Made by a program: the position numbers and the translations under genes
Part shown: piece after piece, positions 1 through 64,000 of the stretch
Layout of the letters: each line of letters begins with the position of its first letter
Numbering within the stretch: position 1 is the first letter of the stretch
The notes under the pieces: model-generated
What the model saw: only the letters and a program-made list of their open reading frames with translations
What the model was told of the DNA's origin: nothing
Databases searched by the model: none
From: a virus
DNA: 64,000 nucleotides
Direction: 5' to 3' (one strand)
Virus record (IMG/VR): IMGVR_UViG_3300020371_000004
Location: 1 to 64,000 of that record

Positions 1-2
1 AT

Positions 3-116
3 TTAGAAATGGTTCTGGATTATCTTAACTCTCAAATTGATAATCCTTCAGAGGAACAAATTAACCACGCAATCGCAATTTATGAGGACTATGTTTACAA
101 TGAAGGACTAGTTTGA
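3..116 (+). CDS. 3' end of a hypothetical protein (runs in from the left edge)
   Basis: Open frame LEMVLDYLNSQIDNPSEEQINHAIAIYEDYVYNEGLV* ending TGA 114-116; no start visible in the window. Confidence 0.55.
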   Translation, partial: LEMVLDYLNSQIDNPSEEQINHAIAIYEDYVYNEGLV

Positions 117-146
117 TATAATATACTCATAGTTAATCACACCCGA

Positions 147-452
147 ATGACTAAACGAGTAAAGGATTTAATTAGTGAACTCGAACTATTAAATCCGAAT
201 GAATCAATCTTTTGTTTATACTATACAAAGGATGATGTAAAAAAGTTAGAATACTATTGCACTGATTGTTATCCTTATACTGATGAACTAGCAGAGCAGA
301 CGATTAGTAAACTAACTGAAGATGGTGATGTAAAGAATACAGTAGACAAGTTAGTTACTAATACAATGAGAGAAGATACTAGTTATCTCGTACAATCAGA
401 ATGTAAGTATGATAGTGATAACATGGTATTAAATGACTCTCCGAGTTACTAA
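147..452 (+). CDS. hypothetical protein, 101 aa, acidic
   Basis: ORF track; plausible composition; co-directional with the upstream partial ORF. Confidence 0.65.
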   Translation: MTKRVKDLISELELLNPNESIFCLYYTKDDVKKLEYYCTDCYPYTDELAEQTISKLTEDGDVKNTVDKLVTNTMREDTSYLVQSECKYDSDNMVLNDSPSY

Positions 453-462
453 AAAGTGCATC

Positions 463-553
463 TGTGGAAAAACTTGTGGAAAAACAATCATTAAATAAAT
501 GGTTAAAAAAACATAGTTGCGTGTTTTATGTTTTCCACAGAAGGTGTTGAAAA
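463..553. repeat. DnaA-box cluster 1
   Basis: TGTGGAAAA at 463-471 and 475-483, TTTTCCACA at 531-539, one-mismatch TGTTGAAAA at 545-553; TT(A/T)TNCACA is the DnaA box consensus. Confidence 0.7.
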
Positions 554-625
554 AGTATATAAATACCCTGTTTTATCTTCGTTATTATGTTCTAAACCCC
601 TCTGGTTATTGTTATCTAAGACCGC

Positions 626-654
626 AGTATATCATGAGTTGACAAAAAAGTCAA
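626..654 (-). promoter_or_regulatory. sigma70-type promoter firing leftwards
   Basis: Minus strand TTGACT (654-649), 17-nt spacer, TATACT (631-626) with an extended -10 TGn. Confidence 0.65.
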
Positions 655-674
655 GAAAATTTCTGAAACTTTTT

Positions 675-843
675 GAGTCTCACACATATTACTCGTCTTA
701 TATAAACCTCAGTAAGACTCTAACATTTTATGAGTCCTCTGAGTCTCACTGATTCGTCCATTCTTATGCGAAACTCACTGGTCTCACAGAACTTATGAGT
801 CTCAGACCACTCGAAAATTCGTCCACTGGACACAGTAGTCTCA
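675..843. repeat. iterated GAGTCTCA-like motif
   Basis: GAGTCTCA at 675, 741 and 797; variants TGGTCTCA at 779, TAGTCTCA at 836, TGAGTCCT at 731. Confidence 0.6.
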
Positions 844-935
844 TTGTTTTCGGTGTAGACTACTAGGGTGGTTTTGAGGGAGGGAAGAATTACACAGCAC
901 TATGTGATAATAATTACACAGTGAGTTCGTGTTAG

Positions 936-1001
936 TTTTCCACAGGCAAAGTATTAGTTATCCACAGACCCTGTGGAAAAGTATTATAAACCTGTGGAAA
1001 A
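936..1001. repeat. DnaA-box cluster 2
   Basis: TTTTCCACA 936-944, TTATCCACA 958-966, TGTGGAAAA 972-980 and 993-1001 (two forward then two reverse). Confidence 0.7.
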
Positions 1002-1103
1002 CTTTATACCTGGGGAGGGGGTTTATATTACTAATACACAGTGAGTTTCTGATTGTTTATATACAGCAGTACTACTCACAAACACTCCGAGGGTTTCTAA
1101 TAC

Positions 1104-1132
1104 TTTACAGATTGCCCTTCGTGTATTATAAT
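1104..1132 (+). promoter_or_regulatory. sigma70-type promoter firing rightwards
   Basis: TTTACA 1104-1109, 17-nt spacer, TATAAT 1127-1132. Confidence 0.55.
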
Positions 1133-1467
1133 AAAACAGTGTTGTTTAATTATAATTAAGTAGTACTGGTTAATTCTTATACCCACGGGGGGGTTTATAA
1201 TAACAATTACTTAGTGAGTTCGTGATTGTTATTATACAGCACTAAATGACAGTAACCCTACGGGGGGTTAGGTTTTTTATAAAAACCGATGGGTCCCCCT
1301 AACCTACAAAAGTATGCATCCACGAGACCTTTACCGTCTCACAAAAAAATTTTCCGAGGGGAAAAACGGGTCTCCGAGGTCCGTTCAAGAAAAAAAATTC
1401 CGAGGGGGGAAAAGGGGTTAAAAACCCCGTCAGTGCTATATAACGGAGAATAGAAATTTCTAAAAGA

Positions 1468-1611
1468 ATGACCGAAGAAGAGAAGGAGTTACTCATCGAG
1501 TGCATTCAATTCCGTTTACAGCACGACAAGTCATTAAATAGTAATGAAGTATTACGTGAAGACTTGGAAGAATTGCTCTTTAAAGTAGAGGATATTGATG
1601 ACTACGTATGA
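1468..1611 (+). CDS. small hypothetical protein, 47 aa (below ORF-track cutoff)
   Basis: MTEEEKELLIECIQFRLQHDKSLNSNEVLREDLEELLFKVEDIDDYV*; helical, acidic, phage-like. Confidence 0.6.
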   Translation: MTEEEKELLIECIQFRLQHDKSLNSNEVLREDLEELLFKVEDIDDYV

Positions 1612-1756
1612 CATAAAAGTCAAAGGATTAACAGTAATGGAGAGAGTTACTCCAGAACAACTGACACAGAGCATGAAAGATGCTCAAATGATTGTGTGGT
1701 TGAGAGGGGGTAAAATAGAGGACGTTGAGTATGTAATAAATACAAAGTCTTCTTGA
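1598..1756 (+). CDS. small hypothetical protein, 52 aa (below ORF-track cutoff)
   Basis: MTTYDIKVKGLTVMERVTPEQLTQSMKDAQMIVWLRGGKIEDVEYVINTKSS*; GAGG upstream; overlaps the previous stop region. Confidence 0.6.
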   Translation: MTTYDIKVKGLTVMERVTPEQLTQSMKDAQMIVWLRGGKIEDVEYVINTKSS

Positions 1757-1786
1757 GACGAAAAAAAAACCCCGTCCGCAACGTAG

Positions 1787-1815
1787 TTGCATTTGATGTG
1801 AAGGGGTGATATAAT
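1787..1815 (+). promoter_or_regulatory. sigma70-type (early) promoter
   Basis: TTGCAT 1787-1792, 17-nt spacer, TATAAT 1810-1815 with extended TGn; 24 nt upstream of ATG 1840. Confidence 0.7.
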
Positions 1816-1839
1816 TACAGAGTTGGAATTTACATTTTT

Positions 1840-2592
1840 ATGGCCAAAGGATTTACAGTAAAAGCAAAGGCACCGACAGTTAATAAGAACGTTGACGACT
1901 TCGACCTTGCAGCAGCAAAGGAGATGATTAAAGGTAAGGCAGTTGTATTCTGTCTACCTGGACGAGGATGTTCATATACCTTTTTGAAGAGTTTTGTACA
2001 GTTGTGTTTTGACCTTGTACAAGCAGGTGCGAGTATTCAGATTAGTCAAGACTATAGTTCCATGGTGAACTTTGCACGATGCAAGTGTCTTGGTGCTAAT
2101 GTATTGCGTGGACCGAATCAGAAACCTTGGGATGGTAAACTGCAATATGATTATCAGTTGTGGATTGACAATGATATTGTCTTCGACACCGAGAAGTTCT
2201 ATCGTCTGGTAGCAATGGATAAGGACATTGCAGCAGGTTGGTACATGACTGAAGATGGTCGTACTACGAGTGTTGCTCACTGGTTGGAAGAGGATGACTT
2301 CCGTACCAATGGTGGAGTGATGAATCACGAAACTGCTGAGACCATGCCGAAGCGTAAGAAACCATTTACAGTTGACTACACTGGTTTCGGATGGGTTCTG
2401 ATTAAGAATGGAGTCTTCGAGAGTCTTGAGTACCCCTGGTTTGCTCCGAAGATGCAGCAATTTGAATCGGGAGAAGTTCAGGATATGTGTGGAGAGGATG
2501 TCTCCTTCTGTCTGGATGCCAAGGAAGCAGGATTTGAAATCTGGTGCGACCCTCGTATTCGTGTTGGTCATGAGAAGACCCGAGTTATCTGA
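1840..2592 (+). CDS. GT-A fold glycosyltransferase-like protein of the type conserved in T4-like cyanophages
   Basis: DxD motif (WIDNDIVF), VDYTGFGWVLIK, GEDVSFC and RVGHEK are typical GT2/GT-A segments; MAKGFTVKA N-terminus. Confidence 0.75.
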   Translation: MAKGFTVKAKAPTVNKNVDDFDLAAAKEMIKGKAVVFCLPGRGCSYTFLKSFVQLCFDLVQAGASIQISQDYSSMVNFARCKCLGANVLRGPNQKPWDGKLQYDYQLWIDNDIVFDTEKFYRLVAMDKDIAAGWYMTEDGRTTSVAHWLEEDDFRTNGGVMNHETAETMPKRKKPFTVDYTGFGWVLIKNGVFESLEYPWFAPKMQQFESGEVQDMCGEDVSFCLDAKEAGFEIWCDPRIRVGHEKTRVI

Positions 2593-2598
2593 GTCATT

Positions 2599-2621
2599 GA
2601 CCCCTACGGGGGTCTTTTTTT
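2599..2621 (+). terminator. intrinsic terminator
   Basis: GACCCC-TACG-GGGGTC stem-loop followed by T7. Confidence 0.85.
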
Positions 2622-2625
2622 ATGG

Positions 2626-2654
2626 TTGACGGAGGGTCTTGGAGGTGTTATAGT
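2626..2654 (+). promoter_or_regulatory. sigma70-type (early) promoter
   Basis: TTGACG 2626-2631, 17-nt spacer, TATAGT 2649-2654 with extended TGn, immediately after the terminator. Confidence 0.7.
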
Positions 2655-2722
2655 ATATTCAAGCCACTGATGAGTGGTGAAAAAAACCGTAAAAAAACAA
2701 CCGTTTAGGAGACACCAAGATT

Positions 2723-2863
2723 ATGGCAGCACGTCGTGGAAGTGGAAACACCAAACTTGACCCAGTTCCCAAAAAGACTCGTCAGGGGTCTGGCCAACAT
2801 ACTAAATATGCAGCAAGTAGCCGTAATGCTGCTAAGAAACGTTACCGTGGACAAGGTAGGTAA
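2723..2863 (+). CDS. small basic protein, 46 aa (missed by ORF track)
   Basis: MAARRGSGNTKLDPVPKKTRQGSGQHTKYAASSRNAAKKRYRGQGR*; AGGAGA upstream; stop lies 2 nt before the next ATG. Confidence 0.8.
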   Translation: MAARRGSGNTKLDPVPKKTRQGSGQHTKYAASSRNAAKKRYRGQGR

Positions 2864-2865
2864 GT

Positions 2866-3477
2866 ATGTATTATCTGGATGGGAATGTAGAGTATCACGA
2901 TATCCATCCAAAAGACTTGTGGGTCTACAATAAATTACAATTATGTCGGGTTTTGGGGTATAAGTGCGGACCAGTTGGGTCCGATGTCCCAGAACCCAAT
3001 TTTTATATTGTAAAACCAGCAATCAATTTCATGGGAATGTGCCGTCATGCCCGTGTTGTGTGGTTAGATGGGTCAACAGACCACTTCCATCCTGGTGAAT
3101 TCTGGTGTGAGGTCTTTGAAGGAGAGCATTTGAGTGTTGATTATCAGAATGGTGAGTGTAAACTAACAGTCAAAGGGTATCGTAGTCCCGAAAAACCCCT
3201 TTACAAGTGGGACAAATGGGAAAAAATCGACAAAAAGGTAGAATTACCCGAAATTTTGCAAGATTTGGAGGGAAAATACGAATGGATCAACTGTGAATTC
3301 ATTGATGGACACCTAATTGAAGCACATATGCGTCCAAATCCCGATTTTAGGCATGGAAATGTGATTGCAATTCCAAATTGGGGTGATATTAGTCAGTATA
3401 GGGAGTGTGAACTCAAGAAAAATTACAAATATGTCGATGATCCTGACTATAAACGCAAAGGATTCTGGATAGATTAA
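2866..3477 (+). CDS. ATP-grasp-like hypothetical protein
   Basis: YIVKPAINFMGM, WCEVFEGEHLSVDY and NCEFIDGHLIEAHMR resemble the ATP-grasp VKP / E-F-x-G-x-E / IEIN-R segments. Confidence 0.55.
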   Translation: MYYLDGNVEYHDIHPKDLWVYNKLQLCRVLGYKCGPVGSDVPEPNFYIVKPAINFMGMCRHARVVWLDGSTDHFHPGEFWCEVFEGEHLSVDYQNGECKLTVKGYRSPEKPLYKWDKWEKIDKKVELPEILQDLEGKYEWINCEFIDGHLIEAHMRPNPDFRHGNVIAIPNWGDISQYRECELKKNYKYVDDPDYKRKGFWID

Positions 3478-3480
3478 ATA
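3475..3480 (+). promoter_or_regulatory. T4-type late promoter core
   Basis: TAAATA overlapping the stop codon, upstream of ORF 3521. Confidence 0.5.
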
Positions 3481-3520
3481 ATACGGAGATAGAACCTCCC
3501 AAAAAGTTCTGTTTAACCGA

Positions 3521-3772
3521 ATGGAGAAACAGATGGCTAAGTATCACGTAGACAGAGACCCTGAATACATGTATAGAATGTGGGGAACAACCTCTTTGAT
3601 TACTGATTACTGGACAAAACCACATAAAACGAACGATGCATCAGAACTTTCTAGTGAAGAACTCAATGCACGACTGAAAAAACAGAATGAATTGCATGAA
3701 AAAATTCGTAATGATGCGGATTATGACGATTGGGAGTATGGAACTGAACCAGTTTACGGAAAAAAGGGTTAA
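3521..3772 (+). CDS. hypothetical protein, 83 aa (start may be Met at 3533)
   Basis: ORF track; fills the gap before gp25. Confidence 0.7.
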   Translation: MEKQMAKYHVDRDPEYMYRMWGTTSLITDYWTKPHKTNDASELSSEELNARLKKQNELHEKIRNDADYDDWEYGTEPVYGKKG

Positions 3773-3775
3773 ATA
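3770..3775 (+). promoter_or_regulatory. T4-type late promoter core
   Basis: TAAATA 38 nt upstream of the gp25 start. Confidence 0.5.
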
Positions 3776-3812
3776 ACTATTATAGATAGTATATAATACT
3801 CTTGTTTTATAG

Positions 3813-4214
3813 ATGGCACGAAAGGTCTCTAGGGCATTTAAGGATATTAGTTTATCTTTTATAAAACACCCCGTTACAAATGATATTTTGGCAATCAAAA
3901 ACGAGGATGCCATCAAGAGATCTGTCGTAAATCTGGTACGGACTCAAATTGGTGAGAGATTTTTTGAACCTCTCATTGGAACTTCATTGGAAGGTTCATT
4001 ATTTGAATTATCTACCCCAGAAATTAGCATTTCATTGGAGAGTGAGATAAGAGTTCTACTCGATAACTTTGAACCACGTATCAATATTAGAGATATTCGA
4101 GTAGAACCATCATCAGATGACTATGAATTGAACGTAACTTTAACTTATGACATCGTTGGTCTTGCAATACCTAGACAAAACATCGAGTTTCTTTTACAAC
4201 CAGCTAGGATATAA
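3813..4214 (+). CDS. gp25: baseplate wedge subunit gp25
   Basis: FKDISLSF..HPVTNDI, AIKRSVVNLVRTQIGERFFEPLIG, FEPRI: gp25/GPW family; directly precedes gp6. Confidence 0.92.
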   Translation: MARKVSRAFKDISLSFIKHPVTNDILAIKNEDAIKRSVVNLVRTQIGERFFEPLIGTSLEGSLFELSTPEISISLESEIRVLLDNFEPRINIRDIRVEPSSDDYELNVTLTYDIVGLAIPRQNIEFLLQPARI

Positions 4215-6103
4215 TGTCGTTCAATCAATTTACAAACTTAGACTTTGATGATTTAAAGTCACAAATTAAAGACTACCTAAGAACAAACAGTAATTTTACT
4301 GATTTTGACTTTGAGGGGTCTAATTTTTCAGTATTGATTGATATTTTAGCATATAACTCATACATTACTGCGTTCAATACGAACATGTCAGTAAATGAGT
4401 CCTTTTTGGATAGTGCTACATTACGAGAAAATGTAGTATCACTTGCTAGAAATATTGGATATGTTCCTCGTTCAAAGAGAGCAGCAAAAGCAAAAGTCAG
4501 TTTTACTGTTGACACTGCTGGATTTTTAGATGTAAGGTCTGTAACGTTAAAAGCAGGTGTGGTTGCACTTGGTGCAATGGCATCGGGTAGTTATATATTC
4601 TCAGTACCAGAAGATATCACTGTTCCTGTTGATGTTAATGGAGTAGGAACTTTTAGTAATATTGATATTTTAGAGGGAACATATCTCACTAAAAACTTCA
4701 CCATGGATGACTCTCAACCAAACCAGAGATTTGTCATTCCTAACTCAGATGTAGATTCAACATCAATTCGTACATTTATCAGTGATTTAACGAACGAAGA
4801 ATATACTCTGTATTCAAATATTTTAAATATTGACAACACATCAAAGATTTTCCTCATCCAAGAGGTTGAGGATGAGAAGTATGAACTTGTATTTGGTGAT
4901 AATGTCTTTGGTAAGAAACCAAATACTGGAAGTTCTATCTTTGTAAGTTACATTATCACCAATGGTAAGGATGGAAACGGTGTTTCTAACTTTACATTCT
5001 CTGGAATTATAGAAGATAACAACCAAAACAGAATCACCACGGGTATCTCTAGAATTTCAACCATTCAATCATCAGAAAATGGTGATGATATTGAAAAAAT
5101 TGATAGTATTAAGTACCTCGCACCTAGGGTTTATTCGTCCCAGTACAGGGCAGTAACAGCAAATGACTATAAGGGTCTAATACCTACTATCTTCCCCAAT
5201 GTAGAGGCAGTGAGTGCCTATGGTGGAGACGAATTAGACCCACCAGAGTATGGAAAAGTGTTCATCTCCATCAAACCAAGGCAAGGTAAGTTCCTTTCTA
5301 AGGTTACCAAGGAACAAATCAAAAAGGACTTGAAGCAATATACAATTGCAGGTATTAAACCTGAGATTGTTGACCTCAAATACCTGTTTGTTGAACTCAA
5401 TACCAGTGTTTACTACAATAGAAGTGCTATTGCAGACGTAACAGCACTGAGAAATCAGGTAATTAGTACTTTGGACTCATATGGAAAGTCATATGACCTG
5501 AATAACTTTGGTGGAAGATTCAAATATAGTAAAGTGGTTGCATTGATTGATGATATTAACCCAGCAATCACGTCAAACATTACTACATTGAAGATAAGAC
5601 GTGATTTACAACCAGTTTTTGGTTCTTTTGCTACTTATGAGATTTGTTTTGGTAATGCTTTCCACATTAAGAAGAAAAATGACGCAGATGACCGTGGATA
5701 CAACATCAAATCCAGTGGATTTAGAATTGAAGGAGTTGATGGTGTAGTTTATATGAGTGATGTTCCTACTGATTCTGAAAAAGGTTCTATTTTCTTCTTC
5801 ACTTTAGTTGATAACGTACCATTTATTATTAAAAATAATGCAGGTGTTATCTACTACAAAAAAGGTGAGATTTTATTAGACACTGTTTCTATTGTAGCAA
5901 CAGAAAGTCCTAATGGTGTTGAAATTGAGGCAATACCAGAGTCAAATGATGTCATCGCATTGAAGGATATATACTTAGACCTAAGTATGGAGAAATTAGT
6001 CGTCAACATGGTTGAAGATAAGATTTCTTCTGGAGAGAATACTTCCGCAACAGAGTATATCGTAACATCAAGCTACGCAAACGGATCAGTATATACAAGA
6101 TAA
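4214..6103 (+). CDS. gp6: baseplate wedge subunit gp6
   Basis: LDFDDLKSQIKDYL, FTDFDFEGSNFSVLIDILAYN, ESFLDSATLRENVVSLARNIGYVP, QYRAVTANDY. Confidence 0.95.
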   Translation: MSFNQFTNLDFDDLKSQIKDYLRTNSNFTDFDFEGSNFSVLIDILAYNSYITAFNTNMSVNESFLDSATLRENVVSLARNIGYVPRSKRAAKAKVSFTVDTAGFLDVRSVTLKAGVVALGAMASGSYIFSVPEDITVPVDVNGVGTFSNIDILEGTYLTKNFTMDDSQPNQRFVIPNSDVDSTSIRTFISDLTNEEYTLYSNILNIDNTSKIFLIQEVEDEKYELVFGDNVFGKKPNTGSSIFVSYIITNGKDGNGVSNFTFSGIIEDNNQNRITTGISRISTIQSSENGDDIEKIDSIKYLAPRVYSSQYRAVTANDYKGLIPTIFPNVEAVSAYGGDELDPPEYGKVFISIKPRQGKFLSKVTKEQIKKDLKQYTIAGIKPEIVDLKYLFVELNTSVYYNRSAIADVTALRNQVISTLDSYGKSYDLNNFGGRFKYSKVVALIDDINPAITSNITTLKIRRDLQPVFGSFATYEICFGNAFHIKKKNDADDRGYNIKSSGFRIEGVDGVVYMSDVPTDSEKGSIFFFTLVDNVPFIIKNNAGVIYYKKGEILLDTVSIVATESPNGVEIEAIPESNDVIALKDIYLDLSMEKLVVNMVEDKISSGENTSATEYIVTSSYANGSVYTR

Positions 6104-6104
6104 A

Positions 6105-9100
6105 ATGTCAGATAACAGAGTAACTATTCAGCACATCATTGAAACTCAGATTCCTGAGTTTTTGAATGAGGACTCTCCCCTTTTCAGGGAGTTTCTTGAT
6201 GCGTATTATGTTTCTCAGGAGCATAAGACAGGAACAATAGATCTTGCTGCTCGTTTGCCCGAGTTGAAAGACCTTAAGGCATATAACAATGAGTTGTTTG
6301 CATCTGCCCTTGTCCCATCTTTGCTAGCAGCAGAAGTAACTGCATTTGATACTGACATATCAGTAAGTCATACTATCGGATTTCCCGACAAAGATGGTTT
6401 GATTAGAATTGATAATGAAATCATATATTATAAGTCTAAATCGGCAAACGGTTTTAGTGGTTGCTCTAGAGCATTTAGTGGAATCACGAATATTTTAGAA
6501 AATGCTGTTTCAAATTATAGTGAGACTGACCTTGCTCCACATTCCGCAGGTAGTCAGGTTACAAACCTTTCATTAATCTTTTATGCGGAATTATTTGAGA
6601 AGTTTAAATCACAATTTTTACCTGGATTTGAGGAAAGACAATTTGTACCCCAGGTAGAGATTTCAAACGTGCTTGCAAGAGCAGTTGATTTCTATACTAC
6701 CAAAGGAACAGACACATCATACAAATTATTATTCAGAGCACTTTATGGTGAGAACGTAGAAGTAATAAAACCACAAGAATTTCTTCTCAGACCTTCTGAT
6801 GATAGTTTCTTCAGAACAAAGAATATTCTTGTAGAAAAAATTAGTGGTTCCGACCCACTTGAATTAAATGGAAAAACTCTTTACCAAGAAGTTGGTAATG
6901 TAGAACCAGCAACTGCTGCTATTTTTGTTGTTGAATATAGACCTGTCGATAATAAAGATTTATATGAAATTTCTTTAGACAGCTCTTCTTTCATCTATAA
7001 CTTTAAGACTACTAAGAAAACAAATATCTCGAAACCAGTTTCAGTTAATTCAACAACTATTAATGTTGATTCTACGATTGGATTTCCAAATACTGGAACT
7101 CTTACAGTAACTGATGGAAATTCTTTCTTTAATGTAAGTTATACGGAGAGAACAAATAATCAATTTTTAGGTTGTTCTGGAATTGTTAGTGAAATTCCAT
7201 TTGGGTCAGAAGTTCTTGAAGCAAACTTTGCATATGTGTATGATGATAATGGTGACAAAGTTGAATTTAGACTCATTAATGTTATAGGTAACATTAATTA
7301 TGAAAAAACTTCAAACTTACTGAAGGGTGATAAAATTTCATTATCATCATTTGGTGCTGAATTAAGTGATAAACCTGAATTTAATACTTGGATTTATAAC
7401 AATGTAACTAACCATAAAATCAAATCTATATCCCTTGCAAATGCCTCATCTGGTAATAGATATAGAATTGAATTTTTTGATAATATTAATTTCTTCCTTG
7501 ACCAGGAAGTCATCCTAAAACAAATAGAAATAGCTACAGATTCAGGTATTCCTGGAGTAGTACAAAATCTCATTTCTGATAGGATTGTGGAGGTCGAATG
7601 TTCTACAAGTCCTCTTGATAAAGACACTCTAACTACTTCTTTGATGTTGGGTAAGAGTGATCAGAACGCAACACCTTCAGTTTCTACCATCCCAATTGCA
7701 ATTCAGAATACTTACATTGATGAAAGAAATGAAAACTTCTATGTCGCAGCATCTGGCCTTCCTAACTATACCCTGTTCACAAAAGAACAGGTCATCACTA
7801 CTTCTACTCAAGTTAGTGTTGGTAACACCGATGTTTTAGATACTGACAGAGTACACAAGTTTTATACTGGTGAAAAAATATATTATACACCAAATACAAA
7901 TTCTGGTATTGATACTGGAATCTATCATGTCACTACAGTCGGTGATGTTAAAGATAGTAAGAAGGTAAAACTATCTTTAAGTAAGAGTGATTTATATTCT
8001 AAAAAATATATTACTTTTAGAGATATCTCTGGTGATAGTTTTGTAAAATTAGATTATGAAAATAGAGTTGTTGAAAATCAAAAACTATTCAAGAAATTTA
8101 ATTTTGTAAAAGGTGACCCGTCATTAAGAGAGGTTGCTACCAGAACTACTAATAATAGACAGATTGGTCTATTGGTTAATGGTATTGAAGTTTACTCACC
8201 ATCACTATTCGATGAAAACATTTATTATGGAAAACTAGAATCAATTCTTGTTACTAATCCTGGTTCTGGATATGACGTAATTAATCCACCAGAACTTGAG
8301 ATTAAAGATACTCAAGGAACAGGTGCGAAGGCTTATCTCAATATTAGTGGTGGTCTTTCTGACATTAGGATTGTTACTCCTGGAATTGGATATCAAACAA
8401 AACCAAAGATTACTCTCGTTGGTGGTAATGGTAAGGGTGCTGTTATTGAACCAAATTTAGTCAAGTCTCAAATTGTTGCTGGATTCCAAGGAGATGGAAC
8501 TGGTGTTAATCCTACTACAGATATAATCTCATTCATCAATAAGCATAATTTTGATAATGGTGAGCAAGTTTCATATATCACCAACGGTAATGCTGAACTA
8601 AGACCATTTAAAGAAGACTCTGTTTACTTTGTCGGAGTTGAAAGTCCAACTGAAATCAAATTATATGATAAAGAGTCTGATGCTCTACAAAAAGTCAATC
8701 CAGTAAACATTGTTGGTATTAGTTCTGGTTTCCATTCATTTAAGACACTAGAAGCAAAGAATACCATAACTCAACTTTATGTTCTTAATAGTGGATCTGG
8801 GTACTCAAACAAAATTGTAAAGATTCCATCATTAATTGCTTTTGATGGAACTAACAATGGTGTAAACACTTGGGACCATTATATCCATGCGACAGACCAT
8901 AAATTTAAAGATAAAGATATTGTAAGATACAGCACTACTGGTGATGTAATATCTGGACTATCTACATCTAATGAGTATGTTATCACTGTAGTCAGTAAAG
9001 ATACATTTAAGTTATCTGATATTGGTGGTACAGATGAATTCTTTGATGTTAATCACCGTGAAAAGAGATATATCAATATTAATGGTATTGGAACTGGTGT

Positions 9101-12100
9101 TCATACATTCTCTTATCCTCCAATTAGTTTAAAAATAGAAACATTATCTGGTATTGGTGCAACCTCAATCATTGAACCAAACTTTGAACCAATTGTTCTT
9201 GGTTCAATTGATAGTGTGTTTGTGGAAGATACAGGTGTTGGATATGGTGTATCTGATGTCATTAACTTCCATAGAAGACCCGATATCCAAATCAAAGACA
9301 TTAAATCTGAAGCACTATTGAGACCAATTGTTGTTAATGGTTCTATTGTCGATGTTCAATTCTTAACATTTGGTTCTGGATATGAAAAGGGTATTGACCT
9401 CGTAGTAACTGGAGATGGAACATTTGCAGATTTAAGACCTGTAGTTGATGATAATGGAAGAGTAGTAGCAGTAAATATTGCTAACGGTGGAATTGGATAT
9501 AATTCCGATACTACAGAGATAACTGTCACCAGAAGAGGTATTGATGCTAAATTCTTGGGTGATGTATTTGAGTGGAAAATCAATCAAGCAGAAAAACATA
9601 AGGAATTATTATCAACTCCTGATGAAGCTCTTATTGTTCCAAGTAAAGTAAAAGAATTTGGATTACATCCAGTCAACTTCTACACACCAAAGCTACTTAG
9701 AAGAACTTTAAAAGACCACATTGATGATTCCAATAGGGAAAAACCAGATAATACCCACTCTCCAATTGTTGGATGGGCTTATGATGGAAATCCAATTTAT
9801 GGACCATATGGTGCAGTTGGTTCTAGTATCCAGAAGATTAGATCTAGTTATGCGAAGAAAGTTGAACCCAATCCACTACTACGTCCTTCTACATTCCCCG
9901 AAGGATTCTTTTTGAATGACTTCTATTATGATAGAGCAATTGGTGACTTAGACGAATTTAATGGAAGATTCTGCAAAACTCCAGAATATCCTGATGGAAT
10001 TTATGCATATTTTACAACAATTGATAACAGTGCGGTTGCAAAACCAGAGTATCCATATGTTGTTGGTGAATTCTTTAGAGATTATGTAATTCCAAGGAAT
10101 TATGAACCAAATTTCAATCAAACAATCTCTATTGAAGATCTGAATTTGATTAGAAATACTTCACCATATTACTTAGACTCTGAAACATCAACATATGATT
10201 TGCTTCAAAAGTCTAACGAAAAGTATAAACAAGAATTCAGTGTCACTAGTACACTTAATTCTGGAATTGATGGAGTAAGCATATATTCTCCAGGAACAGG
10301 ATATAAAGTTGGTGATAATATTAACTTTAATAACTTTGGAACTGGTGGAACAGGTGCTTCTGGAGTTGTTTCAAGGATTAAGGGAAAACCCATTAACACT
10401 ATTGAAGTTGGAATTTCAACTCATACTGGAGTTAAGTTATTCACTACTGGAAATTCAGTTATTGGATTTACACAAGAACCACATGGATATGTTACTGGTG
10501 AAATAATTCAAGTTAGTGCAGTTTCTGATGCTGTTCAGGCAAATTTTGAGGGTTCTAGAGAAATTTTTGTTCCACAAAAAACAGTAAATCTACTTTCAGA
10601 TATTGATACACTAGCAGCAACTGGTTTAACTACTTCAATTACTGTTGGTGATGTTAATGGATTCAATACAAATGATTTTATTAGAATTGGTGAGCAAGAA
10701 ACTGCACAAATTGTTAGAATTTCACCAGAAGAATCTAAATTTACTGTAAATAGATTATCAAATTCTGGTATTCATACTGTTGGTATTTCTAGTATTACTT
10801 TACTTCCAACAGAGTTTAGATTTGGTTTAAGTGCAATTAAAAAGCAAATTCCACGCAATGATTTGTATTTCTTTGATGCAAAATCATTTATTGGATTTGG
10901 AACTCAAATTAATAATTATACTTTATCTGATGGAAAGAACTTACCAATTCCTCCAGGTGGAATTTATATCCCAAATCATAATTTCCAAACAGGACAGGAA
11001 TTAAAGTACCATGTTGGTTATGGTGGAACTGGAATTTATGCAGGTGGTCAGGCACTTCAGGATGGTTCAACAGTATATGCTATCAACCTTGGTGTAAACT
11101 TTGTTGGTCTATCAACAGCACCAAACGTAGTAACACCTCTTATCATCAATGATAATGCAGTTGTTACAGGTGCAGCACACTCCCTAGTATCAAATTATTC
11201 TAATGTAACTTGTAAAGTTGAAGAGTTTAGTTTGGATGTTGTTACTGACGGAGCACATAAATTAGAAACAGCAGAGAATGTAAAATTCAATCTTCTACCA
11301 AGACTAACTGATACTTTCAATGTAAGATATGACACTAAGTTAAGAAAATTAACAACAGAAAAAGTTGATTTTGATGCTACTCAAGGTGGTGTTAATATCT
11401 CTACCAATGAAATCAATCTACCCAATAATACTTTTGAAACGGGTGACAAGATTGCTTATTACGTTGGTTCTGGAACTACTATTGGTGGATTAGTTGATAA
11501 TCAAACTTATTTTGTAATTAAAGAAAAGCCAGACTTTATTAGATTATCCGATTTCTTTATCAATGCAAATAATGGTGTTGGAATTTCTCTTACTTCTTAT
11601 GGAACTGGAACCCAACAATTTGCAAAGATTAATCCACCTCTCACTGGAACTAAGCAAAATATAATTAAATTTGACTTATCCGACCCCAGTTTGACTGGAA
11701 TGGATTTGAGAATATTTAAGGATAGCAGTCTATCAATTGACTTAGAAACATACAGATATAGAAGAAATTCTATTGAATCTGGTCTTCCTGGTGCAGAATT
11801 GATTATTGATTCATCTGAAGAGTTTATTGGTAATACTCTTTTCTATAATATTATCCCATTAGCACCAAGTGTAGTTGAAAAACGTCAGTCTTCTGCAGAT
11901 ACTGAGGTTGTTGGAAATAATAAAATTATTCTAAAACCAAGTATTTTCAATCAACAATACTCTGTTGTCTCTATTGGTACTACTACATTCAAGTTTAATC
12001 TAAAAGACAAACCAGAATACTTTAATTACACTGTGAATAGTGGTGTTAGTACTATTTTCTATGATACAGACTCCAGAACTACTGATGGTCCAATTTCTGA

Positions 12101-13871
12101 TATTAAAGTTAATTTTGAAGGAAGAGGATATAGTAAAATTCCAAGAATTGATACGATTGACAGTGATTCTGGTTCTGATGCTGTTATCAAAGCATCATCA
12201 AATACAATTGGTAAAATTGACCTGATTGAAAGGGTTAAGGATGGATTTGATTATCCAACGGACCCAACATTGAGACCAATTCTTAGTGTTCCAGCAGTTT
12301 GTCAGATTAAGGACATTGCTAGAATTGATAATATTGGAATTACGACTGGAGGTAAAGGATACCAGGTTGCTCCAACTCTGAAAGTCATTGGAAATGATGA
12401 TATTGAACTGGAAGCATCAATTCAAGGTGGTAGTGTAACTAATGTTGTAGTCAATAGAAATACTAAAAATCTAAATGGTCCACTAAAAATCGTTGCAACA
12501 CGAAATTCTAATGGATATGACATTGATGATATTACTTACAATATTAGTCAAAATGAAGTTACTCTTGAACTAGTAAACTCAGACTCACAAATCTACCCTC
12601 TAAGTGGAGAATTCCCATTTGAGGTTGGAGATGAGATTTTTGTTGAAAATACAAGAATTTCTGATGCAGATACTAAAAATGGTTATAATTCTTCTGATTA
12701 TAACTATAGATTCTTTGTTGTAAGTGGAATTAGCACAACTAATTTTACAGTCACTTACAGTATGAATGGATTTGGTACAAATCTTGGTGACTACAATACA
12801 GATATCAATTATGGTTATGTAATAAACAAGAAAGATATCGCAACTTTCAAGATGAACATCATTGATGACCTTGGGTATTTCTCTGGTGAAAATGTCATTG
12901 GTTATAACTCTCTAAACCAGCAGGTATTCTCTGCTAAAGTCATGGAGAGTGGATGGGATAATAAAATTAACCAATTGAGACTTATTGACAGTGAAGGTGT
13001 ACTAAAACCTGGTGATAAACTATTAGGTAGTAGGTCTAGATTGTTTGGTACAGTTGAAACTGCTTCCCAATTTAATCTAACAGCTGAACTTCATACTACC
13101 AGAGAGAAAGTCAATGACCTTAAGGATAATGCTGGTTACTTAAATGATTATCAACAAAGAATTGCTGATAATGATTATTATCAAAAGTTCTCATATGCAT
13201 TGAAATCTGAACTTTCTTATGAAAGATGGAGAGAGTCTGTTAGATCATTGGTTCACCCAGCAGGATTTAAGGAATTCTCTGACCTTGATGTTATTTCCAA
13301 CACATCTTCAACAGGTCAAAATATGAAGGTTGGTGTTGGTGATTCTTCACTAAATGTGCTCATCAATGTAGATGGTGGTGGGTCCATGTATGCAAGAAAT
13401 AACTTTGCAATGGTTACTGAGGATGAAATTCTACCAAATGGCACCATTGAACGTATTTTCTTCCCAGAGGGAGTAAATCTCAGACCATATATTCTCAATA
13501 AGACCAATAAAGTTCTGGCAATTGATGATATAAGTTCAAAATTCACTGGATTTACAACTACTACTGGTGGTCAAATAGTTGGACTAACAACATTCTCACT
13601 TACAAATAAAGGATTCCCACTATTCTATAGAGAGTTTGATGGTGGTAATGAGACAAACTTTGATATACAAAGTGATAGATTTACATTCCAGAATCACAAT
13701 TTCCAGTCTGGGCAGACTCTTAAGTATGTGACTAAAGATGTTCTTAGAACACCAGTTGGAATTGCTAATACTTTTGTTGAAAATTCTTTCTCATATCCAT
13801 CACCAACAAATACATTTGATTCTCCATTCGATAGTTATGATTCAACTGTCAGAACATTCGATGAGAATTAA
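6105..13871 (+). CDS. gp7: giant baseplate wedge initiator gp7-like protein with a YHYH-type domain
   Basis: N-terminal QIPEF..EDSPLFREFL..YY and FYTTKGTDTSYKLLFRALYG; HSPIVGWAYDGNPIYGPYG..DLDEFNGRFCKTPEYPDGIYAYF; C-terminal YYQKFSYALKS..LVHPAGFKEF; lies between gp6 and gp8. Confidence 0.85.
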   Translation: MSDNRVTIQHIIETQIPEFLNEDSPLFREFLDAYYVSQEHKTGTIDLAARLPELKDLKAYNNELFASALVPSLLAAEVTAFDTDISVSHTIGFPDKDGLIRIDNEIIYYKSKSANGFSGCSRAFSGITNILENAVSNYSETDLAPHSAGSQVTNLSLIFYAELFEKFKSQFLPGFEERQFVPQVEISNVLARAVDFYTTKGTDTSYKLLFRALYGENVEVIKPQEFLLRPSDDSFFRTKNILVEKISGSDPLELNGKTLYQEVGNVEPATAAIFVVEYRPVDNKDLYEISLDSSSFIYNFKTTKKTNISKPVSVNSTTINVDSTIGFPNTGTLTVTDGNSFFNVSYTERTNNQFLGCSGIVSEIPFGSEVLEANFAYVYDDNGDKVEFRLINVIGNINYEKTSNLLKGDKISLSSFGAELSDKPEFNTWIYNNVTNHKIKSISLANASSGNRYRIEFFDNINFFLDQEVILKQIEIATDSGIPGVVQNLISDRIVEVECSTSPLDKDTLTTSLMLGKSDQNATPSVSTIPIAIQNTYIDERNENFYVAASGLPNYTLFTKEQVITTSTQVSVGNTDVLDTDRVHKFYTGEKIYYTPNTNSGIDTGIYHVTTVGDVKDSKKVKLSLSKSDLYSKKYITFRDISGDSFVKLDYENRVVENQKLFKKFNFVKGDPSLREVATRTTNNRQIGLLVNGIEVYSPSLFDENIYYGKLESILVTNPGSGYDVINPPELEIKDTQGTGAKAYLNISGGLSDIRIVTPGIGYQTKPKITLVGGNGKGAVIEPNLVKSQIVAGFQGDGTGVNPTTDIISFINKHNFDNGEQVSYITNGNAELRPFKEDSVYFVGVESPTEIKLYDKESDALQKVNPVNIVGISSGFHSFKTLEAKNTITQLYVLNSGSGYSNKIVKIPSLIAFDGTNNGVNTWDHYIHATDHKFKDKDIVRYSTTGDVISGLSTSNEYVITVVSKDTFKLSDIGGTDEFFDVNHREKRYININGIGTGVHTFSYPPISLKIETLSGIGATSIIEPNFEPIVLGSIDSVFVEDTGVGYGVSDVINFHRRPDIQIKDIKSEALLRPIVVNGSIVDVQFLTFGSGYEKGIDLVVTGDGTFADLRPVVDDNGRVVAVNIANGGIGYNSDTTEITVTRRGIDAKFLGDVFEWKINQAEKHKELLSTPDEALIVPSKVKEFGLHPVNFYTPKLLRRTLKDHIDDSNREKPDNTHSPIVGWAYDGNPIYGPYGAVGSSIQKIRSSYAKKVEPNPLLRPSTFPEGFFLNDFYYDRAIGDLDEFNGRFCKTPEYPDGIYAYFTTIDNSAVAKPEYPYVVGEFFRDYVIPRNYEPNFNQTISIEDLNLIRNTSPYYLDSETSTYDLLQKSNEKYKQEFSVTSTLNSGIDGVSIYSPGTGYKVGDNINFNNFGTGGTGASGVVSRIKGKPINTIEVGISTHTGVKLFTTGNSVIGFTQEPHGYVTGEIIQVSAVSDAVQANFEGSREIFVPQKTVNLLSDIDTLAATGLTTSITVGDVNGFNTNDFIRIGEQETAQIVRISPEESKFTVNRLSNSGIHTVGISSITLLPTEFRFGLSAIKKQIPRNDLYFFDAKSFIGFGTQINNYTLSDGKNLPIPPGGIYIPNHNFQTGQELKYHVGYGGTGIYAGGQALQDGSTVYAINLGVNFVGLSTAPNVVTPLIINDNAVVTGAAHSLVSNYSNVTCKVEEFSLDVVTDGAHKLETAENVKFNLLPRLTDTFNVRYDTKLRKLTTEKVDFDATQGGVNISTNEINLPNNTFETGDKIAYYVGSGTTIGGLVDNQTYFVIKEKPDFIRLSDFFINANNGVGISLTSYGTGTQQFAKINPPLTGTKQNIIKFDLSDPSLTGMDLRIFKDSSLSIDLETYRYRRNSIESGLPGAELIIDSSEEFIGNTLFYNIIPLAPSVVEKRQSSADTEVVGNNKIILKPSIFNQQYSVVSIGTTTFKFNLKDKPEYFNYTVNSGVSTIFYDTDSRTTDGPISDIKVNFEGRGYSKIPRIDTIDSDSGSDAVIKASSNTIGKIDLIERVKDGFDYPTDPTLRPILSVPAVCQIKDIARIDNIGITTGGKGYQVAPTLKVIGNDDIELEASIQGGSVTNVVVNRNTKNLNGPLKIVATRNSNGYDIDDITYNISQNEVTLELVNSDSQIYPLSGEFPFEVGDEIFVENTRISDADTKNGYNSSDYNYRFFVVSGISTTNFTVTYSMNGFGTNLGDYNTDINYGYVINKKDIATFKMNIIDDLGYFSGENVIGYNSLNQQVFSAKVMESGWDNKINQLRLIDSEGVLKPGDKLLGSRSRLFGTVETASQFNLTAELHTTREKVNDLKDNAGYLNDYQQRIADNDYYQKFSYALKSELSYERWRESVRSLVHPAGFKEFSDLDVISNTSSTGQNMKVGVGDSSLNVLINVDGGGSMYARNNFAMVTEDEILPNGTIERIFFPEGVNLRPYILNKTNKVLAIDDISSKFTGFTTTTGGQIVGLTTFSLTNKGFPLFYREFDGGNETNFDIQSDRFTFQNHNFQSGQTLKYVTKDVLRTPVGIANTFVENSFSYPSPTNTFDSPFDSYDSTVRTFDEN

Positions 13872-13874
13872 CAG

Positions 13875-13881
13875 ATAAATA
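13875..13881 (+). promoter_or_regulatory. late promoter
   Basis: ATAAATA in a short intergenic gap. Confidence 0.65.
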
Positions 13882-13902
13882 AAAGAAAAAGTATCGTGTG
13901 CA

Positions 13903-15318
13903 ATGGCGAAATTAGGGATAAATACTGGTTCCACTCCAAATGATGGCACTGGTGACTCATTATTGAGTGGTGCTATAAAAGTTAATTCCAATTTTGACGA
14001 GATTTACGCCGCATTGGGTGATGGTTCTTCAATCACCAACTCCATCGACTTTGCGGTTGTTGCTGGTTACTCTACGGCATCTGGTATTGCTACCTATGCC
14101 GTTAATTCTGGTGTCTCTACATATGCAATAACAGCAGGTGTAGCAACTAATTCTAGTCTTGCTTCCGTTGCATCGTATGCTTTTTCTGCTGGAATTGCAA
14201 CAGAAGCACTATTTGCTGGTGGATTAGGTGGAACTCCAGATATTATTGTTGGTGATGTAACTGCATCTACATTAACTGGAGCAGGAGAAAGAATTTCTGG
14301 TATTGTCACATACCTCGTTGCTGGTGATAATATTGGAATTGATACTAATTTTGGTCAAGTTACCATTAATAATAACAAACCAGATGATTTCCCATCAAAA
14401 TGGGTTCAATCTGGTGTTGGAATTCATACCTTTGCAAATGTTGGTCTTGGTACAGATAATCCACTTGCAGACTTCCATGTTCATAGTTCCAATGCGAAGT
14501 TTACAGATGGAAGTACTTTAAGTTTGGATGATAACAATCCAATTAACTTTGGTTCTTCTGGTGCTTCTGACTCTACAGTATTCTTTGATGGTAATGAATT
14601 AGTTCTAAAATCTGGATCAAAAATTAGTATTAAAGGTGCAAATACCAAGATACTTGATGCACCTAATGCTGAAGGTCCAATTCTTTATTACAATGGTGTA
14701 GAAAAACTCCAAATACAGCAAACTGGAGTTGATATTACAGGAAAAACAGAAATTTCTAGTGATATCAATGTAGTAGGTGTTGCAACTGCTAGTGAGTTCC
14801 ATGGTGATGGTTCCAATCTCACAGCACTTCGTGCTGAGCAACTTGAAGGTGGTCCTCTGCCAGTGCTTGATGGTCAAGCATTGACTGGAATTGCAACAAT
14901 GCGTTCTAAGGTATCTGTAGCAGCAACTGCTTATGGTGTTATCTTTACTGGAGTTGGATTTACTGAGTTTGAAGCATACAATACTTACTCACTCTTAAAA
15001 ATTGGTGTTAGTACATCCAATGTTAGAGTTAGATTGTATGCTGATATTACATCAAGAAACAACGATACTGGTAGAGCAGTTGGTGCAGCATATTCCACAA
15101 GTGTCCATCTAATCCATGATGAATTCATTGGAGAGACAGCAGAATCTTACTCTCCACTTGGAACTTATGGTAAGAGACAAGTAATTGCACCAGCAATTAC
15201 TGGATTTAATATGGAAGATGGTAATAGAGATGGAAAAATCTATGCAACATTTGATAATTACACTGGTTTTGCAACCGATATCACTACAGTTCTAGAAATT
15301 GTAAGATTAGAATTCTGA
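13903..15318 (+). CDS. baseplate/fibre connector-like protein with a gp9/gp10-type N-terminus
   Basis: MAKLGINTGSTPNDGTGDSLLSGAIKVNSNFDEIY matches the T4 gp9/gp10 N-terminal motif; fibre-like middle (NVGLGTDNP, FHGDGSNLT). Confidence 0.7.
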   Translation: MAKLGINTGSTPNDGTGDSLLSGAIKVNSNFDEIYAALGDGSSITNSIDFAVVAGYSTASGIATYAVNSGVSTYAITAGVATNSSLASVASYAFSAGIATEALFAGGLGGTPDIIVGDVTASTLTGAGERISGIVTYLVAGDNIGIDTNFGQVTINNNKPDDFPSKWVQSGVGIHTFANVGLGTDNPLADFHVHSSNAKFTDGSTLSLDDNNPINFGSSGASDSTVFFDGNELVLKSGSKISIKGANTKILDAPNAEGPILYYNGVEKLQIQQTGVDITGKTEISSDINVVGVATASEFHGDGSNLTALRAEQLEGGPLPVLDGQALTGIATMRSKVSVAATAYGVIFTGVGFTEFEAYNTYSLLKIGVSTSNVRVRLYADITSRNNDTGRAVGAAYSTSVHLIHDEFIGETAESYSPLGTYGKRQVIAPAITGFNMEDGNRDGKIYATFDNYTGFATDITTVLEIVRLEF

Positions 15319-15351
15319 TAATGAGCAATAGTCAATAACGAGTAAAATAAT

Positions 15352-18300
15352 ATGAGAACAGTACCAGGATCAGGAGCACAATTTACTCCAATATTTAACT
15401 CCGACTATGGTGTAGAGTCCTTCATTGTAGGGGCTGGTGGAACAGATTATGATCCAAATGACCCACCAAAGATTGAGATTGATGAAACGAATGTACCTAT
15501 ACAAGAGGGTGTATTTTTTCCTATCATTAGGAATGGTGAAATCGTAAGGATTGCAGTATTAGAAAAAGGATTTGGATACTCACCACTTATTCTTGCTGGT
15601 GGCAGAAAAGTTGGTATCGCAACAACTTCATTTGTAGAGAGTTCTCTTCTTGTTAGAACTGGTGTTGGAACTGAAGTTTCTGTCTCTGTTGCAAGTACTG
15701 ATTCTCATGTAATCATGGCAGTTGAGGGTAGTGAAGGTTCTTCTATCCTTGAAAATGGTTACAATAAAACAATCACACAATCTGGTTATGCTGGAACATC
15801 AGCACCTGTTGTTCCAGATGGTAGTAGCAATCAAAATGCATTTTACGGGTTTACTCATCCATTTGAATCTTATGCAACCAGTGGTGTAGGAACTGGTTCT
15901 AAGTACAATGTATTCATTGTTTATGACTCTGGCACTGGTAATGCAATATCAACATCAATCGTTCTTAGAGAGGGTGGTAATGGGTATGCAGTAGGGGATA
16001 CTGTGTCTATTGCAGGAACCTATATGGGTGGTCAAACTCCTGCTAATGACCTTACATTTACGGTAAGTGCTGTTGCAAATACAAGAATTCCAGCACAAGC
16101 AAATGTAGTATATTCTGACTTGGAAGCAGAAACTATAGTTGGTTCTGGAACAAGTGCAATATTTGAGATTTCAAGAGATGGTCTTGGTGATATTACCGAT
16201 ATTAGTGTAACTAACGGTGGTCGTGAATATGAAATGACCAGTCTGCTGAAGATTTTAGGAACAGCAGTTGGTGGTGTAACACCTCAAGATGATATTTTCC
16301 TTTCACCAAAGGTTCTTGGTGCAGATAAGTTACCACAAAAATTATATGTTAGAAAGTTAGATAATAATACGTTCACAGTTTCGGGTCTATCTACATCATC
16401 AAAACTTGATATCACCTCTGTTGGTGAAGGAACTCATACTCTTGAGTATGAAGATTCAAATGAAAGTAGTATAATTTCCATTGATAATATAGTACAAAAT
16501 CCTCTCTATAGGAGAGACCTTTCTGTAGGATTGGCACAGACAGTTGGATATACAAGTAGTACGATTTATCTTACTGGAATAAGTTCAATCACTGTTGCAG
16601 ATACCATTCAGGTAGGTTCCGAATTCTTTAAAATTAATACTATTGGTCTTGGTGCTACAAACGAGTTTGGAGTAACTAGAGGGTACTTGGGTACTAGAGT
16701 TGATTACCATGCTGTTGGAACGGCAGTAACTATCCATAGAGGGGATTATAATATTGTTAATGATGAAATTCACTTTACTACTGCACCATATGGTCCAGTA
16801 GGACCAGAAGGATTAAAGGTCAACTCAACATTTAGTGGAAGAGCATTTAGTAGAAGGTTTGATCCAGGAACTCCAAATGATAGAAACGTCATCTTTGATG
16901 ACCTGTCAACACAATTTGTTGGTGCGTCATCAACTGAGTTTGTATTGAGAACAAATGAGGAAAGAATTGTTGGCATCTACACAGATACAAATACAGTTTT
17001 AGCAAGTGGAATTGATGTTAATAATAATCCATTAGTATTCATCAATAATGTTCCACAGATTTCAGGAACTGATTTTACTGTTGATAATGACAACGATGGT
17101 AATAATAGAATAAGATTCCTTACTGGAACACCTTCTGCTGGTAGAATTGTTAGAACTGGATTAACTAGTGGTACTGGTTATGCTCCATTAATTGGTGCTG
17201 GTGCAACTGTAACAATTACTGGTGGTCAGATTACTGATATTCATCTAAGAGGTTCTGGTAGTGGATATAGAAATCAACCAGAAATCTCTTTAAGTGCTGC
17301 TGCAGGTGCAGGTGCTGCATTTACTTGTACTGTTGGTGCAGGAGGAACAATATCATCTATCAGTGTTGTAAATGCTGGTGCTGGTTATACTGCTGGTGCA
17401 GAAGTTAATATTGGAATTCCATCAAACTATTTCTCTGTTCCACTGGTCTATGCCAATGGTTATACTGGAAATGGAGAGGGTGCTAAAGCAGATTTACAAG
17501 TTGGTAATAGTGGTGACATAATTTCGTTTATGATGTCAGACCCTGGTGAATTCTATAGAGTTCAGGATGTTTTAACTCCAGATACATCATCTAATGGTTT
17601 AGTCACTTCAACTTCTGGAACCTTTACAGAGTTCTTAGTTGAAGTTGAAGATATCATGACTGACAAGTTTAGTGGATTCTATCCTGGTCAATTTATTCAA
17701 TTTGATAATATTGAAAGATTCTTCAATGGTTCAAAGAGGAAGTTTACCCTAACTGTTTCTCAAGGAGGAGAAACAGAAATTTTGAGTCTTAAAATAGACC
17801 CAACAAGTGACATGGATTTGGCACAAAACATGTTTGTGTACATTAATGATATTCTCCAAGCACCAAACCAGTCATATGATTTTGATGGATCTAGAATCGT
17901 ATTTACTGAACCACCAGTGCCAAATTCTAAATGCACAATTTTGTATTATAGAGGTTCTGACTTAGATGTTGAGCAGGTAGACCCACCAAGAACAATTAAA
18001 GAGGGTGATGGTGTTCAAATTGGAGATAATGTTTTAGATCCAAAGGATAGACCACAGTTTGAACGTATTGTTAAGAAGATTATTTCTTCAAACTCACTAG
18101 ATACATTTACATATGATAGTATTGGAATCAATACAGATCCAACTGCCGAACGTCCTATAAGATGGACAAAACAGACAGAAGATAAGATTATTAATGGTGT
18201 TCTTTACTCTAAAGCTAGACCAGACCTTAAATCTCGTGTAGAACCTACTGCAAAGTTAATTAAAACATTAACTCCTGGTGCAAACGAAATTTATGTTGAT

Positions 18301-20205
18301 AATGCATATCCATTATTTGTTGATGTAGATGAGTTATCGGAAGATATTAACAATGTAAAAGTTGTTGATACGGGTGAGGTTAGAGCAGCAATTTCTTCAG
18401 CAACTGTTTCTGCTGCTTCTACAATATCTTCAATTTCAGTTATTGATGGTGGAATTGGATTCTATAGAAATTCAAGTCCTATAGTTGCTATTTCTTCTGC
18501 AGTTATAAGTAAGAAAGACCCCATTTTCGGTTGGGTTGGTATTTCTACTACCTCTGGTATTTCAACTACAAATACATACAGTGACATTGTAATTGGTAAA
18601 CCTATTGTTGCAGTTGGTTCTAGTGGTGCTCTTGGAATCTCAACTAATGGTTTTGAGTGGGCAGAAGAGTATATTGGTTATGGTGGAACAATCAACTTTA
18701 ACTCTGTTGCAGTTGCAGCAACATCTAGATTCTTTGCTGCAGGTGATAATCAGAAGTTGGTTGTTAATACTGGTGTTGGTACAGGATTCCCTAACCCTTG
18801 GACAGAGATTAAGTTACTGAAAGAGACTGTTGTTCTTGGTCTTCCACAACCAGTAATTACTTTTAGTCAATATAGTGGTGACTTTAAGTCTGTTTCACAT
18901 TCATCATTCCATGATACTAGTGTTGTTGTTGGTTCAAATAATGGTGTCTTCAGTGGAGTTGGTATTGGGACAACATCTTTCTTTGAACGAACACCTGGAA
19001 CTTTTGCTAACTTCAATGCAGTAGCAAATAATGGTGCTGTTTATGTTGCAGTTGGTGATGCTGCAACAATTATCCATTCTTCTGATGGTGGATTTATTTG
19101 GGCACAAATACCACCATTACCATCAACTAGAAACTTCTTAGATGTAATCTGGACAGGAACTCAGTTTGTATTGGTTGGTGAGCATGGAACCATCTTTACT
19201 TCAACTGCTGGAACTACAAATTGGAATAGAATTGTACCTAATATTGGTGATCACCTGCATAAGATTAAGTATGAATATGGTGTTTACGTTGCAGTAAACC
19301 ATGTTGGTCAAGTTCTGTTCTCATTAGACCTTTCTTATTGGACTTATAGAGATACAAATCAGACCCAAGCAGTTAGTGACTTGGCATTCATTCCAGTTCC
19401 ACCACCTGCATTCTCAAGACCTGCAGGTATGGATGTTGTAAATGAAGATGGTAGATATATTCTTGTTGGTGCTGGTGGAACAATTATGTATGCAGACCCT
19501 GTATACAATAGAGCAACAGCAACTGCAAACTTAGTTAATGGTGTGGTTGACAGTGTAGATGTTGATAATCCTGGATTTGGATATCTATCCAATCCACCAA
19601 TAATTATTGAATCGGGAACTACTCTTCAAGAAGAAATCTTCTCAATCAAAGCAGAGGGTGATTATGGTGAGATTGTTGAAGTTGGTGTCGGTAATTCATT
19701 CATTGATTTTAGACTTAAGTCTGAAGATTATGACAATGCTACCTTAGGAATTGGATATTCCTCACTTAATGTATTTGGTATCACTAACTCTCAGATTTCT
19801 GTAGGTGATTACTTCGTAATTACTGACAGCAATACCACAATTGGTGCTGGTCTCGCACTGACAGGAATTACGACTAGCACTGGTGGATTAAATAACTATG
19901 CAGAGTCTGTAGTTGGTGTTGCATATACAACTCTAGATGGTGTGTACAGAGCAGAAAGAGTTAGTGAAGCTTATGCGGGAATTGTTACTGTACGATGTAT
20001 GTTTGCCTTCCAGAATAATGCTGCCATTCAAGTTAATGTAAATAACAATACAAATGGTATCCATGGTAAATATTCCTGGGGAAGAATCCACGATTTCCAG
20101 AACAGAGCAGTGTTCTCACCAAAACACTTTACTGTTGATTTAAGTAATGGTCTCACTGGTCTTTCAACTTCCGCAGATGTCTTCAGAACGAGAGGTCTGA
20201 AGTAA
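15352..20205 (+). CDS. large virion structural protein, probably the C-terminal part of the cyanophage gp7-type giant; includes a BNR/beta-propeller-like region
   Basis: Shares ISVxNxGxGY repeats with ORF 6105; YVAVGDAATIIHSSDGGFIW-type propeller repeats; ends GLTGLSTSADVFRTRGLK just before gp8. Confidence 0.7.
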   Translation: MRTVPGSGAQFTPIFNSDYGVESFIVGAGGTDYDPNDPPKIEIDETNVPIQEGVFFPIIRNGEIVRIAVLEKGFGYSPLILAGGRKVGIATTSFVESSLLVRTGVGTEVSVSVASTDSHVIMAVEGSEGSSILENGYNKTITQSGYAGTSAPVVPDGSSNQNAFYGFTHPFESYATSGVGTGSKYNVFIVYDSGTGNAISTSIVLREGGNGYAVGDTVSIAGTYMGGQTPANDLTFTVSAVANTRIPAQANVVYSDLEAETIVGSGTSAIFEISRDGLGDITDISVTNGGREYEMTSLLKILGTAVGGVTPQDDIFLSPKVLGADKLPQKLYVRKLDNNTFTVSGLSTSSKLDITSVGEGTHTLEYEDSNESSIISIDNIVQNPLYRRDLSVGLAQTVGYTSSTIYLTGISSITVADTIQVGSEFFKINTIGLGATNEFGVTRGYLGTRVDYHAVGTAVTIHRGDYNIVNDEIHFTTAPYGPVGPEGLKVNSTFSGRAFSRRFDPGTPNDRNVIFDDLSTQFVGASSTEFVLRTNEERIVGIYTDTNTVLASGIDVNNNPLVFINNVPQISGTDFTVDNDNDGNNRIRFLTGTPSAGRIVRTGLTSGTGYAPLIGAGATVTITGGQITDIHLRGSGSGYRNQPEISLSAAAGAGAAFTCTVGAGGTISSISVVNAGAGYTAGAEVNIGIPSNYFSVPLVYANGYTGNGEGAKADLQVGNSGDIISFMMSDPGEFYRVQDVLTPDTSSNGLVTSTSGTFTEFLVEVEDIMTDKFSGFYPGQFIQFDNIERFFNGSKRKFTLTVSQGGETEILSLKIDPTSDMDLAQNMFVYINDILQAPNQSYDFDGSRIVFTEPPVPNSKCTILYYRGSDLDVEQVDPPRTIKEGDGVQIGDNVLDPKDRPQFERIVKKIISSNSLDTFTYDSIGINTDPTAERPIRWTKQTEDKIINGVLYSKARPDLKSRVEPTAKLIKTLTPGANEIYVDNAYPLFVDVDELSEDINNVKVVDTGEVRAAISSATVSAASTISSISVIDGGIGFYRNSSPIVAISSAVISKKDPIFGWVGISTTSGISTTNTYSDIVIGKPIVAVGSSGALGISTNGFEWAEEYIGYGGTINFNSVAVAATSRFFAAGDNQKLVVNTGVGTGFPNPWTEIKLLKETVVLGLPQPVITFSQYSGDFKSVSHSSFHDTSVVVGSNNGVFSGVGIGTTSFFERTPGTFANFNAVANNGAVYVAVGDAATIIHSSDGGFIWAQIPPLPSTRNFLDVIWTGTQFVLVGEHGTIFTSTAGTTNWNRIVPNIGDHLHKIKYEYGVYVAVNHVGQVLFSLDLSYWTYRDTNQTQAVSDLAFIPVPPPAFSRPAGMDVVNEDGRYILVGAGGTIMYADPVYNRATATANLVNGVVDSVDVDNPGFGYLSNPPIIIESGTTLQEEIFSIKAEGDYGEIVEVGVGNSFIDFRLKSEDYDNATLGIGYSSLNVFGITNSQISVGDYFVITDSNTTIGAGLALTGITTSTGGLNNYAESVVGVAYTTLDGVYRAERVSEAYAGIVTVRCMFAFQNNAAIQVNVNNNTNGIHGKYSWGRIHDFQNRAVFSPKHFTVDLSNGLTGLSTSADVFRTRGLK

Positions 20206-20221
20206 CTGTAAATTTGTCCAC

Positions 20222-20227
20222 TAAATA
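20222..20227 (+). promoter_or_regulatory. late promoter
   Basis: TAAATA 22 nt upstream of gp8. Confidence 0.65.
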
Positions 20228-20248
20228 AAAGAAAAGTATTCTAGTAAA

Positions 20249-21814
20249 ATGCCTGCGATAATTACTGAACAATTTAGGGTGATGAACGCCGAAACCTTCG
20301 TTAATAGTTTGGTTTCGGTAGGTAATACTGCTAACACTTATTATACTTTTATTGGTCAACCAAACAGTCTGAATGTTCAGGCAGGTGGTTCAGCAGATTG
20401 GAATAATGGACCTGCACCACTTGATGGATTTGAAGAAGAAAACTCCATCAAGGAAACGATTCTTGCTATGAAAAAGGTGACAAAGCAAGATGTTAGGAGA
20501 ATGATTAGAAAGGTGAACTGGATTTCTGGTTCTACCTATGAGATGTATCGTCATGACTACAACATCTACAATCAGACTCCTGTAACTAATCAACCAAATC
20601 TCTATTCTTCTAATTTTTATGTAATCAATGAAGACTTTAGAGTCTACATTTGTTTGCAGAATGGTACTGACCCAGAGAACCCAAAGGGAAGACCATCTTT
20701 TGACCAACCAACTTTCGTAGATTTGGAACCACGACCAGCAGGAACAAGTGGTGACGGTTATATCTGGAAGTATTTGTTTACCGTAAAACCATCGGAAATT
20801 GTAAAGTTTGATTCTATTGAGTTTATTCCTGTTCCTGAAGATTGGGGCACTAAAGGAGAAACTATTTCTACCAAGAACAATGCAATTGATGGTAAAGTAG
20901 AAATTATAACTATTACTAATAGAGGTATTGGTTATCAACCAATCTCAAAATCATTCACAAATATTCCAATCCTTGGTGATGGTGAAGGTGGAAAAGCAAC
21001 TATCACTGTTGACTCATTTGGTAAAGTTTCCGAAGTATTTGTTACTGATGGTGGTAGTGGATATACAAAGGGAATTATTGAGTTCAATCCAGGTGCTCCA
21101 GGAATTCCATCAGAATTATCTAACTCAGGTTCATTAGCAACTTTTAACGTAATTATCCCACCTAAAGGTGGTCATGGATATGATATTTACAGAGAACTTG
21201 GTGCATATAGAGTTTTAGTTTACTCACGTTATCTAACAGATGAGTCAAACCCAGATATTATCCTAGGAAACGACTTTGCTAGAGTTGGAATCATTAAAAA
21301 TCCAATGATTCTTGGTAGTGATACGGAAAGACTTACAACAGGTGAAGTAAGTGCATTAAACTCTTTAAAACTTTCTGGAGTTACTACACAAACAACATAT
21401 CCAGTTGATTCTATTATCACTCAAACTACTGGTTTGGGTGTAACTGCTATTGGTTTTGTTGCTTCTTGGGATGATGTGACAGGTGTTCTCAAATATTATC
21501 AACCTGTTGGACTAGCAACTGAAGGTGTTAACTACAAGATTAATAAGTTCTCGTCATCCATTGCTGGTGGTGGTTCATTTAGTATTAATTGCCCTAAGGT
21601 AGTTGGTCCAGCACTCAGTATTGATACGGACTTTACGGGTATTAGTACCGTAATAAATAATAAGACATATCAGCTGGGCAGCAATTTTGTGTCTGGAATT
21701 TCATCAGCAGAGTATAACAAAAAGTCTGGTGAGATAATTTATATTGACAACAGAAGGGCAATTCCAAGGTCCACAAGCCAAAAAGAAGATATTAAAATCG
21801 TATTGGAGTTCTAA
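20249..21814 (+). CDS. gp8: baseplate wedge subunit gp8
   Basis: MPAIITEQFRVMNAETF, YEMYRHDY, FRVYICLQNG, DGYIWKYLFT, SGEIIYIDNRRAIPRS..QKEDIKIVLEF. Confidence 0.92.
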   Translation: MPAIITEQFRVMNAETFVNSLVSVGNTANTYYTFIGQPNSLNVQAGGSADWNNGPAPLDGFEEENSIKETILAMKKVTKQDVRRMIRKVNWISGSTYEMYRHDYNIYNQTPVTNQPNLYSSNFYVINEDFRVYICLQNGTDPENPKGRPSFDQPTFVDLEPRPAGTSGDGYIWKYLFTVKPSEIVKFDSIEFIPVPEDWGTKGETISTKNNAIDGKVEIITITNRGIGYQPISKSFTNIPILGDGEGGKATITVDSFGKVSEVFVTDGGSGYTKGIIEFNPGAPGIPSELSNSGSLATFNVIIPPKGGHGYDIYRELGAYRVLVYSRYLTDESNPDIILGNDFARVGIIKNPMILGSDTERLTTGEVSALNSLKLSGVTTQTTYPVDSIITQTTGLGVTAIGFVASWDDVTGVLKYYQPVGLATEGVNYKINKFSSSIAGGGSFSINCPKVVGPALSIDTDFTGISTVINNKTYQLGSNFVSGISSAEYNKKSGEIIYIDNRRAIPRSTSQKEDIKIVLEF

Positions 21815-21820
21815 AGTCAA

Positions 21821-24800
21821 ATGCCACAAAATACTAATTTAAATGTATCTCCATACTTTGATGATTTTGATTCCGAAAAGAATTATCAAAGAGTTCTATT
21901 TAAACCAGCAACTCCACTTCAGGCAAGAGAACTAACGACTTTACAATCCATTCTTCAGAATCAGATTGAAAAGTTTGGACAGCACTTCTTCAAAGAAGGT
22001 TCTGTTGTTATTCCTGGTCAAATTGCATACGATTCTCAATATACTTCTGTCCAAATTGATGAGTCACACCTTGGTGTTCCTGTATCTCTTTATATTCAAA
22101 GTTTAATTGGAAAGACAATTAAAGGTGAGAATAGTGGTGTAAGGGCAAAAGTTGAAAATTATATTACAAATACTGAATCAGAAAGAGACAACTATACACT
22201 ATATCTTAAGTATCAAAGCTCTAGTGATGATGACTTTTCTACAGAAAAGTTTGTTGATGGTGAGAACCTTGTAGCAGAAGAAGATATTTTCTATGGTGTT
22301 TCTGCTATCAGAGATGGTTCCACATTTGCAACTACAATTATCCAAAATTCTACAGCAATTGGTTCTGCTGTAAAGATTGCTGCTGGTGTTTACTTTGTTA
22401 GAGGATTCTTTGTAGAGGTAAATCCACAGACAGTAATTCTAGACCAATATACTAGCAATCCAACATATAGAGTTGGTCTATTAATTAATGAAGAATTGGC
22501 AGTTGCTTCCAATTCATATGAAGATTTATTTGATAATGCACAGGGATTTTCTAATTTCTCAGCACCTGGTGCTGATAGATTAAAGTTCGGATTAACTTTA
22601 ATCAAAAAAGAGATTGATGATTTCAACGATGAAAACTTTGTTGAACTTCTAAGAGTAGAGAATGGTGTTCTTAGACAATTTGTAAAAGAGAGCAACTATA
22701 ATTTAATTAGAGATGAGTTAGCAAGAAGAACTTATGATGAATCTGGTGATTACTATGTAAGACCATTTTCTCTTACTATAAGAGAGTCTCTAAATGATAG
22801 AGTAGGAAATAATGGTGTATTTAATGAGAATCAAGCAACTAAGTCTGGAAATTCTCCAAATGACAATTTAGGATCACTTCTTGTATCTCCAGGTAAAGCA
22901 GTAGTTCGTGGATATTCATTAGAAACCATTGATACGACTATTGTTGACTTTGAAAAACCAAGAACTACTGCAAAAGCAGAGAATCAGGCAATTCCATTTA
23001 GTGTTGGAAGACAAATTTTTGTCAATAATGTAAATGGTTCTGCTCCTGTTGGATTTGGTTCAACTTCCCAAATAGCACTATATGATACAAGAACATCACA
23101 GGAAGGTCTTGTATCTGGTCAGAAAATTGGTATTGCAAGACTATATGATTTAAAGTTAAGAAATGCTAGTTATGAAGGTGCTAATACTCAATTTGAAGCA
23201 TCTTTATATGATGTTCAGACATATACTGTATTGCGTCTAAATGCTACAACAAACTTATCCAAATCAACATATATTGAAGGAAACTCTAGTGGTGCCAGTG
23301 GTTATGTTGTAGAAGATGTAGTAGCAACAGACTTAGTAAAACTATACCAAGTTTCTGGAACATTTAAAAAAGAAGAATCGTTATCATTTAATGGTATTTC
23401 TGATGGAAGAATAATTACAAATATTCGTGATTATTCTTTAGGAGATGTTCATCAAATTGCATCTGACAACTATGCTGTAGGTCTTGGAACATTTACTGCA
23501 GACCCAGTTTTATCTCAAGTAACTATTCTCACAGAACCTGGTGCTCAATTCAGTATTACTGCAGAATCTCTAGGTGTCAGTACAGTAACAAGTTCTAGTC
23601 CAGCACCATTTGTTGGAATTCAAACTGGTGATATCGTATCTTATACTAAGCAAGGTTTTAGTATTCCAACCTTGAATAAAGTTATTGAAGTAACTCAAAG
23701 TGAAATTAAAATTGCAGAGACTACCGATTTAGCAAATATCAATGATGGTGCTCTTCCTTCTGTTGGAATCACTGCTAATGACTTTAAGAAAGTATCATTG
23801 GAAGTTCTTAATACTTCAAATGCTTTCTTGTTTGCTAAATTAAATCATAAAAATGTTGAGAGTCTTGATCTCAGCACGTCTTCCATTATACTTAGAAAGT
23901 CATATAGTGTAAACGTTGTATCAAATGCGTTCTCTGCAACTCTTGAATCTGATATTGATTTAACTTTAGAACCATTTGATGAAGAAGATTACAGTCTTGC
24001 ATATACTGCTGGTGATATTGAACCTCTTAATAACCAAAAGGTTGCTGTATCTGGAAGAACTATTGGTCTTAGCAACTTGACCCAAAATGGTCCTGCTATA
24101 CTTACAGTTACCTATAAGAAAGTAAACACCACCGAGAAAGCAAAGACATTTAATAGATGTGAAAGTCTAATTATCAATGGTTCTAACCAGACCTCATCTG
24201 GTGTTGGTAGAACTACTCTTAATGATGGTCTGATTAACAGAGAATATTATGGATTGAGAGTTCAGGATAGAGACATATCATTAAATGTTCCTGATGTTGT
24301 TAATGTTCTTGGAATTTATGAGTCTTCTACTGTAAATGACCCATCTCTCCCAAGAATACATTTTAGTGCGTTAAATTCAAGTATTGGAAACCTAATTAGA
24401 GGTGAAAGAGTCATTGGTTCAACCACTGGAGCAGTTGCAGCATTTGTTGAATCTGATGGCAATAATATTGCAGAAATTGTTTATCTGAATGAGAATAGAT
24501 TTGCACTCAACGAAGAGGTTACTTTCCAAGAAACCAATATTACTGGAACAATTAGTGCTGTTGATGTTGGTGATAAGAATATCAAAGAAAACTTTATTCT
24601 AGATAATGGTCAAAGACCAGAAATTTATGATTATGCTAGGTTGATTAGAAAGTCTGGAGTATCTGCTCCTACTAAAAAAATTAGAGTAATCTACAACTCA
24701 TATAGCATTTCTTCTTCATCGGAAGGTGACTTTGTATCTGTAGATTCTTATGGAAGAGACAGATACAGCAAAGATATTGCAACTATTAATGGTGTCAGAA

Positions 24801-27800
24801 ATTCTGACATGATTGATTTAAGACCAAGAGTTACGGAATTTAATGTATCCTCGGCAGATAAGTCACCTTTTGAATTTAATGCAAGACTCTTTGAATTAAA
24901 TGCAAACTCAAGTGATTCAATTGTAGCAAAAGATAGAACAATCAATCTATCTTACAATTTCTATCTACCAAGAATTGATAAACTATTCCTAACCAAGGAA
25001 GGAACGTTTACCATTAATAAAGGTGTTCCATCATTAGCACCAAAATCACCAAACAAGTTAGACTCTGCACTTGAAATTGCTACCATATATTTCCCAGCAT
25101 ATCTTTACAATACTAAAGATGCAAGAGTATCTCTATCTACACATAAGAGATATACCATGAAGGATATCTCTAGACTTGAGGATAGACTATCTAATGTTGA
25201 ATTCTATAGTTCATTATCTCTTCTAGAGACAGATACCAAAAACCTTTCAATCAGAGACCCACAGACTGGTCTTGATAAGTTTAAGTCAGGATTCTTTGTA
25301 GATAACTTTAAGTCATATGATGGTGGTGACCTGTCAAACCCAGTTTACAGGGCATCTGTAGACACCGCATATGGTTACTTAAGACCACAACACTACACAA
25401 CTTCGGTTGACCTAGTTGTTGGTTCTGAAGCAGTTATTGGCATTGGAACAACATCTAACCCAGATGTTGACCTGAGATTTGCTACTGATTTGGGTAATAG
25501 CAACGTCAAGAGAATTAATGACCTTGTTATCCTTGATTATAGTGATAAACTATATGTAGAAAACAGATTTGCTACTAGAGTTGAGAACGTAAACCCATTC
25601 AATACACCAAGTTGGATTGGTAGTATTGAACTAAACCCATCTACAGATACTTGGGTAGAAACTAGAAGAACAGAAAGAACGGATGACGTTGAAGGCAACT
25701 TTGAAGCAACAATGTCTCAGTTGGGTGTAGATTCCAATACTGGTCTATCACCAGTCAATTGGAATGTATGGGAAACAAATTGGGTTGGTGTAAACAATGT
25801 AGAAGGACCAGTAATTACACAAATTCAAAACGGTTCTAGAATTGTTGATACTAGTGTCACTACTGATTGGTGGAGCAGAACAACTACAACTACTTGGGAA
25901 GATTCATTCACACAGTTCAGAAATGATACATTTACCACTACAACAGAACAATCTAGACAAGGTATTCAGTTTGGTGTAAGTGAGAGATTTGATACTGTAA
26001 ATCTTGGTGACAGACTTGTCTCTAGAGTTCTCATTACCTTAATGAGGTCTAGAAATGTTGAAGCAGTTGCTAGAAGACTAAAACCATCCACTAGATTCTA
26101 CGCATTCTTCGATAATACTGATGTAACCAACTTCATAGTTCCAAAACTGATTGAAGTCAGGATGACAAGTGGAACTTTCCAAGAAGGTGAAACAGTCACT
26201 GGATTTATACCAGTTTCTGGTACAAATAGGTCTATTACTTTCCGTCTTGCACAGCAAAACCATAAGTACGGTCCATACAACATTCCTACTGAAACATATA
26301 GGGAAAATCCTTATAATCCAAATAGCACACTATCTAATTCATATTCATCAACAACTACTGTTCTGAACGTTGATACTGCAAGTCTTGAGAATCAAGCAGA
26401 TTCAAGATTCTTCGGTTCAATCGTTAAAGATATGCAACTTGTTGGTTCTGATAGTAATGCAGTTGCAACAGTTTCTGACATTAGACTTATCTCTGACTCT
26501 GCAGGAACCCTAATTTCTTCATTCTTTATTCCTGACCCAACTGTTCCATCAAACCCAACGTTTGAAACTGGAACTAAGACACTTAAGTTGACGACAAGTC
26601 AGGTCAATAGTGACATTAAAGGTATCTCTGACAGTATGGCAGAGGCAAACTTCACTGCTAGTGGTAATATTGATAATATTGAGAATACTACTCTTAGAAT
26701 TAGAAATGCTGAAGTTGAAAGAAACATTAGAAATGAGAATAGAACTCTTACAGAGACGGAAGATAGATTAGTTGCTAACACCATTACAACTAACAGATTG
26801 GAAACATCTAGAGTAAGGATTAGATGGGTTGATCCACTTGCTCAGACGTTCCAGGTTCTTGATAATAATGGAATTTTTGTCACCAAGTGTGAATTGTACT
26901 TCCAGTCAATTGACCCAGGAAATATCCCTTGTACTTTAGAGATTAGAACTTCTGAACTTGGTCAACCAACACAGGAAATTCTACCTTTTGCAGAGGTCAG
27001 CCTCAATCCAAGTGAAATTAATGTTTCTGATGATGCATCAGTCCCAACAACGTTCACATTCCCTGCACCAGTATTCCTGGAAGGTGGAAATGACTATGCA
27101 CTAGTCTTGATTTCAAATTCCAATGAATATAATGTCTGGATTTCCAGAATGACTGAGGTTGATGTTTCAACCAGCAACAAACCAGAAGCAGAGAAGATTA
27201 TTGTTTCTCAGCAACCATCTCTTGGTTCACTATTCAAGTCACAGAATGGTGCTACTTGGGAACCATCTCAGTTAGAAGACCTTAAGTTCTCTCTTTACAG
27301 AGCAGAATTCACTTCACAGACAGGAAGTTTCCGTTTCTACAACCCAGATTTGGGTGTAGGCAACAGACAGATTGCATCATTGAGACCAAATCCAATTGTT
27401 GCTGAGTCTAAAGAAGTTCTTGTTGGTATGTCTGGAAGTCTAACTTCAACAGATGTTACCAATCTAATTCCTGGAACATCTATATTCCAGGCAAATTATC
27501 CAAACTTCTCTGCTAAACTCAAGAGTATTGTTGGTACGATTGGAATTGGAAGTGCTCTATCAATTACAAATTCTGGTACTGGATATACTAGCAATGCGAC
27601 CTACAGTAATGCACCACTAACAACTATCAGTGGTAGAGGGTTTGGTGGTAAAGTCAATATCACAATTTCTAATGGTGTTGCAGTTGCAGCAACTGTATCT
27701 GTTGGTGGTACAGGATATGCTATGGGTGATACCCTAACAGTTGAACCACAATATACTGGAAACTTTGGTGAGAATCTTATTATTTCTATTCCGAATGAGG

Positions 27801-29353
27801 TTGGTGTCATCACAGCATTCAATTCGTTAATTGTTGACCAAGTACAGGATGAATTAAATGCTTCAGGAATTGGCAATGAAATTTCATACGTTAATCCTTC
27901 AAATGGTATTTCAACAATCAGCAATGGTTATGTAAACTATACTGAGACACTATCTGATGGTCTACATTTCAAGGTTAACCATAACAATCATGGAATGTAT
28001 GATGTTTCAAATAAAATTACCCTATATGGAATTGAATCAGACGTTGCTCCAGAAAAACTAAGTGCTGATTATAATCAGTCTTCCACTGCTGAGATACAAC
28101 TTTCAAATGTTGGAATATTCACTTCATTTGAGAATCTACCAGTTTCTACTGATAATCCAGGTTACATTAAGATTAACCATGAAATCATTAAGTATACTGC
28201 TGTAGATACATCACTGATGCAACTCAGTGGTATTACTAGAGGAATTGATGATAATACTGATGATATCTATCCATCAGTTATGGTTGGTTTGCATCCAGCT
28301 GGTTCACCAGTATTTAAGTATGAATTTAATGGTGTTTCATTGAGAAGAATCAATAGAACTCACTCTATGAATCAAGTTGATTCTAAGTATCAAATCGAAA
28401 TGGATAGTTACTATCTCAAGATTGTAACCAATGAGCAGGGTAAAGATAGATTGTTTGGTCCACCAAAACTTCACTTTAATGAAACTAAGACTGGTGGAAC
28501 ATATGATATGAATATTTCAGCATCTGGATCTAATATTCTTGGTGGTCCTAAAGCATCACAGAATGTTCAGTTTGATAGTATTAGACCTAATGTTCAAAGA
28601 CTTCTTCCAGAATCTACAATCATTGATGCTAAGATTAGGACTGTAAGTGGTTCAAGTGTTGATGGTAGTGAAACACCATTCCGTAGCAGTGGTTTTGAAC
28701 CAATTTCACTCAATTCAAATAATCTTTTCAATACACCAAGAATTATTGCTTCCAGAGTAAATGAACTTCAACATTTGCAAAGTAGCAATGGTTATAAGTC
28801 ATTTGAAATGGAGATGAATCTGGCAACAACAGATACTAAGGTATCTCCAGTTATTGACTTGGATAGAGTTAATGTCATTACCACAATGAACAGAATTGAC
28901 TCACCAGTTACCAATATGTTGAGTGATAAGAGAGTCAATAGTCTTTACGATGATCCACACTCTGCAATCTATGTCTCAAGAGTAATTAGATTGGCAAAAG
29001 GTTCTACTGGACTTAAGGTTTACTTTGATGCATATAGAGATGCAACCAATGATATTAGGGTAATGTATAGATTACTGAGACCAGATACTCCAGACAATCA
29101 AGAGTTGTTTGAATTTATGCCTGGTTTTGAAAATCTAGATAGCAATGGAAACATTCTTGATCCTAAGAATAATAATGGATTACCAGACAGACTAGTAAAT
29201 CCATCTGCATCTCCTTCTGATTTGAGGTCTTATGAATTCACTTCTAAAGAAGTTCCATTGTTTGATGGATTCCAAATCAAAATTATTATGAGTGGAACAA
29301 ATCAAGCATATGTTCCTAAGATTAAAGACTTGAGAGTAATTGCAACTATCTGA
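21821..29353 (+). CDS. VrlC-like / DUF4815 large virion structural protein
   Basis: NLNVSPYFDDFD..KNYQRVLFKP..PLQARELTTLQSILQNQIE, APGADRLK, LARRTYDESGDY, RYTMKDISRLEDR, KSGFFVDNF, DPLAQTF, GSLFKSQNGATW; follows gp8 as in cyanomyophages. Confidence 0.85.
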   Translation: MPQNTNLNVSPYFDDFDSEKNYQRVLFKPATPLQARELTTLQSILQNQIEKFGQHFFKEGSVVIPGQIAYDSQYTSVQIDESHLGVPVSLYIQSLIGKTIKGENSGVRAKVENYITNTESERDNYTLYLKYQSSSDDDFSTEKFVDGENLVAEEDIFYGVSAIRDGSTFATTIIQNSTAIGSAVKIAAGVYFVRGFFVEVNPQTVILDQYTSNPTYRVGLLINEELAVASNSYEDLFDNAQGFSNFSAPGADRLKFGLTLIKKEIDDFNDENFVELLRVENGVLRQFVKESNYNLIRDELARRTYDESGDYYVRPFSLTIRESLNDRVGNNGVFNENQATKSGNSPNDNLGSLLVSPGKAVVRGYSLETIDTTIVDFEKPRTTAKAENQAIPFSVGRQIFVNNVNGSAPVGFGSTSQIALYDTRTSQEGLVSGQKIGIARLYDLKLRNASYEGANTQFEASLYDVQTYTVLRLNATTNLSKSTYIEGNSSGASGYVVEDVVATDLVKLYQVSGTFKKEESLSFNGISDGRIITNIRDYSLGDVHQIASDNYAVGLGTFTADPVLSQVTILTEPGAQFSITAESLGVSTVTSSSPAPFVGIQTGDIVSYTKQGFSIPTLNKVIEVTQSEIKIAETTDLANINDGALPSVGITANDFKKVSLEVLNTSNAFLFAKLNHKNVESLDLSTSSIILRKSYSVNVVSNAFSATLESDIDLTLEPFDEEDYSLAYTAGDIEPLNNQKVAVSGRTIGLSNLTQNGPAILTVTYKKVNTTEKAKTFNRCESLIINGSNQTSSGVGRTTLNDGLINREYYGLRVQDRDISLNVPDVVNVLGIYESSTVNDPSLPRIHFSALNSSIGNLIRGERVIGSTTGAVAAFVESDGNNIAEIVYLNENRFALNEEVTFQETNITGTISAVDVGDKNIKENFILDNGQRPEIYDYARLIRKSGVSAPTKKIRVIYNSYSISSSSEGDFVSVDSYGRDRYSKDIATINGVRNSDMIDLRPRVTEFNVSSADKSPFEFNARLFELNANSSDSIVAKDRTINLSYNFYLPRIDKLFLTKEGTFTINKGVPSLAPKSPNKLDSALEIATIYFPAYLYNTKDARVSLSTHKRYTMKDISRLEDRLSNVEFYSSLSLLETDTKNLSIRDPQTGLDKFKSGFFVDNFKSYDGGDLSNPVYRASVDTAYGYLRPQHYTTSVDLVVGSEAVIGIGTTSNPDVDLRFATDLGNSNVKRINDLVILDYSDKLYVENRFATRVENVNPFNTPSWIGSIELNPSTDTWVETRRTERTDDVEGNFEATMSQLGVDSNTGLSPVNWNVWETNWVGVNNVEGPVITQIQNGSRIVDTSVTTDWWSRTTTTTWEDSFTQFRNDTFTTTTEQSRQGIQFGVSERFDTVNLGDRLVSRVLITLMRSRNVEAVARRLKPSTRFYAFFDNTDVTNFIVPKLIEVRMTSGTFQEGETVTGFIPVSGTNRSITFRLAQQNHKYGPYNIPTETYRENPYNPNSTLSNSYSSTTTVLNVDTASLENQADSRFFGSIVKDMQLVGSDSNAVATVSDIRLISDSAGTLISSFFIPDPTVPSNPTFETGTKTLKLTTSQVNSDIKGISDSMAEANFTASGNIDNIENTTLRIRNAEVERNIRNENRTLTETEDRLVANTITTNRLETSRVRIRWVDPLAQTFQVLDNNGIFVTKCELYFQSIDPGNIPCTLEIRTSELGQPTQEILPFAEVSLNPSEINVSDDASVPTTFTFPAPVFLEGGNDYALVLISNSNEYNVWISRMTEVDVSTSNKPEAEKIIVSQQPSLGSLFKSQNGATWEPSQLEDLKFSLYRAEFTSQTGSFRFYNPDLGVGNRQIASLRPNPIVAESKEVLVGMSGSLTSTDVTNLIPGTSIFQANYPNFSAKLKSIVGTIGIGSALSITNSGTGYTSNATYSNAPLTTISGRGFGGKVNITISNGVAVAATVSVGGTGYAMGDTLTVEPQYTGNFGENLIISIPNEVGVITAFNSLIVDQVQDELNASGIGNEISYVNPSNGISTISNGYVNYTETLSDGLHFKVNHNNHGMYDVSNKITLYGIESDVAPEKLSADYNQSSTAEIQLSNVGIFTSFENLPVSTDNPGYIKINHEIIKYTAVDTSLMQLSGITRGIDDNTDDIYPSVMVGLHPAGSPVFKYEFNGVSLRRINRTHSMNQVDSKYQIEMDSYYLKIVTNEQGKDRLFGPPKLHFNETKTGGTYDMNISASGSNILGGPKASQNVQFDSIRPNVQRLLPESTIIDAKIRTVSGSSVDGSETPFRSSGFEPISLNSNNLFNTPRIIASRVNELQHLQSSNGYKSFEMEMNLATTDTKVSPVIDLDRVNVITTMNRIDSPVTNMLSDKRVNSLYDDPHSAIYVSRVIRLAKGSTGLKVYFDAYRDATNDIRVMYRLLRPDTPDNQELFEFMPGFENLDSNGNILDPKNNNGLPDRLVNPSASPSDLRSYEFTSKEVPLFDGFQIKIIMSGTNQAYVPKIKDLRVIATI

Positions 29354-29556
29354 TGAAACCAATTAAAGATAATAATGGTCTTCTCCGAGATGAGAAGACC
29401 AATGCTGTCATTAATATTAATGATGTTGAATATGATGCATATCTTGCAGAAAAAAAGAGAATACTTTCTGAAAAAAGAGATATTGACAACATGAAGAAGG
29501 ACATTGATGAAATTAAAGATGCCCTTCACCTCATCCTTAACAAGCTAAATACATAA
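29353..29556 (+). CDS. small coiled-coil hypothetical protein
   Basis: LLRDEKTNAVIN..IDNMKKDIDEIKDALHLIL; stop/start overlap with the upstream gene. Confidence 0.8.
   Translation: MKPIKDNNGLLRDEKTNAVININDVEYDAYLAEKKRILSEKRDIDNMKKDIDEIKDALHLILNKLNT
29546..29551 (+). promoter_or_regulatory. late promoter
   Basis: TAAATA 21 nt upstream of ATG 29572. Confidence 0.55.
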
Positions 29557-29571
29557 AAAGTACTTTTTGCT

Positions 29572-29907
29572 ATGGCAGCAAAGATAATCAACCTAGTTGT
29601 AGAGCAAAATGCTGATTTTCAGGCAACTGTTACCATTTCAAATGATAACGGTACTAAGCTAAATCTGACTAACTACACTGCAGCATGTAAAATTAAAAAA
29701 AGTCCTTTGTCTAGCACAGTTGCTGGTACAATGACTGTATCTTTCGTTGATAGAGTTAACGGAAAAATCATGCTGTCTATGAACTCAACTACAACTGCAG
29801 CACTTCCTGGTGGAAGACATGTTTATGATGTAATCATCACATCTCCAACTAATTTTGTCACAAGAGTCATTCAAGGAAGTCTGCTTGTTAGCCCAGGAGT
29901 GAGTTGA
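29572..29907 (+). CDS. small Ig-like/BppU-like virion adaptor protein
   Basis: INLVVEQNADF, LNLTNYTA, GRHVYDVII, RVIQGSLLVSPGVS: recurrent small phage structural protein pattern. Confidence 0.7.
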   Translation: MAAKIINLVVEQNADFQATVTISNDNGTKLNLTNYTAACKIKKSPLSSTVAGTMTVSFVDRVNGKIMLSMNSTTTAALPGGRHVYDVIITSPTNFVTRVIQGSLLVSPGVS

Positions 29908-30617
29908 TGAGTAATAACTATGAAGTTACAGTAACATCTCCAGATTTAACAGTAAATGTTGACGATAGTGGTGCCTTTAGTGCTTCTATTAACTATGAAG
30001 CACCAACAAAAAGTATTCAACATACCAATTTAATACTTGATAATTTTTCATCTGGATTTGATGGCATCACAACGCAATTTCCTCTAACAGTTAATGGTGT
30101 TCCTTATTCACCGTCCAATGAACAACAACTGATAATACAAATTAATGGTGTTGTTTTAAGACCAACTATTGATTATACAGTTTCTGGTTCAACCATAACA
30201 TTTGTGATTCCTCCAAGTGGTGGACAAACATTTTCTGGTGTTGCATTACAAACAATTGCAGATTTAACTAGAACTGTTGTTTTTCATATTGATAATGGGT
30301 CTGTTGATATTCAACCAGGTAGTAAAGGACTACTAACACTTGATGTTGCTGGTACAATTGAAGAGTGGAGAGTTCTATCCGACCAAACAGGAGTCATTGC
30401 TATAGACATTGAAAAGTCAACATTTGATAATTATCCGAATAATTTTTCATCTATTGTGGGTAGTGAATATCCTGTTCTTATAAATCAGAATAAACGCAAA
30501 GATGAAGAGTTAACAACTTGGTCAAAAAACCTCGCACTTGGTGATGTGCTTAAATTTGTAGTTTTATCATGCACAGGAATTCAAAAATGTTCTGTATTTT
30601 TGAAGTTGAAACTTTAA
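29907..30617 (+). CDS. virion structural protein (ATG at 29907 overlaps the upstream TGA)
   Basis: ILDNFSSGFDGITTQFPLTVNG..QLIIQINGVVLRP..DYTVSGSTITF..PP is the same repeat type found in ORF 15352. Confidence 0.7.
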   Translation: MSNNYEVTVTSPDLTVNVDDSGAFSASINYEAPTKSIQHTNLILDNFSSGFDGITTQFPLTVNGVPYSPSNEQQLIIQINGVVLRPTIDYTVSGSTITFVIPPSGGQTFSGVALQTIADLTRTVVFHIDNGSVDIQPGSKGLLTLDVAGTIEEWRVLSDQTGVIAIDIEKSTFDNYPNNFSSIVGSEYPVLINQNKRKDEELTTWSKNLALGDVLKFVVLSCTGIQKCSVFLKLKL

Positions 30618-30634
30618 CATCACTTATTAAACAT

Positions 30635-30642
30635 TATAAATA
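30635..30642 (+). promoter_or_regulatory. late promoter (full T4 consensus)
   Basis: TATAAATA; AGGAGA ribosome-binding site upstream of ATG 30688. Confidence 0.75.
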
Positions 30643-30687
30643 AATCTAGAAAGCATTCCAATAAACGTAAGATAGGAGACTTTATCA

Positions 30688-32070
30688 ATGGCACTTTTAG
30701 TACCAGATTGTGGCGAACTTCAATCCCTAAGGTATCTCGTTAACAGTGATCACAGAATTCCTAGGAATCTGATTCTAAAACTATATTCTAGTTCAACGAC
30801 ACCTGCTGAAGGGGATGTTCCTTCACAGACAACTTATTATGAACCATATGATGCATCAGGTTCACTTGGTTATGGTGTTTCACCATCTAACGGATATCCT
30901 GGTGTAATTAACAATAGATTTGACCAGGACTATTCCAGACAGTACGGTATTCTCCTTAATGGTAATCTTTGGAATGTAAGAACGATTACCACTGCAATCG
31001 CAACTCCTACTGGTTCTGGTACAGTTAACGAGTATCTAATTACTGTTGATAGCACAACCAACATTGCTGTTGGTCACTATGTAAGTGGTGGTGGTGTTGG
31101 TTCCAACGCAACTGTTGCTGCAATCGATGGTAACACAATCGTCCTAACTGTTCCTAACACATCTACGTTTACCAACCAACCACTTGAGTTTGGTGTTGGT
31201 ACAACTACTGCATCCTATCCTGAGCAAACTTTCACCTTCACCTCTGCTGCTAATAACCAGTATGGTTACTACCTAGTAAGAGCAAATAACCTTCCTAAGG
31301 AAATCCACGGTGTTGAGAATGCTACTTCTGTTGCTGAAGCAGTTGCAATTGGTAAGACTCTAACAACTGGTACTATCGGTCAGTCATACTTGACTCTCTT
31401 CGATAAGAAGTACGAGCCAACCATCACTGGAACTGGTGGTGATTACGAACTGACAGTTAACGTTAACACTGGTATCACAACTAACCAAAGAGTTGCAGGT
31501 CTTGGTATTGCAGATGGAACCAGAGTTACTGGTGTAACTGGAACTACAATTTACCTGTCTAAGGCACTGACTGGTTCTGCTTCTGGAATCGGTACATTCT
31601 TCGAGAACGTTGGTGAAGACATCTGTGTAGGTATGGCAGTTACCCACAGCAACGTACAGGGTGAAGTTAATGCAATTACTCCTGGTACTAAGGTTACTGG
31701 TTTCGATGAAATCGAGAGAATTGTATATCTTGATAAGGAACTAGTTAACAACGTACAGACTGCTACTGGTGACCAAGTTAACTTCGGTACTTCTCACGTC
31801 ACTGCAACTGACCACGGTCTACAACCAGGTGATGTAATCTACTTGGCAGCAGGTGCAGGTAATACAACTACCCAATCCTCAACTTACACTGTACACCGTT
31901 CACTCGACGCAAATACTTTCTCAACCGTACCTGCTCTTGCAGTTGGTGCAGGTGGAAGTTCCACAATCTACAGCAGCATCATGTTTGCTGAAAGATTTAC
32001 AAACGGTCCATACAACATTCAGAACAACGGTGACCAAATTAAGGTTACCCTTAACATCAGCCTTGACTGA
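30688..32070 (+). CDS. abundant virion structural protein (putative)
   Basis: Own late promoter, RBS and terminator; strong AAC/TTC/ATC/TAC codon preference; LILKLY..YGYYLV..FAERFTNGPYNIQNNGDQIKVTLNISLD core. Confidence 0.7.
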   Translation: MALLVPDCGELQSLRYLVNSDHRIPRNLILKLYSSSTTPAEGDVPSQTTYYEPYDASGSLGYGVSPSNGYPGVINNRFDQDYSRQYGILLNGNLWNVRTITTAIATPTGSGTVNEYLITVDSTTNIAVGHYVSGGGVGSNATVAAIDGNTIVLTVPNTSTFTNQPLEFGVGTTTASYPEQTFTFTSAANNQYGYYLVRANNLPKEIHGVENATSVAEAVAIGKTLTTGTIGQSYLTLFDKKYEPTITGTGGDYELTVNVNTGITTNQRVAGLGIADGTRVTGVTGTTIYLSKALTGSASGIGTFFENVGEDICVGMAVTHSNVQGEVNAITPGTKVTGFDEIERIVYLDKELVNNVQTATGDQVNFGTSHVTATDHGLQPGDVIYLAAGAGNTTTQSSTYTVHRSLDANTFSTVPALAVGAGGSSTIYSSIMFAERFTNGPYNIQNNGDQIKVTLNISLD

Positions 32071-32100
32071 TACATTTTACTTGATTTCATACTATATCAT

Positions 32101-32132
32101 GGAGGGGTTGCGGAATCGTGGCCCCTCCTTTT
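32101..32132 (+). terminator. intrinsic terminator
   Basis: GGAGGGGTTGCG-GAAT-CGTGGCCCCTCC followed by TTTT. Confidence 0.8.
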
Positions 32133-32159
32133 CCTTGTTTTCACTAAAGAGAATGCGAG

Positions 32160-34358
32160 ATGCCAGCACTTAATGTAGGAATAAATTCAACCTTTGAGCA
32201 GCAAAGACTTGTCATCAATACACTTGCAGTTGATGTCAATTCTATCCTTACTGGAACTGCTGGAATAGCAACGTACTCACCATTGTCGGGAATTGCATCT
32301 AATGCAGTTCGTCTAGATGGTCAGTTACCAAGTTATTACCTGGATTATGGGAACCATACTGGAACACCAACCAGTTTATCTCAGTTTACTAATGATGTAG
32401 GTTTCATTACTTCATTTAACATTAACAGTGGAGTCACTGTTAGTGGTGTCATGACTGCTACAACATTTGATGGTAATCTGACAGGTAATGTAACTGGAAC
32501 ACTTTTTGGTAATGTTAGTGGTGGTAATGTAAGTGGTACTTTATCTGGTGATGGAAGCAATATTTCTAACCTAAATGCTTCTAGGATAACATCAGGCACC
32601 TTGAGTGCTTCACATATTCCTGTACTCAACCAGAATACTTCTGGAACTGCTGCAGGACTAAGTGGTAACCCAACTATCGGAATTACTTCTTTAACGGCAT
32701 CAGGGAGGATTGTAGGTGCTGCTGTAGATAACGTAATTCCATTCTTATATTCCGATTTAAGTGACTTGCCAAGTGCAAGTAGTTATCATGGTGCATTTGC
32801 TCACGTTCATAACACAGGTTCAGCATACTTTGCACATGGTGGAAACTGGGAAAAACTCGTAAATTATAATACTGATTCAGATAATATATCCATTGGTGGT
32901 ACATTATCTGCTGTTGGTGATGTCGTAGTTACTGGTATTGTAACTGCTACTAGATTCTTTGGAGATGGTTCTCAACTAACAGGTGTTGGTGGTGGATCTG
33001 GTGGACTACAGATTTATGATGAATATAACCTAATTGGTACAGCATCTTCACTTAACTTTGTTGGTGGAAATATATCAGCAAACTTTGTTAATGGTTATGT
33101 TACAGTTAACGTAACTGATACTGATACAAATTATTGGGAAAGAAATAGTTCTGGAATTAGTACAACATCATATCTTGGTATTCAGACCTCAAATCCAAAC
33201 TATTCATTGGAAGTTGGTCCATATGGAAGTACTGGTATTGATTTTTATGTTCATGGAAGAAGTTGGTTTAATAATCAAATCAATACCCCAATTGTTGGTT
33301 TAGGAACACTTTCAATTAACTCGGAAACTAGGCTTTCTTCTTTACCTAGAATTGTAACATCAGAACTTGCAGTTGGTAACATCTCTACGACTAGAGTTCT
33401 TAACGTTACAGGTGATGCACATATTGGGGCAGGATTAACAGTCCATGGTGAACTTGATATTAATGATGATTTAAGAGTTAAAGATAACAAATATATTACT
33501 GTTGGTGATGGATTTGACCTATCAATTTATCATGATACGATTAATAGTCATATTGCCGACCAGGGAACTGGTAGTCTGATTATTCGTGGTAGTGATGTTG
33601 TAATTAAAAATGCAGCAGACAGCAAAGTATCTGCAGAATTTACAGGTGGTGCAGAAGCAAAACTTTTCTACGATAATTCAGAGAAGTTTTCTACAGTTAG
33701 CACTGGTACAACAACTTATGGTACGCACTTTGCAACAAGATTTGCGGGTGATGGAAGTCTACTAACAGGTGTTATTTCTTCATCAAGTGTTGGTCTCGCA
33801 ATTCAAGGTGCAGGAACTCCAGTTGGTACTGCTACTACATTAAACTTTGTTGGTGCTGGTGTAAATCCAACAGTTACTGGTGGTATTGCAACCATTGATA
33901 TTTCTGCTGCAGTTGGTAGTGCAGGTAGATTTAAGGATGGTACTTCAGGTATACATACAACAGCACCTGCTGTAGGTTTAGGTACAACTAATCCAAAAAC
34001 ACAACTCCAGGTTGGTGATGTTTATGGTATAGAGGTCTATAGTGGTATTACATCAGTCACTGCTGGTGTTGCAACTGATGGTGTAGGTGGATGGACTATT
34101 GCCGATACAGATTTCCTAAGTGTAGATTACAAACTATACTTTAATTACAATGGCACAGTTCAAACCCAGAGAGCATCAGTGATGCATGATGGAACCACAG
34201 CATATGTTCAACCATATGCAATGATGATGACAGGAAATACTGCAGTAATGTCAATTGATGCAGTAATTTCAAATGGACAAGTAATTCCAAGATGGACACC
34301 AGGAACTGGAATAACTGGTATTGTTACATATAGAGTAGTAAGGGAGTCAATGCTATGA
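32160..34358 (+). CDS. tail fibre-like protein A
   Basis: STFEQQRLVIN N-terminus; G/T/V-rich shaft with FxGDGSxLTG repeats; C-terminal domain shared with ORF 39510. Confidence 0.75.
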   Translation: MPALNVGINSTFEQQRLVINTLAVDVNSILTGTAGIATYSPLSGIASNAVRLDGQLPSYYLDYGNHTGTPTSLSQFTNDVGFITSFNINSGVTVSGVMTATTFDGNLTGNVTGTLFGNVSGGNVSGTLSGDGSNISNLNASRITSGTLSASHIPVLNQNTSGTAAGLSGNPTIGITSLTASGRIVGAAVDNVIPFLYSDLSDLPSASSYHGAFAHVHNTGSAYFAHGGNWEKLVNYNTDSDNISIGGTLSAVGDVVVTGIVTATRFFGDGSQLTGVGGGSGGLQIYDEYNLIGTASSLNFVGGNISANFVNGYVTVNVTDTDTNYWERNSSGISTTSYLGIQTSNPNYSLEVGPYGSTGIDFYVHGRSWFNNQINTPIVGLGTLSINSETRLSSLPRIVTSELAVGNISTTRVLNVTGDAHIGAGLTVHGELDINDDLRVKDNKYITVGDGFDLSIYHDTINSHIADQGTGSLIIRGSDVVIKNAADSKVSAEFTGGAEAKLFYDNSEKFSTVSTGTTTYGTHFATRFAGDGSLLTGVISSSSVGLAIQGAGTPVGTATTLNFVGAGVNPTVTGGIATIDISAAVGSAGRFKDGTSGIHTTAPAVGLGTTNPKTQLQVGDVYGIEVYSGITSVTAGVATDGVGGWTIADTDFLSVDYKLYFNYNGTVQTQRASVMHDGTTAYVQPYAMMMTGNTAVMSIDAVISNGQVIPRWTPGTGITGIVTYRVVRESML

Positions 34359-36949
34359 TTATAGACTGGACTGACGAAGAGAATATTGAAGCACTAAATC
34401 AAGCATATCAAGATGAGATTGCTGAGTTAGAGAAGGTTCCTGATGATCCAACAGCAAGGGTTCAGTATGTTATTGGGTGCGAAAATGCTTCGGATTGGCA
34501 ATATGTCCATCAAGTATTAATCACTGATGGTACTAGTGAAAATATTCTTCCAACAAATTCAATAAATTGTGTAGATGATTGTAAGCATAGTCCCGTAAAA
34601 GGAAGATATATTTTAACTGCTGAGCAAGCAGAAACAATAAAAGAGCACCCAAAAGTTAAATATATTCACCCAGACTTTAGTAGATACCAGGGAACATATA
34701 AACCACCTACACACGAAATTATATGTGCTGCTAAGTACAATAGGTATAACAGTAATAGAAGGCAGTATAGGGATATGCAAGTATCCATGCCATATACACC
34801 TACAGATGCAGAAGCAGGACGTAGTGGATATCAGCTATCTAGGTGTATGCAAGTTGATGACCCTTGGTGGGGTGAAACTGGAACATATCAAACAAAGAAT
34901 GATGTTGTTTTAAATCAAAAAATTCAGCAATATGGTGATGCTTCTGATGTTGATGTAATTGTTACAGATACTGAAGCATGGTATGGACATCCAGAGTTTA
35001 TTAATACCGCAATAAGAAGTACAGCAACTAATGATGGATATAATTCCACTGGTTCTGGTCCTTCAAACTATAGAGGTGGTAATGTTTTACCTGGTAATGG
35101 TTATTGTGATATTTTAGACATTTACTTAGACGCACCATATTACATCGATCCAGATTTCTTTGATAATGACCCAGGAAATAGATTGATAACAAGATTTGAT
35201 GGAACTATGGTTCCTGTTGAATCTGTAGCAAGAAGTTGGTGGTCTAGTAATTCACTATCTTCGAGATCATCAAAGTTTGTAAGTCCAAGTAATGGTGGTA
35301 CTGCCACTGGACTTAACGATTTTGGTGTTATTAATGGTGGTAGTCAATGGACCTCCTATACCAGAGCAAGAAATAATGGTTCAAATAGTGCATATTGCAC
35401 AGGAAGTGGAACTCATGCTACTCAATGTATGGGTGTTTGTTATGGAAGGGGACAAGGATGGGCATATAATGCAAATAAGTGGCATATAAACAATATTGGT
35501 AGCAGTGCTGTTAGTATTGAAGGATCTGCAGATTTAATTAAAGTATTCCACAACTGCAAACCTAATAATCCGTCTTTAGGGACAAAAGACCCAACATTAA
35601 CAAGTAATAGCTGGGGATATCGTTCCACTTCTCACTCTACCGTTTATAGTGCTGGTTCTAATTATGTGTTTTTCAGGCATGGTCAAGGAACTGGTAATGT
35701 AGCTGCAGCATCTGCGTCATATAGTAGCTCATCTACTATGCCAAATTGTCTTAGAACTGTTGGATATTATGGTGATGGTGGTAGAATGAAGGGAGAAATG
35801 CTTCCTAATTCTATGGTGACTGCATGGACTGAACTGGTTGATGCTGGAGTTATCACTGTAGTTGCTGCAGGAAATTCAAACCAAAAGCAAGTTCAACCAA
35901 ATCATCCAGATTTTGATAATTTCTGGACACATAGTGGAACTGGTGGTGGAGGTGGTTCAAATACTAATTTACTTGCGAATACTCATTATGAGTTTAGTGT
36001 TGAATGTTATAACACAATGAACAGACCTGGATTCCCACAGCAGGTTGGTAGACATACAGATTCTAATGGTAACGTTGTACTGAACAAGGTTATTAATATG
36101 GGTGCATTAGATTATCAGTATCAATCAACTGGGCATGAGAGAAAAGTAAATTATAGTGATATGGGTAATGGTATTGATTGTTATGCACCAGCAGATGATG
36201 CTTTAGGTGCAACTAGAGGAAGTTCTGGTGAAGGAATCCACCCAGAGACATATCCTGAACTTTCTGTTACAGCAGTCGATAATGATTTTGGTGGTACAAG
36301 TTCTGCATGTCCAGTAGCAGCAGGATTGATTGCAACTAAACTGCAGTATAACAGGGCATGGTCTTGGAGTGATGTAAAAACTTGGATTCTAAACTTAACC
36401 CAACAAAATACAAGTAAGTTTTATGTTGGAAATGAAGCAACAACAGTTACTTCTAATGATTGGCAAGATACCGTCCATCTTAACGGAGGTAGTCCTATCG
36501 TCATATATGACAAGGAAACAGGACAAGAGCCTTCTGGTGGTTTTGGAAGTATTCAATCTAATACTTATTCAATCACAGAAGGAGCTACAATTAATGTAAC
36601 AATACATGCAGTTGGTGTTTCTGCTGGAACATATTATTATTCTATCGAAAGTATTCCAGGTGAAGATTACACAGTTCCAGGAGATGGATTTAGTCCTACA
36701 GGAACAACAGGCAATATTTCTTATAATGGTACTGGAAATATTACCTTTAACATAGTTACAACCACTGATTTAATTACAACTACAGACGCTAGAATAAGAA
36801 TTAGAATTCGGGAAAATGCTGTTAACGGACCAATCGTTGCAACTACTGACGATATTATAGTTACTGGAACATTAGACCCAGTACCATTCCAGTTTGCGTC
36901 TGGTGGAGCTCAGTGGGGTGGTGGTGTCATAGTGACTTTTCAACCGTAA
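34355..36949 (+). CDS. subtilisin-like serine protease 1 (peptidase S8) with I9-like prodomain and C-terminal Calx-beta-like domain
   Basis: Asp VDVIVTDT, His GTHATQCMG, oxyanion Asn VVAAGNS, Ser FGGTSSACPVAAG in the S8 order; no signal peptide. Confidence 0.85.
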   Translation: MIIDWTDEENIEALNQAYQDEIAELEKVPDDPTARVQYVIGCENASDWQYVHQVLITDGTSENILPTNSINCVDDCKHSPVKGRYILTAEQAETIKEHPKVKYIHPDFSRYQGTYKPPTHEIICAAKYNRYNSNRRQYRDMQVSMPYTPTDAEAGRSGYQLSRCMQVDDPWWGETGTYQTKNDVVLNQKIQQYGDASDVDVIVTDTEAWYGHPEFINTAIRSTATNDGYNSTGSGPSNYRGGNVLPGNGYCDILDIYLDAPYYIDPDFFDNDPGNRLITRFDGTMVPVESVARSWWSSNSLSSRSSKFVSPSNGGTATGLNDFGVINGGSQWTSYTRARNNGSNSAYCTGSGTHATQCMGVCYGRGQGWAYNANKWHINNIGSSAVSIEGSADLIKVFHNCKPNNPSLGTKDPTLTSNSWGYRSTSHSTVYSAGSNYVFFRHGQGTGNVAAASASYSSSSTMPNCLRTVGYYGDGGRMKGEMLPNSMVTAWTELVDAGVITVVAAGNSNQKQVQPNHPDFDNFWTHSGTGGGGGSNTNLLANTHYEFSVECYNTMNRPGFPQQVGRHTDSNGNVVLNKVINMGALDYQYQSTGHERKVNYSDMGNGIDCYAPADDALGATRGSSGEGIHPETYPELSVTAVDNDFGGTSSACPVAAGLIATKLQYNRAWSWSDVKTWILNLTQQNTSKFYVGNEATTVTSNDWQDTVHLNGGSPIVIYDKETGQEPSGGFGSIQSNTYSITEGATINVTIHAVGVSAGTYYYSIESIPGEDYTVPGDGFSPTGTTGNISYNGTGNITFNIVTTTDLITTTDARIRIRIRENAVNGPIVATTDDIIVTGTLDPVPFQFASGGAQWGGGVIVTFQP

Positions 36950-36950
36950 C

Positions 36951-36956
36951 TAAATA
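36951..36956 (+). promoter_or_regulatory. late promoter
   Basis: TAAATA between proteases 1 and 2. Confidence 0.6.
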
Positions 36957-36984
36957 GTAAAAAGTTCTAGTGTTTACTTGAAAT

Positions 36985-39480
36985 ATGTTTGACGAAGAAA
37001 TTCTAGAAACACCTGGGTTTCAGGAAGAAAAAGACAAACTTCCTAAAGAACCAGAAGGTGATGTAGATAAGGAATATGTTGTCGTTTGCCATACCAATGA
37101 AGGATGGCAAACGATTCATAGTCTCATCATGGAAGAAAATACTTCCGAGGACTATGTTCCTAATACATCAAAGAAATGTTGCAATGATAAGAAACATAGT
37201 CCTACTAGAGGAATCTATATGATGACAGACTCTGAGGCAGAGGAACTCAGGTCCCATGAATTAGTTGAGACTGTAAATATTAATCGTGCTGCATATCCAG
37301 GAACATATAGAATTGATCCTGCTTTAATGAAAGATGGAATTGGACCACAATATAGGTATGGTTCAAATGTTAAACACCAAAAAGACCCTACTTTTCCATC
37401 TACTCCTACATTAGCAGATTTAAATCGTGCTGGATATGCTATCTTAAGACATTCCTCGTATCAAGATCCTTGGTATGGAAGTTCAGCATCTACAGTAATT
37501 AATGATAGAGCTCAGCATTATGGTGCTGGTGAAGATACTGATATCATTACTGTTGACGAAGATATGTGGTTTGGACATATCGAATTTCAAAATAATACAG
37601 GAACTGGTCCAACTAACTACAAGGGAGGAAATGTTCTTCCAGGAAATGGAACTTGCGATTTGCTATGTTTGGTGAATGATTCACCATATTATATTGACCC
37701 AGATTTCTTTGATGCTGATCCAGCAAATAGATTAGAAACTAGATGGGATGGAACAATAGTCCCAACGGAAGCTGCTGCTAATGGTTGGTGGCGTAATAAC
37801 TCATTGTCATATAGGTCATCAAAGTTTGTAAGTCCGTCTAATGGTGGTACTGCTACTGGTAATAATGATTTCGGCACTATACTTGTTTCATCTAATTATA
37901 CTAGAGCAAGACAAAATGGATCCAATACTGCATATCAAACCAGTGGTGGAAGTCATTCAACACCATGTGCTTCCTTAGCATATGGGAGAAGTTATGGATG
38001 GGCATATAATGCAAATAAGTGGCATATTGCCCTTATGGGTTCTTATGCTGTAGATGAAGAAGATATTTTTGATATGATAAAAATATTTCATCAGTGTAAA
38101 CCAATAAATCCCACATACGGAAATAGAGACCATACATTATGTACAAATAGTTATGGTTATAGGTCTTATGCTCCACCATCTAGTGGATATTACTATTATG
38201 AGACCCCCGATGATGGTACTGGAGGAGTTTACTATTCGTCAAAACCTAAATTTCTTAGTAATTTTTATCAAAGTTATATTAGATCTGAGATGCTCCCCAA
38301 TTCATTACTAACTGCTGGTAATGAAATGATTGATGCTGGTGTTATTTTTGTGTGTTCTGCAGGAAATACTAGACAAAAACTAGTGAAGGCAACCCACCCA
38401 TCTTGGTATAACTATGTTTCTACTAGTAATAACCACACTATGGCAGATACACAATTCAGTTCTGGTGGATTCAATTGGGTGAAATCTGTAAATAGACAAG
38501 GATTTCCTGGTCAAATTGGTAAAGTTGGTGTTGGAACAAATACTGTTTATAGAACTTTTCCAATTGGATGCCTAAGTGGTGGCCACCGTTCAGATGGAAG
38601 AGAGCAAAGAGCAGTTTACAGCAATATGGGTAATCTAATTGTTGGATTTGCTGCTGGTGATAGGCAAGCAGCAGCATGTGATGACAACGCTGGTTCTCGT
38701 AAGAATCGTTATGATGCTTATTATACTCTTAATGGAGTTCAATCTGTAGAGTCTGAAGATAGAGAATTTAATGGTACAAGTGCTGCATCTCCAGTAGCTT
38801 GCGGATTCTTAGCAACTAAAATGCAGCATAATAGGACTTGGGACTGGCAAGATTTGATGAACTGGATTGAAAGTTTGACTCCAGTCAATAGTTCAGAATT
38901 TTATTATGGTACTGAATCAACTACTGCTACAGATAATAACTGGGATGATGATTACAGTATAGAAGGTCATCCTGGATATGTATTTTATGATGCAACAACT
39001 GGTGGAAATGAATCTTCTTATAGGTGGGATGCTGCTTCTGGTAATGTTGCTACACAAAATCCTAAAGAAGTAACAGAAGGTGGTACTGCAACTGTCACAC
39101 TCTCCACTAATGCACCTGACGGAACTTACTATTACGTTGTTGAGAAAGATGACCACCAATCTGATATTCAAGCAAGTGATTTTGATACAGGAGGAGGTTT
39201 CCTGGGAATGTATGGTGCATTCTCTGTTTCTGGTGGTGCAGCAACACTTAATTTCAAAATTGCAGCTGATGCAGTTGCAGTAAATGAAACAGAATCATTT
39301 AGAGTTAGAGTTAGGAGTGGTAGCACTACAGGACCTGTTGTTGCAACTTCACATGATTTTATAATTTTAGATTCTTCCTCTGGAGGTGGTGGTGGTGGTG
39401 GAGGAACACCAGCAACACCTTTCGTTTTTGCATCTGGTGACGGTCTGACATTTACTGGTGTCAGCATAAGTTTCTCTTGA
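36985..39480 (+). CDS. subtilisin-like serine protease 2 (peptidase S8)
   Basis: TDIITVDE, GSHSTPCAS, VCSAGNT, FNGTSAASPVACG; C-terminal VTEGGTATVTLST..ESFRVRVRSGSTTGPVVATS Calx-beta-like domain. Confidence 0.85.
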   Translation: MFDEEILETPGFQEEKDKLPKEPEGDVDKEYVVVCHTNEGWQTIHSLIMEENTSEDYVPNTSKKCCNDKKHSPTRGIYMMTDSEAEELRSHELVETVNINRAAYPGTYRIDPALMKDGIGPQYRYGSNVKHQKDPTFPSTPTLADLNRAGYAILRHSSYQDPWYGSSASTVINDRAQHYGAGEDTDIITVDEDMWFGHIEFQNNTGTGPTNYKGGNVLPGNGTCDLLCLVNDSPYYIDPDFFDADPANRLETRWDGTIVPTEAAANGWWRNNSLSYRSSKFVSPSNGGTATGNNDFGTILVSSNYTRARQNGSNTAYQTSGGSHSTPCASLAYGRSYGWAYNANKWHIALMGSYAVDEEDIFDMIKIFHQCKPINPTYGNRDHTLCTNSYGYRSYAPPSSGYYYYETPDDGTGGVYYSSKPKFLSNFYQSYIRSEMLPNSLLTAGNEMIDAGVIFVCSAGNTRQKLVKATHPSWYNYVSTSNNHTMADTQFSSGGFNWVKSVNRQGFPGQIGKVGVGTNTVYRTFPIGCLSGGHRSDGREQRAVYSNMGNLIVGFAAGDRQAAACDDNAGSRKNRYDAYYTLNGVQSVESEDREFNGTSAASPVACGFLATKMQHNRTWDWQDLMNWIESLTPVNSSEFYYGTESTTATDNNWDDDYSIEGHPGYVFYDATTGGNESSYRWDAASGNVATQNPKEVTEGGTATVTLSTNAPDGTYYYVVEKDDHQSDIQASDFDTGGGFLGMYGAFSVSGGAATLNFKIAADAVAVNETESFRVRVRSGSTTGPVVATSHDFIILDSSSGGGGGGGGTPATPFVFASGDGLTFTGVSISFS

Positions 39481-39486
39481 TAAATA
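39481..39486 (+). promoter_or_regulatory. late promoter
   Basis: (A)TAAATA immediately after the stop codon. Confidence 0.6.
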
Positions 39487-39509
39487 ACTAAAAGTAGTAT
39501 TCCCATCAG

Positions 39510-42431
39510 ATGGCAAATAAAGGATTTGGTGCAGAGAAAATTAATCTAATCGGTGGTGGGACTCCTAATATTAGTAGTCCTAACGACTTGAATTTAACTG
39601 CAGATAATGTTGCAATCAGCACCAATGCATCTATCGGTGGTAATTTGACTGTTTCTGGTGGACTTACATTACCGAGTGGTATTGTAACTGCTACTGGACA
39701 CTATGGTCCAATTTACATTGAAGAAAGTTCAGATGATGACGTATTTTATGATATACCTTTTCTAAATTCTACTGGTTCTGCAAATAATTATAGGCAGTTA
39801 CAAATTGACGCAGGTCAATTGCAATTTAATGCATCAGATAATTCACTAAGATTATATGGTGCAATGTATGCCAGTAGAGGATTTTCAATTGGTATTCAGT
39901 CTGCTGGAACAACCATTGTCAATCAAGGAAGTCAATATGTTGAAGGCATAAACTTTGCTGGTGCAGGAAATACTATTACATATAATAGCTCTTCAAGGTA
40001 TGTAACAGTAGAAATTGCAGGTAGTAGTGGTGGGGCAGGTGTTGGTACAAATACTAATATAAACACAACTGGTATTATTACTGCTGCTGCATTTAACAGT
40101 CCCTACTACAACTCTGGAGTGCCCTACATTGGTGTGGGTGCAGGGGCAACTCAAATTGAATTCCAAGCACCAAATGTTGCCATAACAACTGACATGACTG
40201 TTGGTGGTGCTATTAATGCTGCTGGTGCAGTTTTTAGTGGTATTGCTACAGGAACTTTTGTTGGTGATGGTTCTGGTCTAATTGGACTTGCTGGTATTGG
40301 TTCTGGTATCCAGGTTATGGATAATGGAACCCTTGTAGGTATGGCTCAGACCATTGATTTTGGTACTGATCTAACTGTATCAAATATTTCTGCTGGTATT
40401 GTAACTGTTAGCAATGCAATCAATCTTGTAGGAATTGATACTGTTGGTGTATCCATATTCAATCATATTGATGCCTCAGGTATTGTAACTGCAACATCTT
40501 TTGATACTATTGGTGGTGTTGGTCAATCACCAGTCATTAATTCTGGTATATACACCACTCTTACACTAAATTCACCTACTGTTGCAATCAGTACTGATAT
40601 GACGGTTGGTGGAAACCTAACCGTAACAGGAACAATTAATGGAAGTAATCTAGGAGGAACTCTAGCACCAGATGGAATTAACATGCTGGGGCAGAAGTAT
40701 ATTACTTTCTATAAAGATAATAGTACTGCATTCTCAAGTCACAACTCTGAAATGTATGGTACTTCCTATGGAACTACCATTTGGAGAGAATATGCTACTG
40801 CTGCTGGTGACGGTATTAGAATTGGAACTAAAGAATTAACCATAGAGCCCCAAAATCTATATGGGCATATGGCAAAGTTCACTCAAAATGGACCAGTGTA
40901 CTTAAGTTGGGGTGGTCATATAGGAGAGGGAACTGAACATAAACATAAATTTGCAACTAGTGGAATTGGTGTTTCTGTTCTATACACGAACGGTACATAT
41001 GGTCATATGGATGTTCGTGACATCAATGCAACTGGTGTCGTTACTGCAACATCTTTTACTGGTGACGGTTCTGGACTGACTGGAGTTACTGCAACTGGTT
41101 CTGGTATTGTTGTTAAAAATAGTGGAGCATTAGTAGGTACAGCAGCAACAGTTGATTTCGGAACTAATCTTTCTGTATCCGCAGTTTCTGCTGGTGTTGT
41201 AACTGTGACTGCTAGTGGTTCTGGTGGTGGTGGAAGTACAGCAGGAATTGATACTGCTGGAGTTTCACACTTCAATCACATTAATGCAGTTGGTGTTATT
41301 ACAGCAAATACATTTGCAAGTTATGCTGGTGGTGCATCTTCTATTACTAGTCCTGGTGCCTTAACTATTGCTGCACCTCATGTTGCTATTACAACCTCAG
41401 TAAGTATCGGTGGTACAGCAAGTATTGGTGATACTCTCTCAATGTTTGATGATGATTTAAAAATCTTCAAAAATAACAGTAGTGGAAACGTTGTAATTCA
41501 AGAACTTAGTGGCGGAAGTCTTAATATTAATGCTAATGACTTACAACTAAAAGATTATCTTGGTCAAGAGAATAAAGCAAGATTTATAACAAATGGTGCA
41601 GTAGAACTGTATTATGATAACTCTCTTAAATTTGAAACTACTGGATTTGGTGTAACCATTTATGGTAGCACCATGATATCTAATTCTCTTGATGTTGGTG
41701 ATACCAATGTCTCTGGTGATTTAAATGTAACTGGTGATGTTACTTCTGCTCGATTCATTGGTGATGGTTCTGGTCTGACAGGTGTTGTTGGTTCTGGTTC
41801 TGGTGTAATCGTTCAGGATGGTGGATCGATTGTTGGTACTGCAGGTACAATTAACTTTGGTACAAACCTAAGTGTTTCTGCAATTTCTGCTGGTGTTGTA
41901 ACTGTTACTGCTAGTGGTTCTGGTGGTGGTGGAACCACACAGAACCTCTTTGAATCCATTGCAGTTTCTGGTCAGAGTAATGTAACTGCTGATAGTGCAA
42001 CTGATGTACTGACATTCGTTGCTGGTAGTAACATGACTATCACAACAAATGCAGCAACTGATACTATCACCTTTAACTCCACTGGAGGTGGAGGAGGTGG
42101 TGGAGGAGGCACAAGTGGGGTATATTCATGGGATGCTGCTTCTTTAACTCTAGAGAATGTTGACACAGTAAACCTTTCTACTGATAGTTTCAGGGGTGCT
42201 GAGTATCATATTCATATTGAGCACTCTCAAGGAATACAATCTCAGAAAGTTCTAATCATGCAGGATGGAACTAATGCATATGCTAATGAATTTGCAATTA
42301 TGCATGATAACAATTTGCTTGTTTCTATTGGTGCATCAGTTAGTGGAGGCAATTTCTACTTAAATGCTACACCAGAATCTGGTGTAACTGGTGTTACAAC
42401 TCTCAGATATCTTAAGACTATCATTAGTTGA
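39510..42431 (+). CDS. tail fibre-like protein B with internal repeats
   Basis: Three F.GDGSGL.G..G.GSG......G..VG.A.T.(D/N)FGT.L.VS..SAG.VTV repeats; four VAI(S/T)T...(I/V)GG repeats; Gly linkers. Confidence 0.75.
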   Translation: MANKGFGAEKINLIGGGTPNISSPNDLNLTADNVAISTNASIGGNLTVSGGLTLPSGIVTATGHYGPIYIEESSDDDVFYDIPFLNSTGSANNYRQLQIDAGQLQFNASDNSLRLYGAMYASRGFSIGIQSAGTTIVNQGSQYVEGINFAGAGNTITYNSSSRYVTVEIAGSSGGAGVGTNTNINTTGIITAAAFNSPYYNSGVPYIGVGAGATQIEFQAPNVAITTDMTVGGAINAAGAVFSGIATGTFVGDGSGLIGLAGIGSGIQVMDNGTLVGMAQTIDFGTDLTVSNISAGIVTVSNAINLVGIDTVGVSIFNHIDASGIVTATSFDTIGGVGQSPVINSGIYTTLTLNSPTVAISTDMTVGGNLTVTGTINGSNLGGTLAPDGINMLGQKYITFYKDNSTAFSSHNSEMYGTSYGTTIWREYATAAGDGIRIGTKELTIEPQNLYGHMAKFTQNGPVYLSWGGHIGEGTEHKHKFATSGIGVSVLYTNGTYGHMDVRDINATGVVTATSFTGDGSGLTGVTATGSGIVVKNSGALVGTAATVDFGTNLSVSAVSAGVVTVTASGSGGGGSTAGIDTAGVSHFNHINAVGVITANTFASYAGGASSITSPGALTIAAPHVAITTSVSIGGTASIGDTLSMFDDDLKIFKNNSSGNVVIQELSGGSLNINANDLQLKDYLGQENKARFITNGAVELYYDNSLKFETTGFGVTIYGSTMISNSLDVGDTNVSGDLNVTGDVTSARFIGDGSGLTGVVGSGSGVIVQDGGSIVGTAGTINFGTNLSVSAISAGVVTVTASGSGGGGTTQNLFESIAVSGQSNVTADSATDVLTFVAGSNMTITTNAATDTITFNSTGGGGGGGGGTSGVYSWDAASLTLENVDTVNLSTDSFRGAEYHIHIEHSQGIQSQKVLIMQDGTNAYANEFAIMHDNNLLVSIGASVSGGNFYLNATPESGVTGVTTLRYLKTIIS

Positions 42432-42446
42432 ATAGGAGAATAGTAA

Positions 42447-45437
42447 ATGAACGTACCATCTTCAACAGAAAAGAACGTATACACTGTCGGTTGTGAGACA
42501 GAAGAAGATTGGATTTATATTCGTGATGCTTTACTTGACGAAAATTGGTTAGATGATGAAGAAATACCAACTGAAGCATGTGAGTGTGTAAGTGATAAAA
42601 AAGTAGGACACACTAGAGGCATCTTTATGTTGACAGATGCCGAAGCAGAGCAACTTAAACAGCATCCTAAGGTTGAGTATGCTCATCATGATAGTTCTTA
42701 TTACCAAGATTATTATAGACCACCTCTTGAGGAAAGATACTTTGGTTTAGATTATGGTCAAAAGTATCAGTGGAGATGGGAAAACAGAGTATTAATTGAA
42801 AGAGCAAATCAGTCTCAATCAAATTTCTATCCAGATCATAAAACACCACGTCAAATCAACAAAGCTGGTTGGGAATTAGCTCGTCCAGCAGCAAAAAGAG
42901 ACCTTTGGCATTATCTTAAAGAGGCTAATGGTTTAAGTGGTGATGTAACTGCATATTCTATCAGTGCTAGATTGGCAAGAACAACAACTGGTGAAGATGT
43001 TGATATGATTGCCTGTGATACAGGAACTTGGTGTAGTCATCCAGAATTTATCAATAATCTTCCTGGTGTTGAGTATCCAAGAAATTATAAAGGTGGTAAT
43101 GCTTTAGACCCTAATGGTGGTTCTGCAGTTCTAGACTTATTTTTACATGGTCCATACTATATTGACCCAGAATGGTTTGATGCTGACCCAGCAGATAGAT
43201 TAACAGTAAGATGGGATGGGACTGTAATTCCGATAAGATACTGGGCTCAGAAATGGTGGTCTGATAGTGACAGTCGTTCTCCTCAATTTAACAATGTTGA
43301 TGAAGTTAGCATTGGTTATAGTTACTATGAACAATGGTCTATCGGTGATTTATATGGTAATGGTGGTGCAAGTTCTCATGGTACTTCAGTTGCCTCTCAG
43401 ATGTATGGAAGAACTCATGGATGGGCATATAATGCCAATAAATGGGCAATAAGAACAGATATAACTTCATTTGATGATATGTTTGATGCGATAACTATAT
43501 TTCATCAAAATAAACCAGTAAACCCAAAGCACGGAAATAGAAACCCAACAATATGTAATCATAGTTGGGGTTATGTTAATCCCGAAATGGGTGGTGGATA
43601 TCAGTATAGAAGTGGACACCACTGGTTTAGACCAAGTAGTGCAACTGTTACTACTACTGCTACTGAATGGTCTATTGCTCCCTCACCAACATCTTGGTAC
43701 ACTGCAGTTCAGCCAAACCATTCACAAAATGCAAAAGAACAGTGGTTTAGGTATCTTGGTTATTATGGATACGGTTCTACATTCCCATGTGAACTACTTT
43801 CCCATGGTGATTTAACTGCTTCCACAAATTGTTTTAATTCTGGAGTTATTCATGTTGTTGCTCCAGGAAATTCAAACCAGAAAATGGTATTTTCTGACCA
43901 TGAAGATTATAACAATCATTTTGCTCCAAATCGAGATGATGCAACTAGATCATTTAATAGTAACACACTTACACTCAGTGGTAAGACTTATTATAGGTCA
44001 ACGAACAGAATAGGTTATCCTGGTCAATCTGGTAGGTATTATGATGAAGGAAAGTATAAGTACAAAGCACTAATTGTTGGTGCTCTTTCTGATATGTGGG
44101 GGACTGATAATGGAGTCTATAAAGAGTTTAAAGTAGACTATAGCAACATGGGTGAAGTTGTTGATTGCTACTGTGCTGCACATGACACACAGGCAGCAAC
44201 CAATAAGGAGTTTGGTGATAATAGTAGTTGGAGAAGAGCAGATAATGAAGCTTTCTATGAATTATATAATGTTGGTGCTGCATCTACTTATACCTCAAGT
44301 TCGTATATAAGTGGTTTCAAGGCATATACAGATACAGCAACCAATAGAGGTGGTGACCCAAATGCAAATAAGTATTGGGGTCTCAGTAGTCCAAATGATT
44401 GGCCTGATGTTTTAGGTCAAGGTCGTCAAAACCATGGAAGTAGTAGAGTTGTAGTTGGTCCCAACTCTTGCGGTAGAGGATTGGGAAGACCCGAAACAAT
44501 TTTATTTAAATCAAATACAGGTCATCGTTTTGCAACTGGTGGTAGTCTTAATTACCCAACAGTAACTTACACTGGAATTGCCGCAACTTTCCGTGGTCGT
44601 GTTGGTATTCAAACTACAGAACCAGAACCAGCAACAAACTATTCAACTCTTGCTGATTGGAGATGTTATAGATGCGATCTACCATTTACTTTTGATTATT
44701 GTGGTGTTACTACCAATAGAGTTGGAATTTCTCCATGGGGAGTTCTTGAAATTGGTGGTGAAGGTTCACATAGTAAGACTAGTACCGAGGTTTCTTGGAT
44801 ACACCATGGTGGAGTTCCAAAGTGGGGACAGATTGCCCTTAATCATGGGCATGTAAGTCCTTATGTAGGTATTCGTACAGAGGTTTTAGGAGTAGCTCCA
44901 AATAGACAATTCTGGGTTAGATATGAGTCTAAAGATGGCAGTGGACATACCAGTGGTGATATGGACACTGTATGGGAGGCAGTTTTTACTGAAAATTCTG
45001 GTGTAGTAGACTTCCATGTAGAAACTAATACTCACATAGGGGAGACTACCCAGACTGTAGATAACGACTACTTCCATGATGATTGGTTTAGTGGAACAAG
45101 TTCTGCTGCACCTATTGCTTGCGGTATCGTTGGAACTAAATTGGAAGTTAATAGAACATGGGATTATGCTGATGTGAAGAACTGGGTTACTACAAAAGTT
45201 GGTATTTCAAGTAGTGATGAGTTTTATTATGGTGATGAAGCACCAAGTGGAACTAATGCACGCAATGATATTTCTTGGGGAACGGTAACCAGTCTTCATG
45301 GAGGTAGTCCAATTATATTATGGAATGCACCAACTGACAATGACCCACCTATTGAAAATCAATTACAGATTGATATTGGTAGTAATTTAACCATTGAAGG
45401 TGGAACCAACAACTTAAATATTAAATACGAACAATAA
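42447..45437 (+). CDS. subtilisin-like serine protease 3 (peptidase S8) with a ~270-aa insertion before the catalytic Ser
   Basis: VDMIACDTG, SSHGTSVAS, VVAPGNS, FSGTSSAAPIACG; AGGAGA RBS. Confidence 0.85.
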   Translation: MNVPSSTEKNVYTVGCETEEDWIYIRDALLDENWLDDEEIPTEACECVSDKKVGHTRGIFMLTDAEAEQLKQHPKVEYAHHDSSYYQDYYRPPLEERYFGLDYGQKYQWRWENRVLIERANQSQSNFYPDHKTPRQINKAGWELARPAAKRDLWHYLKEANGLSGDVTAYSISARLARTTTGEDVDMIACDTGTWCSHPEFINNLPGVEYPRNYKGGNALDPNGGSAVLDLFLHGPYYIDPEWFDADPADRLTVRWDGTVIPIRYWAQKWWSDSDSRSPQFNNVDEVSIGYSYYEQWSIGDLYGNGGASSHGTSVASQMYGRTHGWAYNANKWAIRTDITSFDDMFDAITIFHQNKPVNPKHGNRNPTICNHSWGYVNPEMGGGYQYRSGHHWFRPSSATVTTTATEWSIAPSPTSWYTAVQPNHSQNAKEQWFRYLGYYGYGSTFPCELLSHGDLTASTNCFNSGVIHVVAPGNSNQKMVFSDHEDYNNHFAPNRDDATRSFNSNTLTLSGKTYYRSTNRIGYPGQSGRYYDEGKYKYKALIVGALSDMWGTDNGVYKEFKVDYSNMGEVVDCYCAAHDTQAATNKEFGDNSSWRRADNEAFYELYNVGAASTYTSSSYISGFKAYTDTATNRGGDPNANKYWGLSSPNDWPDVLGQGRQNHGSSRVVVGPNSCGRGLGRPETILFKSNTGHRFATGGSLNYPTVTYTGIAATFRGRVGIQTTEPEPATNYSTLADWRCYRCDLPFTFDYCGVTTNRVGISPWGVLEIGGEGSHSKTSTEVSWIHHGGVPKWGQIALNHGHVSPYVGIRTEVLGVAPNRQFWVRYESKDGSGHTSGDMDTVWEAVFTENSGVVDFHVETNTHIGETTQTVDNDYFHDDWFSGTSSAAPIACGIVGTKLEVNRTWDYADVKNWVTTKVGISSSDEFYYGDEAPSGTNARNDISWGTVTSLHGGSPIILWNAPTDNDPPIENQLQIDIGSNLTIEGGTNNLNIKYEQ

Positions 45438-45440
45438 ATA
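45435..45440 (+). promoter_or_regulatory. late promoter
   Basis: (A)TAAATA overlapping the stop codon. Confidence 0.6.
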
Positions 45441-45457
45441 GTTAAAAGACTCAAACA

Positions 45458-46183
45458 ATGGCTAATAAAAGTTTTTCCGTTAGAGAATTTGAGATTGTTG
45501 GAAATTCTGGCAATTCTAAATTAACATCTACCGAGTATATTGAACTTAATACACCTAGAGTTGCTATTAGCACTGACTTAACTGTTGGTGGAACAGTGAG
45601 GAGTGATATAAGTCTTCCAGGACATAGTTTAACTGCTCTTCAGGCAAACATAACAGGGGTTACAACCATGTCCTCTGTCAGTGTTGTTGGTGTATGTACG
45701 GCAGCATCTTTCTCTGGTTCTGGAGTAGGTTTAACTGCGTTATCTGCACCGCAACTTACTGGTTCTTTACCTGCACTAGATGCATCATCACTTACCAATA
45801 CTGTTGGAACTATCACTGCTGGAGCAGGAGTAACAATAAATCAAGGGACGGGAACAGTACATGTATCCCAAGGAATTACTTATGTTGTTGGTGGTAACAC
45901 TAGTGGATATACAATGGTTGGTCCAGGTGTTTTGCAGACATCTTTAAATCCAACCATTTATTTACATAGAGGATTTGTATATATTTTTAACAATACCACT
46001 GGTTCAGGTCACCCATTCCGTATTCAATATACTGGTACAACAACTGGATACGGTAGCACATGGGTAACTGGAAATACAGCAGGGACTCAGATGTTTGTTG
46101 TTCCTCATGATGCTCCAAGCACTCTTGAATATCAATGTACTATCCACCCTGGAATGAAAGGGACATTTGTTATACCTTCTTGA
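45458..46183 (+). CDS. short fibre-like protein with a C-terminal cupredoxin-like domain
   Basis: N-terminus homologous to ORF 39510 (MANK.F, VAISTDLTVGG); C-terminal GHPFRI..YQCTIHPGMKGTF. Confidence 0.7.
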   Translation: MANKSFSVREFEIVGNSGNSKLTSTEYIELNTPRVAISTDLTVGGTVRSDISLPGHSLTALQANITGVTTMSSVSVVGVCTAASFSGSGVGLTALSAPQLTGSLPALDASSLTNTVGTITAGAGVTINQGTGTVHVSQGITYVVGGNTSGYTMVGPGVLQTSLNPTIYLHRGFVYIFNNTTGSGHPFRIQYTGTTTGYGSTWVTGNTAGTQMFVVPHDAPSTLEYQCTIHPGMKGTFVIPS

Positions 46184-46209
46184 CAAGACTATTCATATAT
46201 GATTATAAT
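46180..46209 (+). promoter_or_regulatory. consensus sigma70 promoter inside the late region
   Basis: TTGACA 46180-46185, 18-nt spacer, TATAAT 46204-46209. Confidence 0.6.
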
Positions 46210-46266
46210 GAGTCTGTGGACGGTCAAGGGTTACTTATATCTTTAAATACTAGATTCTAACTAACC

Positions 46267-46272
46267 TAAATA
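46267..46272 (+). promoter_or_regulatory. late promoter
   Basis: (C)TAAATA 11 nt upstream of the structured leader. Confidence 0.55.
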
Positions 46273-46283
46273 GTCAAATATGG

Positions 46284-46389
46284 AAGGTTTCTAGTGACTT
46301 GTAAGGAAATAAAAGTTACTAAGAATATTCAGGGTGTTGCGAGTATGCCCTGTCTAGAAACCTTTGTACGCATTAGAGAGAGGATGCGT
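46284..46389 (+). ncRNA. putative structured 5' leader RNA (multi-stem junction plus RBS hairpin)
   Basis: Perfect 11-bp stem AAGGTTTCTAG 46284-94 / CTAGAAACCTT 46354-64 enclosing two hairpins; then ACGCAT/ATGCGT hairpin with GAGAGG in its loop. Confidence 0.55.
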
Positions 46390-46394
46390 TAAGT

Positions 46395-49300
46395 ATGGCT
46401 CTCTTTCAATACAACTTAGGCAGTGAAATTCCGTTTAGTAGTATTGATTATGGATTTATTAATGAAACACCTACAACCCCATCGGAAGACCACGGAGATT
46501 TAGCAGTAGTTGCTCAGACGACTATTGCTCCAGATGATATTGTCTCCACATATAGTGGTAGTCTTAGCACCGTAACTATTACTAATACTGGAAGTGGTGT
46601 TGGTGAGTTTGGTGGATTTAATGTAGCAAGACATATTAAGTTTACTGGAGCTGGTACAAGAGCATTTACTTTTGCATTTGATACAAGTAATCGTGAAGAG
46701 ATAACATTTTCAGTTATTCGTGGCACTGATTCAAATGGTGGTGAACTTCCTGATAGTGGTGAAGACCTTCTATTTGAATATTCAACTAATGGTGGAAGCA
46801 CTTGGACTGGAACCCAAGTTTTAGCTGCATACAATGATACTGCATTTAATAATTTAAATGATGTTACTGTAACACTACCTACAGCAGCAAGAGTATCTAA
46901 TGCACAGTTTAGAATTAGACAAGCAAGTAATAGTGGTTCTAATTATGATCAATGGGGTGTAACTGCAGTTACTATTGGTGGTGAGATACTTACTACTGAA
47001 GATTATGGATTCTTAACACCTGCAAGGCAGACTGTTCCATACGGTAGACTCAAGATTGTTCAAGAGTTTGCTGACGACAGACTACTCAGGAATAGTGTTG
47101 GTGGTATTGAATTTACCCTTGGTGGTAAAGCAAATATCTTTACTCTACCAATTCATGTTGGTAGAGGATTCTTGCGTCTTGATGGCAAGGAGTTCACAAG
47201 AATTACTCTGCGTTACATCGGAAGTGGCACATTCAGCCACTTCGGTGGATCTGCAGAGGCAGTATCGAATGCAACACCAGCACAAACACCACTCTTCACG
47301 GTTGCTGGTGTTGCTACCGAAAAATTTGGAAAAGGAAATTATACAGCAACAGGTCAGTTCTCCGCATTCACGGGTGCCGCAGAGGTCGTATCCATCAGTG
47401 GAGCAACAAGACAAGACCTATTCAGAATTAGAGGTGCAGCACACGATACTCACACAGAGAATTACGTTGGTGAGGGTAGACTATTTGCTGTACAAGGTGC
47501 TTCAGAAGCATTTAAAGTCGAAGAGAAGGCAAGTGGTCTATTCTCCTTTAAAGGCACCTCCAAAGAAACTATACAATCAAATAACGTTGTATCTGTTGAG
47601 ACTCAGATATCTGGTTCTGGTTCAGAGTCAATTACACCTGCGGTACGACCAGGTTCTGGAGAGGCAACGTTTAGTGGTGCAATTACAAATGAGCATGTAA
47701 GGTTCCATCAATTTGGTACTGGTACATTATCTTCCTTCAGTGGAACTGCAGAAACAAGCAACAGAGTTGTATTCAGTTACAATGAAAGTTCTGTTGTTAA
47801 TGCAGAAACTCTTGATTATGGACTTATTACTGAAGGATTTGCGGATGAACCAATCAGTAATTACGCAAATGTACCAATTAGTACACTTGCAAATGAAGTA
47901 GTATCTGAGTTTGGAAGATATCCAAATAGAGAGGAATTTGGTCATATTTCTATTGACCCAGAGCAATCTATTCATACTCCTGGATATAACCATGTTGATT
48001 ATGGTTATATTAATACCACCAATAGATTCCCATTCGGTAAGTTCCAATCTGAAGATGGTGGAGACTTAACTTATGAGTCTGCACAAATTGGAATCAGAGT
48101 CAGACCCATTACACCTGGTCCAACACTCCGACTTGAAGGTACTGCAGGTATCTTTACACTACCAATTCATAAAGGTGAAGGATACTTCAGATTTGAAGGT
48201 AAGTCTGTTGTTAGAATTAGAGCAGTCTACTACGGATCTGGTAAGTTCAGTAACTTCGGTGGTAGTGCTGAAGCAACTTCAAATGCTGATTCTGGAAGGA
48301 AGATTCTCTTCAGAGTTGCTGGTGATGCACATGCTGTTGTGCGTTTTGTTTATATTGGAGAAGGTTCTCTCTTTACATTTGTTTCCAAGACAGAATCCAC
48401 TTCAGTCACAGAAAAACCACAAGCTCTTTACAAGTTTACTGGTTCTGCAGTCGAAAAGAATACCGAGAACTATGTTGGTACAGGTTCTCTATTTACATTT
48501 GTTTCTTCTACAGATTCTACTGTTATCAACAGTGCAGCATCTGGTCTCTTTACCTTCAAGGGTTCGGGTATCGAGAAGAATACAGAGAACTATGTTGGTC
48601 AAGGTTCTTTGTTTACATTTGTTTCCAAGTCGGAAGCAACTGTTGTTCAGTCTGTCGCACAAACACTATTCAGATTTACAGGTGCGATTACAAACGAGCA
48701 TGTAAGATTCCACCAGTTTGGTACTGGAACATTCTCTGCCTTCAGTGGAACTGCATATCACGAAAGAGTTGCATTCGATTATAATGAAGACTCTATTGTT
48801 AATGTCAGACATGATAATTATGGATTAATTACTGAAGGTAGTGCTGACCAACCAATTTCCGACTTTGCTAACGACCCAATTAGTCTTTACGCTAATGAGC
48901 AAGTCTCCGAGTTTGGTAGATTTGCGAATAGAGAGGACTTTGGTCACATTTCTATTGACCCAGAGCAATCTATCAACACTCATGGTCATCGTCATGATGA
49001 TTATGGTTACATTAATACCACCAATAGATTCCCATTCGGTGGATTCACCTTTGAAGATGAAAATGAAGGTGTTGATACTGCAGGAATTAGATTCCAACTC
49101 AGAGCACCTACATCAGGTACTGAACTTAGACTTCAGGGTCAAGCTGAAATTTATGTACTCCCAGTACACATCGGTGGTGGTATCACCAGATTTGCTGGAG
49201 ATGCAACTATCAGAATCAGAGCCGTCTACTACGGATCTGGTAAGTTTAGTAACTTCGGTGGTAGTGCCGAGGCAATTTCCAATGTTGACTCTGGAAGACA

Positions 49301-52300
49301 AGTTCTCTTCAGAGTTTCTGGTGATTCCCATAATACTATACGTTTCGTCGAGGTTGGTACAGGTTCTCTATTCACCTTCGTATCCAAGACGGAATCCACT
49401 TCAGTTACAGAAAAACCACAAGTTCTCTACAAGTTTACTGGTTCTGCAGTCGAGAAGAACACAGAATCTTACGTTGGAAAGGGTTCTCTATTTACATTTG
49501 TTTCTTCTACAGAATCCACTGTTATCAACAGTGCAGCATCTGGTCTTTTCTCTATCAAAGGTTCAGCAGAAGAAAAGAATACAGAAGTATATGTTGGAAA
49601 AGGTTCTTTGTTCACATTTGTTTCCAAGTCGGAAGCAACTGTTGTTCAAAGCAAAGCTCAAGGATTGTTCAAGATTTCTGGTGCAATCACAAACGAGCAT
49701 GTCAGATTCCATCAGTTTGGTACTGGTACATTCTCTACATTCAGTGGAACTGCCTATCACGAAAGAGTTGCGTTTGATTACAACGAAGATTCTATCGTTA
49801 ATGTTGACCATGAGAATTATGGTTTCATTACTCAAGGTAGTGCTGACCAACCAATTTCTGACTTTGCTAACGACCCAATTAGTCTCTATGCTAATGAGCA
49901 GGTCTCTGAATTCGGAAGATTCTCCAATAGAGAAGACTTTGGTCATATCTCTATCGACCCAGAGCAATCCGTCAACACTCATGGTTGGAATCATATTGAT
50001 TATGGTTACATTAATACCACGAACAGATTCCCATTCGGTGGATTTACCTTCGACGATGGCAGTGTTACATCTGCAACTTCCAAGTTACAGGTAAAACTAC
50101 CTGTCGAAGGACCTGTATTCCAAATCAGTGGTGTTTCGGACAATCGTGTACTACCAGTTATTATTGGTGGTGGATTCACCAGACTTGGTGGAGATGCACT
50201 TGTCAAGATTACCGCAGTTTGGTACGGATCTGGTTCAGTATTCTCCTTTGTTGGTGGTGCAGAAGCAACTTCATCTACTGTACCAACAGAAGCACCACTT
50301 CTCGACTTCAATGGTACTGCAAGGGAGAGATTTGGAAAGGGCAACTACGATGCCAGTGGTACATTCTCCACATTCTCTGGTGCTGGAGAAACTGCAATTA
50401 TCAGCAACAAAGCAGACGTTCTCTTCGATGTTAACGGTACTGCTATTGAGAAGCATACCGAAAATTACGTTGGAGAAGGTTCTCTCTTCGGATTTGTCTC
50501 TGCTACAGAATCTACTGTTATCAACAGTGCAGCATCTGGACTCTTCAAGTTCCAAGGTGGAGCAATCGAGAAGAACACCGAGAACTATGTTGGTACTGGT
50601 TCTCTGTTTGCATTCGACAGTTCTACAGAAGCAACGGAAGTTCTCAGCACTGCATCTGGACTCTTCAAGTTCAGTGGTGCTGCAACCAATGTTCAGGTCA
50701 GGTTCCACCAGTTTGGTACTGGTTCACTCTTTGGATTCAATGGTGGAGCAGAGTCTGTCACATTCGACTATAGCTGCCATGGTTCGATTGTTAACATTGG
50801 GGCAGATAATTATGGATTCATTACTGAATCTGTTGTTGACCAGACAATTACTGATTATGCAAATGAGCAGATTAGCACTTATGCGAATGAGGTAGTATCT
50901 GACTTTGGTATTGATCCTAATCAGGAATCCTTTGGACATATCTCCATCGATCCTGAGCAATCCATCAATACTCATGGTTGGAATCATGAAGATTATGGAC
51001 TTATCACCGAACCTGAAGGTGGTAATAAGTTCCCATGTGTCCATCTCAAGTTTGGTGGAGAAAGATTCAACGAATCCAGAGTCTTTGGATATGCAGGTTC
51101 TGGTACATTCTCTACATTCTCTGGTGCTGCAGAAGCAAGAGCAATTGTACCTCCTTCTAAGGGTCTATTTAAAGTTCATGGTTCTGGTGGTATTATTGCT
51201 TCCCTATCCCATATTGGATCTGGTGAAATCCACATTGGTGATTCTGGAATTGATAAGTTTATCAAGGTTCAATTCTCCCCACCAACCACTGGTGTTCTAT
51301 TCAAGTTCTCTGGTGGACTGGATGTCAGTGGTGTCAACGAGAGACCATCCGACCTCAAGGCAACATTTGCAGAAGTTGGACATGCAAAACTCCGCATTGC
51401 AGGAGATGCATTTACTACCTTCCATCTTGGACATATTGGAAGTGGTCAACTCGATATCAATGGCAATGCTATCGAGAAGCATACCGAAGCATACGTTGGT
51501 TCTGGTTCTCTCTTCGCATTTACTGGTGGGGCAGAAAGTTTCACTGTCGATCTTCCAGAATTTGCAACTCTATTCAGATTTGCTGGAAATGCAGTCGAGA
51601 AGAATACCGAGAACTACGTTGGTACGGGTTCTCTGTTCACCTTTGTTTCCAAGACAGAATCTACAACTTCTGCGGAACAACCAAAAGTACTCTTCAATAT
51701 CGAAGGTGCTTCTGTCAACAGAATCCTATTCCATTACTACGGTACTGGAAACTTCTCCACATTTGGTGGTGCTGCAGAAGCAAGAGCAGTCACCAAGGAA
51801 GCAGGTGGTCTGTTCACATTCAGTGGCAACGCACCAGAATCCATCACTCCAGCACCACATATTGGTTCTGGTTCTCTGTTTACATTTGTTGGCAAGACAG
51901 AAGCATTTGTCGCAAGCGACGACTTGGTTGCACCACCACTATTCAAGATTGGTGGAGATGCAATCATTGGATTCTCTCTTGGTATTATTGGTCGTGGTGG
52001 ACTCGATGTTCTCCAGAAAGTTACCAAACTCGATGTTGAAGGTAAGAACAGATTCGTTGGTGCTCAAGAAAGAAGAGCAATCAACAATCCTGCTTCTGTA
52101 CTCTTCAGTATCGACGGAAACGTCAAAATCTTCTTTGTCTTCCAAGAAACTGGTGGTGGATTTACCAGAGTTGCTGGAGAAGCATTCACTGAAGTTACAC
52201 CTAGACATACTGGTCGTGGTAAGACTTCTCTACATGGTGAGGTCACCATGTCTGCTTCCCTATCTCATATTGGATCGGGAACAATCTTCGGATTCGTTGG

Positions 52301-53516
52301 TGGTGCAGAATCTCGTGCAATAGACCTCCCACCACAAAAGGGACTACTCAGATTTGCTGGTACTGCACCAGAAGTTTATATCCGTGGACCAGAACTTGGA
52401 GATGTATCTCTCCAACTCAAGTCTTCCGACGTATTTGTCAGATTCAAGCTCAGCCATATTTCGGATGGTTCCAGAATCCATGTCGATGGAGATGGAGCAG
52501 AAGCAAGAGTCAGACCATACGAAGGTTCTGGTACACTCTTTGGATTCAGTGGTGCAACGGAAGCTCGCACAATCGACCTCCCACCACAGGTTCCAACACT
52601 CTTCAGATTTGCTGGAAACTCTGGAGAAAGAGAAACCAATGCACATCTTGGTTCTGGTTCACTCTTTGGATTCGATTCTGCAACAGAAGTCAGAGTTGCT
52701 TCCCCAGAACTTTCTGGACTATTCAAAGTTCAGGGCACTGGTGCAGAAGCAAAAACCAAGGTATTTACTGGTTCTGGTGTATTCGATCTCAACACCAAGA
52801 CAGACGGACTGGATACTCTTGGCAAGCAAGTTTATATCAGTGCTCCAGAATCTACAACTGTCAATCCACCAGAACATACTCAGGTATTCACTTTCTCTGG
52901 TTCTGCTGTTGCTACAGAAGACAGAGCATATCAGGGAACTGGAACACTATTTGGATTTACAGGAGCAGCAGAATCCAGAGCAGTTGTACCAGATTCTACA
53001 GGTCTATTCAAGGTTCAGGGTTCTGGAGAAGAATCCAGAAGCAGAATTTACTCTGGAACAGGAAGAGTATTTGGATTTACTGGTGGTGCAGAGGCAACAG
53101 CAGTTACCGAAAATGTACCAGGTTCTCTCTTCAAATTTACTGGAGAAGTTACTGTTGTTCGCAGATTCCCACCACATGTTGGTTCTGGAACACTATTCTC
53201 CTTCACTGGTGCAACAGAATCTCAAACAATTGCACCACCAGTTGCAACACTCTTCGAGTTCAACGGAAACGTTGCAGAATCCAGAAGCAGAGTTTACACA
53301 GGTTCTGGAACACTCGTTACATTCAAGTCTGCAACTATCGCAAGACGTGTTCCATACGATGTTACTCAGGGACTTTTCAAACTTGTTGGAGCACTCAACG
53401 AATCTTTTGTTCCTTCTGGATACGTTGGTACGACTGGAGTTCAATTCATTGGGGCATCTACAGATAGAAGGATTGAATTTGAGTCACCAAAACCAACACA
53501 AATATACATCGTCTAA
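46395..53516 (+). CDS. giant repetitive virion protein (2373 aa) with an N-terminal reelin/BNR-like beta-sandwich
   Basis: EDLLFEYSTNGGSTWT..FRIRQ..DQWGVTAVTIG domain; many ~38-aa E....Y.G.GSLF.F.G..E repeats; ~333-aa super-repeats. Confidence 0.8.
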   Translation: MALFQYNLGSEIPFSSIDYGFINETPTTPSEDHGDLAVVAQTTIAPDDIVSTYSGSLSTVTITNTGSGVGEFGGFNVARHIKFTGAGTRAFTFAFDTSNREEITFSVIRGTDSNGGELPDSGEDLLFEYSTNGGSTWTGTQVLAAYNDTAFNNLNDVTVTLPTAARVSNAQFRIRQASNSGSNYDQWGVTAVTIGGEILTTEDYGFLTPARQTVPYGRLKIVQEFADDRLLRNSVGGIEFTLGGKANIFTLPIHVGRGFLRLDGKEFTRITLRYIGSGTFSHFGGSAEAVSNATPAQTPLFTVAGVATEKFGKGNYTATGQFSAFTGAAEVVSISGATRQDLFRIRGAAHDTHTENYVGEGRLFAVQGASEAFKVEEKASGLFSFKGTSKETIQSNNVVSVETQISGSGSESITPAVRPGSGEATFSGAITNEHVRFHQFGTGTLSSFSGTAETSNRVVFSYNESSVVNAETLDYGLITEGFADEPISNYANVPISTLANEVVSEFGRYPNREEFGHISIDPEQSIHTPGYNHVDYGYINTTNRFPFGKFQSEDGGDLTYESAQIGIRVRPITPGPTLRLEGTAGIFTLPIHKGEGYFRFEGKSVVRIRAVYYGSGKFSNFGGSAEATSNADSGRKILFRVAGDAHAVVRFVYIGEGSLFTFVSKTESTSVTEKPQALYKFTGSAVEKNTENYVGTGSLFTFVSSTDSTVINSAASGLFTFKGSGIEKNTENYVGQGSLFTFVSKSEATVVQSVAQTLFRFTGAITNEHVRFHQFGTGTFSAFSGTAYHERVAFDYNEDSIVNVRHDNYGLITEGSADQPISDFANDPISLYANEQVSEFGRFANREDFGHISIDPEQSINTHGHRHDDYGYINTTNRFPFGGFTFEDENEGVDTAGIRFQLRAPTSGTELRLQGQAEIYVLPVHIGGGITRFAGDATIRIRAVYYGSGKFSNFGGSAEAISNVDSGRQVLFRVSGDSHNTIRFVEVGTGSLFTFVSKTESTSVTEKPQVLYKFTGSAVEKNTESYVGKGSLFTFVSSTESTVINSAASGLFSIKGSAEEKNTEVYVGKGSLFTFVSKSEATVVQSKAQGLFKISGAITNEHVRFHQFGTGTFSTFSGTAYHERVAFDYNEDSIVNVDHENYGFITQGSADQPISDFANDPISLYANEQVSEFGRFSNREDFGHISIDPEQSVNTHGWNHIDYGYINTTNRFPFGGFTFDDGSVTSATSKLQVKLPVEGPVFQISGVSDNRVLPVIIGGGFTRLGGDALVKITAVWYGSGSVFSFVGGAEATSSTVPTEAPLLDFNGTARERFGKGNYDASGTFSTFSGAGETAIISNKADVLFDVNGTAIEKHTENYVGEGSLFGFVSATESTVINSAASGLFKFQGGAIEKNTENYVGTGSLFAFDSSTEATEVLSTASGLFKFSGAATNVQVRFHQFGTGSLFGFNGGAESVTFDYSCHGSIVNIGADNYGFITESVVDQTITDYANEQISTYANEVVSDFGIDPNQESFGHISIDPEQSINTHGWNHEDYGLITEPEGGNKFPCVHLKFGGERFNESRVFGYAGSGTFSTFSGAAEARAIVPPSKGLFKVHGSGGIIASLSHIGSGEIHIGDSGIDKFIKVQFSPPTTGVLFKFSGGLDVSGVNERPSDLKATFAEVGHAKLRIAGDAFTTFHLGHIGSGQLDINGNAIEKHTEAYVGSGSLFAFTGGAESFTVDLPEFATLFRFAGNAVEKNTENYVGTGSLFTFVSKTESTTSAEQPKVLFNIEGASVNRILFHYYGTGNFSTFGGAAEARAVTKEAGGLFTFSGNAPESITPAPHIGSGSLFTFVGKTEAFVASDDLVAPPLFKIGGDAIIGFSLGIIGRGGLDVLQKVTKLDVEGKNRFVGAQERRAINNPASVLFSIDGNVKIFFVFQETGGGFTRVAGEAFTEVTPRHTGRGKTSLHGEVTMSASLSHIGSGTIFGFVGGAESRAIDLPPQKGLLRFAGTAPEVYIRGPELGDVSLQLKSSDVFVRFKLSHISDGSRIHVDGDGAEARVRPYEGSGTLFGFSGATEARTIDLPPQVPTLFRFAGNSGERETNAHLGSGSLFGFDSATEVRVASPELSGLFKVQGTGAEAKTKVFTGSGVFDLNTKTDGLDTLGKQVYISAPESTTVNPPEHTQVFTFSGSAVATEDRAYQGTGTLFGFTGAAESRAVVPDSTGLFKVQGSGEESRSRIYSGTGRVFGFTGGAEATAVTENVPGSLFKFTGEVTVVRRFPPHVGSGTLFSFTGATESQTIAPPVATLFEFNGNVAESRSRVYTGSGTLVTFKSATIARRVPYDVTQGLFKLVGALNESFVPSGYVGTTGVQFIGASTDRRIEFESPKPTQIYIV
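47691..51050 (+). repeat. ~1-kb in-frame tandem super-repeat (4 copies of the core)
   Basis: (E/V)(H/Q)VRFHQFGTG anchors at 47691, 48696, 49695 and 50691 (periods 1005, 999, 996 nt); each copy contains FGHISIDPEQS. Confidence 0.9.
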
Positions 53517-53522
53517 GGTTGA

Positions 53523-53528
53523 TAAATA
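53523..53528 (+). promoter_or_regulatory. late promoter
   Basis: (GA)TAAATA 23 nt upstream of ATG 53551. Confidence 0.6.
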
Positions 53529-53550
53529 CTTTTATAGAATTCCCTTATAA

Positions 53551-54000
53551 ATGGCAAATACTAAACGTGTACAGATCCGTAAGGGTTCTGAGCCAGAACA
53601 TCAGGCTTTTACTGGTGCTCTGGCTGAAATCACTTACGATACAGACAAAAAGTCCATCAGAATGCATGATGGAACAACTTTGGGTGGTTTTGACGTACAA
53701 AAATCTAGATACGATTTTTTAAATTCTACCACCACTCTAGTTACTAATGTTAAGTACTTTGCCGACACCGTGAACGGAGCGTTCTCCGTTACCTTGCCTA
53801 CCTTTAAGGCAATTGGTGATACTATTATTATAGTGGATGCCGAAGCATATTGGGATATAAATAATCTCACGGTGCTAACTCAAAATAATGAAACATTTAA
53901 GGATTATACAGGACTAATTGAATCCCCTTTGGTGTGTGATGTTGCTGGTGCGGCAATAGAACTTATTTGGGAAGGCAGTTACTGGAGATTAATCGCATGA
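53551..54000 (+). CDS. fibre adaptor: Mtd_N-like N-terminus plus a T4 gp34-type repeat
   Basis: RVQIRKGS..EHQAFTGALAEITYDTDKKSIRMHDGTTLGG; YFADTVNGAFSVTLP..GDTIIIVDA..W..NNLTV. Confidence 0.7.
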   Translation: MANTKRVQIRKGSEPEHQAFTGALAEITYDTDKKSIRMHDGTTLGGFDVQKSRYDFLNSTTTLVTNVKYFADTVNGAFSVTLPTFKAIGDTIIIVDAEAYWDINNLTVLTQNNETFKDYTGLIESPLVCDVAGAAIELIWEGSYWRLIA

Positions 54001-54380
54001 CAATGTTTCTAAGCGGGAGTATGCTTTCTGGCTCTGGTGGGGGCGGAGGAGGTGGAAAATTATTTTCTCAGCAAAATGATTTCTACATCCATGCACTCAG
54101 AAGAGATGCAGATGGAATGCTTCGATACACCAAAATTAAAACCACTGATTCAGAAGTTGGTGATTTCCACAGATTGGATGGAACTCCATATCCCGATTTC
54201 TTAGATGGTGCTGATTATGTAGAGCAAACTACAGAAGAAAAAACATATACAAACCATCCGCAAGATAAATACCAACAGTATAGGTTTGATTTTAGACGCA
54301 TCACTTATTTTATTGATGACGATGGATATCTTGTTGCAAGATTTGGAAGTTATGATTACAACACCGAAGGACCTAAGTAA
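53997..54380 (+). CDS. hypothetical structural-module protein
   Basis: ATGA overlap at 53997-54000 suggests the MTMFLSG start; HALRRDADGMLRYTK, DKYQQYRFDFRRITYFIDDDGYLVAR. Confidence 0.75.
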   Translation: MTMFLSGSMLSGSGGGGGGGKLFSQQNDFYIHALRRDADGMLRYTKIKTTDSEVGDFHRLDGTPYPDFLDGADYVEQTTEEKTYTNHPQDKYQQYRFDFRRITYFIDDDGYLVARFGSYDYNTEGPK

Positions 54381-54395
54381 GGAATTTAACAAAAA

Positions 54396-57300
54396 ATGGC
54401 AGACTTTAGACTTGGAAGACTAAAATTCAACTGGAGAGGTGACTGGGCAGCAGGAACCGCTTACGTCATCGATGACATCGTAAAGTTTGGTGCAAATACT
54501 TACGTCTGTACCACCAATCATACTTCCGTCACTGATGAAACTACATGGTATGCAACAGACCTTTCAAAATGGTCACTTCATACTGAAGGTTTAGTTCAGA
54601 GAGGAACTTGGACACCTGGTGTTTACTATAAAATTAATGATGTCGTTGATTACGGTAACACTCAGTATCGTGTCACTGCAGGATTCTCCACAAATACATT
54701 TGCTACAACATATCTAACTGAGTATCTCAGAGGATTCCAATACGAAGATACTTGGGATAGTGCAACCGAATACCAACCAGGTGACTTTGTTACCTATGGT
54801 GGTTACTCTTATGTTGCAACTAGTATTCATACTAATAAAGTTCCAACTGATTATCTGGCAGCAGATTGGGATGTAGTAACTACTGGATTTGATTCTGTAG
54901 GAACATATTCAACTACAGTTGACTACAAACCAGGTGATGTTGTTCAGTTTGGTGGTTATGCATATGTTGCAGAAACAAAGTCAACAAATGTCCATCCAAC
55001 AACAACACCAGATTGGAACCTTATTGTAAAGGGTATTAACTGGGCTGGTTCTTATCAGACAGCAACCACTTATGAACTAGGTGATGCAGTTCAAAGAAAT
55101 AGTAATTCATACATTAGTGTTGCATCAACCAACACTGGTAATGACCCTGCTTCTGACACTCTAGGTAATTACTGGAATGCTTTAACACAAGGTGCTGAGA
55201 CAAATGTTCTCACTACTGCTGGTGACCTTTTAGTTCAAGGTGGTGCTGGTGCATCAAGATTACCTGTTGGTGCTGCTGGTTCAGTTCTTGCAGTATCTGA
55301 TTCTGGATATCCAGAATGGCAACCAAATAATGTATCTGAGCAAGTTTTCTATGTAACTGAGGAAGGTGCTGATAATAATACTGGTGAAAATATTCAAAAT
55401 TCATTTGCAACATTAGGCAGAGCATTATCTGTTGTAAATGGTGCTGCAACAATTTATGTAAAAGCTGGTATCTATGATGAAGTACTTCCTTTAACTGTTC
55501 CACCTGATGTAACAGTTGTTGGTGATAACATCAGAACAACTAAGATTAGAGCAGCAGGTGGTTCATCAAATACTTGGACTTTGACTCTAGGACAGGAGTT
55601 AAATAATGTTGCATTTGGTTCAGTAATTCAGTTCTCAAATGGTGCTAGATGTACTTACATTGATAGTAATGCTCATGAAGATGTAATTACTGTAATCAGA
55701 AACACTGCTTATGCACCTCCACTAAGTGGAAATTACATTACATATGTTGATAACATTCCATATAGTGGTCCAACAACATATATTAATAGCTACGTCAATG
55801 AGACGAATGCTCATACCAAGATGTTCTTGATGAGCGACAAGACTATGCTTAAAGATCTTCAAATGGAAGGTCTTACTGGATATACTGCTGCTAGTACAGT
55901 TAACACTGCATCAGGTTCTATCAATGGAACCACATTAACTTCAAGTGGTTTAATTGATGACCATGTAGGAACAACAGTTACTGGTACTAATGTTGCTGCA
56001 AATACTAAGATTGTTAACGTATTGAATGCAACAACTGCAGAAGTTAGCATTTCACAGTCCGTATCTACAACAACTCTTACATTTACTGCACCACCTCAGG
56101 ATATTAATAATGCACACATTAAGGGTGTATATATTTCACTGAATCCATCATCTCCAATCACCAAGTCACCATATATTTCGCAGTGTTCTGCATTCTCAAC
56201 TGGTGGTGTTGGTGCTATTGTTGACGGTAGAATTCATAGACACTTCCCTGTTGGAAGTGCAACCCCTTCTAACAAGTCAATTGTTTTTGACTCCTTTACT
56301 AACATCCACGATAACGGTGTTTCATTCTGGGTTACAAACAATGCTGCTGCAGAATTCGTTTCTTGCTTCAGTTACTATGCTCATATTTCTTATGCAGCAA
56401 CCCGTGGTGGAAGAATTCGTTCACTTGCAGGTAACTCCTCCTGGGGTACTTACGGTCTTGTAAGTTCTGGTTATAACTTCGATGAAACTCCAATTACTGG
56501 TACTGTTGAAGGTCTACAAGTTAAGTTTGATCCTACCACAATTACTGGTGCTGGTTTTAATGAAGGTGGAAGATTTATTGGACAGACTTCTGGTGCAGAA
56601 GGATACATCAACTCTTCCCAGACTGATAAACTAATTTATTCTCTCGTTACTGCTGGTCCACTTGGACTCGGAACTGGTTTCTCAGTTGGAGAAACAATCC
56701 GTGCTGATAACGGCACAACCGCAGATCTTGTTCCTAACACTGACTGTAACACTGGTATTAATGGGTTTACATTCCCAATGGCTGGATTACCAGCAGGTAT
56801 GGAAGACGGTGGTAGTGTAGAGTTCGTAACTGGTAGTGGTAATGGTGGATTTAATAACCAAGTAATTACTGGTGCTGACCAATTTACTTATGTTGTATCC
56901 AACGTTTCATACAGAGCACCTGACGGAAGAGGTTCTGTTCAGGTAAATAGAGGACAACTTGGTTCTGTTGCTGCTGGACATACTGGTGGTGCTGTTGGTG
57001 GAATCGTTGCATATCCAGAAGCTGGAGTTACTGAAACTCTGCTCTCTACTGTTGGAGCTGGAGATACAACAATCTTCGTTTCATCCACAACTGGATTTAC
57101 TCAGGGTGGATATGCAAAAGTTGCAGACGAATTGATGAAGATTGTAACTATTGTATCCAGTACTTCACTTGAAGTTGAACGTGCTGCTGATGGTTCTGGT
57201 GCTGCTGGTTCATATAACAACGGTGCTGCAACAGTTGCTATCGGTGCTTCCACAGTTCTCGCAGCAGAATTGTTCAGGGATGCAATTAATAGTGATACAG

Positions 57301-57923
57301 AAATTAGAGTTGATGATGCAAGTGTATTTGGTACAAATCAAATTCTTAAGATTGACTCCGAATTCTTAGATGTCACTGCTGTAAATACAGACACTGTTGG
57401 TACTTCAATCGTTGTCCTTGCTGAAGAAAAAGCAGCAAGAGCTTATGATGGTCAGCAAGTTAAGATTAGATTCCTTTATTCACAAGGAAGATTCACTGGT
57501 CATGACTTCCTACAAGTTGGAACTGGTGGAACAACTACAACAAATTGGCCTGGAACACCTGCTCAGGATCCAGTACAAACCCAAGAAGTTGTCGAAGATT
57601 TCCCAGGACGTGTCTTCTATGTTTCTGCTGACTCTAACGGTAACTTCCGTGTTGGTAGATACTTTAAGGTTAACCAGGCAACTGGTTCTGCAACCCTGAA
57701 TGCTTCTGCATTCGACCTTTCTGGTCTATCTTCCTTGAGACTGGGTTCAATTGGTGCTCAGTTGGGTGCTCAAATTAATGAGTTCTCTACTGATACCACA
57801 CTCTCTCAAAATAGTAATGAAAAAGTTCCTACTCAAGCAGCAGTCAAGGCATACATTGACAATGCAGATACTAGGACAAAGGCACAATCAGGCCGTGATG
57901 CGTTCTTCTATGGCATGAGCTGA
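54396..57923 (+). CDS. tailspike/fibre-like protein with N-terminal carbohydrate-binding-like repeats and a beta-helix-like region
   Basis: Five W/Y....T.Y...D.V..GG..Y repeats (CBM5/12-like); VFYVTEEGADNNTG..FATLGRAL..IYVKAGIYDEVLPLTVP..VVGDNIRTT is a pectin-lyase-like start. Confidence 0.75.
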   Translation: MADFRLGRLKFNWRGDWAAGTAYVIDDIVKFGANTYVCTTNHTSVTDETTWYATDLSKWSLHTEGLVQRGTWTPGVYYKINDVVDYGNTQYRVTAGFSTNTFATTYLTEYLRGFQYEDTWDSATEYQPGDFVTYGGYSYVATSIHTNKVPTDYLAADWDVVTTGFDSVGTYSTTVDYKPGDVVQFGGYAYVAETKSTNVHPTTTPDWNLIVKGINWAGSYQTATTYELGDAVQRNSNSYISVASTNTGNDPASDTLGNYWNALTQGAETNVLTTAGDLLVQGGAGASRLPVGAAGSVLAVSDSGYPEWQPNNVSEQVFYVTEEGADNNTGENIQNSFATLGRALSVVNGAATIYVKAGIYDEVLPLTVPPDVTVVGDNIRTTKIRAAGGSSNTWTLTLGQELNNVAFGSVIQFSNGARCTYIDSNAHEDVITVIRNTAYAPPLSGNYITYVDNIPYSGPTTYINSYVNETNAHTKMFLMSDKTMLKDLQMEGLTGYTAASTVNTASGSINGTTLTSSGLIDDHVGTTVTGTNVAANTKIVNVLNATTAEVSISQSVSTTTLTFTAPPQDINNAHIKGVYISLNPSSPITKSPYISQCSAFSTGGVGAIVDGRIHRHFPVGSATPSNKSIVFDSFTNIHDNGVSFWVTNNAAAEFVSCFSYYAHISYAATRGGRIRSLAGNSSWGTYGLVSSGYNFDETPITGTVEGLQVKFDPTTITGAGFNEGGRFIGQTSGAEGYINSSQTDKLIYSLVTAGPLGLGTGFSVGETIRADNGTTADLVPNTDCNTGINGFTFPMAGLPAGMEDGGSVEFVTGSGNGGFNNQVITGADQFTYVVSNVSYRAPDGRGSVQVNRGQLGSVAAGHTGGAVGGIVAYPEAGVTETLLSTVGAGDTTIFVSSTTGFTQGGYAKVADELMKIVTIVSSTSLEVERAADGSGAAGSYNNGAATVAIGASTVLAAELFRDAINSDTEIRVDDASVFGTNQILKIDSEFLDVTAVNTDTVGTSIVVLAEEKAARAYDGQQVKIRFLYSQGRFTGHDFLQVGTGGTTTTNWPGTPAQDPVQTQEVVEDFPGRVFYVSADSNGNFRVGRYFKVNQATGSATLNASAFDLSGLSSLRLGSIGAQLGAQINEFSTDTTLSQNSNEKVPTQAAVKAYIDNADTRTKAQSGRDAFFYGMS

Positions 57924-57943
57924 GGCTCATGCCTTAGTGGCAA

Positions 57944-57974
57944 TAAATAATTAAACTAATCAGTTCACTAAATA
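57944..57974 (+). promoter_or_regulatory. tandem late promoter cores
   Basis: TAAATA at 57944-57949 and 57969-57974. Confidence 0.55.
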
Positions 57975-57999
57975 CTAGTATAGGAAAGAGTTTTGTAAA

Positions 58000-58317
58000 A
58001 TGGCATCTGGAATCTTAGGGCAATCTGCCCCATCAGCAACCACAAACACCACTGTTTATACAGTTCCTGCTGCAACCACTTCTGTTGTAAACGTAAACGT
58101 TCTTAACAGAGGCACTTCTGCTGCTACGGTACGCATTGCACTTGCTGCAGCATCATCACCAACAGATGGTGAGTACATCGAGTACGATGCAATCGTACCT
58201 CCAAAAGGTGTACTGGAAAGAACAGGGATTGCACTTAACGCAGGAAAACTAGTTGTAGTTTATGCTTCATCTGGTGACACCTCTGTTAATGTGTATGGAC
58301 TAGAAACCGCTGTTTGA
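58000..58317 (+). CDS. small beta-sandwich virion protein
   Basis: TTVYTVPA..VNVLNRG..VRIALA..YIEYDA..VLERTGIAL..SVNVYGLE; recurrent small phage fibre-module protein. Confidence 0.75.
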   Translation: MASGILGQSAPSATTNTTVYTVPAATTSVVNVNVLNRGTSAATVRIALAAASSPTDGEYIEYDAIVPPKGVLERTGIALNAGKLVVVYASSGDTSVNVYGLETAV

Positions 58318-58330
58318 TAGGAGAAAGCAA

Positions 58331-58609
58331 ATGGGAAGGTTTTTGGGTTTAGCATCAAATAGAGGAGCAGGTGGTGGTGGTTCCACACTAGTGGAAGAAT
58401 TTGACCGTGCAACTGGCATCACAACTGATGCGAGTAACAATGTTACAGCTGTGACATTGGGTAGTCTGGAATATAGCAACGTATTGTATCATAGTACTCA
58501 ACCAGGAATTGTTACCTCTTTCACTGAAACGGCAAGTGGAGCATCTAAAGATTATGAAATTTCATATGATAGTGATTTCCATGTGACAGCAATTACGGAG
58601 GTACAGTAA
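58331..58609 (+). CDS. small hypothetical virion protein
   Basis: AGGAGA RBS; MGRFLG..GGGG linker then beta-rich region. Confidence 0.7.
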   Translation: MGRFLGLASNRGAGGGGSTLVEEFDRATGITTDASNNVTAVTLGSLEYSNVLYHSTQPGIVTSFTETASGASKDYEISYDSDFHVTAITEVQ

Positions 58610-58610
58610 A

Positions 58611-59660
58611 ATGGCGGCAGACGTACTATTATATAATGCGTTAAACGACCTTAACGCATCCAAAAGAGCACAAGTTGCTGCTCTTGATTCTCAAATTGCA
58701 GCAAAAGCAACTGAATGTGCTGGTTATGAAAATACAATTGCAACTAATAGTGTAGCAATTGCTAATCAGGCAGGTCCAGAACACCCAGAACTTTGGGGTC
58801 TTATTCCAACTCAACCTGCAGAAGGTGGAAACTTCGATAGTGGATTTAAAGTTTGTGATACTTCTGGTTACTTCCGTTGTGGTTCAAGTTGCACTTGGAC
58901 TGTTCCAACTGGTGTAACTTGTGCTCGTTTCCAAATTTGGGGTTCTGGTGCAGGAACTGGTTCATCATGTTGCTGTGGATGGACACATATCGGTCCTTCT
59001 GGTGCATATGCATCTGTAATTATTCCAGTAACAGAAGGTGATACATACACCTTATGTGGTGGTTGTGCATATTGTTGTTATGGAACAAGAGGACAGGTAA
59101 CAGTTCAAGGTTGCCCATCTTATGTAACTGGTACTGGTCTCACCAACTTCTGTGCTGAAGGTGGAATAGCAGGAATGTTCTGCGAGATGAAAGTAAGATG
59201 CTCAATGGCATTAATTTGCTGTAACTATTGCATCTACTCTGCAGGTTCTTCTTGTATTTGTACAACTGGTACTGACGTTTGTATTAATGGCAACCAAGGT
59301 GGTTATACCTGCTCAAATAGTGCAGGTGCAGTAAATATCAGAAAGAGTTGTTCCATGTATTATGGTTCAGCAGCAAGTGGAACTGTATATGGTATTCAGG
59401 GTGCATACCACCTAACTCAAGAAGGTAATGGTGCTCAAATTTGCATCAGGCACGCACCAATTTATGGATTCCCCAATGACTCCTGCTGCCACTGCTGTAT
59501 GGCTACATCAGGTAGAGCAGGTTTACAGAGATCTGCATGTGCTGGATACATGCAAATTCCATCTGCTGGTGGATGGGCAGCATATACCTGTACTGGTTGT
59601 AATGACCACTGTGGTGATGCTGGTAGAATGGGTATGGTTTGTGTATCTTGGAAGGCTTGA
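58611..59660 (+). CDS. Cys/Gly-rich fibre-tip-like protein 1
   Basis: Coiled-coil N-terminus; CTWTVPTGVTCARFQIWGSGAG..GAYAS glycine-rich phage tail domain pattern; about 34 Cys by hand count. Confidence 0.75.
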   Translation: MAADVLLYNALNDLNASKRAQVAALDSQIAAKATECAGYENTIATNSVAIANQAGPEHPELWGLIPTQPAEGGNFDSGFKVCDTSGYFRCGSSCTWTVPTGVTCARFQIWGSGAGTGSSCCCGWTHIGPSGAYASVIIPVTEGDTYTLCGGCAYCCYGTRGQVTVQGCPSYVTGTGLTNFCAEGGIAGMFCEMKVRCSMALICCNYCIYSAGSSCICTTGTDVCINGNQGGYTCSNSAGAVNIRKSCSMYYGSAASGTVYGIQGAYHLTQEGNGAQICIRHAPIYGFPNDSCCHCCMATSGRAGLQRSACAGYMQIPSAGGWAAYTCTGCNDHCGDAGRMGMVCVSWKA

Positions 59661-59667
59661 TAATACA

Positions 59668-59673
59668 TAAATA
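59668..59673 (+). promoter_or_regulatory. late promoter
   Basis: (A)TAAATA in the intergenic gap. Confidence 0.55.
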
Positions 59674-59713
59674 ATCATATTAAAGGAAAAACTCTAGAGG
59701 ATAGCTTAGAACA

Positions 59714-60352
59714 ATGATTACTAAGGAGTTCACATATGCCCTGCCCGATGAATTATGGGTAGAAGGTGTTTCAGGTGATGTAACTGGAACTTGGACTTAT
59801 GAAGGTCCAGAAACAATTAAACTATATGCAGATCCCGATGACGGTACTATTACTGCCATCGACCCTGGTCATCCTCTCCCTGCAGGGAATGTAGAGGTAA
59901 CTATTGATGCAAATGCTAATCCAGAATTGGCAGAAATGGTTGCTCACTTCTTCACAGATGATGTAGTGAACAATCCTACTTTTGAGGATGTTACCATGGA
60001 CAATGGTGATATCTACAAAAGATTGACAAATCCTCGTATGATTGATGCATATGAACTTCAATATGATGCAGAGAATGATGCACTAAAACTTGCACAAGTT
60101 CTTAGAGCAATTGACGACAGTGGAAAGGTTACTGCCCAGCAGAGAAAAGATAAGATGCAAGCTTATCTGGATGAATATGATTTTGGAACAGACACTAATG
60201 CTGCTATTCAAACATACATCGATACTTTGACTACCTATATCAATAACTATGTTGGTGTTCAGCCATGGAAGTACATTAATATTCCTCAAGCAGAAGCAGC
60301 ACCCAAGATTCCAGCAGCAATTCAGGCTGAAATTAATAAACTGGGAGTATAA
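59714..60352 (+). CDS. hypothetical acidic protein, possibly a fibre assembly chaperone
   Basis: Cys-free, acidic; sits between the two Cys-rich paralogues; helical C-terminus ending in a Pro-rich tail. Confidence 0.6.
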   Translation: MITKEFTYALPDELWVEGVSGDVTGTWTYEGPETIKLYADPDDGTITAIDPGHPLPAGNVEVTIDANANPELAEMVAHFFTDDVVNNPTFEDVTMDNGDIYKRLTNPRMIDAYELQYDAENDALKLAQVLRAIDDSGKVTAQQRKDKMQAYLDEYDFGTDTNAAIQTYIDTLTTYINNYVGVQPWKYINIPQAEAAPKIPAAIQAEINKLGV

Positions 60353-60356
60353 TTAA

Positions 60357-61406
60357 ATGGACGTATTATCGTATTCTGCTTTTAATGAAAGCAAAAAGTT
60401 AGACGACTTAATTGCACAAAGAACTACTGAGTTAGCAACTAAAACGGCAGAAACTGCCACTAAGGCTTCCAATGCTGCTCAGTTTAATGCCAGTTCATTA
60501 TGTTGGTTGCAGTGTGTGGAACCCTGCCTTCAGGGTTGCCCTCACGCAGAGAGCCTTTGGTGCTTTATTCCTGGATTAGATACCGTTACTGACGGTCAAA
60601 AGATTTGTAATACCTGTCCACAATTTAACTGTGGTAACTGCTGCTTATGGACTGTTCCTGAGGGTGCTACCCAGATTAGATTCCAATTATGGGGTGCTGG
60701 TGGTGGTTCAAGTACTGGTTGCTGCTGTGGTGGTTCACCTTTTGGAGCAACGGGTGCATATGCATCAGTAATTATTCCTGCAACTCCAGGTTGTCAGTAT
60801 ACTATTTGTACTGGTTGTGCATATTGCTGCTTCCCATCTGTTGGTGGAGTTGGTAGAGTTGCTGGATGCCCAACATGGATCACTGGTTACGGTCTTGATA
60901 ACGTCTGTGCTGCAGGTGGACCTGGAAACATGGGTGAGTGGATGAGTACTTATGGTAAGGCAAATACTTACAGAATGAGTCACCATTCTCACCCATCTGC
61001 TGGTCCATGCTTCTGTAATAATGGTGCTGATTATTGCTTCAACAGCTCCTGTGCTACTTGTGGTATTATTCCAATCGTCCCTGCTGGTGAATACTTTGGA
61101 ACAGTAACACACCCAGATGCTGTAGGTAGTATCGTATATGGTATTAGAGGTATGTGGCCTTGCATCTGCTTCCAAACAGATCACTATGGTTATCAGCAGC
61201 ATCCTCCAGTCTATGGATTTGAATCTGTATCCAAATGTAATCCTTCTTGGTCTTCTGGATATTGTTGCGGATGTGAATGTAGTGCTGGTAGAGGATATCT
61301 CCAAGTTCCTGGTGCAGGTGGTTACTACTCTACCGCAATGGGTGGTGCGACTAGTATGTGCGGAGATATGGGTAGAATGGGTATGGTCTGCATTCAGTGG
61401 AAGTAA
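60357..61406 (+). CDS. Cys/Gly-rich fibre-tip-like protein 2 (paralogue of 58611)
   Basis: CLWTVPEGATQIRFQLWGAGGG..CCCGG..GAYASVIIP..CAYCC..CGDMGRMGMVCIQWK; about 34 Cys by hand count. Confidence 0.75.
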   Translation: MDVLSYSAFNESKKLDDLIAQRTTELATKTAETATKASNAAQFNASSLCWLQCVEPCLQGCPHAESLWCFIPGLDTVTDGQKICNTCPQFNCGNCCLWTVPEGATQIRFQLWGAGGGSSTGCCCGGSPFGATGAYASVIIPATPGCQYTICTGCAYCCFPSVGGVGRVAGCPTWITGYGLDNVCAAGGPGNMGEWMSTYGKANTYRMSHHSHPSAGPCFCNNGADYCFNSSCATCGIIPIVPAGEYFGTVTHPDAVGSIVYGIRGMWPCICFQTDHYGYQQHPPVYGFESVSKCNPSWSSGYCCGCECSAGRGYLQVPGAGGYYSTAMGGATSMCGDMGRMGMVCIQWK

Positions 61407-61423
61407 TACCCTTCTGATTACAT

Positions 61424-61431
61424 TATAAATA
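61424..61431 (+). promoter_or_regulatory. late promoter (full T4 consensus)
   Basis: TATAAATA 27 nt upstream of ATG 61458. Confidence 0.7.
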
Positions 61432-61457
61432 TTTGAAAATACATCGTTATTTGTTTT

Positions 61458-62561
61458 ATGAACAAAGCATTTTTTATTAACGGTGGAGCAGGGAGAGTTC
61501 TCTGCTCCATTCCTGCGTTGGAGCATCATGCAAAAACCAATAAAGACTTCGTAATTGTTGCAGAGTCTTGGGGAGAATTATATTTAACAAGCCCTATCCT
61601 TCGGGAGAGGGCATTTCCTATGCATCATAAAAATCTTTTTGAGGATTATCTCAAAGATAAGGAAATTATTAGTCCAGAACCTTATAGATTAAATGCTTAT
61701 TTCAACCAAAAAGCAAATTTGATTCAAGCATTTGATATGCTAATTAATGGTCTTGATGAAGTTCCAGAAACTAAAGAATTGAAGTTAGAACTTCCTAAAG
61801 ACACTCAGATACTTGGATATAATTTAGTTAGTGAAGTAAAAGAAAAACTTAAAAAAGATAAGGTTGTTGTTTTCCAACCATTTGGAAGTACAGTAAAAAC
61901 TGAAGGTAAGTTTATTACTGATTCTTCTGGAAGAAGTTTTGAGATGAAGAATGTATATTCTATCATTGAAGAACTCAAAAAAGATTATGGTGTTATCCTA
62001 ATGTCAAATGTGGAGATTCCTGGTTGGGAAGACCTTGGTGTAGCAAAACCATCAGGAACAGGTCTTCTTGAATGGTGTGGTATAATTAATGCTTCAGATT
62101 ATTTCTTGGGGTGTGATAGTGTAGGGCAGCATATGGCACATGGACTAAATAAACCAGCAACTGTAGTCATTGGTTCAACGTATCCAGAGAACATTTCATA
62201 TCCTGGAAATAAAAACTTTAAGATTATAGATTTGGGTAACGAGAAAAGAAAGTATACCCCAATCAGAATGACTTTTGACCAATGTATTGACTTAAATAAT
62301 GAATCCCTAATGGTTATTGAAACTGATAATCAGATTAAAGATTTAAAGAAGTCGATAGTTAATAAAATTGGTACTTCAAAGAAAGTATCAAAATCTACAT
62401 TTAATGCTGGAAGTAGCAATGTTAAGGGAGCAAAAATGCCTCCTCAGGCATCCTTTTCTTCAGGAGGAGGAGCAGTAGATACTCTTTTAAGTGGTTCTAA
62501 AAAGAGTACCAAAAAGACTACTATAGATAAAGTTTTAGAACTTGATAACGCAAAAAATTGA
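61458..62561 (+). CDS. GT-B fold glycosyltransferase, family 9 (heptosyltransferase)-like
   Basis: GGAGRVLCSIPAL, VVVFQPFGS and IINASDYFLGCDSVGQHMAHGLNKPATVVIGST match GT9 segments; basic low-complexity tail. Confidence 0.7.
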   Translation: MNKAFFINGGAGRVLCSIPALEHHAKTNKDFVIVAESWGELYLTSPILRERAFPMHHKNLFEDYLKDKEIISPEPYRLNAYFNQKANLIQAFDMLINGLDEVPETKELKLELPKDTQILGYNLVSEVKEKLKKDKVVVFQPFGSTVKTEGKFITDSSGRSFEMKNVYSIIEELKKDYGVILMSNVEIPGWEDLGVAKPSGTGLLEWCGIINASDYFLGCDSVGQHMAHGLNKPATVVIGSTYPENISYPGNKNFKIIDLGNEKRKYTPIRMTFDQCIDLNNESLMVIETDNQIKDLKKSIVNKIGTSKKVSKSTFNAGSSNVKGAKMPPQASFSSGGGAVDTLLSGSKKSTKKTTIDKVLELDNAKN

Positions 62562-62570
62562 GGTTTTACT

Positions 62571-64000
62571 ATGGAAAGAGACGAAGTAATTGTTGCTATT
62601 ACTAGAGGACATAACGCAAGTACCACCTTAATGATTAATGGTGAAATTAAGTGGTATCTTGAAGAAGAAAGAATCACAAGAAGGAAGTATGATGGATGTC
62701 CTCTTGCAGGTCTAATTCAAGTTTCTAAAGAAGTTGACCATATTGATGAACTAATCATCTGCCATACACATAGAGGTGGTCCACAAACCGACTGGACAGC
62801 AACAGACATTTATGAGGCATTGGTTCAGAAACTATTTAAGTTTGATACGAATAATCTACCTGCTGTTCATTTTGTAGATACTATTCACCATGAACTTCAT
62901 GCTGCAGTTGGATTTATAAATTCTGGATTTGATGAAGCAGTATGTGTTATTGCTGATGGTGCTGGTAGTTTTCTTGAAAGTACCGAATGGGAAGGAACAG
63001 CATTTGAATTTGAAACCATTTTTAAGGCAGAATGGCCAAAGAATAATGGTGAATCAATGCTTAAATTTGAAACACTTTGGAAGCATTTAGGTCAAAAAGA
63101 TTCAAGAAAATCTGATATTATCTTTGGTGGTACAACTCTAATCGATAGTTATTTGGGAATCACAAAAGCATATGAAGCAGTTACTGAGTATTGTGGATTC
63201 CAATCTATTGATGCTGGAAAAACAATGGGTCTTTCTCCTTACGGAAAAGAAAATCCAGAACTTCCTAGTTTGTTAGATGAAAATGGTAATATCACAAGAG
63301 CACTATTCATTCCAAACTATCCTAATGGATCTTGGATTGATATTGGTGTAAGTGAAGCACTTCAAAAAGATTGCTCAGAAGAAAATACAGCAATTAAAGA
63401 AAGTGGTGGTTATACTCAAACTCAAAAAGATATGGCATATGCTGTTCAGAAAATGACTGAACAAAAGATGTGTGATCTAATCAGAAAAGCAGTAGAACTT
63501 TCTGGTTGTAATAATGTTATAGTTTGTGGTGGTTATGGTCTTAACTGCGTTGCAAATTATAAGTATTGGCAAAATTTTCCAGATATTAATATTCATTGTG
63601 AACCAATTGCACATGATGGTGGTATTTCTATTGGTGCAGCAAAACTTCTTTATTCCAGAAAGCACGAACTTCAAGAACCTTGGCCAGTACAAACGTCTAT
63701 TTACTATGGACCTCAGTATGATTATTCTGAATATGAAAAGGCAATTGCTGACTTAGAGACTACAGATGTTTCTTATGATGATATTGCTAAACTAATTCGT
63801 GAAGGAAACATTGTTACTATTTTCCAAGGTCGTTCTGAAGGTGGTCCTAGAGCACTAGGTAATAGGTCTATTCTGTTTGACCCAACTATTAAAAATGGTA
63901 AAGATATTGTCAACAGTGTTAAAAAACGAGAGTTCTTCAGACCATTTGCATGTAGCATAAAAGAAGAAAGTGTACATGAATACTTCGATTTGGCAGGTCG
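62571..64000 (+). CDS. NodU/CmcH-family carbamoyltransferase (truncated by the window end; absent from the ORF track)
   Basis: Hand translation: MERDEVIVAITRGHNASTTL..EEERITRRKYDG..HHELHAAVGF..IADGAG..AGKTMGLSPYG..GGYGLNCVANY..AHDGGISIGAA..FQGRSEGGPRALGNRSILFDP..VKKREFFRPFACS. Confidence 0.92.
   Translation, partial: MERDEVIVAITRGHNASTTLMINGEIKWYLEEERITRRKYDGCPLAGLIQVSKEVDHIDELIICHTHRGGPQTDWTATDIYEALVQKLFKFDTNNLPAVHFVDTIHHELHAAVGFINSGFDEAVCVIADGAGSFLESTEWEGTAFEFETIFKAEWPKNNGESMLKFETLWKHLGQKDSRKSDIIFGGTTLIDSYLGITKAYEAVTEYCGFQSIDAGKTMGLSPYGKENPELPSLLDENGNITRALFIPNYPNGSWIDIGVSEALQKDCSEENTAIKESGGYTQTQKDMAYAVQKMTEQKMCDLIRKAVELSGCNNVIVCGGYGLNCVANYKYWQNFPDINIHCEPIAHDGGISIGAAKLLYSRKHELQEPWPVQTSIYYGPQYDYSEYEKAIADLETTDVSYDDIAKLIREGNIVTIFQGRSEGGPRALGNRSILFDPTIKNGKDIVNSVKKREFFRPFACSIKEESVHEYFDLAG

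Follow-up and report, generated by a model that had tools for sequence, protein, structure and literature searches.

Clustered, helically phased DnaA boxes of cyanobacterial type in the main non-coding region of a T4-like cyanophage: probable docking sites for the host initiator

The locus described here is internal in a viral contig of 83,361 bp, upstream of baseplate genes, and falls within the window (the whole stretch of 64,000 nucleotides that was analysed). Positions 453-1839 form the longest gap in the contig without an ATG-initiated ORF of at least 80 aa (1387 bp, versus 307 bp for the runner-up), and 753-1288 is the longest contig gap without an ORF of at least 40 aa; the claim of the first-pass annotation that this is the only gene-free stretch of about 1 kb therefore holds. 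Several small ORFs are nevertheless present inside the gap (Table 1). The two that were searched (528-752 and 929-1159) gave no Pfam match, and conservation of the in-gap ORFs at the protein level was found only in a 98%-identical contig (L001), plus one marginal match, by which a protein-coding explanation of the gap was ruled out. The flanking small ORFs are kept in relatives (1468-1611 in 28 loci, 1595-1756 in 14); no Pfam or PHROG function was found for the ORFs flanking the gap. An Rfam search at E≤1 returned a single microRNA-family match of 20.9 bits against a cut-off of 86 bits, and thus no known RNA family.

Scanning the window for TT(T/A)TCCACA, the DnaA box, recovered seven exact matches, all within 463-1001 and all at the positions given by the first-pass annotation, which was also right about the 12 bp from start to start between the first two boxes (463/475) and about the single-mismatch copy at 545 (TTTTCAACA, minus strand). 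Box 958(+) is the sole TTATCCACA form among the seven. One further exact box occurs in the contig, at 79599, within a small zinc-ribbon-like ORF. The window total of seven is unremarkable by itself, since 2 of 100 whole-window shuffles reached at least 7 TTWTCCACA matches (mean 2.49). It is the clustering, rather than the total count, that is extreme: 0.023-0.042 boxes are expected per 1016 bp (Markov orders 0-3) and 7 were observed, with a Poisson P(≥7) of ~7e-16 (~1e-13 after correction for windows), and 5000 dinucleotide shuffles of the box region contained 0.038 boxes on average and 2 at most. A chance origin of the cluster was ruled out on these grounds. The comparison of count with expectation suggested earlier was thus borne out for the clustering (7 versus 0.02-0.04) but not for the window total.

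Table 1 Features of the non-coding region and box arrays of related phages
Feature	Position	Strand	Remarks
Non-coding control region	453..1467		Between ORF 147-452 and conserved small ORF 1468-1611
Small ORFs inside the gap	517-642, 528-752, 720-833(-), 929-1159, 1289-1453, 1299-1505(-)		
Exact TTWTCCACA boxes	463(-), 475(-), 531(+), 936(+), 958(+), 972(-), 993(-)		Scan of the 64-kb window
Cluster A, tandem exact pair TGTGGAAAA (plus-strand letters)	463..483 (463-471, 475-483)	-	12 bp start to start, 3-bp gap
AT-rich block amid cluster A boxes	484..530		Conserved core TAAATAAATGGTTAAAAAAACATAG
Cluster A, exact box TTTTCCACA	531..539	+	11-nt perfect inverted repeat with 461-471
One-mismatch box TTTTCAACA	545..553	-	14 bp from box 531, the modal convergent spacing
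Leftward sigma-70-like candidate promoter	626..654	-	TTGACT-17-TATACT with TG; 10/12 consensus match
9-bp palindrome TGAGTCTCA, three exact copies plus variants	674, 740, 796 (674..804)		Spacings 66 and 56 bp
ATTCGTCCA, two copies	752, 817		With TGAGTCTCA, a second repeat family between the box clusters
D1 repeat, three copies	907..937, 1027-1057, 1200-1230	+	G-run precedes each copy
Cluster B, four exact boxes: 936(+), 958(+, TTATCCACA), 972(-), 993(-)	936..1001		Spacings 22, 14, 21 bp
Rightward sigma-70-like candidate promoter	1104..1132	+	TTTACA-17-TATAAT; 11/12, consensus match only
Least stable 40-mer of the region, 85% AT	1124..1163		Overlaps -10 hexamer of rightward candidate promoter
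CCCTAACCTAC conserved element	1297..1307	+	Single copy in contig
D2 direct repeat, two 38-nt copies	1334..1418	+	Each with TTCCGAGGGG; just upstream of ORF 1468
S-PM2 array	19231-19264		3 boxes
Syn9 array	52565-52597		Box pair
DSL-LC03 arrays	about 80.1-80.6 kb		

The boxes share the region with easily melted blocks, candidate promoters and repeats (Table 1). By stability, the 40-mer 479-518 belongs to the lowest 0.94% of the contig and 1124-1163 to the lowest 0.04% of contig 40-mers; among distinct contig loci the latter ranks sixth at 40 bp, second at 60 bp and below the top six at 100 bp. The leftward candidate promoter points toward the AT-rich blocks 549-588 and 479-518 and toward cluster A, and the rightward one lies 103 bp beyond the last box. 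Three of the four contig copies of TGAGTCTCA fall between the two box clusters, and the related GAGACTCA/GAGTCTCA were seen in four other loci (L022, L029, L006 and L027). The D1 repeat is a possible promoter or leader element; ACAGTGAGTT is confined to this region within the contig, and TTCGT is strand-biased, with six copies on the plus strand and none on the minus strand. These private repeats (TGAGTCTCA, TTCGT and D1) are unevenly spaced, unlike even direct iterons. The CCCTAACCTAC element was found in 16 of 52 loci, 12 of them box-less, and lies in relatives 320-900 bp upstream of the same gene (1743 bp in one locus).

The resemblance of the boxes to those of the hosts deserves attention. 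The 9-mers of the window match TTTTCCACA, described as a 'species-specific' cyanobacterial DnaA box (PMC4674748), in line with the cyanobacterial form proposed by the first-pass annotation. A picocyanobacterial genome (G012, locus L339) carries five exact boxes immediately upstream of dnaN, preceded by G in 5/5 cases and followed by G in 4/5, with tandem spacings of 12, 22 and 12 bp; the corresponding figures for the window are 4/7, 6/7 and 12, 22 and 21 bp. Of 398 distinct contexts of phage boxes, 63% have a G before the box and 54% have one after it, the GC content of the genomes being ~36%. Adjacency to dnaN was confirmed for L339 alone among the host loci; the cluster of L266 adjoins a GCS2-family ORF, not dnaN, and the other host loci in the flank counts (32 boxes) are putative origins.

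Family-wide, tandem spacings concentrate at 11-12 bp (23/68) and 21-22 bp (24/68), and convergent ones at 13-14 bp (22/124) and 23-24 bp (48/124); the modal values include all three spacings of cluster B. At a period of 10.5 bp the Rayleigh R was 0.73 for tandem and 0.65 for convergent pairs, calculated over related sequences that are not independent. Such spacing keeps the sites on one face of the helix. Two oriC-like features are therefore found together in the window: a cluster of consensus boxes (seven exact and one with a single mismatch in 540 bp) and helical-phase spacing. The convergent pair is not specific to cyanobacteria, because genome contigs with it come from many phyla among the matches listed.

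As in cyanobacterial oriC, the phage array combines the TTTTCCACA 9-mer, G on both sides, tandem spacings of 12 and 22 bp, mixed orientations and a density of 5-7 boxes within 100-150 bp; unlike oriC, it sits in a virulent T4-like phage and has no adjacent dnaN or dnaA. A captured fragment of host oriC was ruled out: blastn-short of 400-1500 against 13 cyanobacterial loci gave matches of 13-18 nt only, namely 13-14 nt at boxes plus a few short non-box ones at similar E-value. As the similarity to host oriC stops at 13-14 nt around the boxes, the region is not captured host DNA.

In contigs of related viruses the boxes are constant and their flanks diverged: box 972-980 is unchanged in 8/8 aligned loci, at a mean column identity of 45%. 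The tandem pair of cluster A is kept in L008, L005, L019 and DSL-LC03, and the sequence of the AT-rich block 484-530 in the window, L008, L005 and DSL-LC03; L060 carries the block sequence but no box within 70 bp. A leftward TTGACA-17-TGnTAnnnT, read from the alignment, has its counterpart at this position in L008 and L005, with a weaker one in DSL-LC03. Box pair, AT-rich block and leftward promoter-like site form one conserved cassette.

The 9-mer box recurs in at least 120 viral stretches. The larger arrays have 7-8 phased boxes, and small ones of 2-3 occur in S-PM2, Syn9 and DSL-LC02; no clustered boxes were found in P-HM2, S-CRM01 and S-RSM4. Among the 52 relatives with enough flank, nine have arrays at this locus and 43 lack them. 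The expectation of conservation in relatives was therefore confirmed for a subset, in which the boxes are invariant, but not for the group, and the arrays cannot be an indispensable origin for all its members. A blastn search of 400-1500 against named phages, a set that may omit the records nearest this genome, gave no match at E≤1e-5.

Of the 24 sequencing runs listed, 20, from 10 studies, contain all or part of the stretch, and five contain half or more of its words; the 19 DNA runs with the stretch are labelled marine or seawater metagenome, or unlabelled (all Logan contigs). Positions 494-1768 are near-identical in runs X1 and X3, and X7 is ~95% alike over 494-1972. The Logan contigs of these three runs break at 494-519, an assembly-graph junction in three studies. 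In an RNA-labelled run (X20), a 169-nt contig covers 1416-1584 and depth is near zero in two other gap bins, which is no measure of transcription.

The DnaA DNA-binding domain (PF08299) was not found in this contig (39% complete) or in the complete relatives DSL-LC02 and DSL-LC03, while control genomes matched; as no phage PF08299 was found, host DnaA is the obvious ligand. Cumulative GC skew rose monotonically, with no origin signal, in the window and in three complete relatives (DSL-LC03, Syn9 and S-PM2), so that the switch at the boxes looked for on the suggestion of the first-pass annotation did not appear; extremes of the detrended curves lie at 45 and 101 kb in Syn9 and at 111 and 149 kb in S-PM2, none at boxes. 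Because nearly all genes are on one strand, the skew is uninformative rather than contrary. AT-rich blocks near 140 box clusters had a median z of 1.99, versus 1.86 in 345 control ORF-free gaps of the same loci, and 26% versus 17% exceeded z 2.5, a marginal excess (Mann-Whitney p = 0.017). In S-PM2 a 40-mer among the least stable 0.01% directly follows the three boxes, and in Syn9 a block among the least stable 0.48% follows the box pair.

Overall, these observations suggest that the virus probably docks host DnaA at the arrays, perhaps starting or timing its own replication. The reading that we prefer, at a probability of roughly 40%, is a docking module for host DnaA that assists origin opening and serves early, origin-dependent phage replication. 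The arrays would be host DnaA docking sites in the main non-coding control region of the phage, on which host DnaA may oligomerise; the oligomer would most likely help to open the AT-rich blocks 484-530, by cluster A, and 1124-1163, downstream of cluster B, both lying downstream of or overlapping the candidate promoters 654-626 and 1104-1132. In this way the module would serve as a start site assisted by DnaA, that is, a T4-like origin of promoter and unwinding element with a host-initiator add-on. Such an add-on would be dispensable, because many relatives are without it and recombination offers T4-type phages another route of replication. More tentatively, a widespread subset of T4-like cyanophages may have bolted the grammar of host oriC (arrays of perfect, helically phased GTTTTCCACAG) onto a cassette of promoter and AT-rich block, firing a defined theta-type origin early in infection via host DnaA. 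What stands of the origin-or-sink proposal of the first-pass annotation is that the sites are real, non-random, host-type and conserved in a subset, with no phage PF08299 found; an indispensable group-wide origin does not.

We know of no requirement for DnaA in T4-type replication. T4-like cyanophages carry their own replisome genes, and a gp59 helicase loader is annotated in Syn9 and P-HM2. Replication starts of T4 are described as R-loop and recombination events run by phage proteins (PMC3016281). Like oriF/oriG and oriE of T4, the region is non-coding, with promoter-like sites facing AT-rich blocks and with private repeats, and single T4 origins are dispensable, as the array is among relatives; the T4 origins differ in having no common motif and MotA-dependent middle promoters, and host DnaA boxes do not figure in the description that we drew on (PMC3016281). 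Cyanomyoviruses are reported to be without motA and asiA, and for Syn9 a single theta origin has been proposed, by prediction only (PMC2984593).

In iteron replicons and origins of the P1 type, host DnaA boxes accompany the iterons of a Rep protein. Host boxes beside private repeats and an AT-rich block are common to them and to the phage region; unlike in those systems, no Rep-like initiator gene was identified beside the module, and the private repeats are unevenly spaced.

Bound DnaA could instead control transcription, by repressing or activating the flanking promoters or blocking their transcripts, including antisense read-through into ORF 147-452, so that early expression would track the level or nucleotide state of host DnaA. 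This is possible, though we hold it to be doubtful. The geometry is suitable, as cluster A lies ~70-160 nt downstream of the start predicted for the leftward candidate promoter (near 619(-)) and cluster B ~100-200 bp upstream of the rightward one (predicted start ~1139(+)). The region has an excess of terminator-like hairpins (5 versus 1.1 expected), and optional presence in 9/52 relatives suits a regulatory add-on. The small arrays of S-PM2, Syn9 and DSL-LC02 point the same way, two or three boxes being the size typical of DnaA-regulated promoters, whereas 7-8 phased boxes exceed what promoter control needs. The promoters, moreover, are candidates by consensus match alone, and 100-1900 holds no excess of promoter-like sites (4, versus 6.3 ± 2.5 in shuffles).

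A sink or nucleotide-state modulator, in which the multiplying phage boxes sequester DnaA or shift its ATP/ADP state and thereby stop or deregulate host initiation, seems unlikely. In its favour, the perfect boxes of the phage are more numerous and tighter packed than those of most host genomes examined, where an exact tandem pair at most 40 bp apart was found in 9/61 host-family genomes, and since a total of 24 exact boxes was counted in a Synechococcus genome of 1.9 Mb, tens of phage copies would outnumber them. The box trio of S-PM2, L005, L019 and DSL-LC03, with one box facing two, presumably resembles a DARS core. We know of no datA or DARS equivalent in cyanobacteria or phages. Titration would come into play only at a late stage, by which time the DNA of the host has often been degraded, and it does not require the conserved linkage to an AT-rich block and promoter. 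The E. coli loci datA and DARS1/2, which lie outside the origin, are groups of 3-6 boxes that act on DnaA, with orientation mattering, and extra DARS copies are deleterious; unlike the phage arrays they are chromosomal and require IHF or Fis sites (PMC5835720). They are known only from E. coli and its relatives.

It is less probable still that the boxes are iterons of a phage-encoded DNA-binding protein that merely resemble DnaA boxes. Iterons are present in T4 oriE (PMC3016281). Other private repeat families accompany the boxes (palindromes, TTCGT, D1 and D2), and box-less relatives have repeated motifs of their own, specific to the lineage, ahead of the same gene; those motifs, however, occur in one orientation and once per gene, unlike the boxes, which are clustered and in two orientations. 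Against iterons also stand the invariance of a host-identical 9-mer in otherwise diverged alignments and its wide viral recurrence, the flanking G and 12/22-bp grammar shared with the dnaN-proximal host array, and the failure to find DnaA domain IV in the phage records searched.

Genomes of the T4 type are circularly permuted, and a fixed internal site therefore cannot serve as an injection stop. It is very improbable that membrane-bound DnaA tethers the incoming phage DNA, or makes it pause, at the boxes, as in the model, itself unproven, for the virulent phage T5, whose iss region, in all 25 T5-like phages compared, has about eight conserved host-type boxes in pairs 3 bp apart (as 463/475 here) in an untranslated region rich in repeats and palindromes, but lies in the first-injected terminal repeat, with origins elsewhere and with a replication role of the boxes deemed unlikely by its authors (bioRxiv 10.1101/866236), whereas the present arrays are internal to a T4-like genome and optional.

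Our literature searches turned up no account of DnaA boxes in cyanophages. T4-like cyanophages are among the most abundant viruses of the ocean and their replication origins are unmapped, so a conserved host-initiator array offers a concrete, mutable origin candidate; as arrays are present in the model phages S-PM2 and Syn9, the question is directly testable at the bench. If the arrays are a sink or reactivator, they would constitute a DNA-only device of host takeover. If host DnaA does fire the origin, a host-initiator-dependent origin would be known from a T4-type phage for the first time, and it would couple phage replication to the replication state of the host. Recruitment of DnaA would tie phage replication or early transcription to the cell cycle and energy state of the host, and such coupling would have consequences for latent period and burst size at sea.

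Seven exact copies of the DnaA box TTWTCCACA were counted in the window, all within positions 463-1001, together with a one-mismatch copy at 545, and elsewhere in the contig, over 82 kb, there is only one more exact box. The total per window is not unusual (seven was reached by 2 of 100 whole-window shuffles); the clustering is extreme, with 0.023-0.042 boxes expected per 1016 bp and a maximum of two in regional dinucleotide shuffles (n=5000). No other ORF-free gap in the contig is as long as the box region, and the first-pass annotation, which had reported seven boxes in a gene-free stretch, is confirmed in its observation. Short ORFs within the gap lack protein-level conservation, which is seen in the two small ORFs beside it (1468-1611 and 1595-1756). 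The lone outside box is located in a 74-aa ORF beyond the window (contig 79542-79766) with two CxxC pairs, zinc-ribbon-like, and the gap around it is the contig's second-longest without ATG-ORFs of at least 80 aa.

The contig, an IMG/VR virus of 83,361 bp whose first 64 kb form the window, has a CheckV completeness of 39% and carries T4-type baseplate and fibre genes 3' of the box region (PHROG matches). By the 250-aa glycosyltransferase-like gene, the nearest named relatives are Kyanoviridae cyanomyoviruses (identity 87.6% in DSL-LC02, 86.4% in Sf-FS3, ~82% in P-SSM2 and S-SSM7). Public runs containing the stretch originate from marine or seawater metagenomes.

Features of the box region and its surroundings (window coordinates), and box clusters in named cyanophages (own coordinates)
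Feature	Position	Remark
ORF 147-452, stop codon		left edge of region
Cluster A, tandem box pair	463 and 475	3-bp gap
AT-rich block, 47 bp	between cluster A pair and box 531	
Box	531	11-nt perfect inverted repeat with 461-471
Near-box	545	one mismatch
T4-late-like candidate TATAAATA	558	read from sequence by eye
Putative leftward sigma-70-like promoter	654-626	extended -10
Palindrome TGAGTCTCA, 9 bp	within 674-804, between box clusters	three exact copies
ATTCGTCCA	between box clusters	two copies
Repeat D1 copy 1	5' of cluster B	
Cluster B boxes	936(+), 958(+), 972(-), 993(-)	
Repeat D1 copy 2	after cluster B, before rightward promoter	
Putative rightward promoter TTTACA-17-TATAAT	1104-1132	overlaps 85%-AT block 1124-1163
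Repeat D1 copy 3	after 85%-AT block	
Hairpin, then T-run	1253-1270	
CCCTAACCTAC	1297-1307	11-mer, one copy in contig
TTCCGAGGGG	between CCCTAACCTAC and ORF 1468	two repeats
ORF	1468	right edge of region
Glycosyltransferase-like gene, 250 aa	1840-2592	neighbour of box region
gp6-like wedge	4214-6103	PHROG match
DSL-LC03	80123-80579	7 of its 13 boxes
DSL-LC02		box pair
S-PM2	19231-19264	box trio, in third-longest ORF-free gap
Syn9	52565-52597	box pair

Within the contig the region's motifs are confined to it, the palindrome TGAGTCTCA with three of its four copies; a dimeric protein of the phage or its host might bind these palindromes and ATTCGTCCA. TTCGT occurs six times on the + strand of the region and never on the - strand, at about ten times its density in the rest of the contig. 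The strand bias of this motif (window 578-1223) recurs in five relatives (L029, L022, L027, L006 and L009; 11-13 vs 0-2 per 800-1000 bp), in which TTCGT forms arrays of TTCGTTAT-like units directly adjoining boxes.

Judged by sequence, the boxes are of the host's type and agree with the species-specific DnaA box of cyanobacteria (PMC4674748). The host-family origin used for comparison (L339, from picocyanobacterial genome G012, family of a marine Synechococcus) has five exact boxes directly upstream of dnaN, whose product contains all three beta-clamp Pfam domains. There, G precedes five of five boxes and follows four, with tandem spacings of 12, 22 and 12 bp; in the window G follows six of seven and precedes four, with spacings of 12, 22 and 21 bp. 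Among 398 distinct viral box contexts, G stands before the box in 63% and after it in 54%, in genomes of ~36% GC. The 32 host boxes in this flank comparison were chosen by their tandem-pair pattern, with dnaN adjacency confirmed for L339 only. Likeness to host origin loci does not extend past 13-14 nt at each box. A search of the 39%-complete contig, DSL-LC02 and DSL-LC03 found no DnaA domain IV. An exact tandem TTTTCCACA pair at most 40 bp apart is present in only 9 of 61 picocyanobacterial genomes (G003-G064), and in richness of perfect boxes the arrays of this phage surpass most sampled host genomes.

In all viral loci, the start-to-start distances of tandem neighbours peak at 11-12 bp (23 of 68) and 21-22 bp (24 of 68), and those of convergent neighbours at 13-14 bp (22 of 124), 23-24 bp (48) and 33-35 bp (12). 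Rayleigh R at a 10.5-bp period is 0.73 for tandem and 0.65 for convergent neighbours; the convergent set was selected for 1-30 bp gaps and related contigs are non-independent, neither of which yields a 10-bp period. Such phasing is what cooperative binding by one protein on one helix face would predict. That host DnaA docks on the two phased arrays has, in our estimate, a probability of about three in four.

Clustered boxes (2-8) lie upstream of the neighbouring gene in 11 of 80 IMG/VR loci fetched by that gene. The expected conservation in relatives held in part: of the 52 loci whose upstream flank measures at least 1500 bp, nine carry two boxes or more, and the rest do not. Box 972-980 is invariant in an eight-locus alignment with a mean column identity of 45%. 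The cluster A cassette, consisting of a box pair or trio, block TAAATAAATGGYTAAAAAAACATAG and a putative leftward TTGACA-17-TGnTAnnnT promoter, is kept in L008, L005, L019 (partly) and DSL-LC03; because the AT-rich block occurs once (L060, one of five distinct occurrences) without a box within 70 bp, the boxes seem to be an extra attached to the cassette. The convergent pair was found in at least 120 IMG/VR stretches; among the 119 matches listed, 69 have at least three boxes within 600 bp and 52 have gp25, gp6 or glycosyltransferase homologues nearby. Clustered boxes are absent from P-HM2, S-CRM01, S-RSM4, Sf-FS3 and one 239-kb complete contig.

CCCTAACCTAC is present in 16 of the 52 well-flanked loci, 12 of them without boxes, at 320-900 bp (1743 bp in one locus) upstream of the same gene; among the 119 listed viral loci with boxes it turns up in 32, and its presence is independent of the boxes. 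Box-less marine relatives (L051, L069/L068/L037, L070/L040, L036, L013, L004) have other lineage-specific repeats upstream of the 250-aa gene, some being one-orientation motifs at about one per small gene (AACTGGCACA, CTCAGTTCAAAC, TGGTGGACA) and others tandem arrays of 22-23-bp units; these repeats are reminiscent of the promoter or cassette elements found in hyperplastic early regions. In the S-PM2 RefSeq record (NC_006820, 17200-22200), tRNA genes are annotated at 17414-19333, two of them over the three DnaA boxes; ARAGORN found no tRNA in these 5 kb, and the record's tRNA coordinates look misplaced.

Docked DnaA would most likely help to open adjacent AT-rich blocks, of which 479-518 and 549-588 lie downstream of promoter-like sites and 1124-1163 overlaps one. 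The outcome would be an origin built like those of T4, from a promoter and an unwinding element (PMC3016281), but assisted by DnaA; we give this use somewhat below even odds. Cumulative GC skew, proposed as a check, was monotonic in every genome looked at and gave no origin signal. Compared with AT-rich blocks in 345 further ORF-free gaps from these loci, those beside 140 box clusters show only a marginally lower stability; block 1124-1163 ranks sixth by instability at 40 bp and second at 60 bp. Promoter-like sites are not enriched in the region. None of these results (skew, promoters, AT-rich adjacency) helps the origin reading. Logan contigs from three studies (X1, X3, X7) end or begin at 494-519, with loose ends leading into other sequence on both sides, and depth in bin 403-536 is 2-5x that of its neighbours, which fits an AT-rich block common to several co-occurring strains and a mosaic junction. 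Being contigs, the runs compared do not show transcription.

The region contains a putative promoter in either direction, and DnaA might serve there as a transcription switch or roadblock, which we consider unlikely. Less probable still is a DnaA sink or reactivator by analogy with datA/DARS (PMC5835720). The first-pass interpretation, a DnaA-recruiting origin or such a sink, is supported in part, namely as regards host-type boxes, host-like grammar and conservation in some relatives. Private iterons, set beside the host-type contexts, are improbable. A membrane tether is hardly credible; its model, the T5 injection-stop region, has ~8 boxes kept in 25 T5-like phages, in pairs 3 bp apart, for which its authors consider a part in replication unlikely (bioRxiv 10.1101/866236).

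On origins, a review (PMC2984593) goes no further than a single theta origin predicted for Syn9. Our literature search found no description of DnaA boxes in cyanophages or T4-type phages. Extrachromosomal DNA that bears host DnaA boxes is familiar from iteron plasmids, P1 and the T5 injection-stop region. The control on unwinding elements came out weak; the match to host grammar and the phasing statistics support docking. Host-initiator sites on a mobile replicon are already known, and what is new here is their setting in a T4-type phage.

What the first reader, a model, noticed from the sequence alone, without database searches (positions are those of the whole stretch)
32160..45437. Three intact subtilisin-like proteases interleaved with tail-fibre genes: a candidate protease-armed virion system
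Seen: the order is fibre A - S8 - S8 - fibre B - S8 within a late-promoter structural region. All three proteases keep Asp/His/Asn/Ser in S8 order, have an I9-like prodomain (..HPKV.Y.H.D) and lack signal peptides. Protease 1 is coupled to fibre A by an ATGA overlap. Established: T4 head maturation uses gp21, not S8, so these are not the standard prohead protease; marine Synechococcus can carry proteinaceous surface layers (SwmA/SwmB). Inference: fibre-mounted, self-activating proteases that cut host surface proteins (a protein analogue of depolymerase tailspikes) or mature the giant fibres.
Basis: partly seen in the sequence, partly recalled or inferred. Interest (0 to 1): 0.85.

Follow-up and report, generated by a model that had tools for sequence, protein, structure and literature searches.

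The report
Subtilisin proteases paired with cyanophage tail fibres
A marine T4-like cyanophage fragment carries three intact subtilisin-type protease genes, each sitting next to a tail-fibre gene, and a relative of these proteases has been found in purified virus particles, so the virus probably carries proteases on its tail apparatus.

Summary
Five co-directional genes run fibre A, S8-1, S8-2, fibre B, S8-3, followed by a gp9-like baseplate connector. All three proteases pass Pfam Peptidase_S8 and keep Asp/His/Asn/Ser. The S8-1 model superposes on aqualysin/proteinase K (Z 29.6).

They belong to phrog_9158 (T4-GC 292). This uncharacterised family is widespread: at least 1217 metagenomic proteins, 44 phage records and 267 IMG/VR stretches.

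New here:
- Both fibres end in a conserved ~110-residue domain (FCD) that folds like tailspike C-terminal domains. 21 of 22 FCD-bearing ORFs found lie directly upstream of an S8 gene, including in the distant phages S-SCSM1 and P-SSM2.
- The S-SCSM1 family member and its FCD fibre carry the GenBank note '(virion protein)', which matches that phage's mass-spectrometry virion proteome.
- Relatives fuse the S8 to Ig-like, Calx-beta, cadherin, laminin-G or fibre modules.
- Five reference genomes have one catalytic copy each; this contig has three anciently diverged ones.

Best reading: virion-borne, fibre-associated pro-subtilases. Their substrate (host surface protein, the fibre itself, or only self-cleavage) is untested. 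The I9 prodomain is not confirmed by sequence, the host is unknown, and the late-promoter claim is only partly borne out.

The same stretch was noted by other first readers of this scan.

The parts
32101..32128 (+). Terminator-like hairpin (12 pairs, 8 G-C, T-run) between the upstream structural gene and fibre A
   Evidence: sequence read
32160..34358 (+). Fibre A, 732 aa, tail-fibre-like
   Evidence: phrog_8745 E 7.5e-17 and phrog_6942 E 1.1e-10; no Pfam family passes
34008..34355 (+). FCD of fibre A (aa 617-731): conserved fibre C-terminal beta-sandwich domain
   Evidence: HMM hit at 149.4 bits. AF2 model has pLDDT 87.3. Best fold matches are C-terminal domains of phage tailspikes or baseplate fibres: 6e1r Z 12.2, 9f4a Z 10.9
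34355..36949 (+). S8-1, 864 aa. Layout: N-terminal propeptide-like domain (aa 36-106), subtilase core with large insertions (aa 128-721; D205, H354, N507, S649), beta-sandwich (aa 738-837), low-confidence C-terminal beta-hairpin tail (aa 850-863). Its start overlaps the fibre A stop (ATGA)
36950..36956 (+). CTAAATA, late-promoter-like core 35 nt before S8-2
   Evidence: That TATAAATA is the T4 late-promoter consensus is recalled knowledge
36985..39480 (+). S8-2, 831 aa. Same layout as S8-1 and 44% identical to it. A poly-Gly linker precedes the C-terminal beta tail
   Evidence: Pfam S8 34.9 bits; phrog_9158 E 7.9e-71; alignment
39480..39486 (+). ATAAATA, late-promoter-like core 30 nt before fibre B; overlaps the S8-2 stop codon
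39510..42431 (+). Fibre B, 973 aa, tail-fibre-like. Its N-terminal ~65 aa resemble the N-termini of gp9-like proteins in other phages
   Evidence: phrog_6942 E 5.9e-16; BLAST of fibre B residues 1-66 to gp9-like ORFs in L033, L001, L024 and L067
42096..42425 (+). FCD of fibre B (aa 863-972), behind a poly-Gly linker
   Evidence: HMM hit at 149.4 bits
42447..45437 (+). S8-3, 996 aa. Same propeptide-like domain and subtilase core, canonical D-T-G. It has no Calx-like beta-sandwich and a different C-terminal tail
   Evidence: Pfam S8 37.8 bits; phrog_9158 E 1.2e-61; alignment
44214..45062 (+). Insertion of roughly 280 aa in S8-3, between the oxyanion Asn and the catalytic Ser. It is absent from S8-1 and S8-2
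   Evidence: Alignment. Atlas structural neighbours include NIDO-containing clusters at TM 0.42-0.47, from a low-confidence model; this is a lead only
45434..45440 (+). ATAAATA, late-promoter-like core 24 nt before the gp9-like gene
45458..46183 (+). gp9-like 'baseplate wedge tail fibre connector', 241 aa. It is the conserved downstream neighbour of the S8 genes
   Evidence: phrog_677 E 1.5e-35; 28 of 52 unique downstream neighbours of S8 genes in other contigs hit phrog_677

Best explanation
The three genes encode pro-subtilases that are components of the virion's fibre and baseplate-periphery apparatus.

Proposed sequence of events:
1. They are made late in infection, without export signals, in one transcription unit with the fibres.
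2. The N-terminal propeptide-like domain folds the catalytic domain and keeps it latent inside the cell (inferred by analogy with pro-subtilases).
3. Each enzyme is assembled together with a partner fibre whose distal end is the conserved FCD domain. The attachment point is probably the enzyme's C-terminal part (beta-sandwich and beta-tail), because the N-terminus would be removed on maturation and fused relatives carry their fibre or Ig modules C-terminally (inferred).
4. Outside the cell the active enzymes, helped by adhesion-type modules, cut protein on or around the host surface during adsorption (inferred, untested).

What is shown: an intact S8 fold and catalytic residues under strong conservation; a conserved fibre(FCD)-S8-gp9-like gene module; and a family member, with its FCD fibre, annotated as detected in purified virions.

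What is inferred: virion presence of these three proteins, fibre mounting, latency and activation, and the substrate.
For: Fold and catalytic residues:
- S8 profile passes in all three. S8-1 fold match Z 29.6 over 271 of 276 residues.
- Catalytic residues kept in 191-192 of 192 unique homologues and in 5 distant phage members.

Gene organisation:
- Tight coupling to the fibres: an ATGA overlap and gaps of 15-35 nt.
- Of 60 unique upstream neighbours of S8 genes in other contigs, 31 hit phrog_9729 and 13 hit phrog_6942 (both tail fibre), and 12 hit phrog_677. Of 52 unique downstream neighbours, 28 hit phrog_677, the gp9-like connector.
- 19 of 19 FCD hits in the fetched loci and the window sit at the extreme C-terminus of the ORF directly upstream of an S8 gene. 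The same holds for S-SCSM1_227 and PSSM2_296.
- The FCD folds like tailspike C-terminal domains.

Virion evidence:
- S-SCSM1_228 carries S8 at 92.9 bits, two Laminin_G_3 domains and phrog_9158 at 390 bits. It and its FCD fibre _227 are flagged as virion proteins within a block of seven such genes.
- The flag also marks ORF213 and ORF214, which the paper (PMC9602691, section 13 read) names as MS-detected. It is absent from other structural genes in the same record.

Domain fusions in relatives: He_PIG Ig repeats, Calx-beta, cadherin, and Ig plus fibre-like C-terminus in S-TIM54.
Against: - No direct data exist for this uncultured contig.
- The S-SCSM1 evidence comes through a GenBank note. The proteome tables are in supplements I could not open, and the authors themselves warn that some detected proteins may be carry-over.
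- The S-SCSM2R proteome paper (PMC12801897, passages read) lists 23 virion proteins. The word 'peptidase' does not occur in its main text, so its S8 (SSCSM2R_203) may not have been detected.
- Conserved catalytic residues are also expected if only self-cleavage matters.
- The I9 assignment fails Pfam's cut-off and a PDB profile search.
- One FCD fibre (S-SCSM1_229) is followed by a lectin-type gene, not an S8.
- The C-terminal beta-tail also occurs in S8 genes whose upstream fibre lacks an FCD. A strict FCD-to-tail pairing is therefore not supported.
Confidence: 0.5

Rival explanations
1. Fibre maturation protease. The S8 enzymes cleave or trim their partner fibres, or the neighbouring giant structural proteins, during assembly. 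They may or may not stay on the particle. Their conserved position after the fibre gene then parallels assembly factors encoded downstream of fibre genes in other phages.
For: A fixed position directly after a fibre gene with translational coupling. One-to-one fibre-S8 pairs in several contigs: L012, L067, L007. FCD domains sit behind flexible Gly-rich linkers that could be cleavage sites.
Against: An assembly protease has no obvious need for extracellular-type adhesion modules (Calx-beta, cadherin, He_PIG, Laminin_G_3). The FCD fold matches the retained C-terminal domains of tailspikes, and no Peptidase_S74-type chaperone is found in the fibres. The S-SCSM1 member is flagged as a virion protein, although a retained maturation enzyme would also be detected.
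Confidence: 0.2
2. PCSK9-like binding module. Catalysis serves only for self-cleavage of the propeptide, which stays bound and blocks the active site. The subtilase body and its C-terminal modules then act as an adhesin or receptor-binding head on the fibre.
For: PCSK9 chains are among the strong fold matches (Z about 26) and among Foldseek's top rows. PCSK9 keeping its triad while acting as a binder is recalled knowledge. The variable C-terminal adhesion modules fit a binding role.
Against: The best fold matches are active proteinase-K-type enzymes (Z 29.6). The oxyanion Asn and the substrate-cleft motifs (S-W-G-Y, A-G-N, G-T-S) are nearly invariant across 192 homologues. This is compatible with trans activity but does not prove it.
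Confidence: 0.15
3. Not virion-borne. An intracellular or released protease used for host takeover, nutrient scavenging or lysis, which merely sits among structural genes.
For: No signal peptide, so the protein is first cytoplasmic. The S-SCSM2R paper does not mention a peptidase among its virion proteins.
Against: Conserved synteny inside the fibre/baseplate module across distant phages. Fusions to fibre and Ig modules. The virion-protein flag in S-SCSM1.
Confidence: 0.08

Closest known systems
S-SCSM1 SSCSM1_228 (QFG06492.1) and P-SSM2 PSSM2_297 / S-SSM7 SSSM7_232: phrog_9158, 'T4-GC 292, contains PF00082'
   Same: Same protein family. Same propeptide-like N-domain and catalytic motifs. Same position after an FCD-ending fibre and near a gp9-like gene.
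   Different: Each of five reference genomes has one catalytic copy, against three anciently diverged copies here. C-terminal modules differ: Laminin_G_3 in S-SCSM1, none in P-SSM2, a Calx-like sandwich in S8-1 and S8-2, an internal insertion in S8-3.
Secreted pro-subtilases of the proteinase K / aqualysin type, and fervidolysin and Tk-SP with propeptides
   Same: Complete subtilase core with D/H/N/S, Z 29.6. Pro-forms top the Foldseek list. There is an N-terminal alpha/beta domain where a propeptide would be.
   Different: No signal peptide. About 320 extra residues sit in conserved insertions within the core. Phage-encoded within a fibre module. The propeptide is not confirmed by sequence profiles.
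Tailspike or tail-fibre depolymerases (virion enzymes that degrade host surface polymers)
   Same: An enzyme gene in the fibre module of the virion. The partner fibre's FCD has the fold of tailspike C-terminal domains. A family member is flagged as a virion protein.
   Different: The enzyme is a separate globular serine protease, not a trimeric beta-helix glycanase or lyase. The substrate would be protein. Activity and location are untested.
PCSK9
   Same: Subtilase fold with a retained triad; good fold match at Z about 26.
   Different: PCSK9 acts as a binder with its propeptide locked in place (recalled). Whether the phage enzymes shed their N-domain is unknown.
Peptidase_S74 intramolecular chaperone domains of endosialidase tailspikes and T5-type fibres
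   Same: A serine peptidase activity linked to fibre biogenesis.
   Different: S74 is a C-terminal self-cleaving domain of the fibre itself. Neither fibre here has a Pfam S74 match. The protease here is a separate S8 protein.

Membership tests
Peptidase S8 (subtilases, Pfam PF00082) | Profile score above Pfam's gathering threshold | tested here: met
   28.3, 34.9 and 37.8 bits against 21.8; 52 of 55 family members match at E 0.01 or better
Peptidase S8 (subtilases, Pfam PF00082) | Catalytic Asp, His, Ser in that order, plus the oxyanion Asn | tested here: met
   D205, H354, N507 and S649 are invariant in the three paralogues. In 192 homologues, Asp is kept in 191 and His, Asn and Ser in all 192. 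All four are kept in 5 distant phage members
Peptidase S8 (subtilases, Pfam PF00082) | Subtilisin alpha/beta fold | tested here: met
   S8-1 model: Z 29.6, rmsd 2.4, 271 of 276 residues of 4dzt. S8-2 and S8-3 were not modelled
Peptidase S8 (subtilases, Pfam PF00082) | Proteolytic activity | not testable with these tools
   needs an enzyme assay
Inhibitor_I9 propeptide (PF05922) | Profile score above the threshold | tested here: not met
   17.4 bits against 21.2 in S8-1 only; 1 of 55 members at E 0.01 or better; the N-domain profile finds no propeptide in PDB sequences
Inhibitor_I9 propeptide (PF05922) | beta-alpha-beta-beta-alpha-beta domain directly N-terminal to the catalytic domain | tested here: inconclusive
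   Predicted elements E36-42, H45-56, E71-74, E82-87, H89-96, E101-106 fit this topology (the reference topology is recalled). Pro-forms rank first in Foldseek. The domain was not modelled or searched alone
Inhibitor_I9 propeptide (PF05922) | Autocatalytic removal | not testable with these tools
   needs N-terminal mapping of the mature protein
phrog_9158 / T4-GC 292 (cyanophage S8 family) | Profile match over most of the model | tested here: met
   E 5.2e-89, 7.9e-71 and 1.2e-61
Virion-associated depolymerase tail fibres and spikes | Protein present in the virion | not testable with these tools
   Only a homologue's GenBank flag, tied to a published MS proteome
Virion-associated depolymerase tail fibres and spikes | Trimeric beta-helix enzyme body with an N-terminal particle-binding domain | tested here: not met
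   The S8-1 model is a globular subtilase with a propeptide-like N-domain
T4 gp21 prohead protease (Peptidase_S77) | S77 profile match, role in head maturation | tested here: not met
   No S77 hit for the three proteins in the Pfam scan. 3 of 3 reference phages with this S8 family have a separate S77 gene. None was found in this 39%-complete fragment, which is uninformative
Peptidase_S74 fibre chaperone | S74 domain at the fibre C-terminus | tested here: not met
   No Pfam match in fibre A or B at E 0.01 or better. The FCD fold matches tailspike C-terminal beta-sandwiches instead

The most novel reading that the evidence does not exclude
Protease-tipped tail fibres. Each S8 docks through its C-terminal tail on the FCD at the distal end of its partner fibre. 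It stays latent through its propeptide until the particle meets seawater calcium. It then digests proteinaceous host envelope layers (S-layer or giant surface adhesins) so that the baseplate can reach the outer membrane. This would be a protein-cutting counterpart of polysaccharide depolymerase spikes. Three ancient paralogues with different targeting modules would widen the range of surfaces, and hence hosts, that one phage can penetrate.
Probability: 0.25. Interest if true: 0.85.

Novelty: new variant of a known kind. Interest (0 to 1): 0.62.

Why it matters
Marine picocyanobacteria escape T4-like cyanophages largely through changes in cell-surface proteins, and how these phages get through such layers is poorly understood (recalled background).

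A widespread two-gene module of an FCD-tipped fibre plus a subtilase, with a member found in virions, gives a concrete and testable candidate for a protein-degrading adsorption step. Cultured carriers exist for the tests: S-SSM7, P-SSM2, S-SCSM1 and S-SCSM2R.

The family has been annotated only as 'hypothetical, contains PF00082' or 'peptidase'. Of my eight literature searches, five bore on this question, and none found a functional study of it.

If the enzymes are active on particles, they would also matter for host-range prediction, and as naturally cell-free, salt-adapted proteases.

Tried and rejected
- phmmer of S8-1 against PDB sequences found nothing at E 0.01 or better. The fold search was needed instead.
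- Megablast of the whole region against phage records gave one 167-base match, so there is no close cultured relative.
- Exact TATAAATA as a marker of late promoters is no more frequent than chance. I used the shorter TAAATA core instead.
- I9 by sequence was rejected as unproven.
- Strict plug-and-socket pairing of the S8 beta-tail with the FCD is not supported. The tail motif is present in nearly all unfused S8 homologues, including those whose upstream fibre has no FCD.
- A recent tandem duplication as the origin of the three copies was rejected. Tree distances are 1.5-2.0 and their common ancestor spans 189-190 of 192 leaves under a midpoint root. The sample was collected by similarity to S8-1, so S8-3-like sequences are under-sampled.
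- Searching for S8-3 relatives in viral contigs found only the near-identical contig already held.
- The gp21 search in the window's own record found nothing. This is uninformative for a 39%-complete fragment.
- The S-TIM5 paper (PMC3277518) is not held. The supplements of PMC9602691, PMC12801897 and PMC3037559, which hold the proteome tables, were closed. They may bear directly on whether the S8 proteins and their N-domains were detected.
- Papers seen: PMC9602691 (passages and section 13), PMC12801897 (passages), PMC3037559 (passages), PMC10665884 (passages), PMC7824862 (passages), PMC3482391 (passages), bioRxiv 10.1101/2025.01.23.634377 (one passage, irrelevant).
Full report
**What is there.** The region holds five co-directional ORFs:
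- fibre A, 32160-34358, 732 aa
- S8-1, 34355-36949, 864 aa
- S8-2, 36985-39480, 831 aa
- fibre B, 39510-42431, 973 aa
- S8-3, 42447-45437, 996 aa

A 241-aa gene follows at 45458-46183 and matches phrog_677, 'baseplate wedge tail fibre protein connector'. The start of S8-1 overlaps the stop of fibre A (ATGA). The remaining gaps are 35, 29, 15 and 20 nt. A strong terminator-like hairpin lies just before fibre A (32101-32128). The exact T4 late-promoter octamer occurs only 4 times in the window, no more than chance, and not before fibre A. The shorter TAAATA core, however, sits 24-35 nt before S8-2, fibre B and the gp9-like gene, against about 0.04 expected per 60 nt. The window belongs to an 83-kb uncultured IMG/VR record estimated at 39% complete, so the host is not known. 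Relatives are T4-like cyanophages of Synechococcus and Prochlorococcus.

**The proteases are real and intact.**
- All three pass Pfam Peptidase_S8: 28.3, 34.9 and 37.8 bits against a cut-off of 21.8.
- D205, H354, N507 and S649 lie in subtilase-type motifs and are invariant among the three. Among 192 unique homologues (from 209 sequences), Asp is kept in 191 (the other is a gap) and His, Asn and Ser in all 192. Five distant phage members also keep them.
- An AlphaFold2 model of S8-1 (pLDDT 83.5, pTM 0.73) aligns 271 of the 276 residues of aqualysin I at Z 29.6, rmsd 2.4. Proteinase K relatives score within one Z unit. The core spans residues 128-721 and therefore carries about 320 residues of insertions. 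Some of these are very conserved, for example the acidic PYYIDPD...RWDGT stretch.
- No N-terminus has a hydrophobic signal-like stretch.

**The N-terminal domain.** The model predicts a beta-alpha-beta-beta-alpha-beta unit (residues 36-106), followed by a low-confidence linker (121-125), before the core. Propeptide-bearing subtilases (fervidolysin, pro-Tk-SP, cucumisin with propeptide, pro-subtilisin E, PCSK9) head the Foldseek list. Sequence evidence is weak:
- Pfam Inhibitor_I9 reaches 17.4 bits, below its 21.2 cut-off, in S8-1 only.
- Only 1 of 55 family members scanned matches it.
- A profile of 51 N-domains finds no propeptide among PDB sequences.

I therefore call it propeptide-like, not I9.

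**The family.** All three belong to phrog_9158, 'unknown function'. This is the same family as P-SSM2 PSSM2_297 and S-SSM7 SSSM7_232, which GenBank labels 'T4-GC 292; contains PF00082 domain'. It is widespread:
- at least 1217 proteins at E 1e-5 or better among the 8000 candidates scored
- 267 IMG/VR stretches
- 20 phage records with S8-1 as query, and 44 with the S-TIM54 S8 part as query

Each of five reference genomes has one catalytic copy. This contig has three. The three are anciently diverged: 35-44% identity, tree distances of 1.5-2.0, and a common ancestor spanning 189-190 of 192 leaves (the sample is biased towards S8-1 relatives).

**Conserved neighbourhood.** In 80 IMG/VR loci I found 83 S8 ORFs. 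Of these, 76 had a same-strand upstream neighbour and 69 a downstream one.
- Of the 60 unique upstream neighbours, 31 match phrog_9729 and 13 match phrog_6942 (both tail fibre), and 12 match phrog_677.
- Of the 52 unique downstream neighbours, 28 match phrog_677 and 11 match phrog_9158.
- One representative contig of the shorter (~675-aa) S8 class reads fibre-like, S8, gp9-like. It lies in a T4-like context with a tail-sheath stabiliser, endonuclease V and a carbamoyltransferase.
- The S-SSM7, S-SCSM2R and P-SSM2 records show the same order.

**A conserved fibre tip precedes the proteases.** Fibres A and B share a C-terminal domain of about 110 residues (FCD).
- An HMM built from it found 19 copies (17 unique) among the ORFs of the loci and the window. 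Every one lies at the extreme C-terminus of the ORF immediately upstream of an S8 gene.
- A six-frame scan found three more. These are S-SCSM1_227 (directly upstream of the S8 gene _228), PSSM2_296 (a collagen-like 254-aa fibre directly upstream of the S8 gene _297), and S-SCSM1_229, which is followed by a concanavalin-A-like lectin gene instead.
- So 21 of 22 FCD-bearing ORFs precede an S8 gene, across phages whose S8 proteins share only about 26% identity. The sample was gathered through S8 similarity, which favours this result. Even so, no FCD was found elsewhere in the flanks, and the whole window holds only the two.
- A model of the fibre A FCD (pLDDT 87.3) is a beta-sandwich. Its six best matches among 48,161 PDB representatives are C-terminal parts of phage tailspike, tail-fibre or baseplate proteins: 6e1r at Z 12.2 with 110 residues aligned and rmsd 4.4, 9f4a at Z 10.9, and four others at Z 7.8-8.3.
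- 28 further FCD fibres exist in metagenomes, two of them with a T4_gp9_10 domain.

**Virion evidence.**
- The best viral structural match of the S8-1 model is S-SCSM1 A0A6M2ZHU7 (E 2.5e-34). This is SSCSM1_228, which has S8 at 92.9 bits, two Laminin_G_3 domains and phrog_9158 at 390 bits.
- Its GenBank note reads 'baseplate wedge subunit (virion protein)'. It sits in a run of seven genes (225-231) all marked as virion proteins, including the FCD fibre _227.
- The S-SCSM1 paper reports 45 proteins detected by mass spectrometry in CsCl-purified particles. It names ORF213 and ORF214 among them (PMC9602691, section 13). Both carry the same note in the record, whereas the head completion protein, the baseplate hub subunits and a tube protein do not.
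I could not open the supplementary tables.
- Against this, the S-SCSM2R paper reports 23 virion proteins and never uses the word 'peptidase' in its main text, so its S8 may have gone undetected.

**Other pointers to an extracellular, particle-borne role.**
- Relatives fuse the S8 to three to six He_PIG Ig-like domains (L070, L081, L083).
- In S-TIM54 the S8 is fused to an esterase, Ig domains and a tail-fibre-like C-terminus in a 2140-aa 'virion structural protein'.
- Other relatives carry Calx-beta, cadherin or Ig_3 modules.
- S8-1 and S8-2 carry a beta-sandwich (residues 738-837) whose local viral matches include a P-SSM2 virion structural protein.
- Nearly all unfused members end in a similar Gly-punctuated beta-hairpin tail that is poorly packed in the monomer model. 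It is a candidate docking element. It also occurs where the upstream fibre has no FCD, so it cannot be FCD-specific.
- S8-3 lacks the sandwich. Instead it has an insertion of about 280 residues between the oxyanion Asn and the Ser. Atlas structural neighbours of that stretch include NIDO-containing clusters, but only at TM 0.42-0.47 from a poor model.

**What it is not.**
- It is not the head maturation protease. 3 of 3 reference phages with this family have a separate Peptidase_S77 gene.
- It is not an S74 fibre chaperone.
- It is not a beta-helix depolymerase.

**Reading.** The best-supported explanation is a set of virion-borne pro-subtilases assembled with FCD-tipped fibres next to the gp9-like connector (confidence about 0.5). 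The substrate is open. Conservation of the triad does not separate these.

**Novelty.** The gene family is already in the databases, and its S8 domain was noted in 2010-era annotation. What I did not find in print, in the five searches that bore on it, is:
- the conserved FCD-fibre/S8 module
- its tie to a virion proteome
- the threefold expansion seen here
- any functional study

I rate it a new variant of a known kind, namely enzyme-armed tail fibres with a protease in place of a glycanase.

Noticed in passing
window 45458-46183; L001 14200-14706: The gp9-like gene after S8-3 has a close relative in S-SCSM2R (53% identity over 98 aa) that GenBank annotates as PetE (plastocyanin). Pfam finds nothing in the window protein at E 0.01 or better. 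Another first-reader note proposes a cupredoxin ligand set here.
   Followed up: partly
L003 9998-16417 (S-TIM54 UYE97265): A 2140-aa protein combines the propeptide-like domain, an alpha/beta-hydrolase esterase segment (BD-FAE / COesterase hits), the S8 core, Ig domains and a tail-fibre-like C-terminus. That is two different hydrolases on one virion-type protein.
   Followed up: partly
L085 12185-16651 (S-SCSM1_229 and _230): An FCD-ending fibre is followed by a concanavalin-A-like lectin/glucanase protein instead of an S8. Both are flagged as virion proteins. This suggests the FCD may partner with more than one kind of downstream head protein.
   Followed up: no
W01 183373-186279 and W04 170932-173604: The phrog_9158 profile reads through the stop codons of the S8 gene into the downstream gp9-like gene (profile positions about 585-696). 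Some members of that PHROG are therefore probably S8-gp9-like fusions.
   Followed up: no
window 39510-39710 (fibre B aa 1-66): The N-terminus of fibre B resembles the N-termini of gp9-like proteins in other phages (47-55% identity over 48-67 aa). This hints at a shared baseplate-attachment module.
   Followed up: partly
window 21821-29353 and 46395-53516: Two giant ORFs (2510 and 2373 aa) flank the fibre-protease block. Neither was examined here.
   Followed up: no
window 30635-30642: One of only four exact TATAAATA octamers in the window lies 46 nt before the 460-aa structural gene at 30688-32070 (phrog_10467).
   Followed up: no
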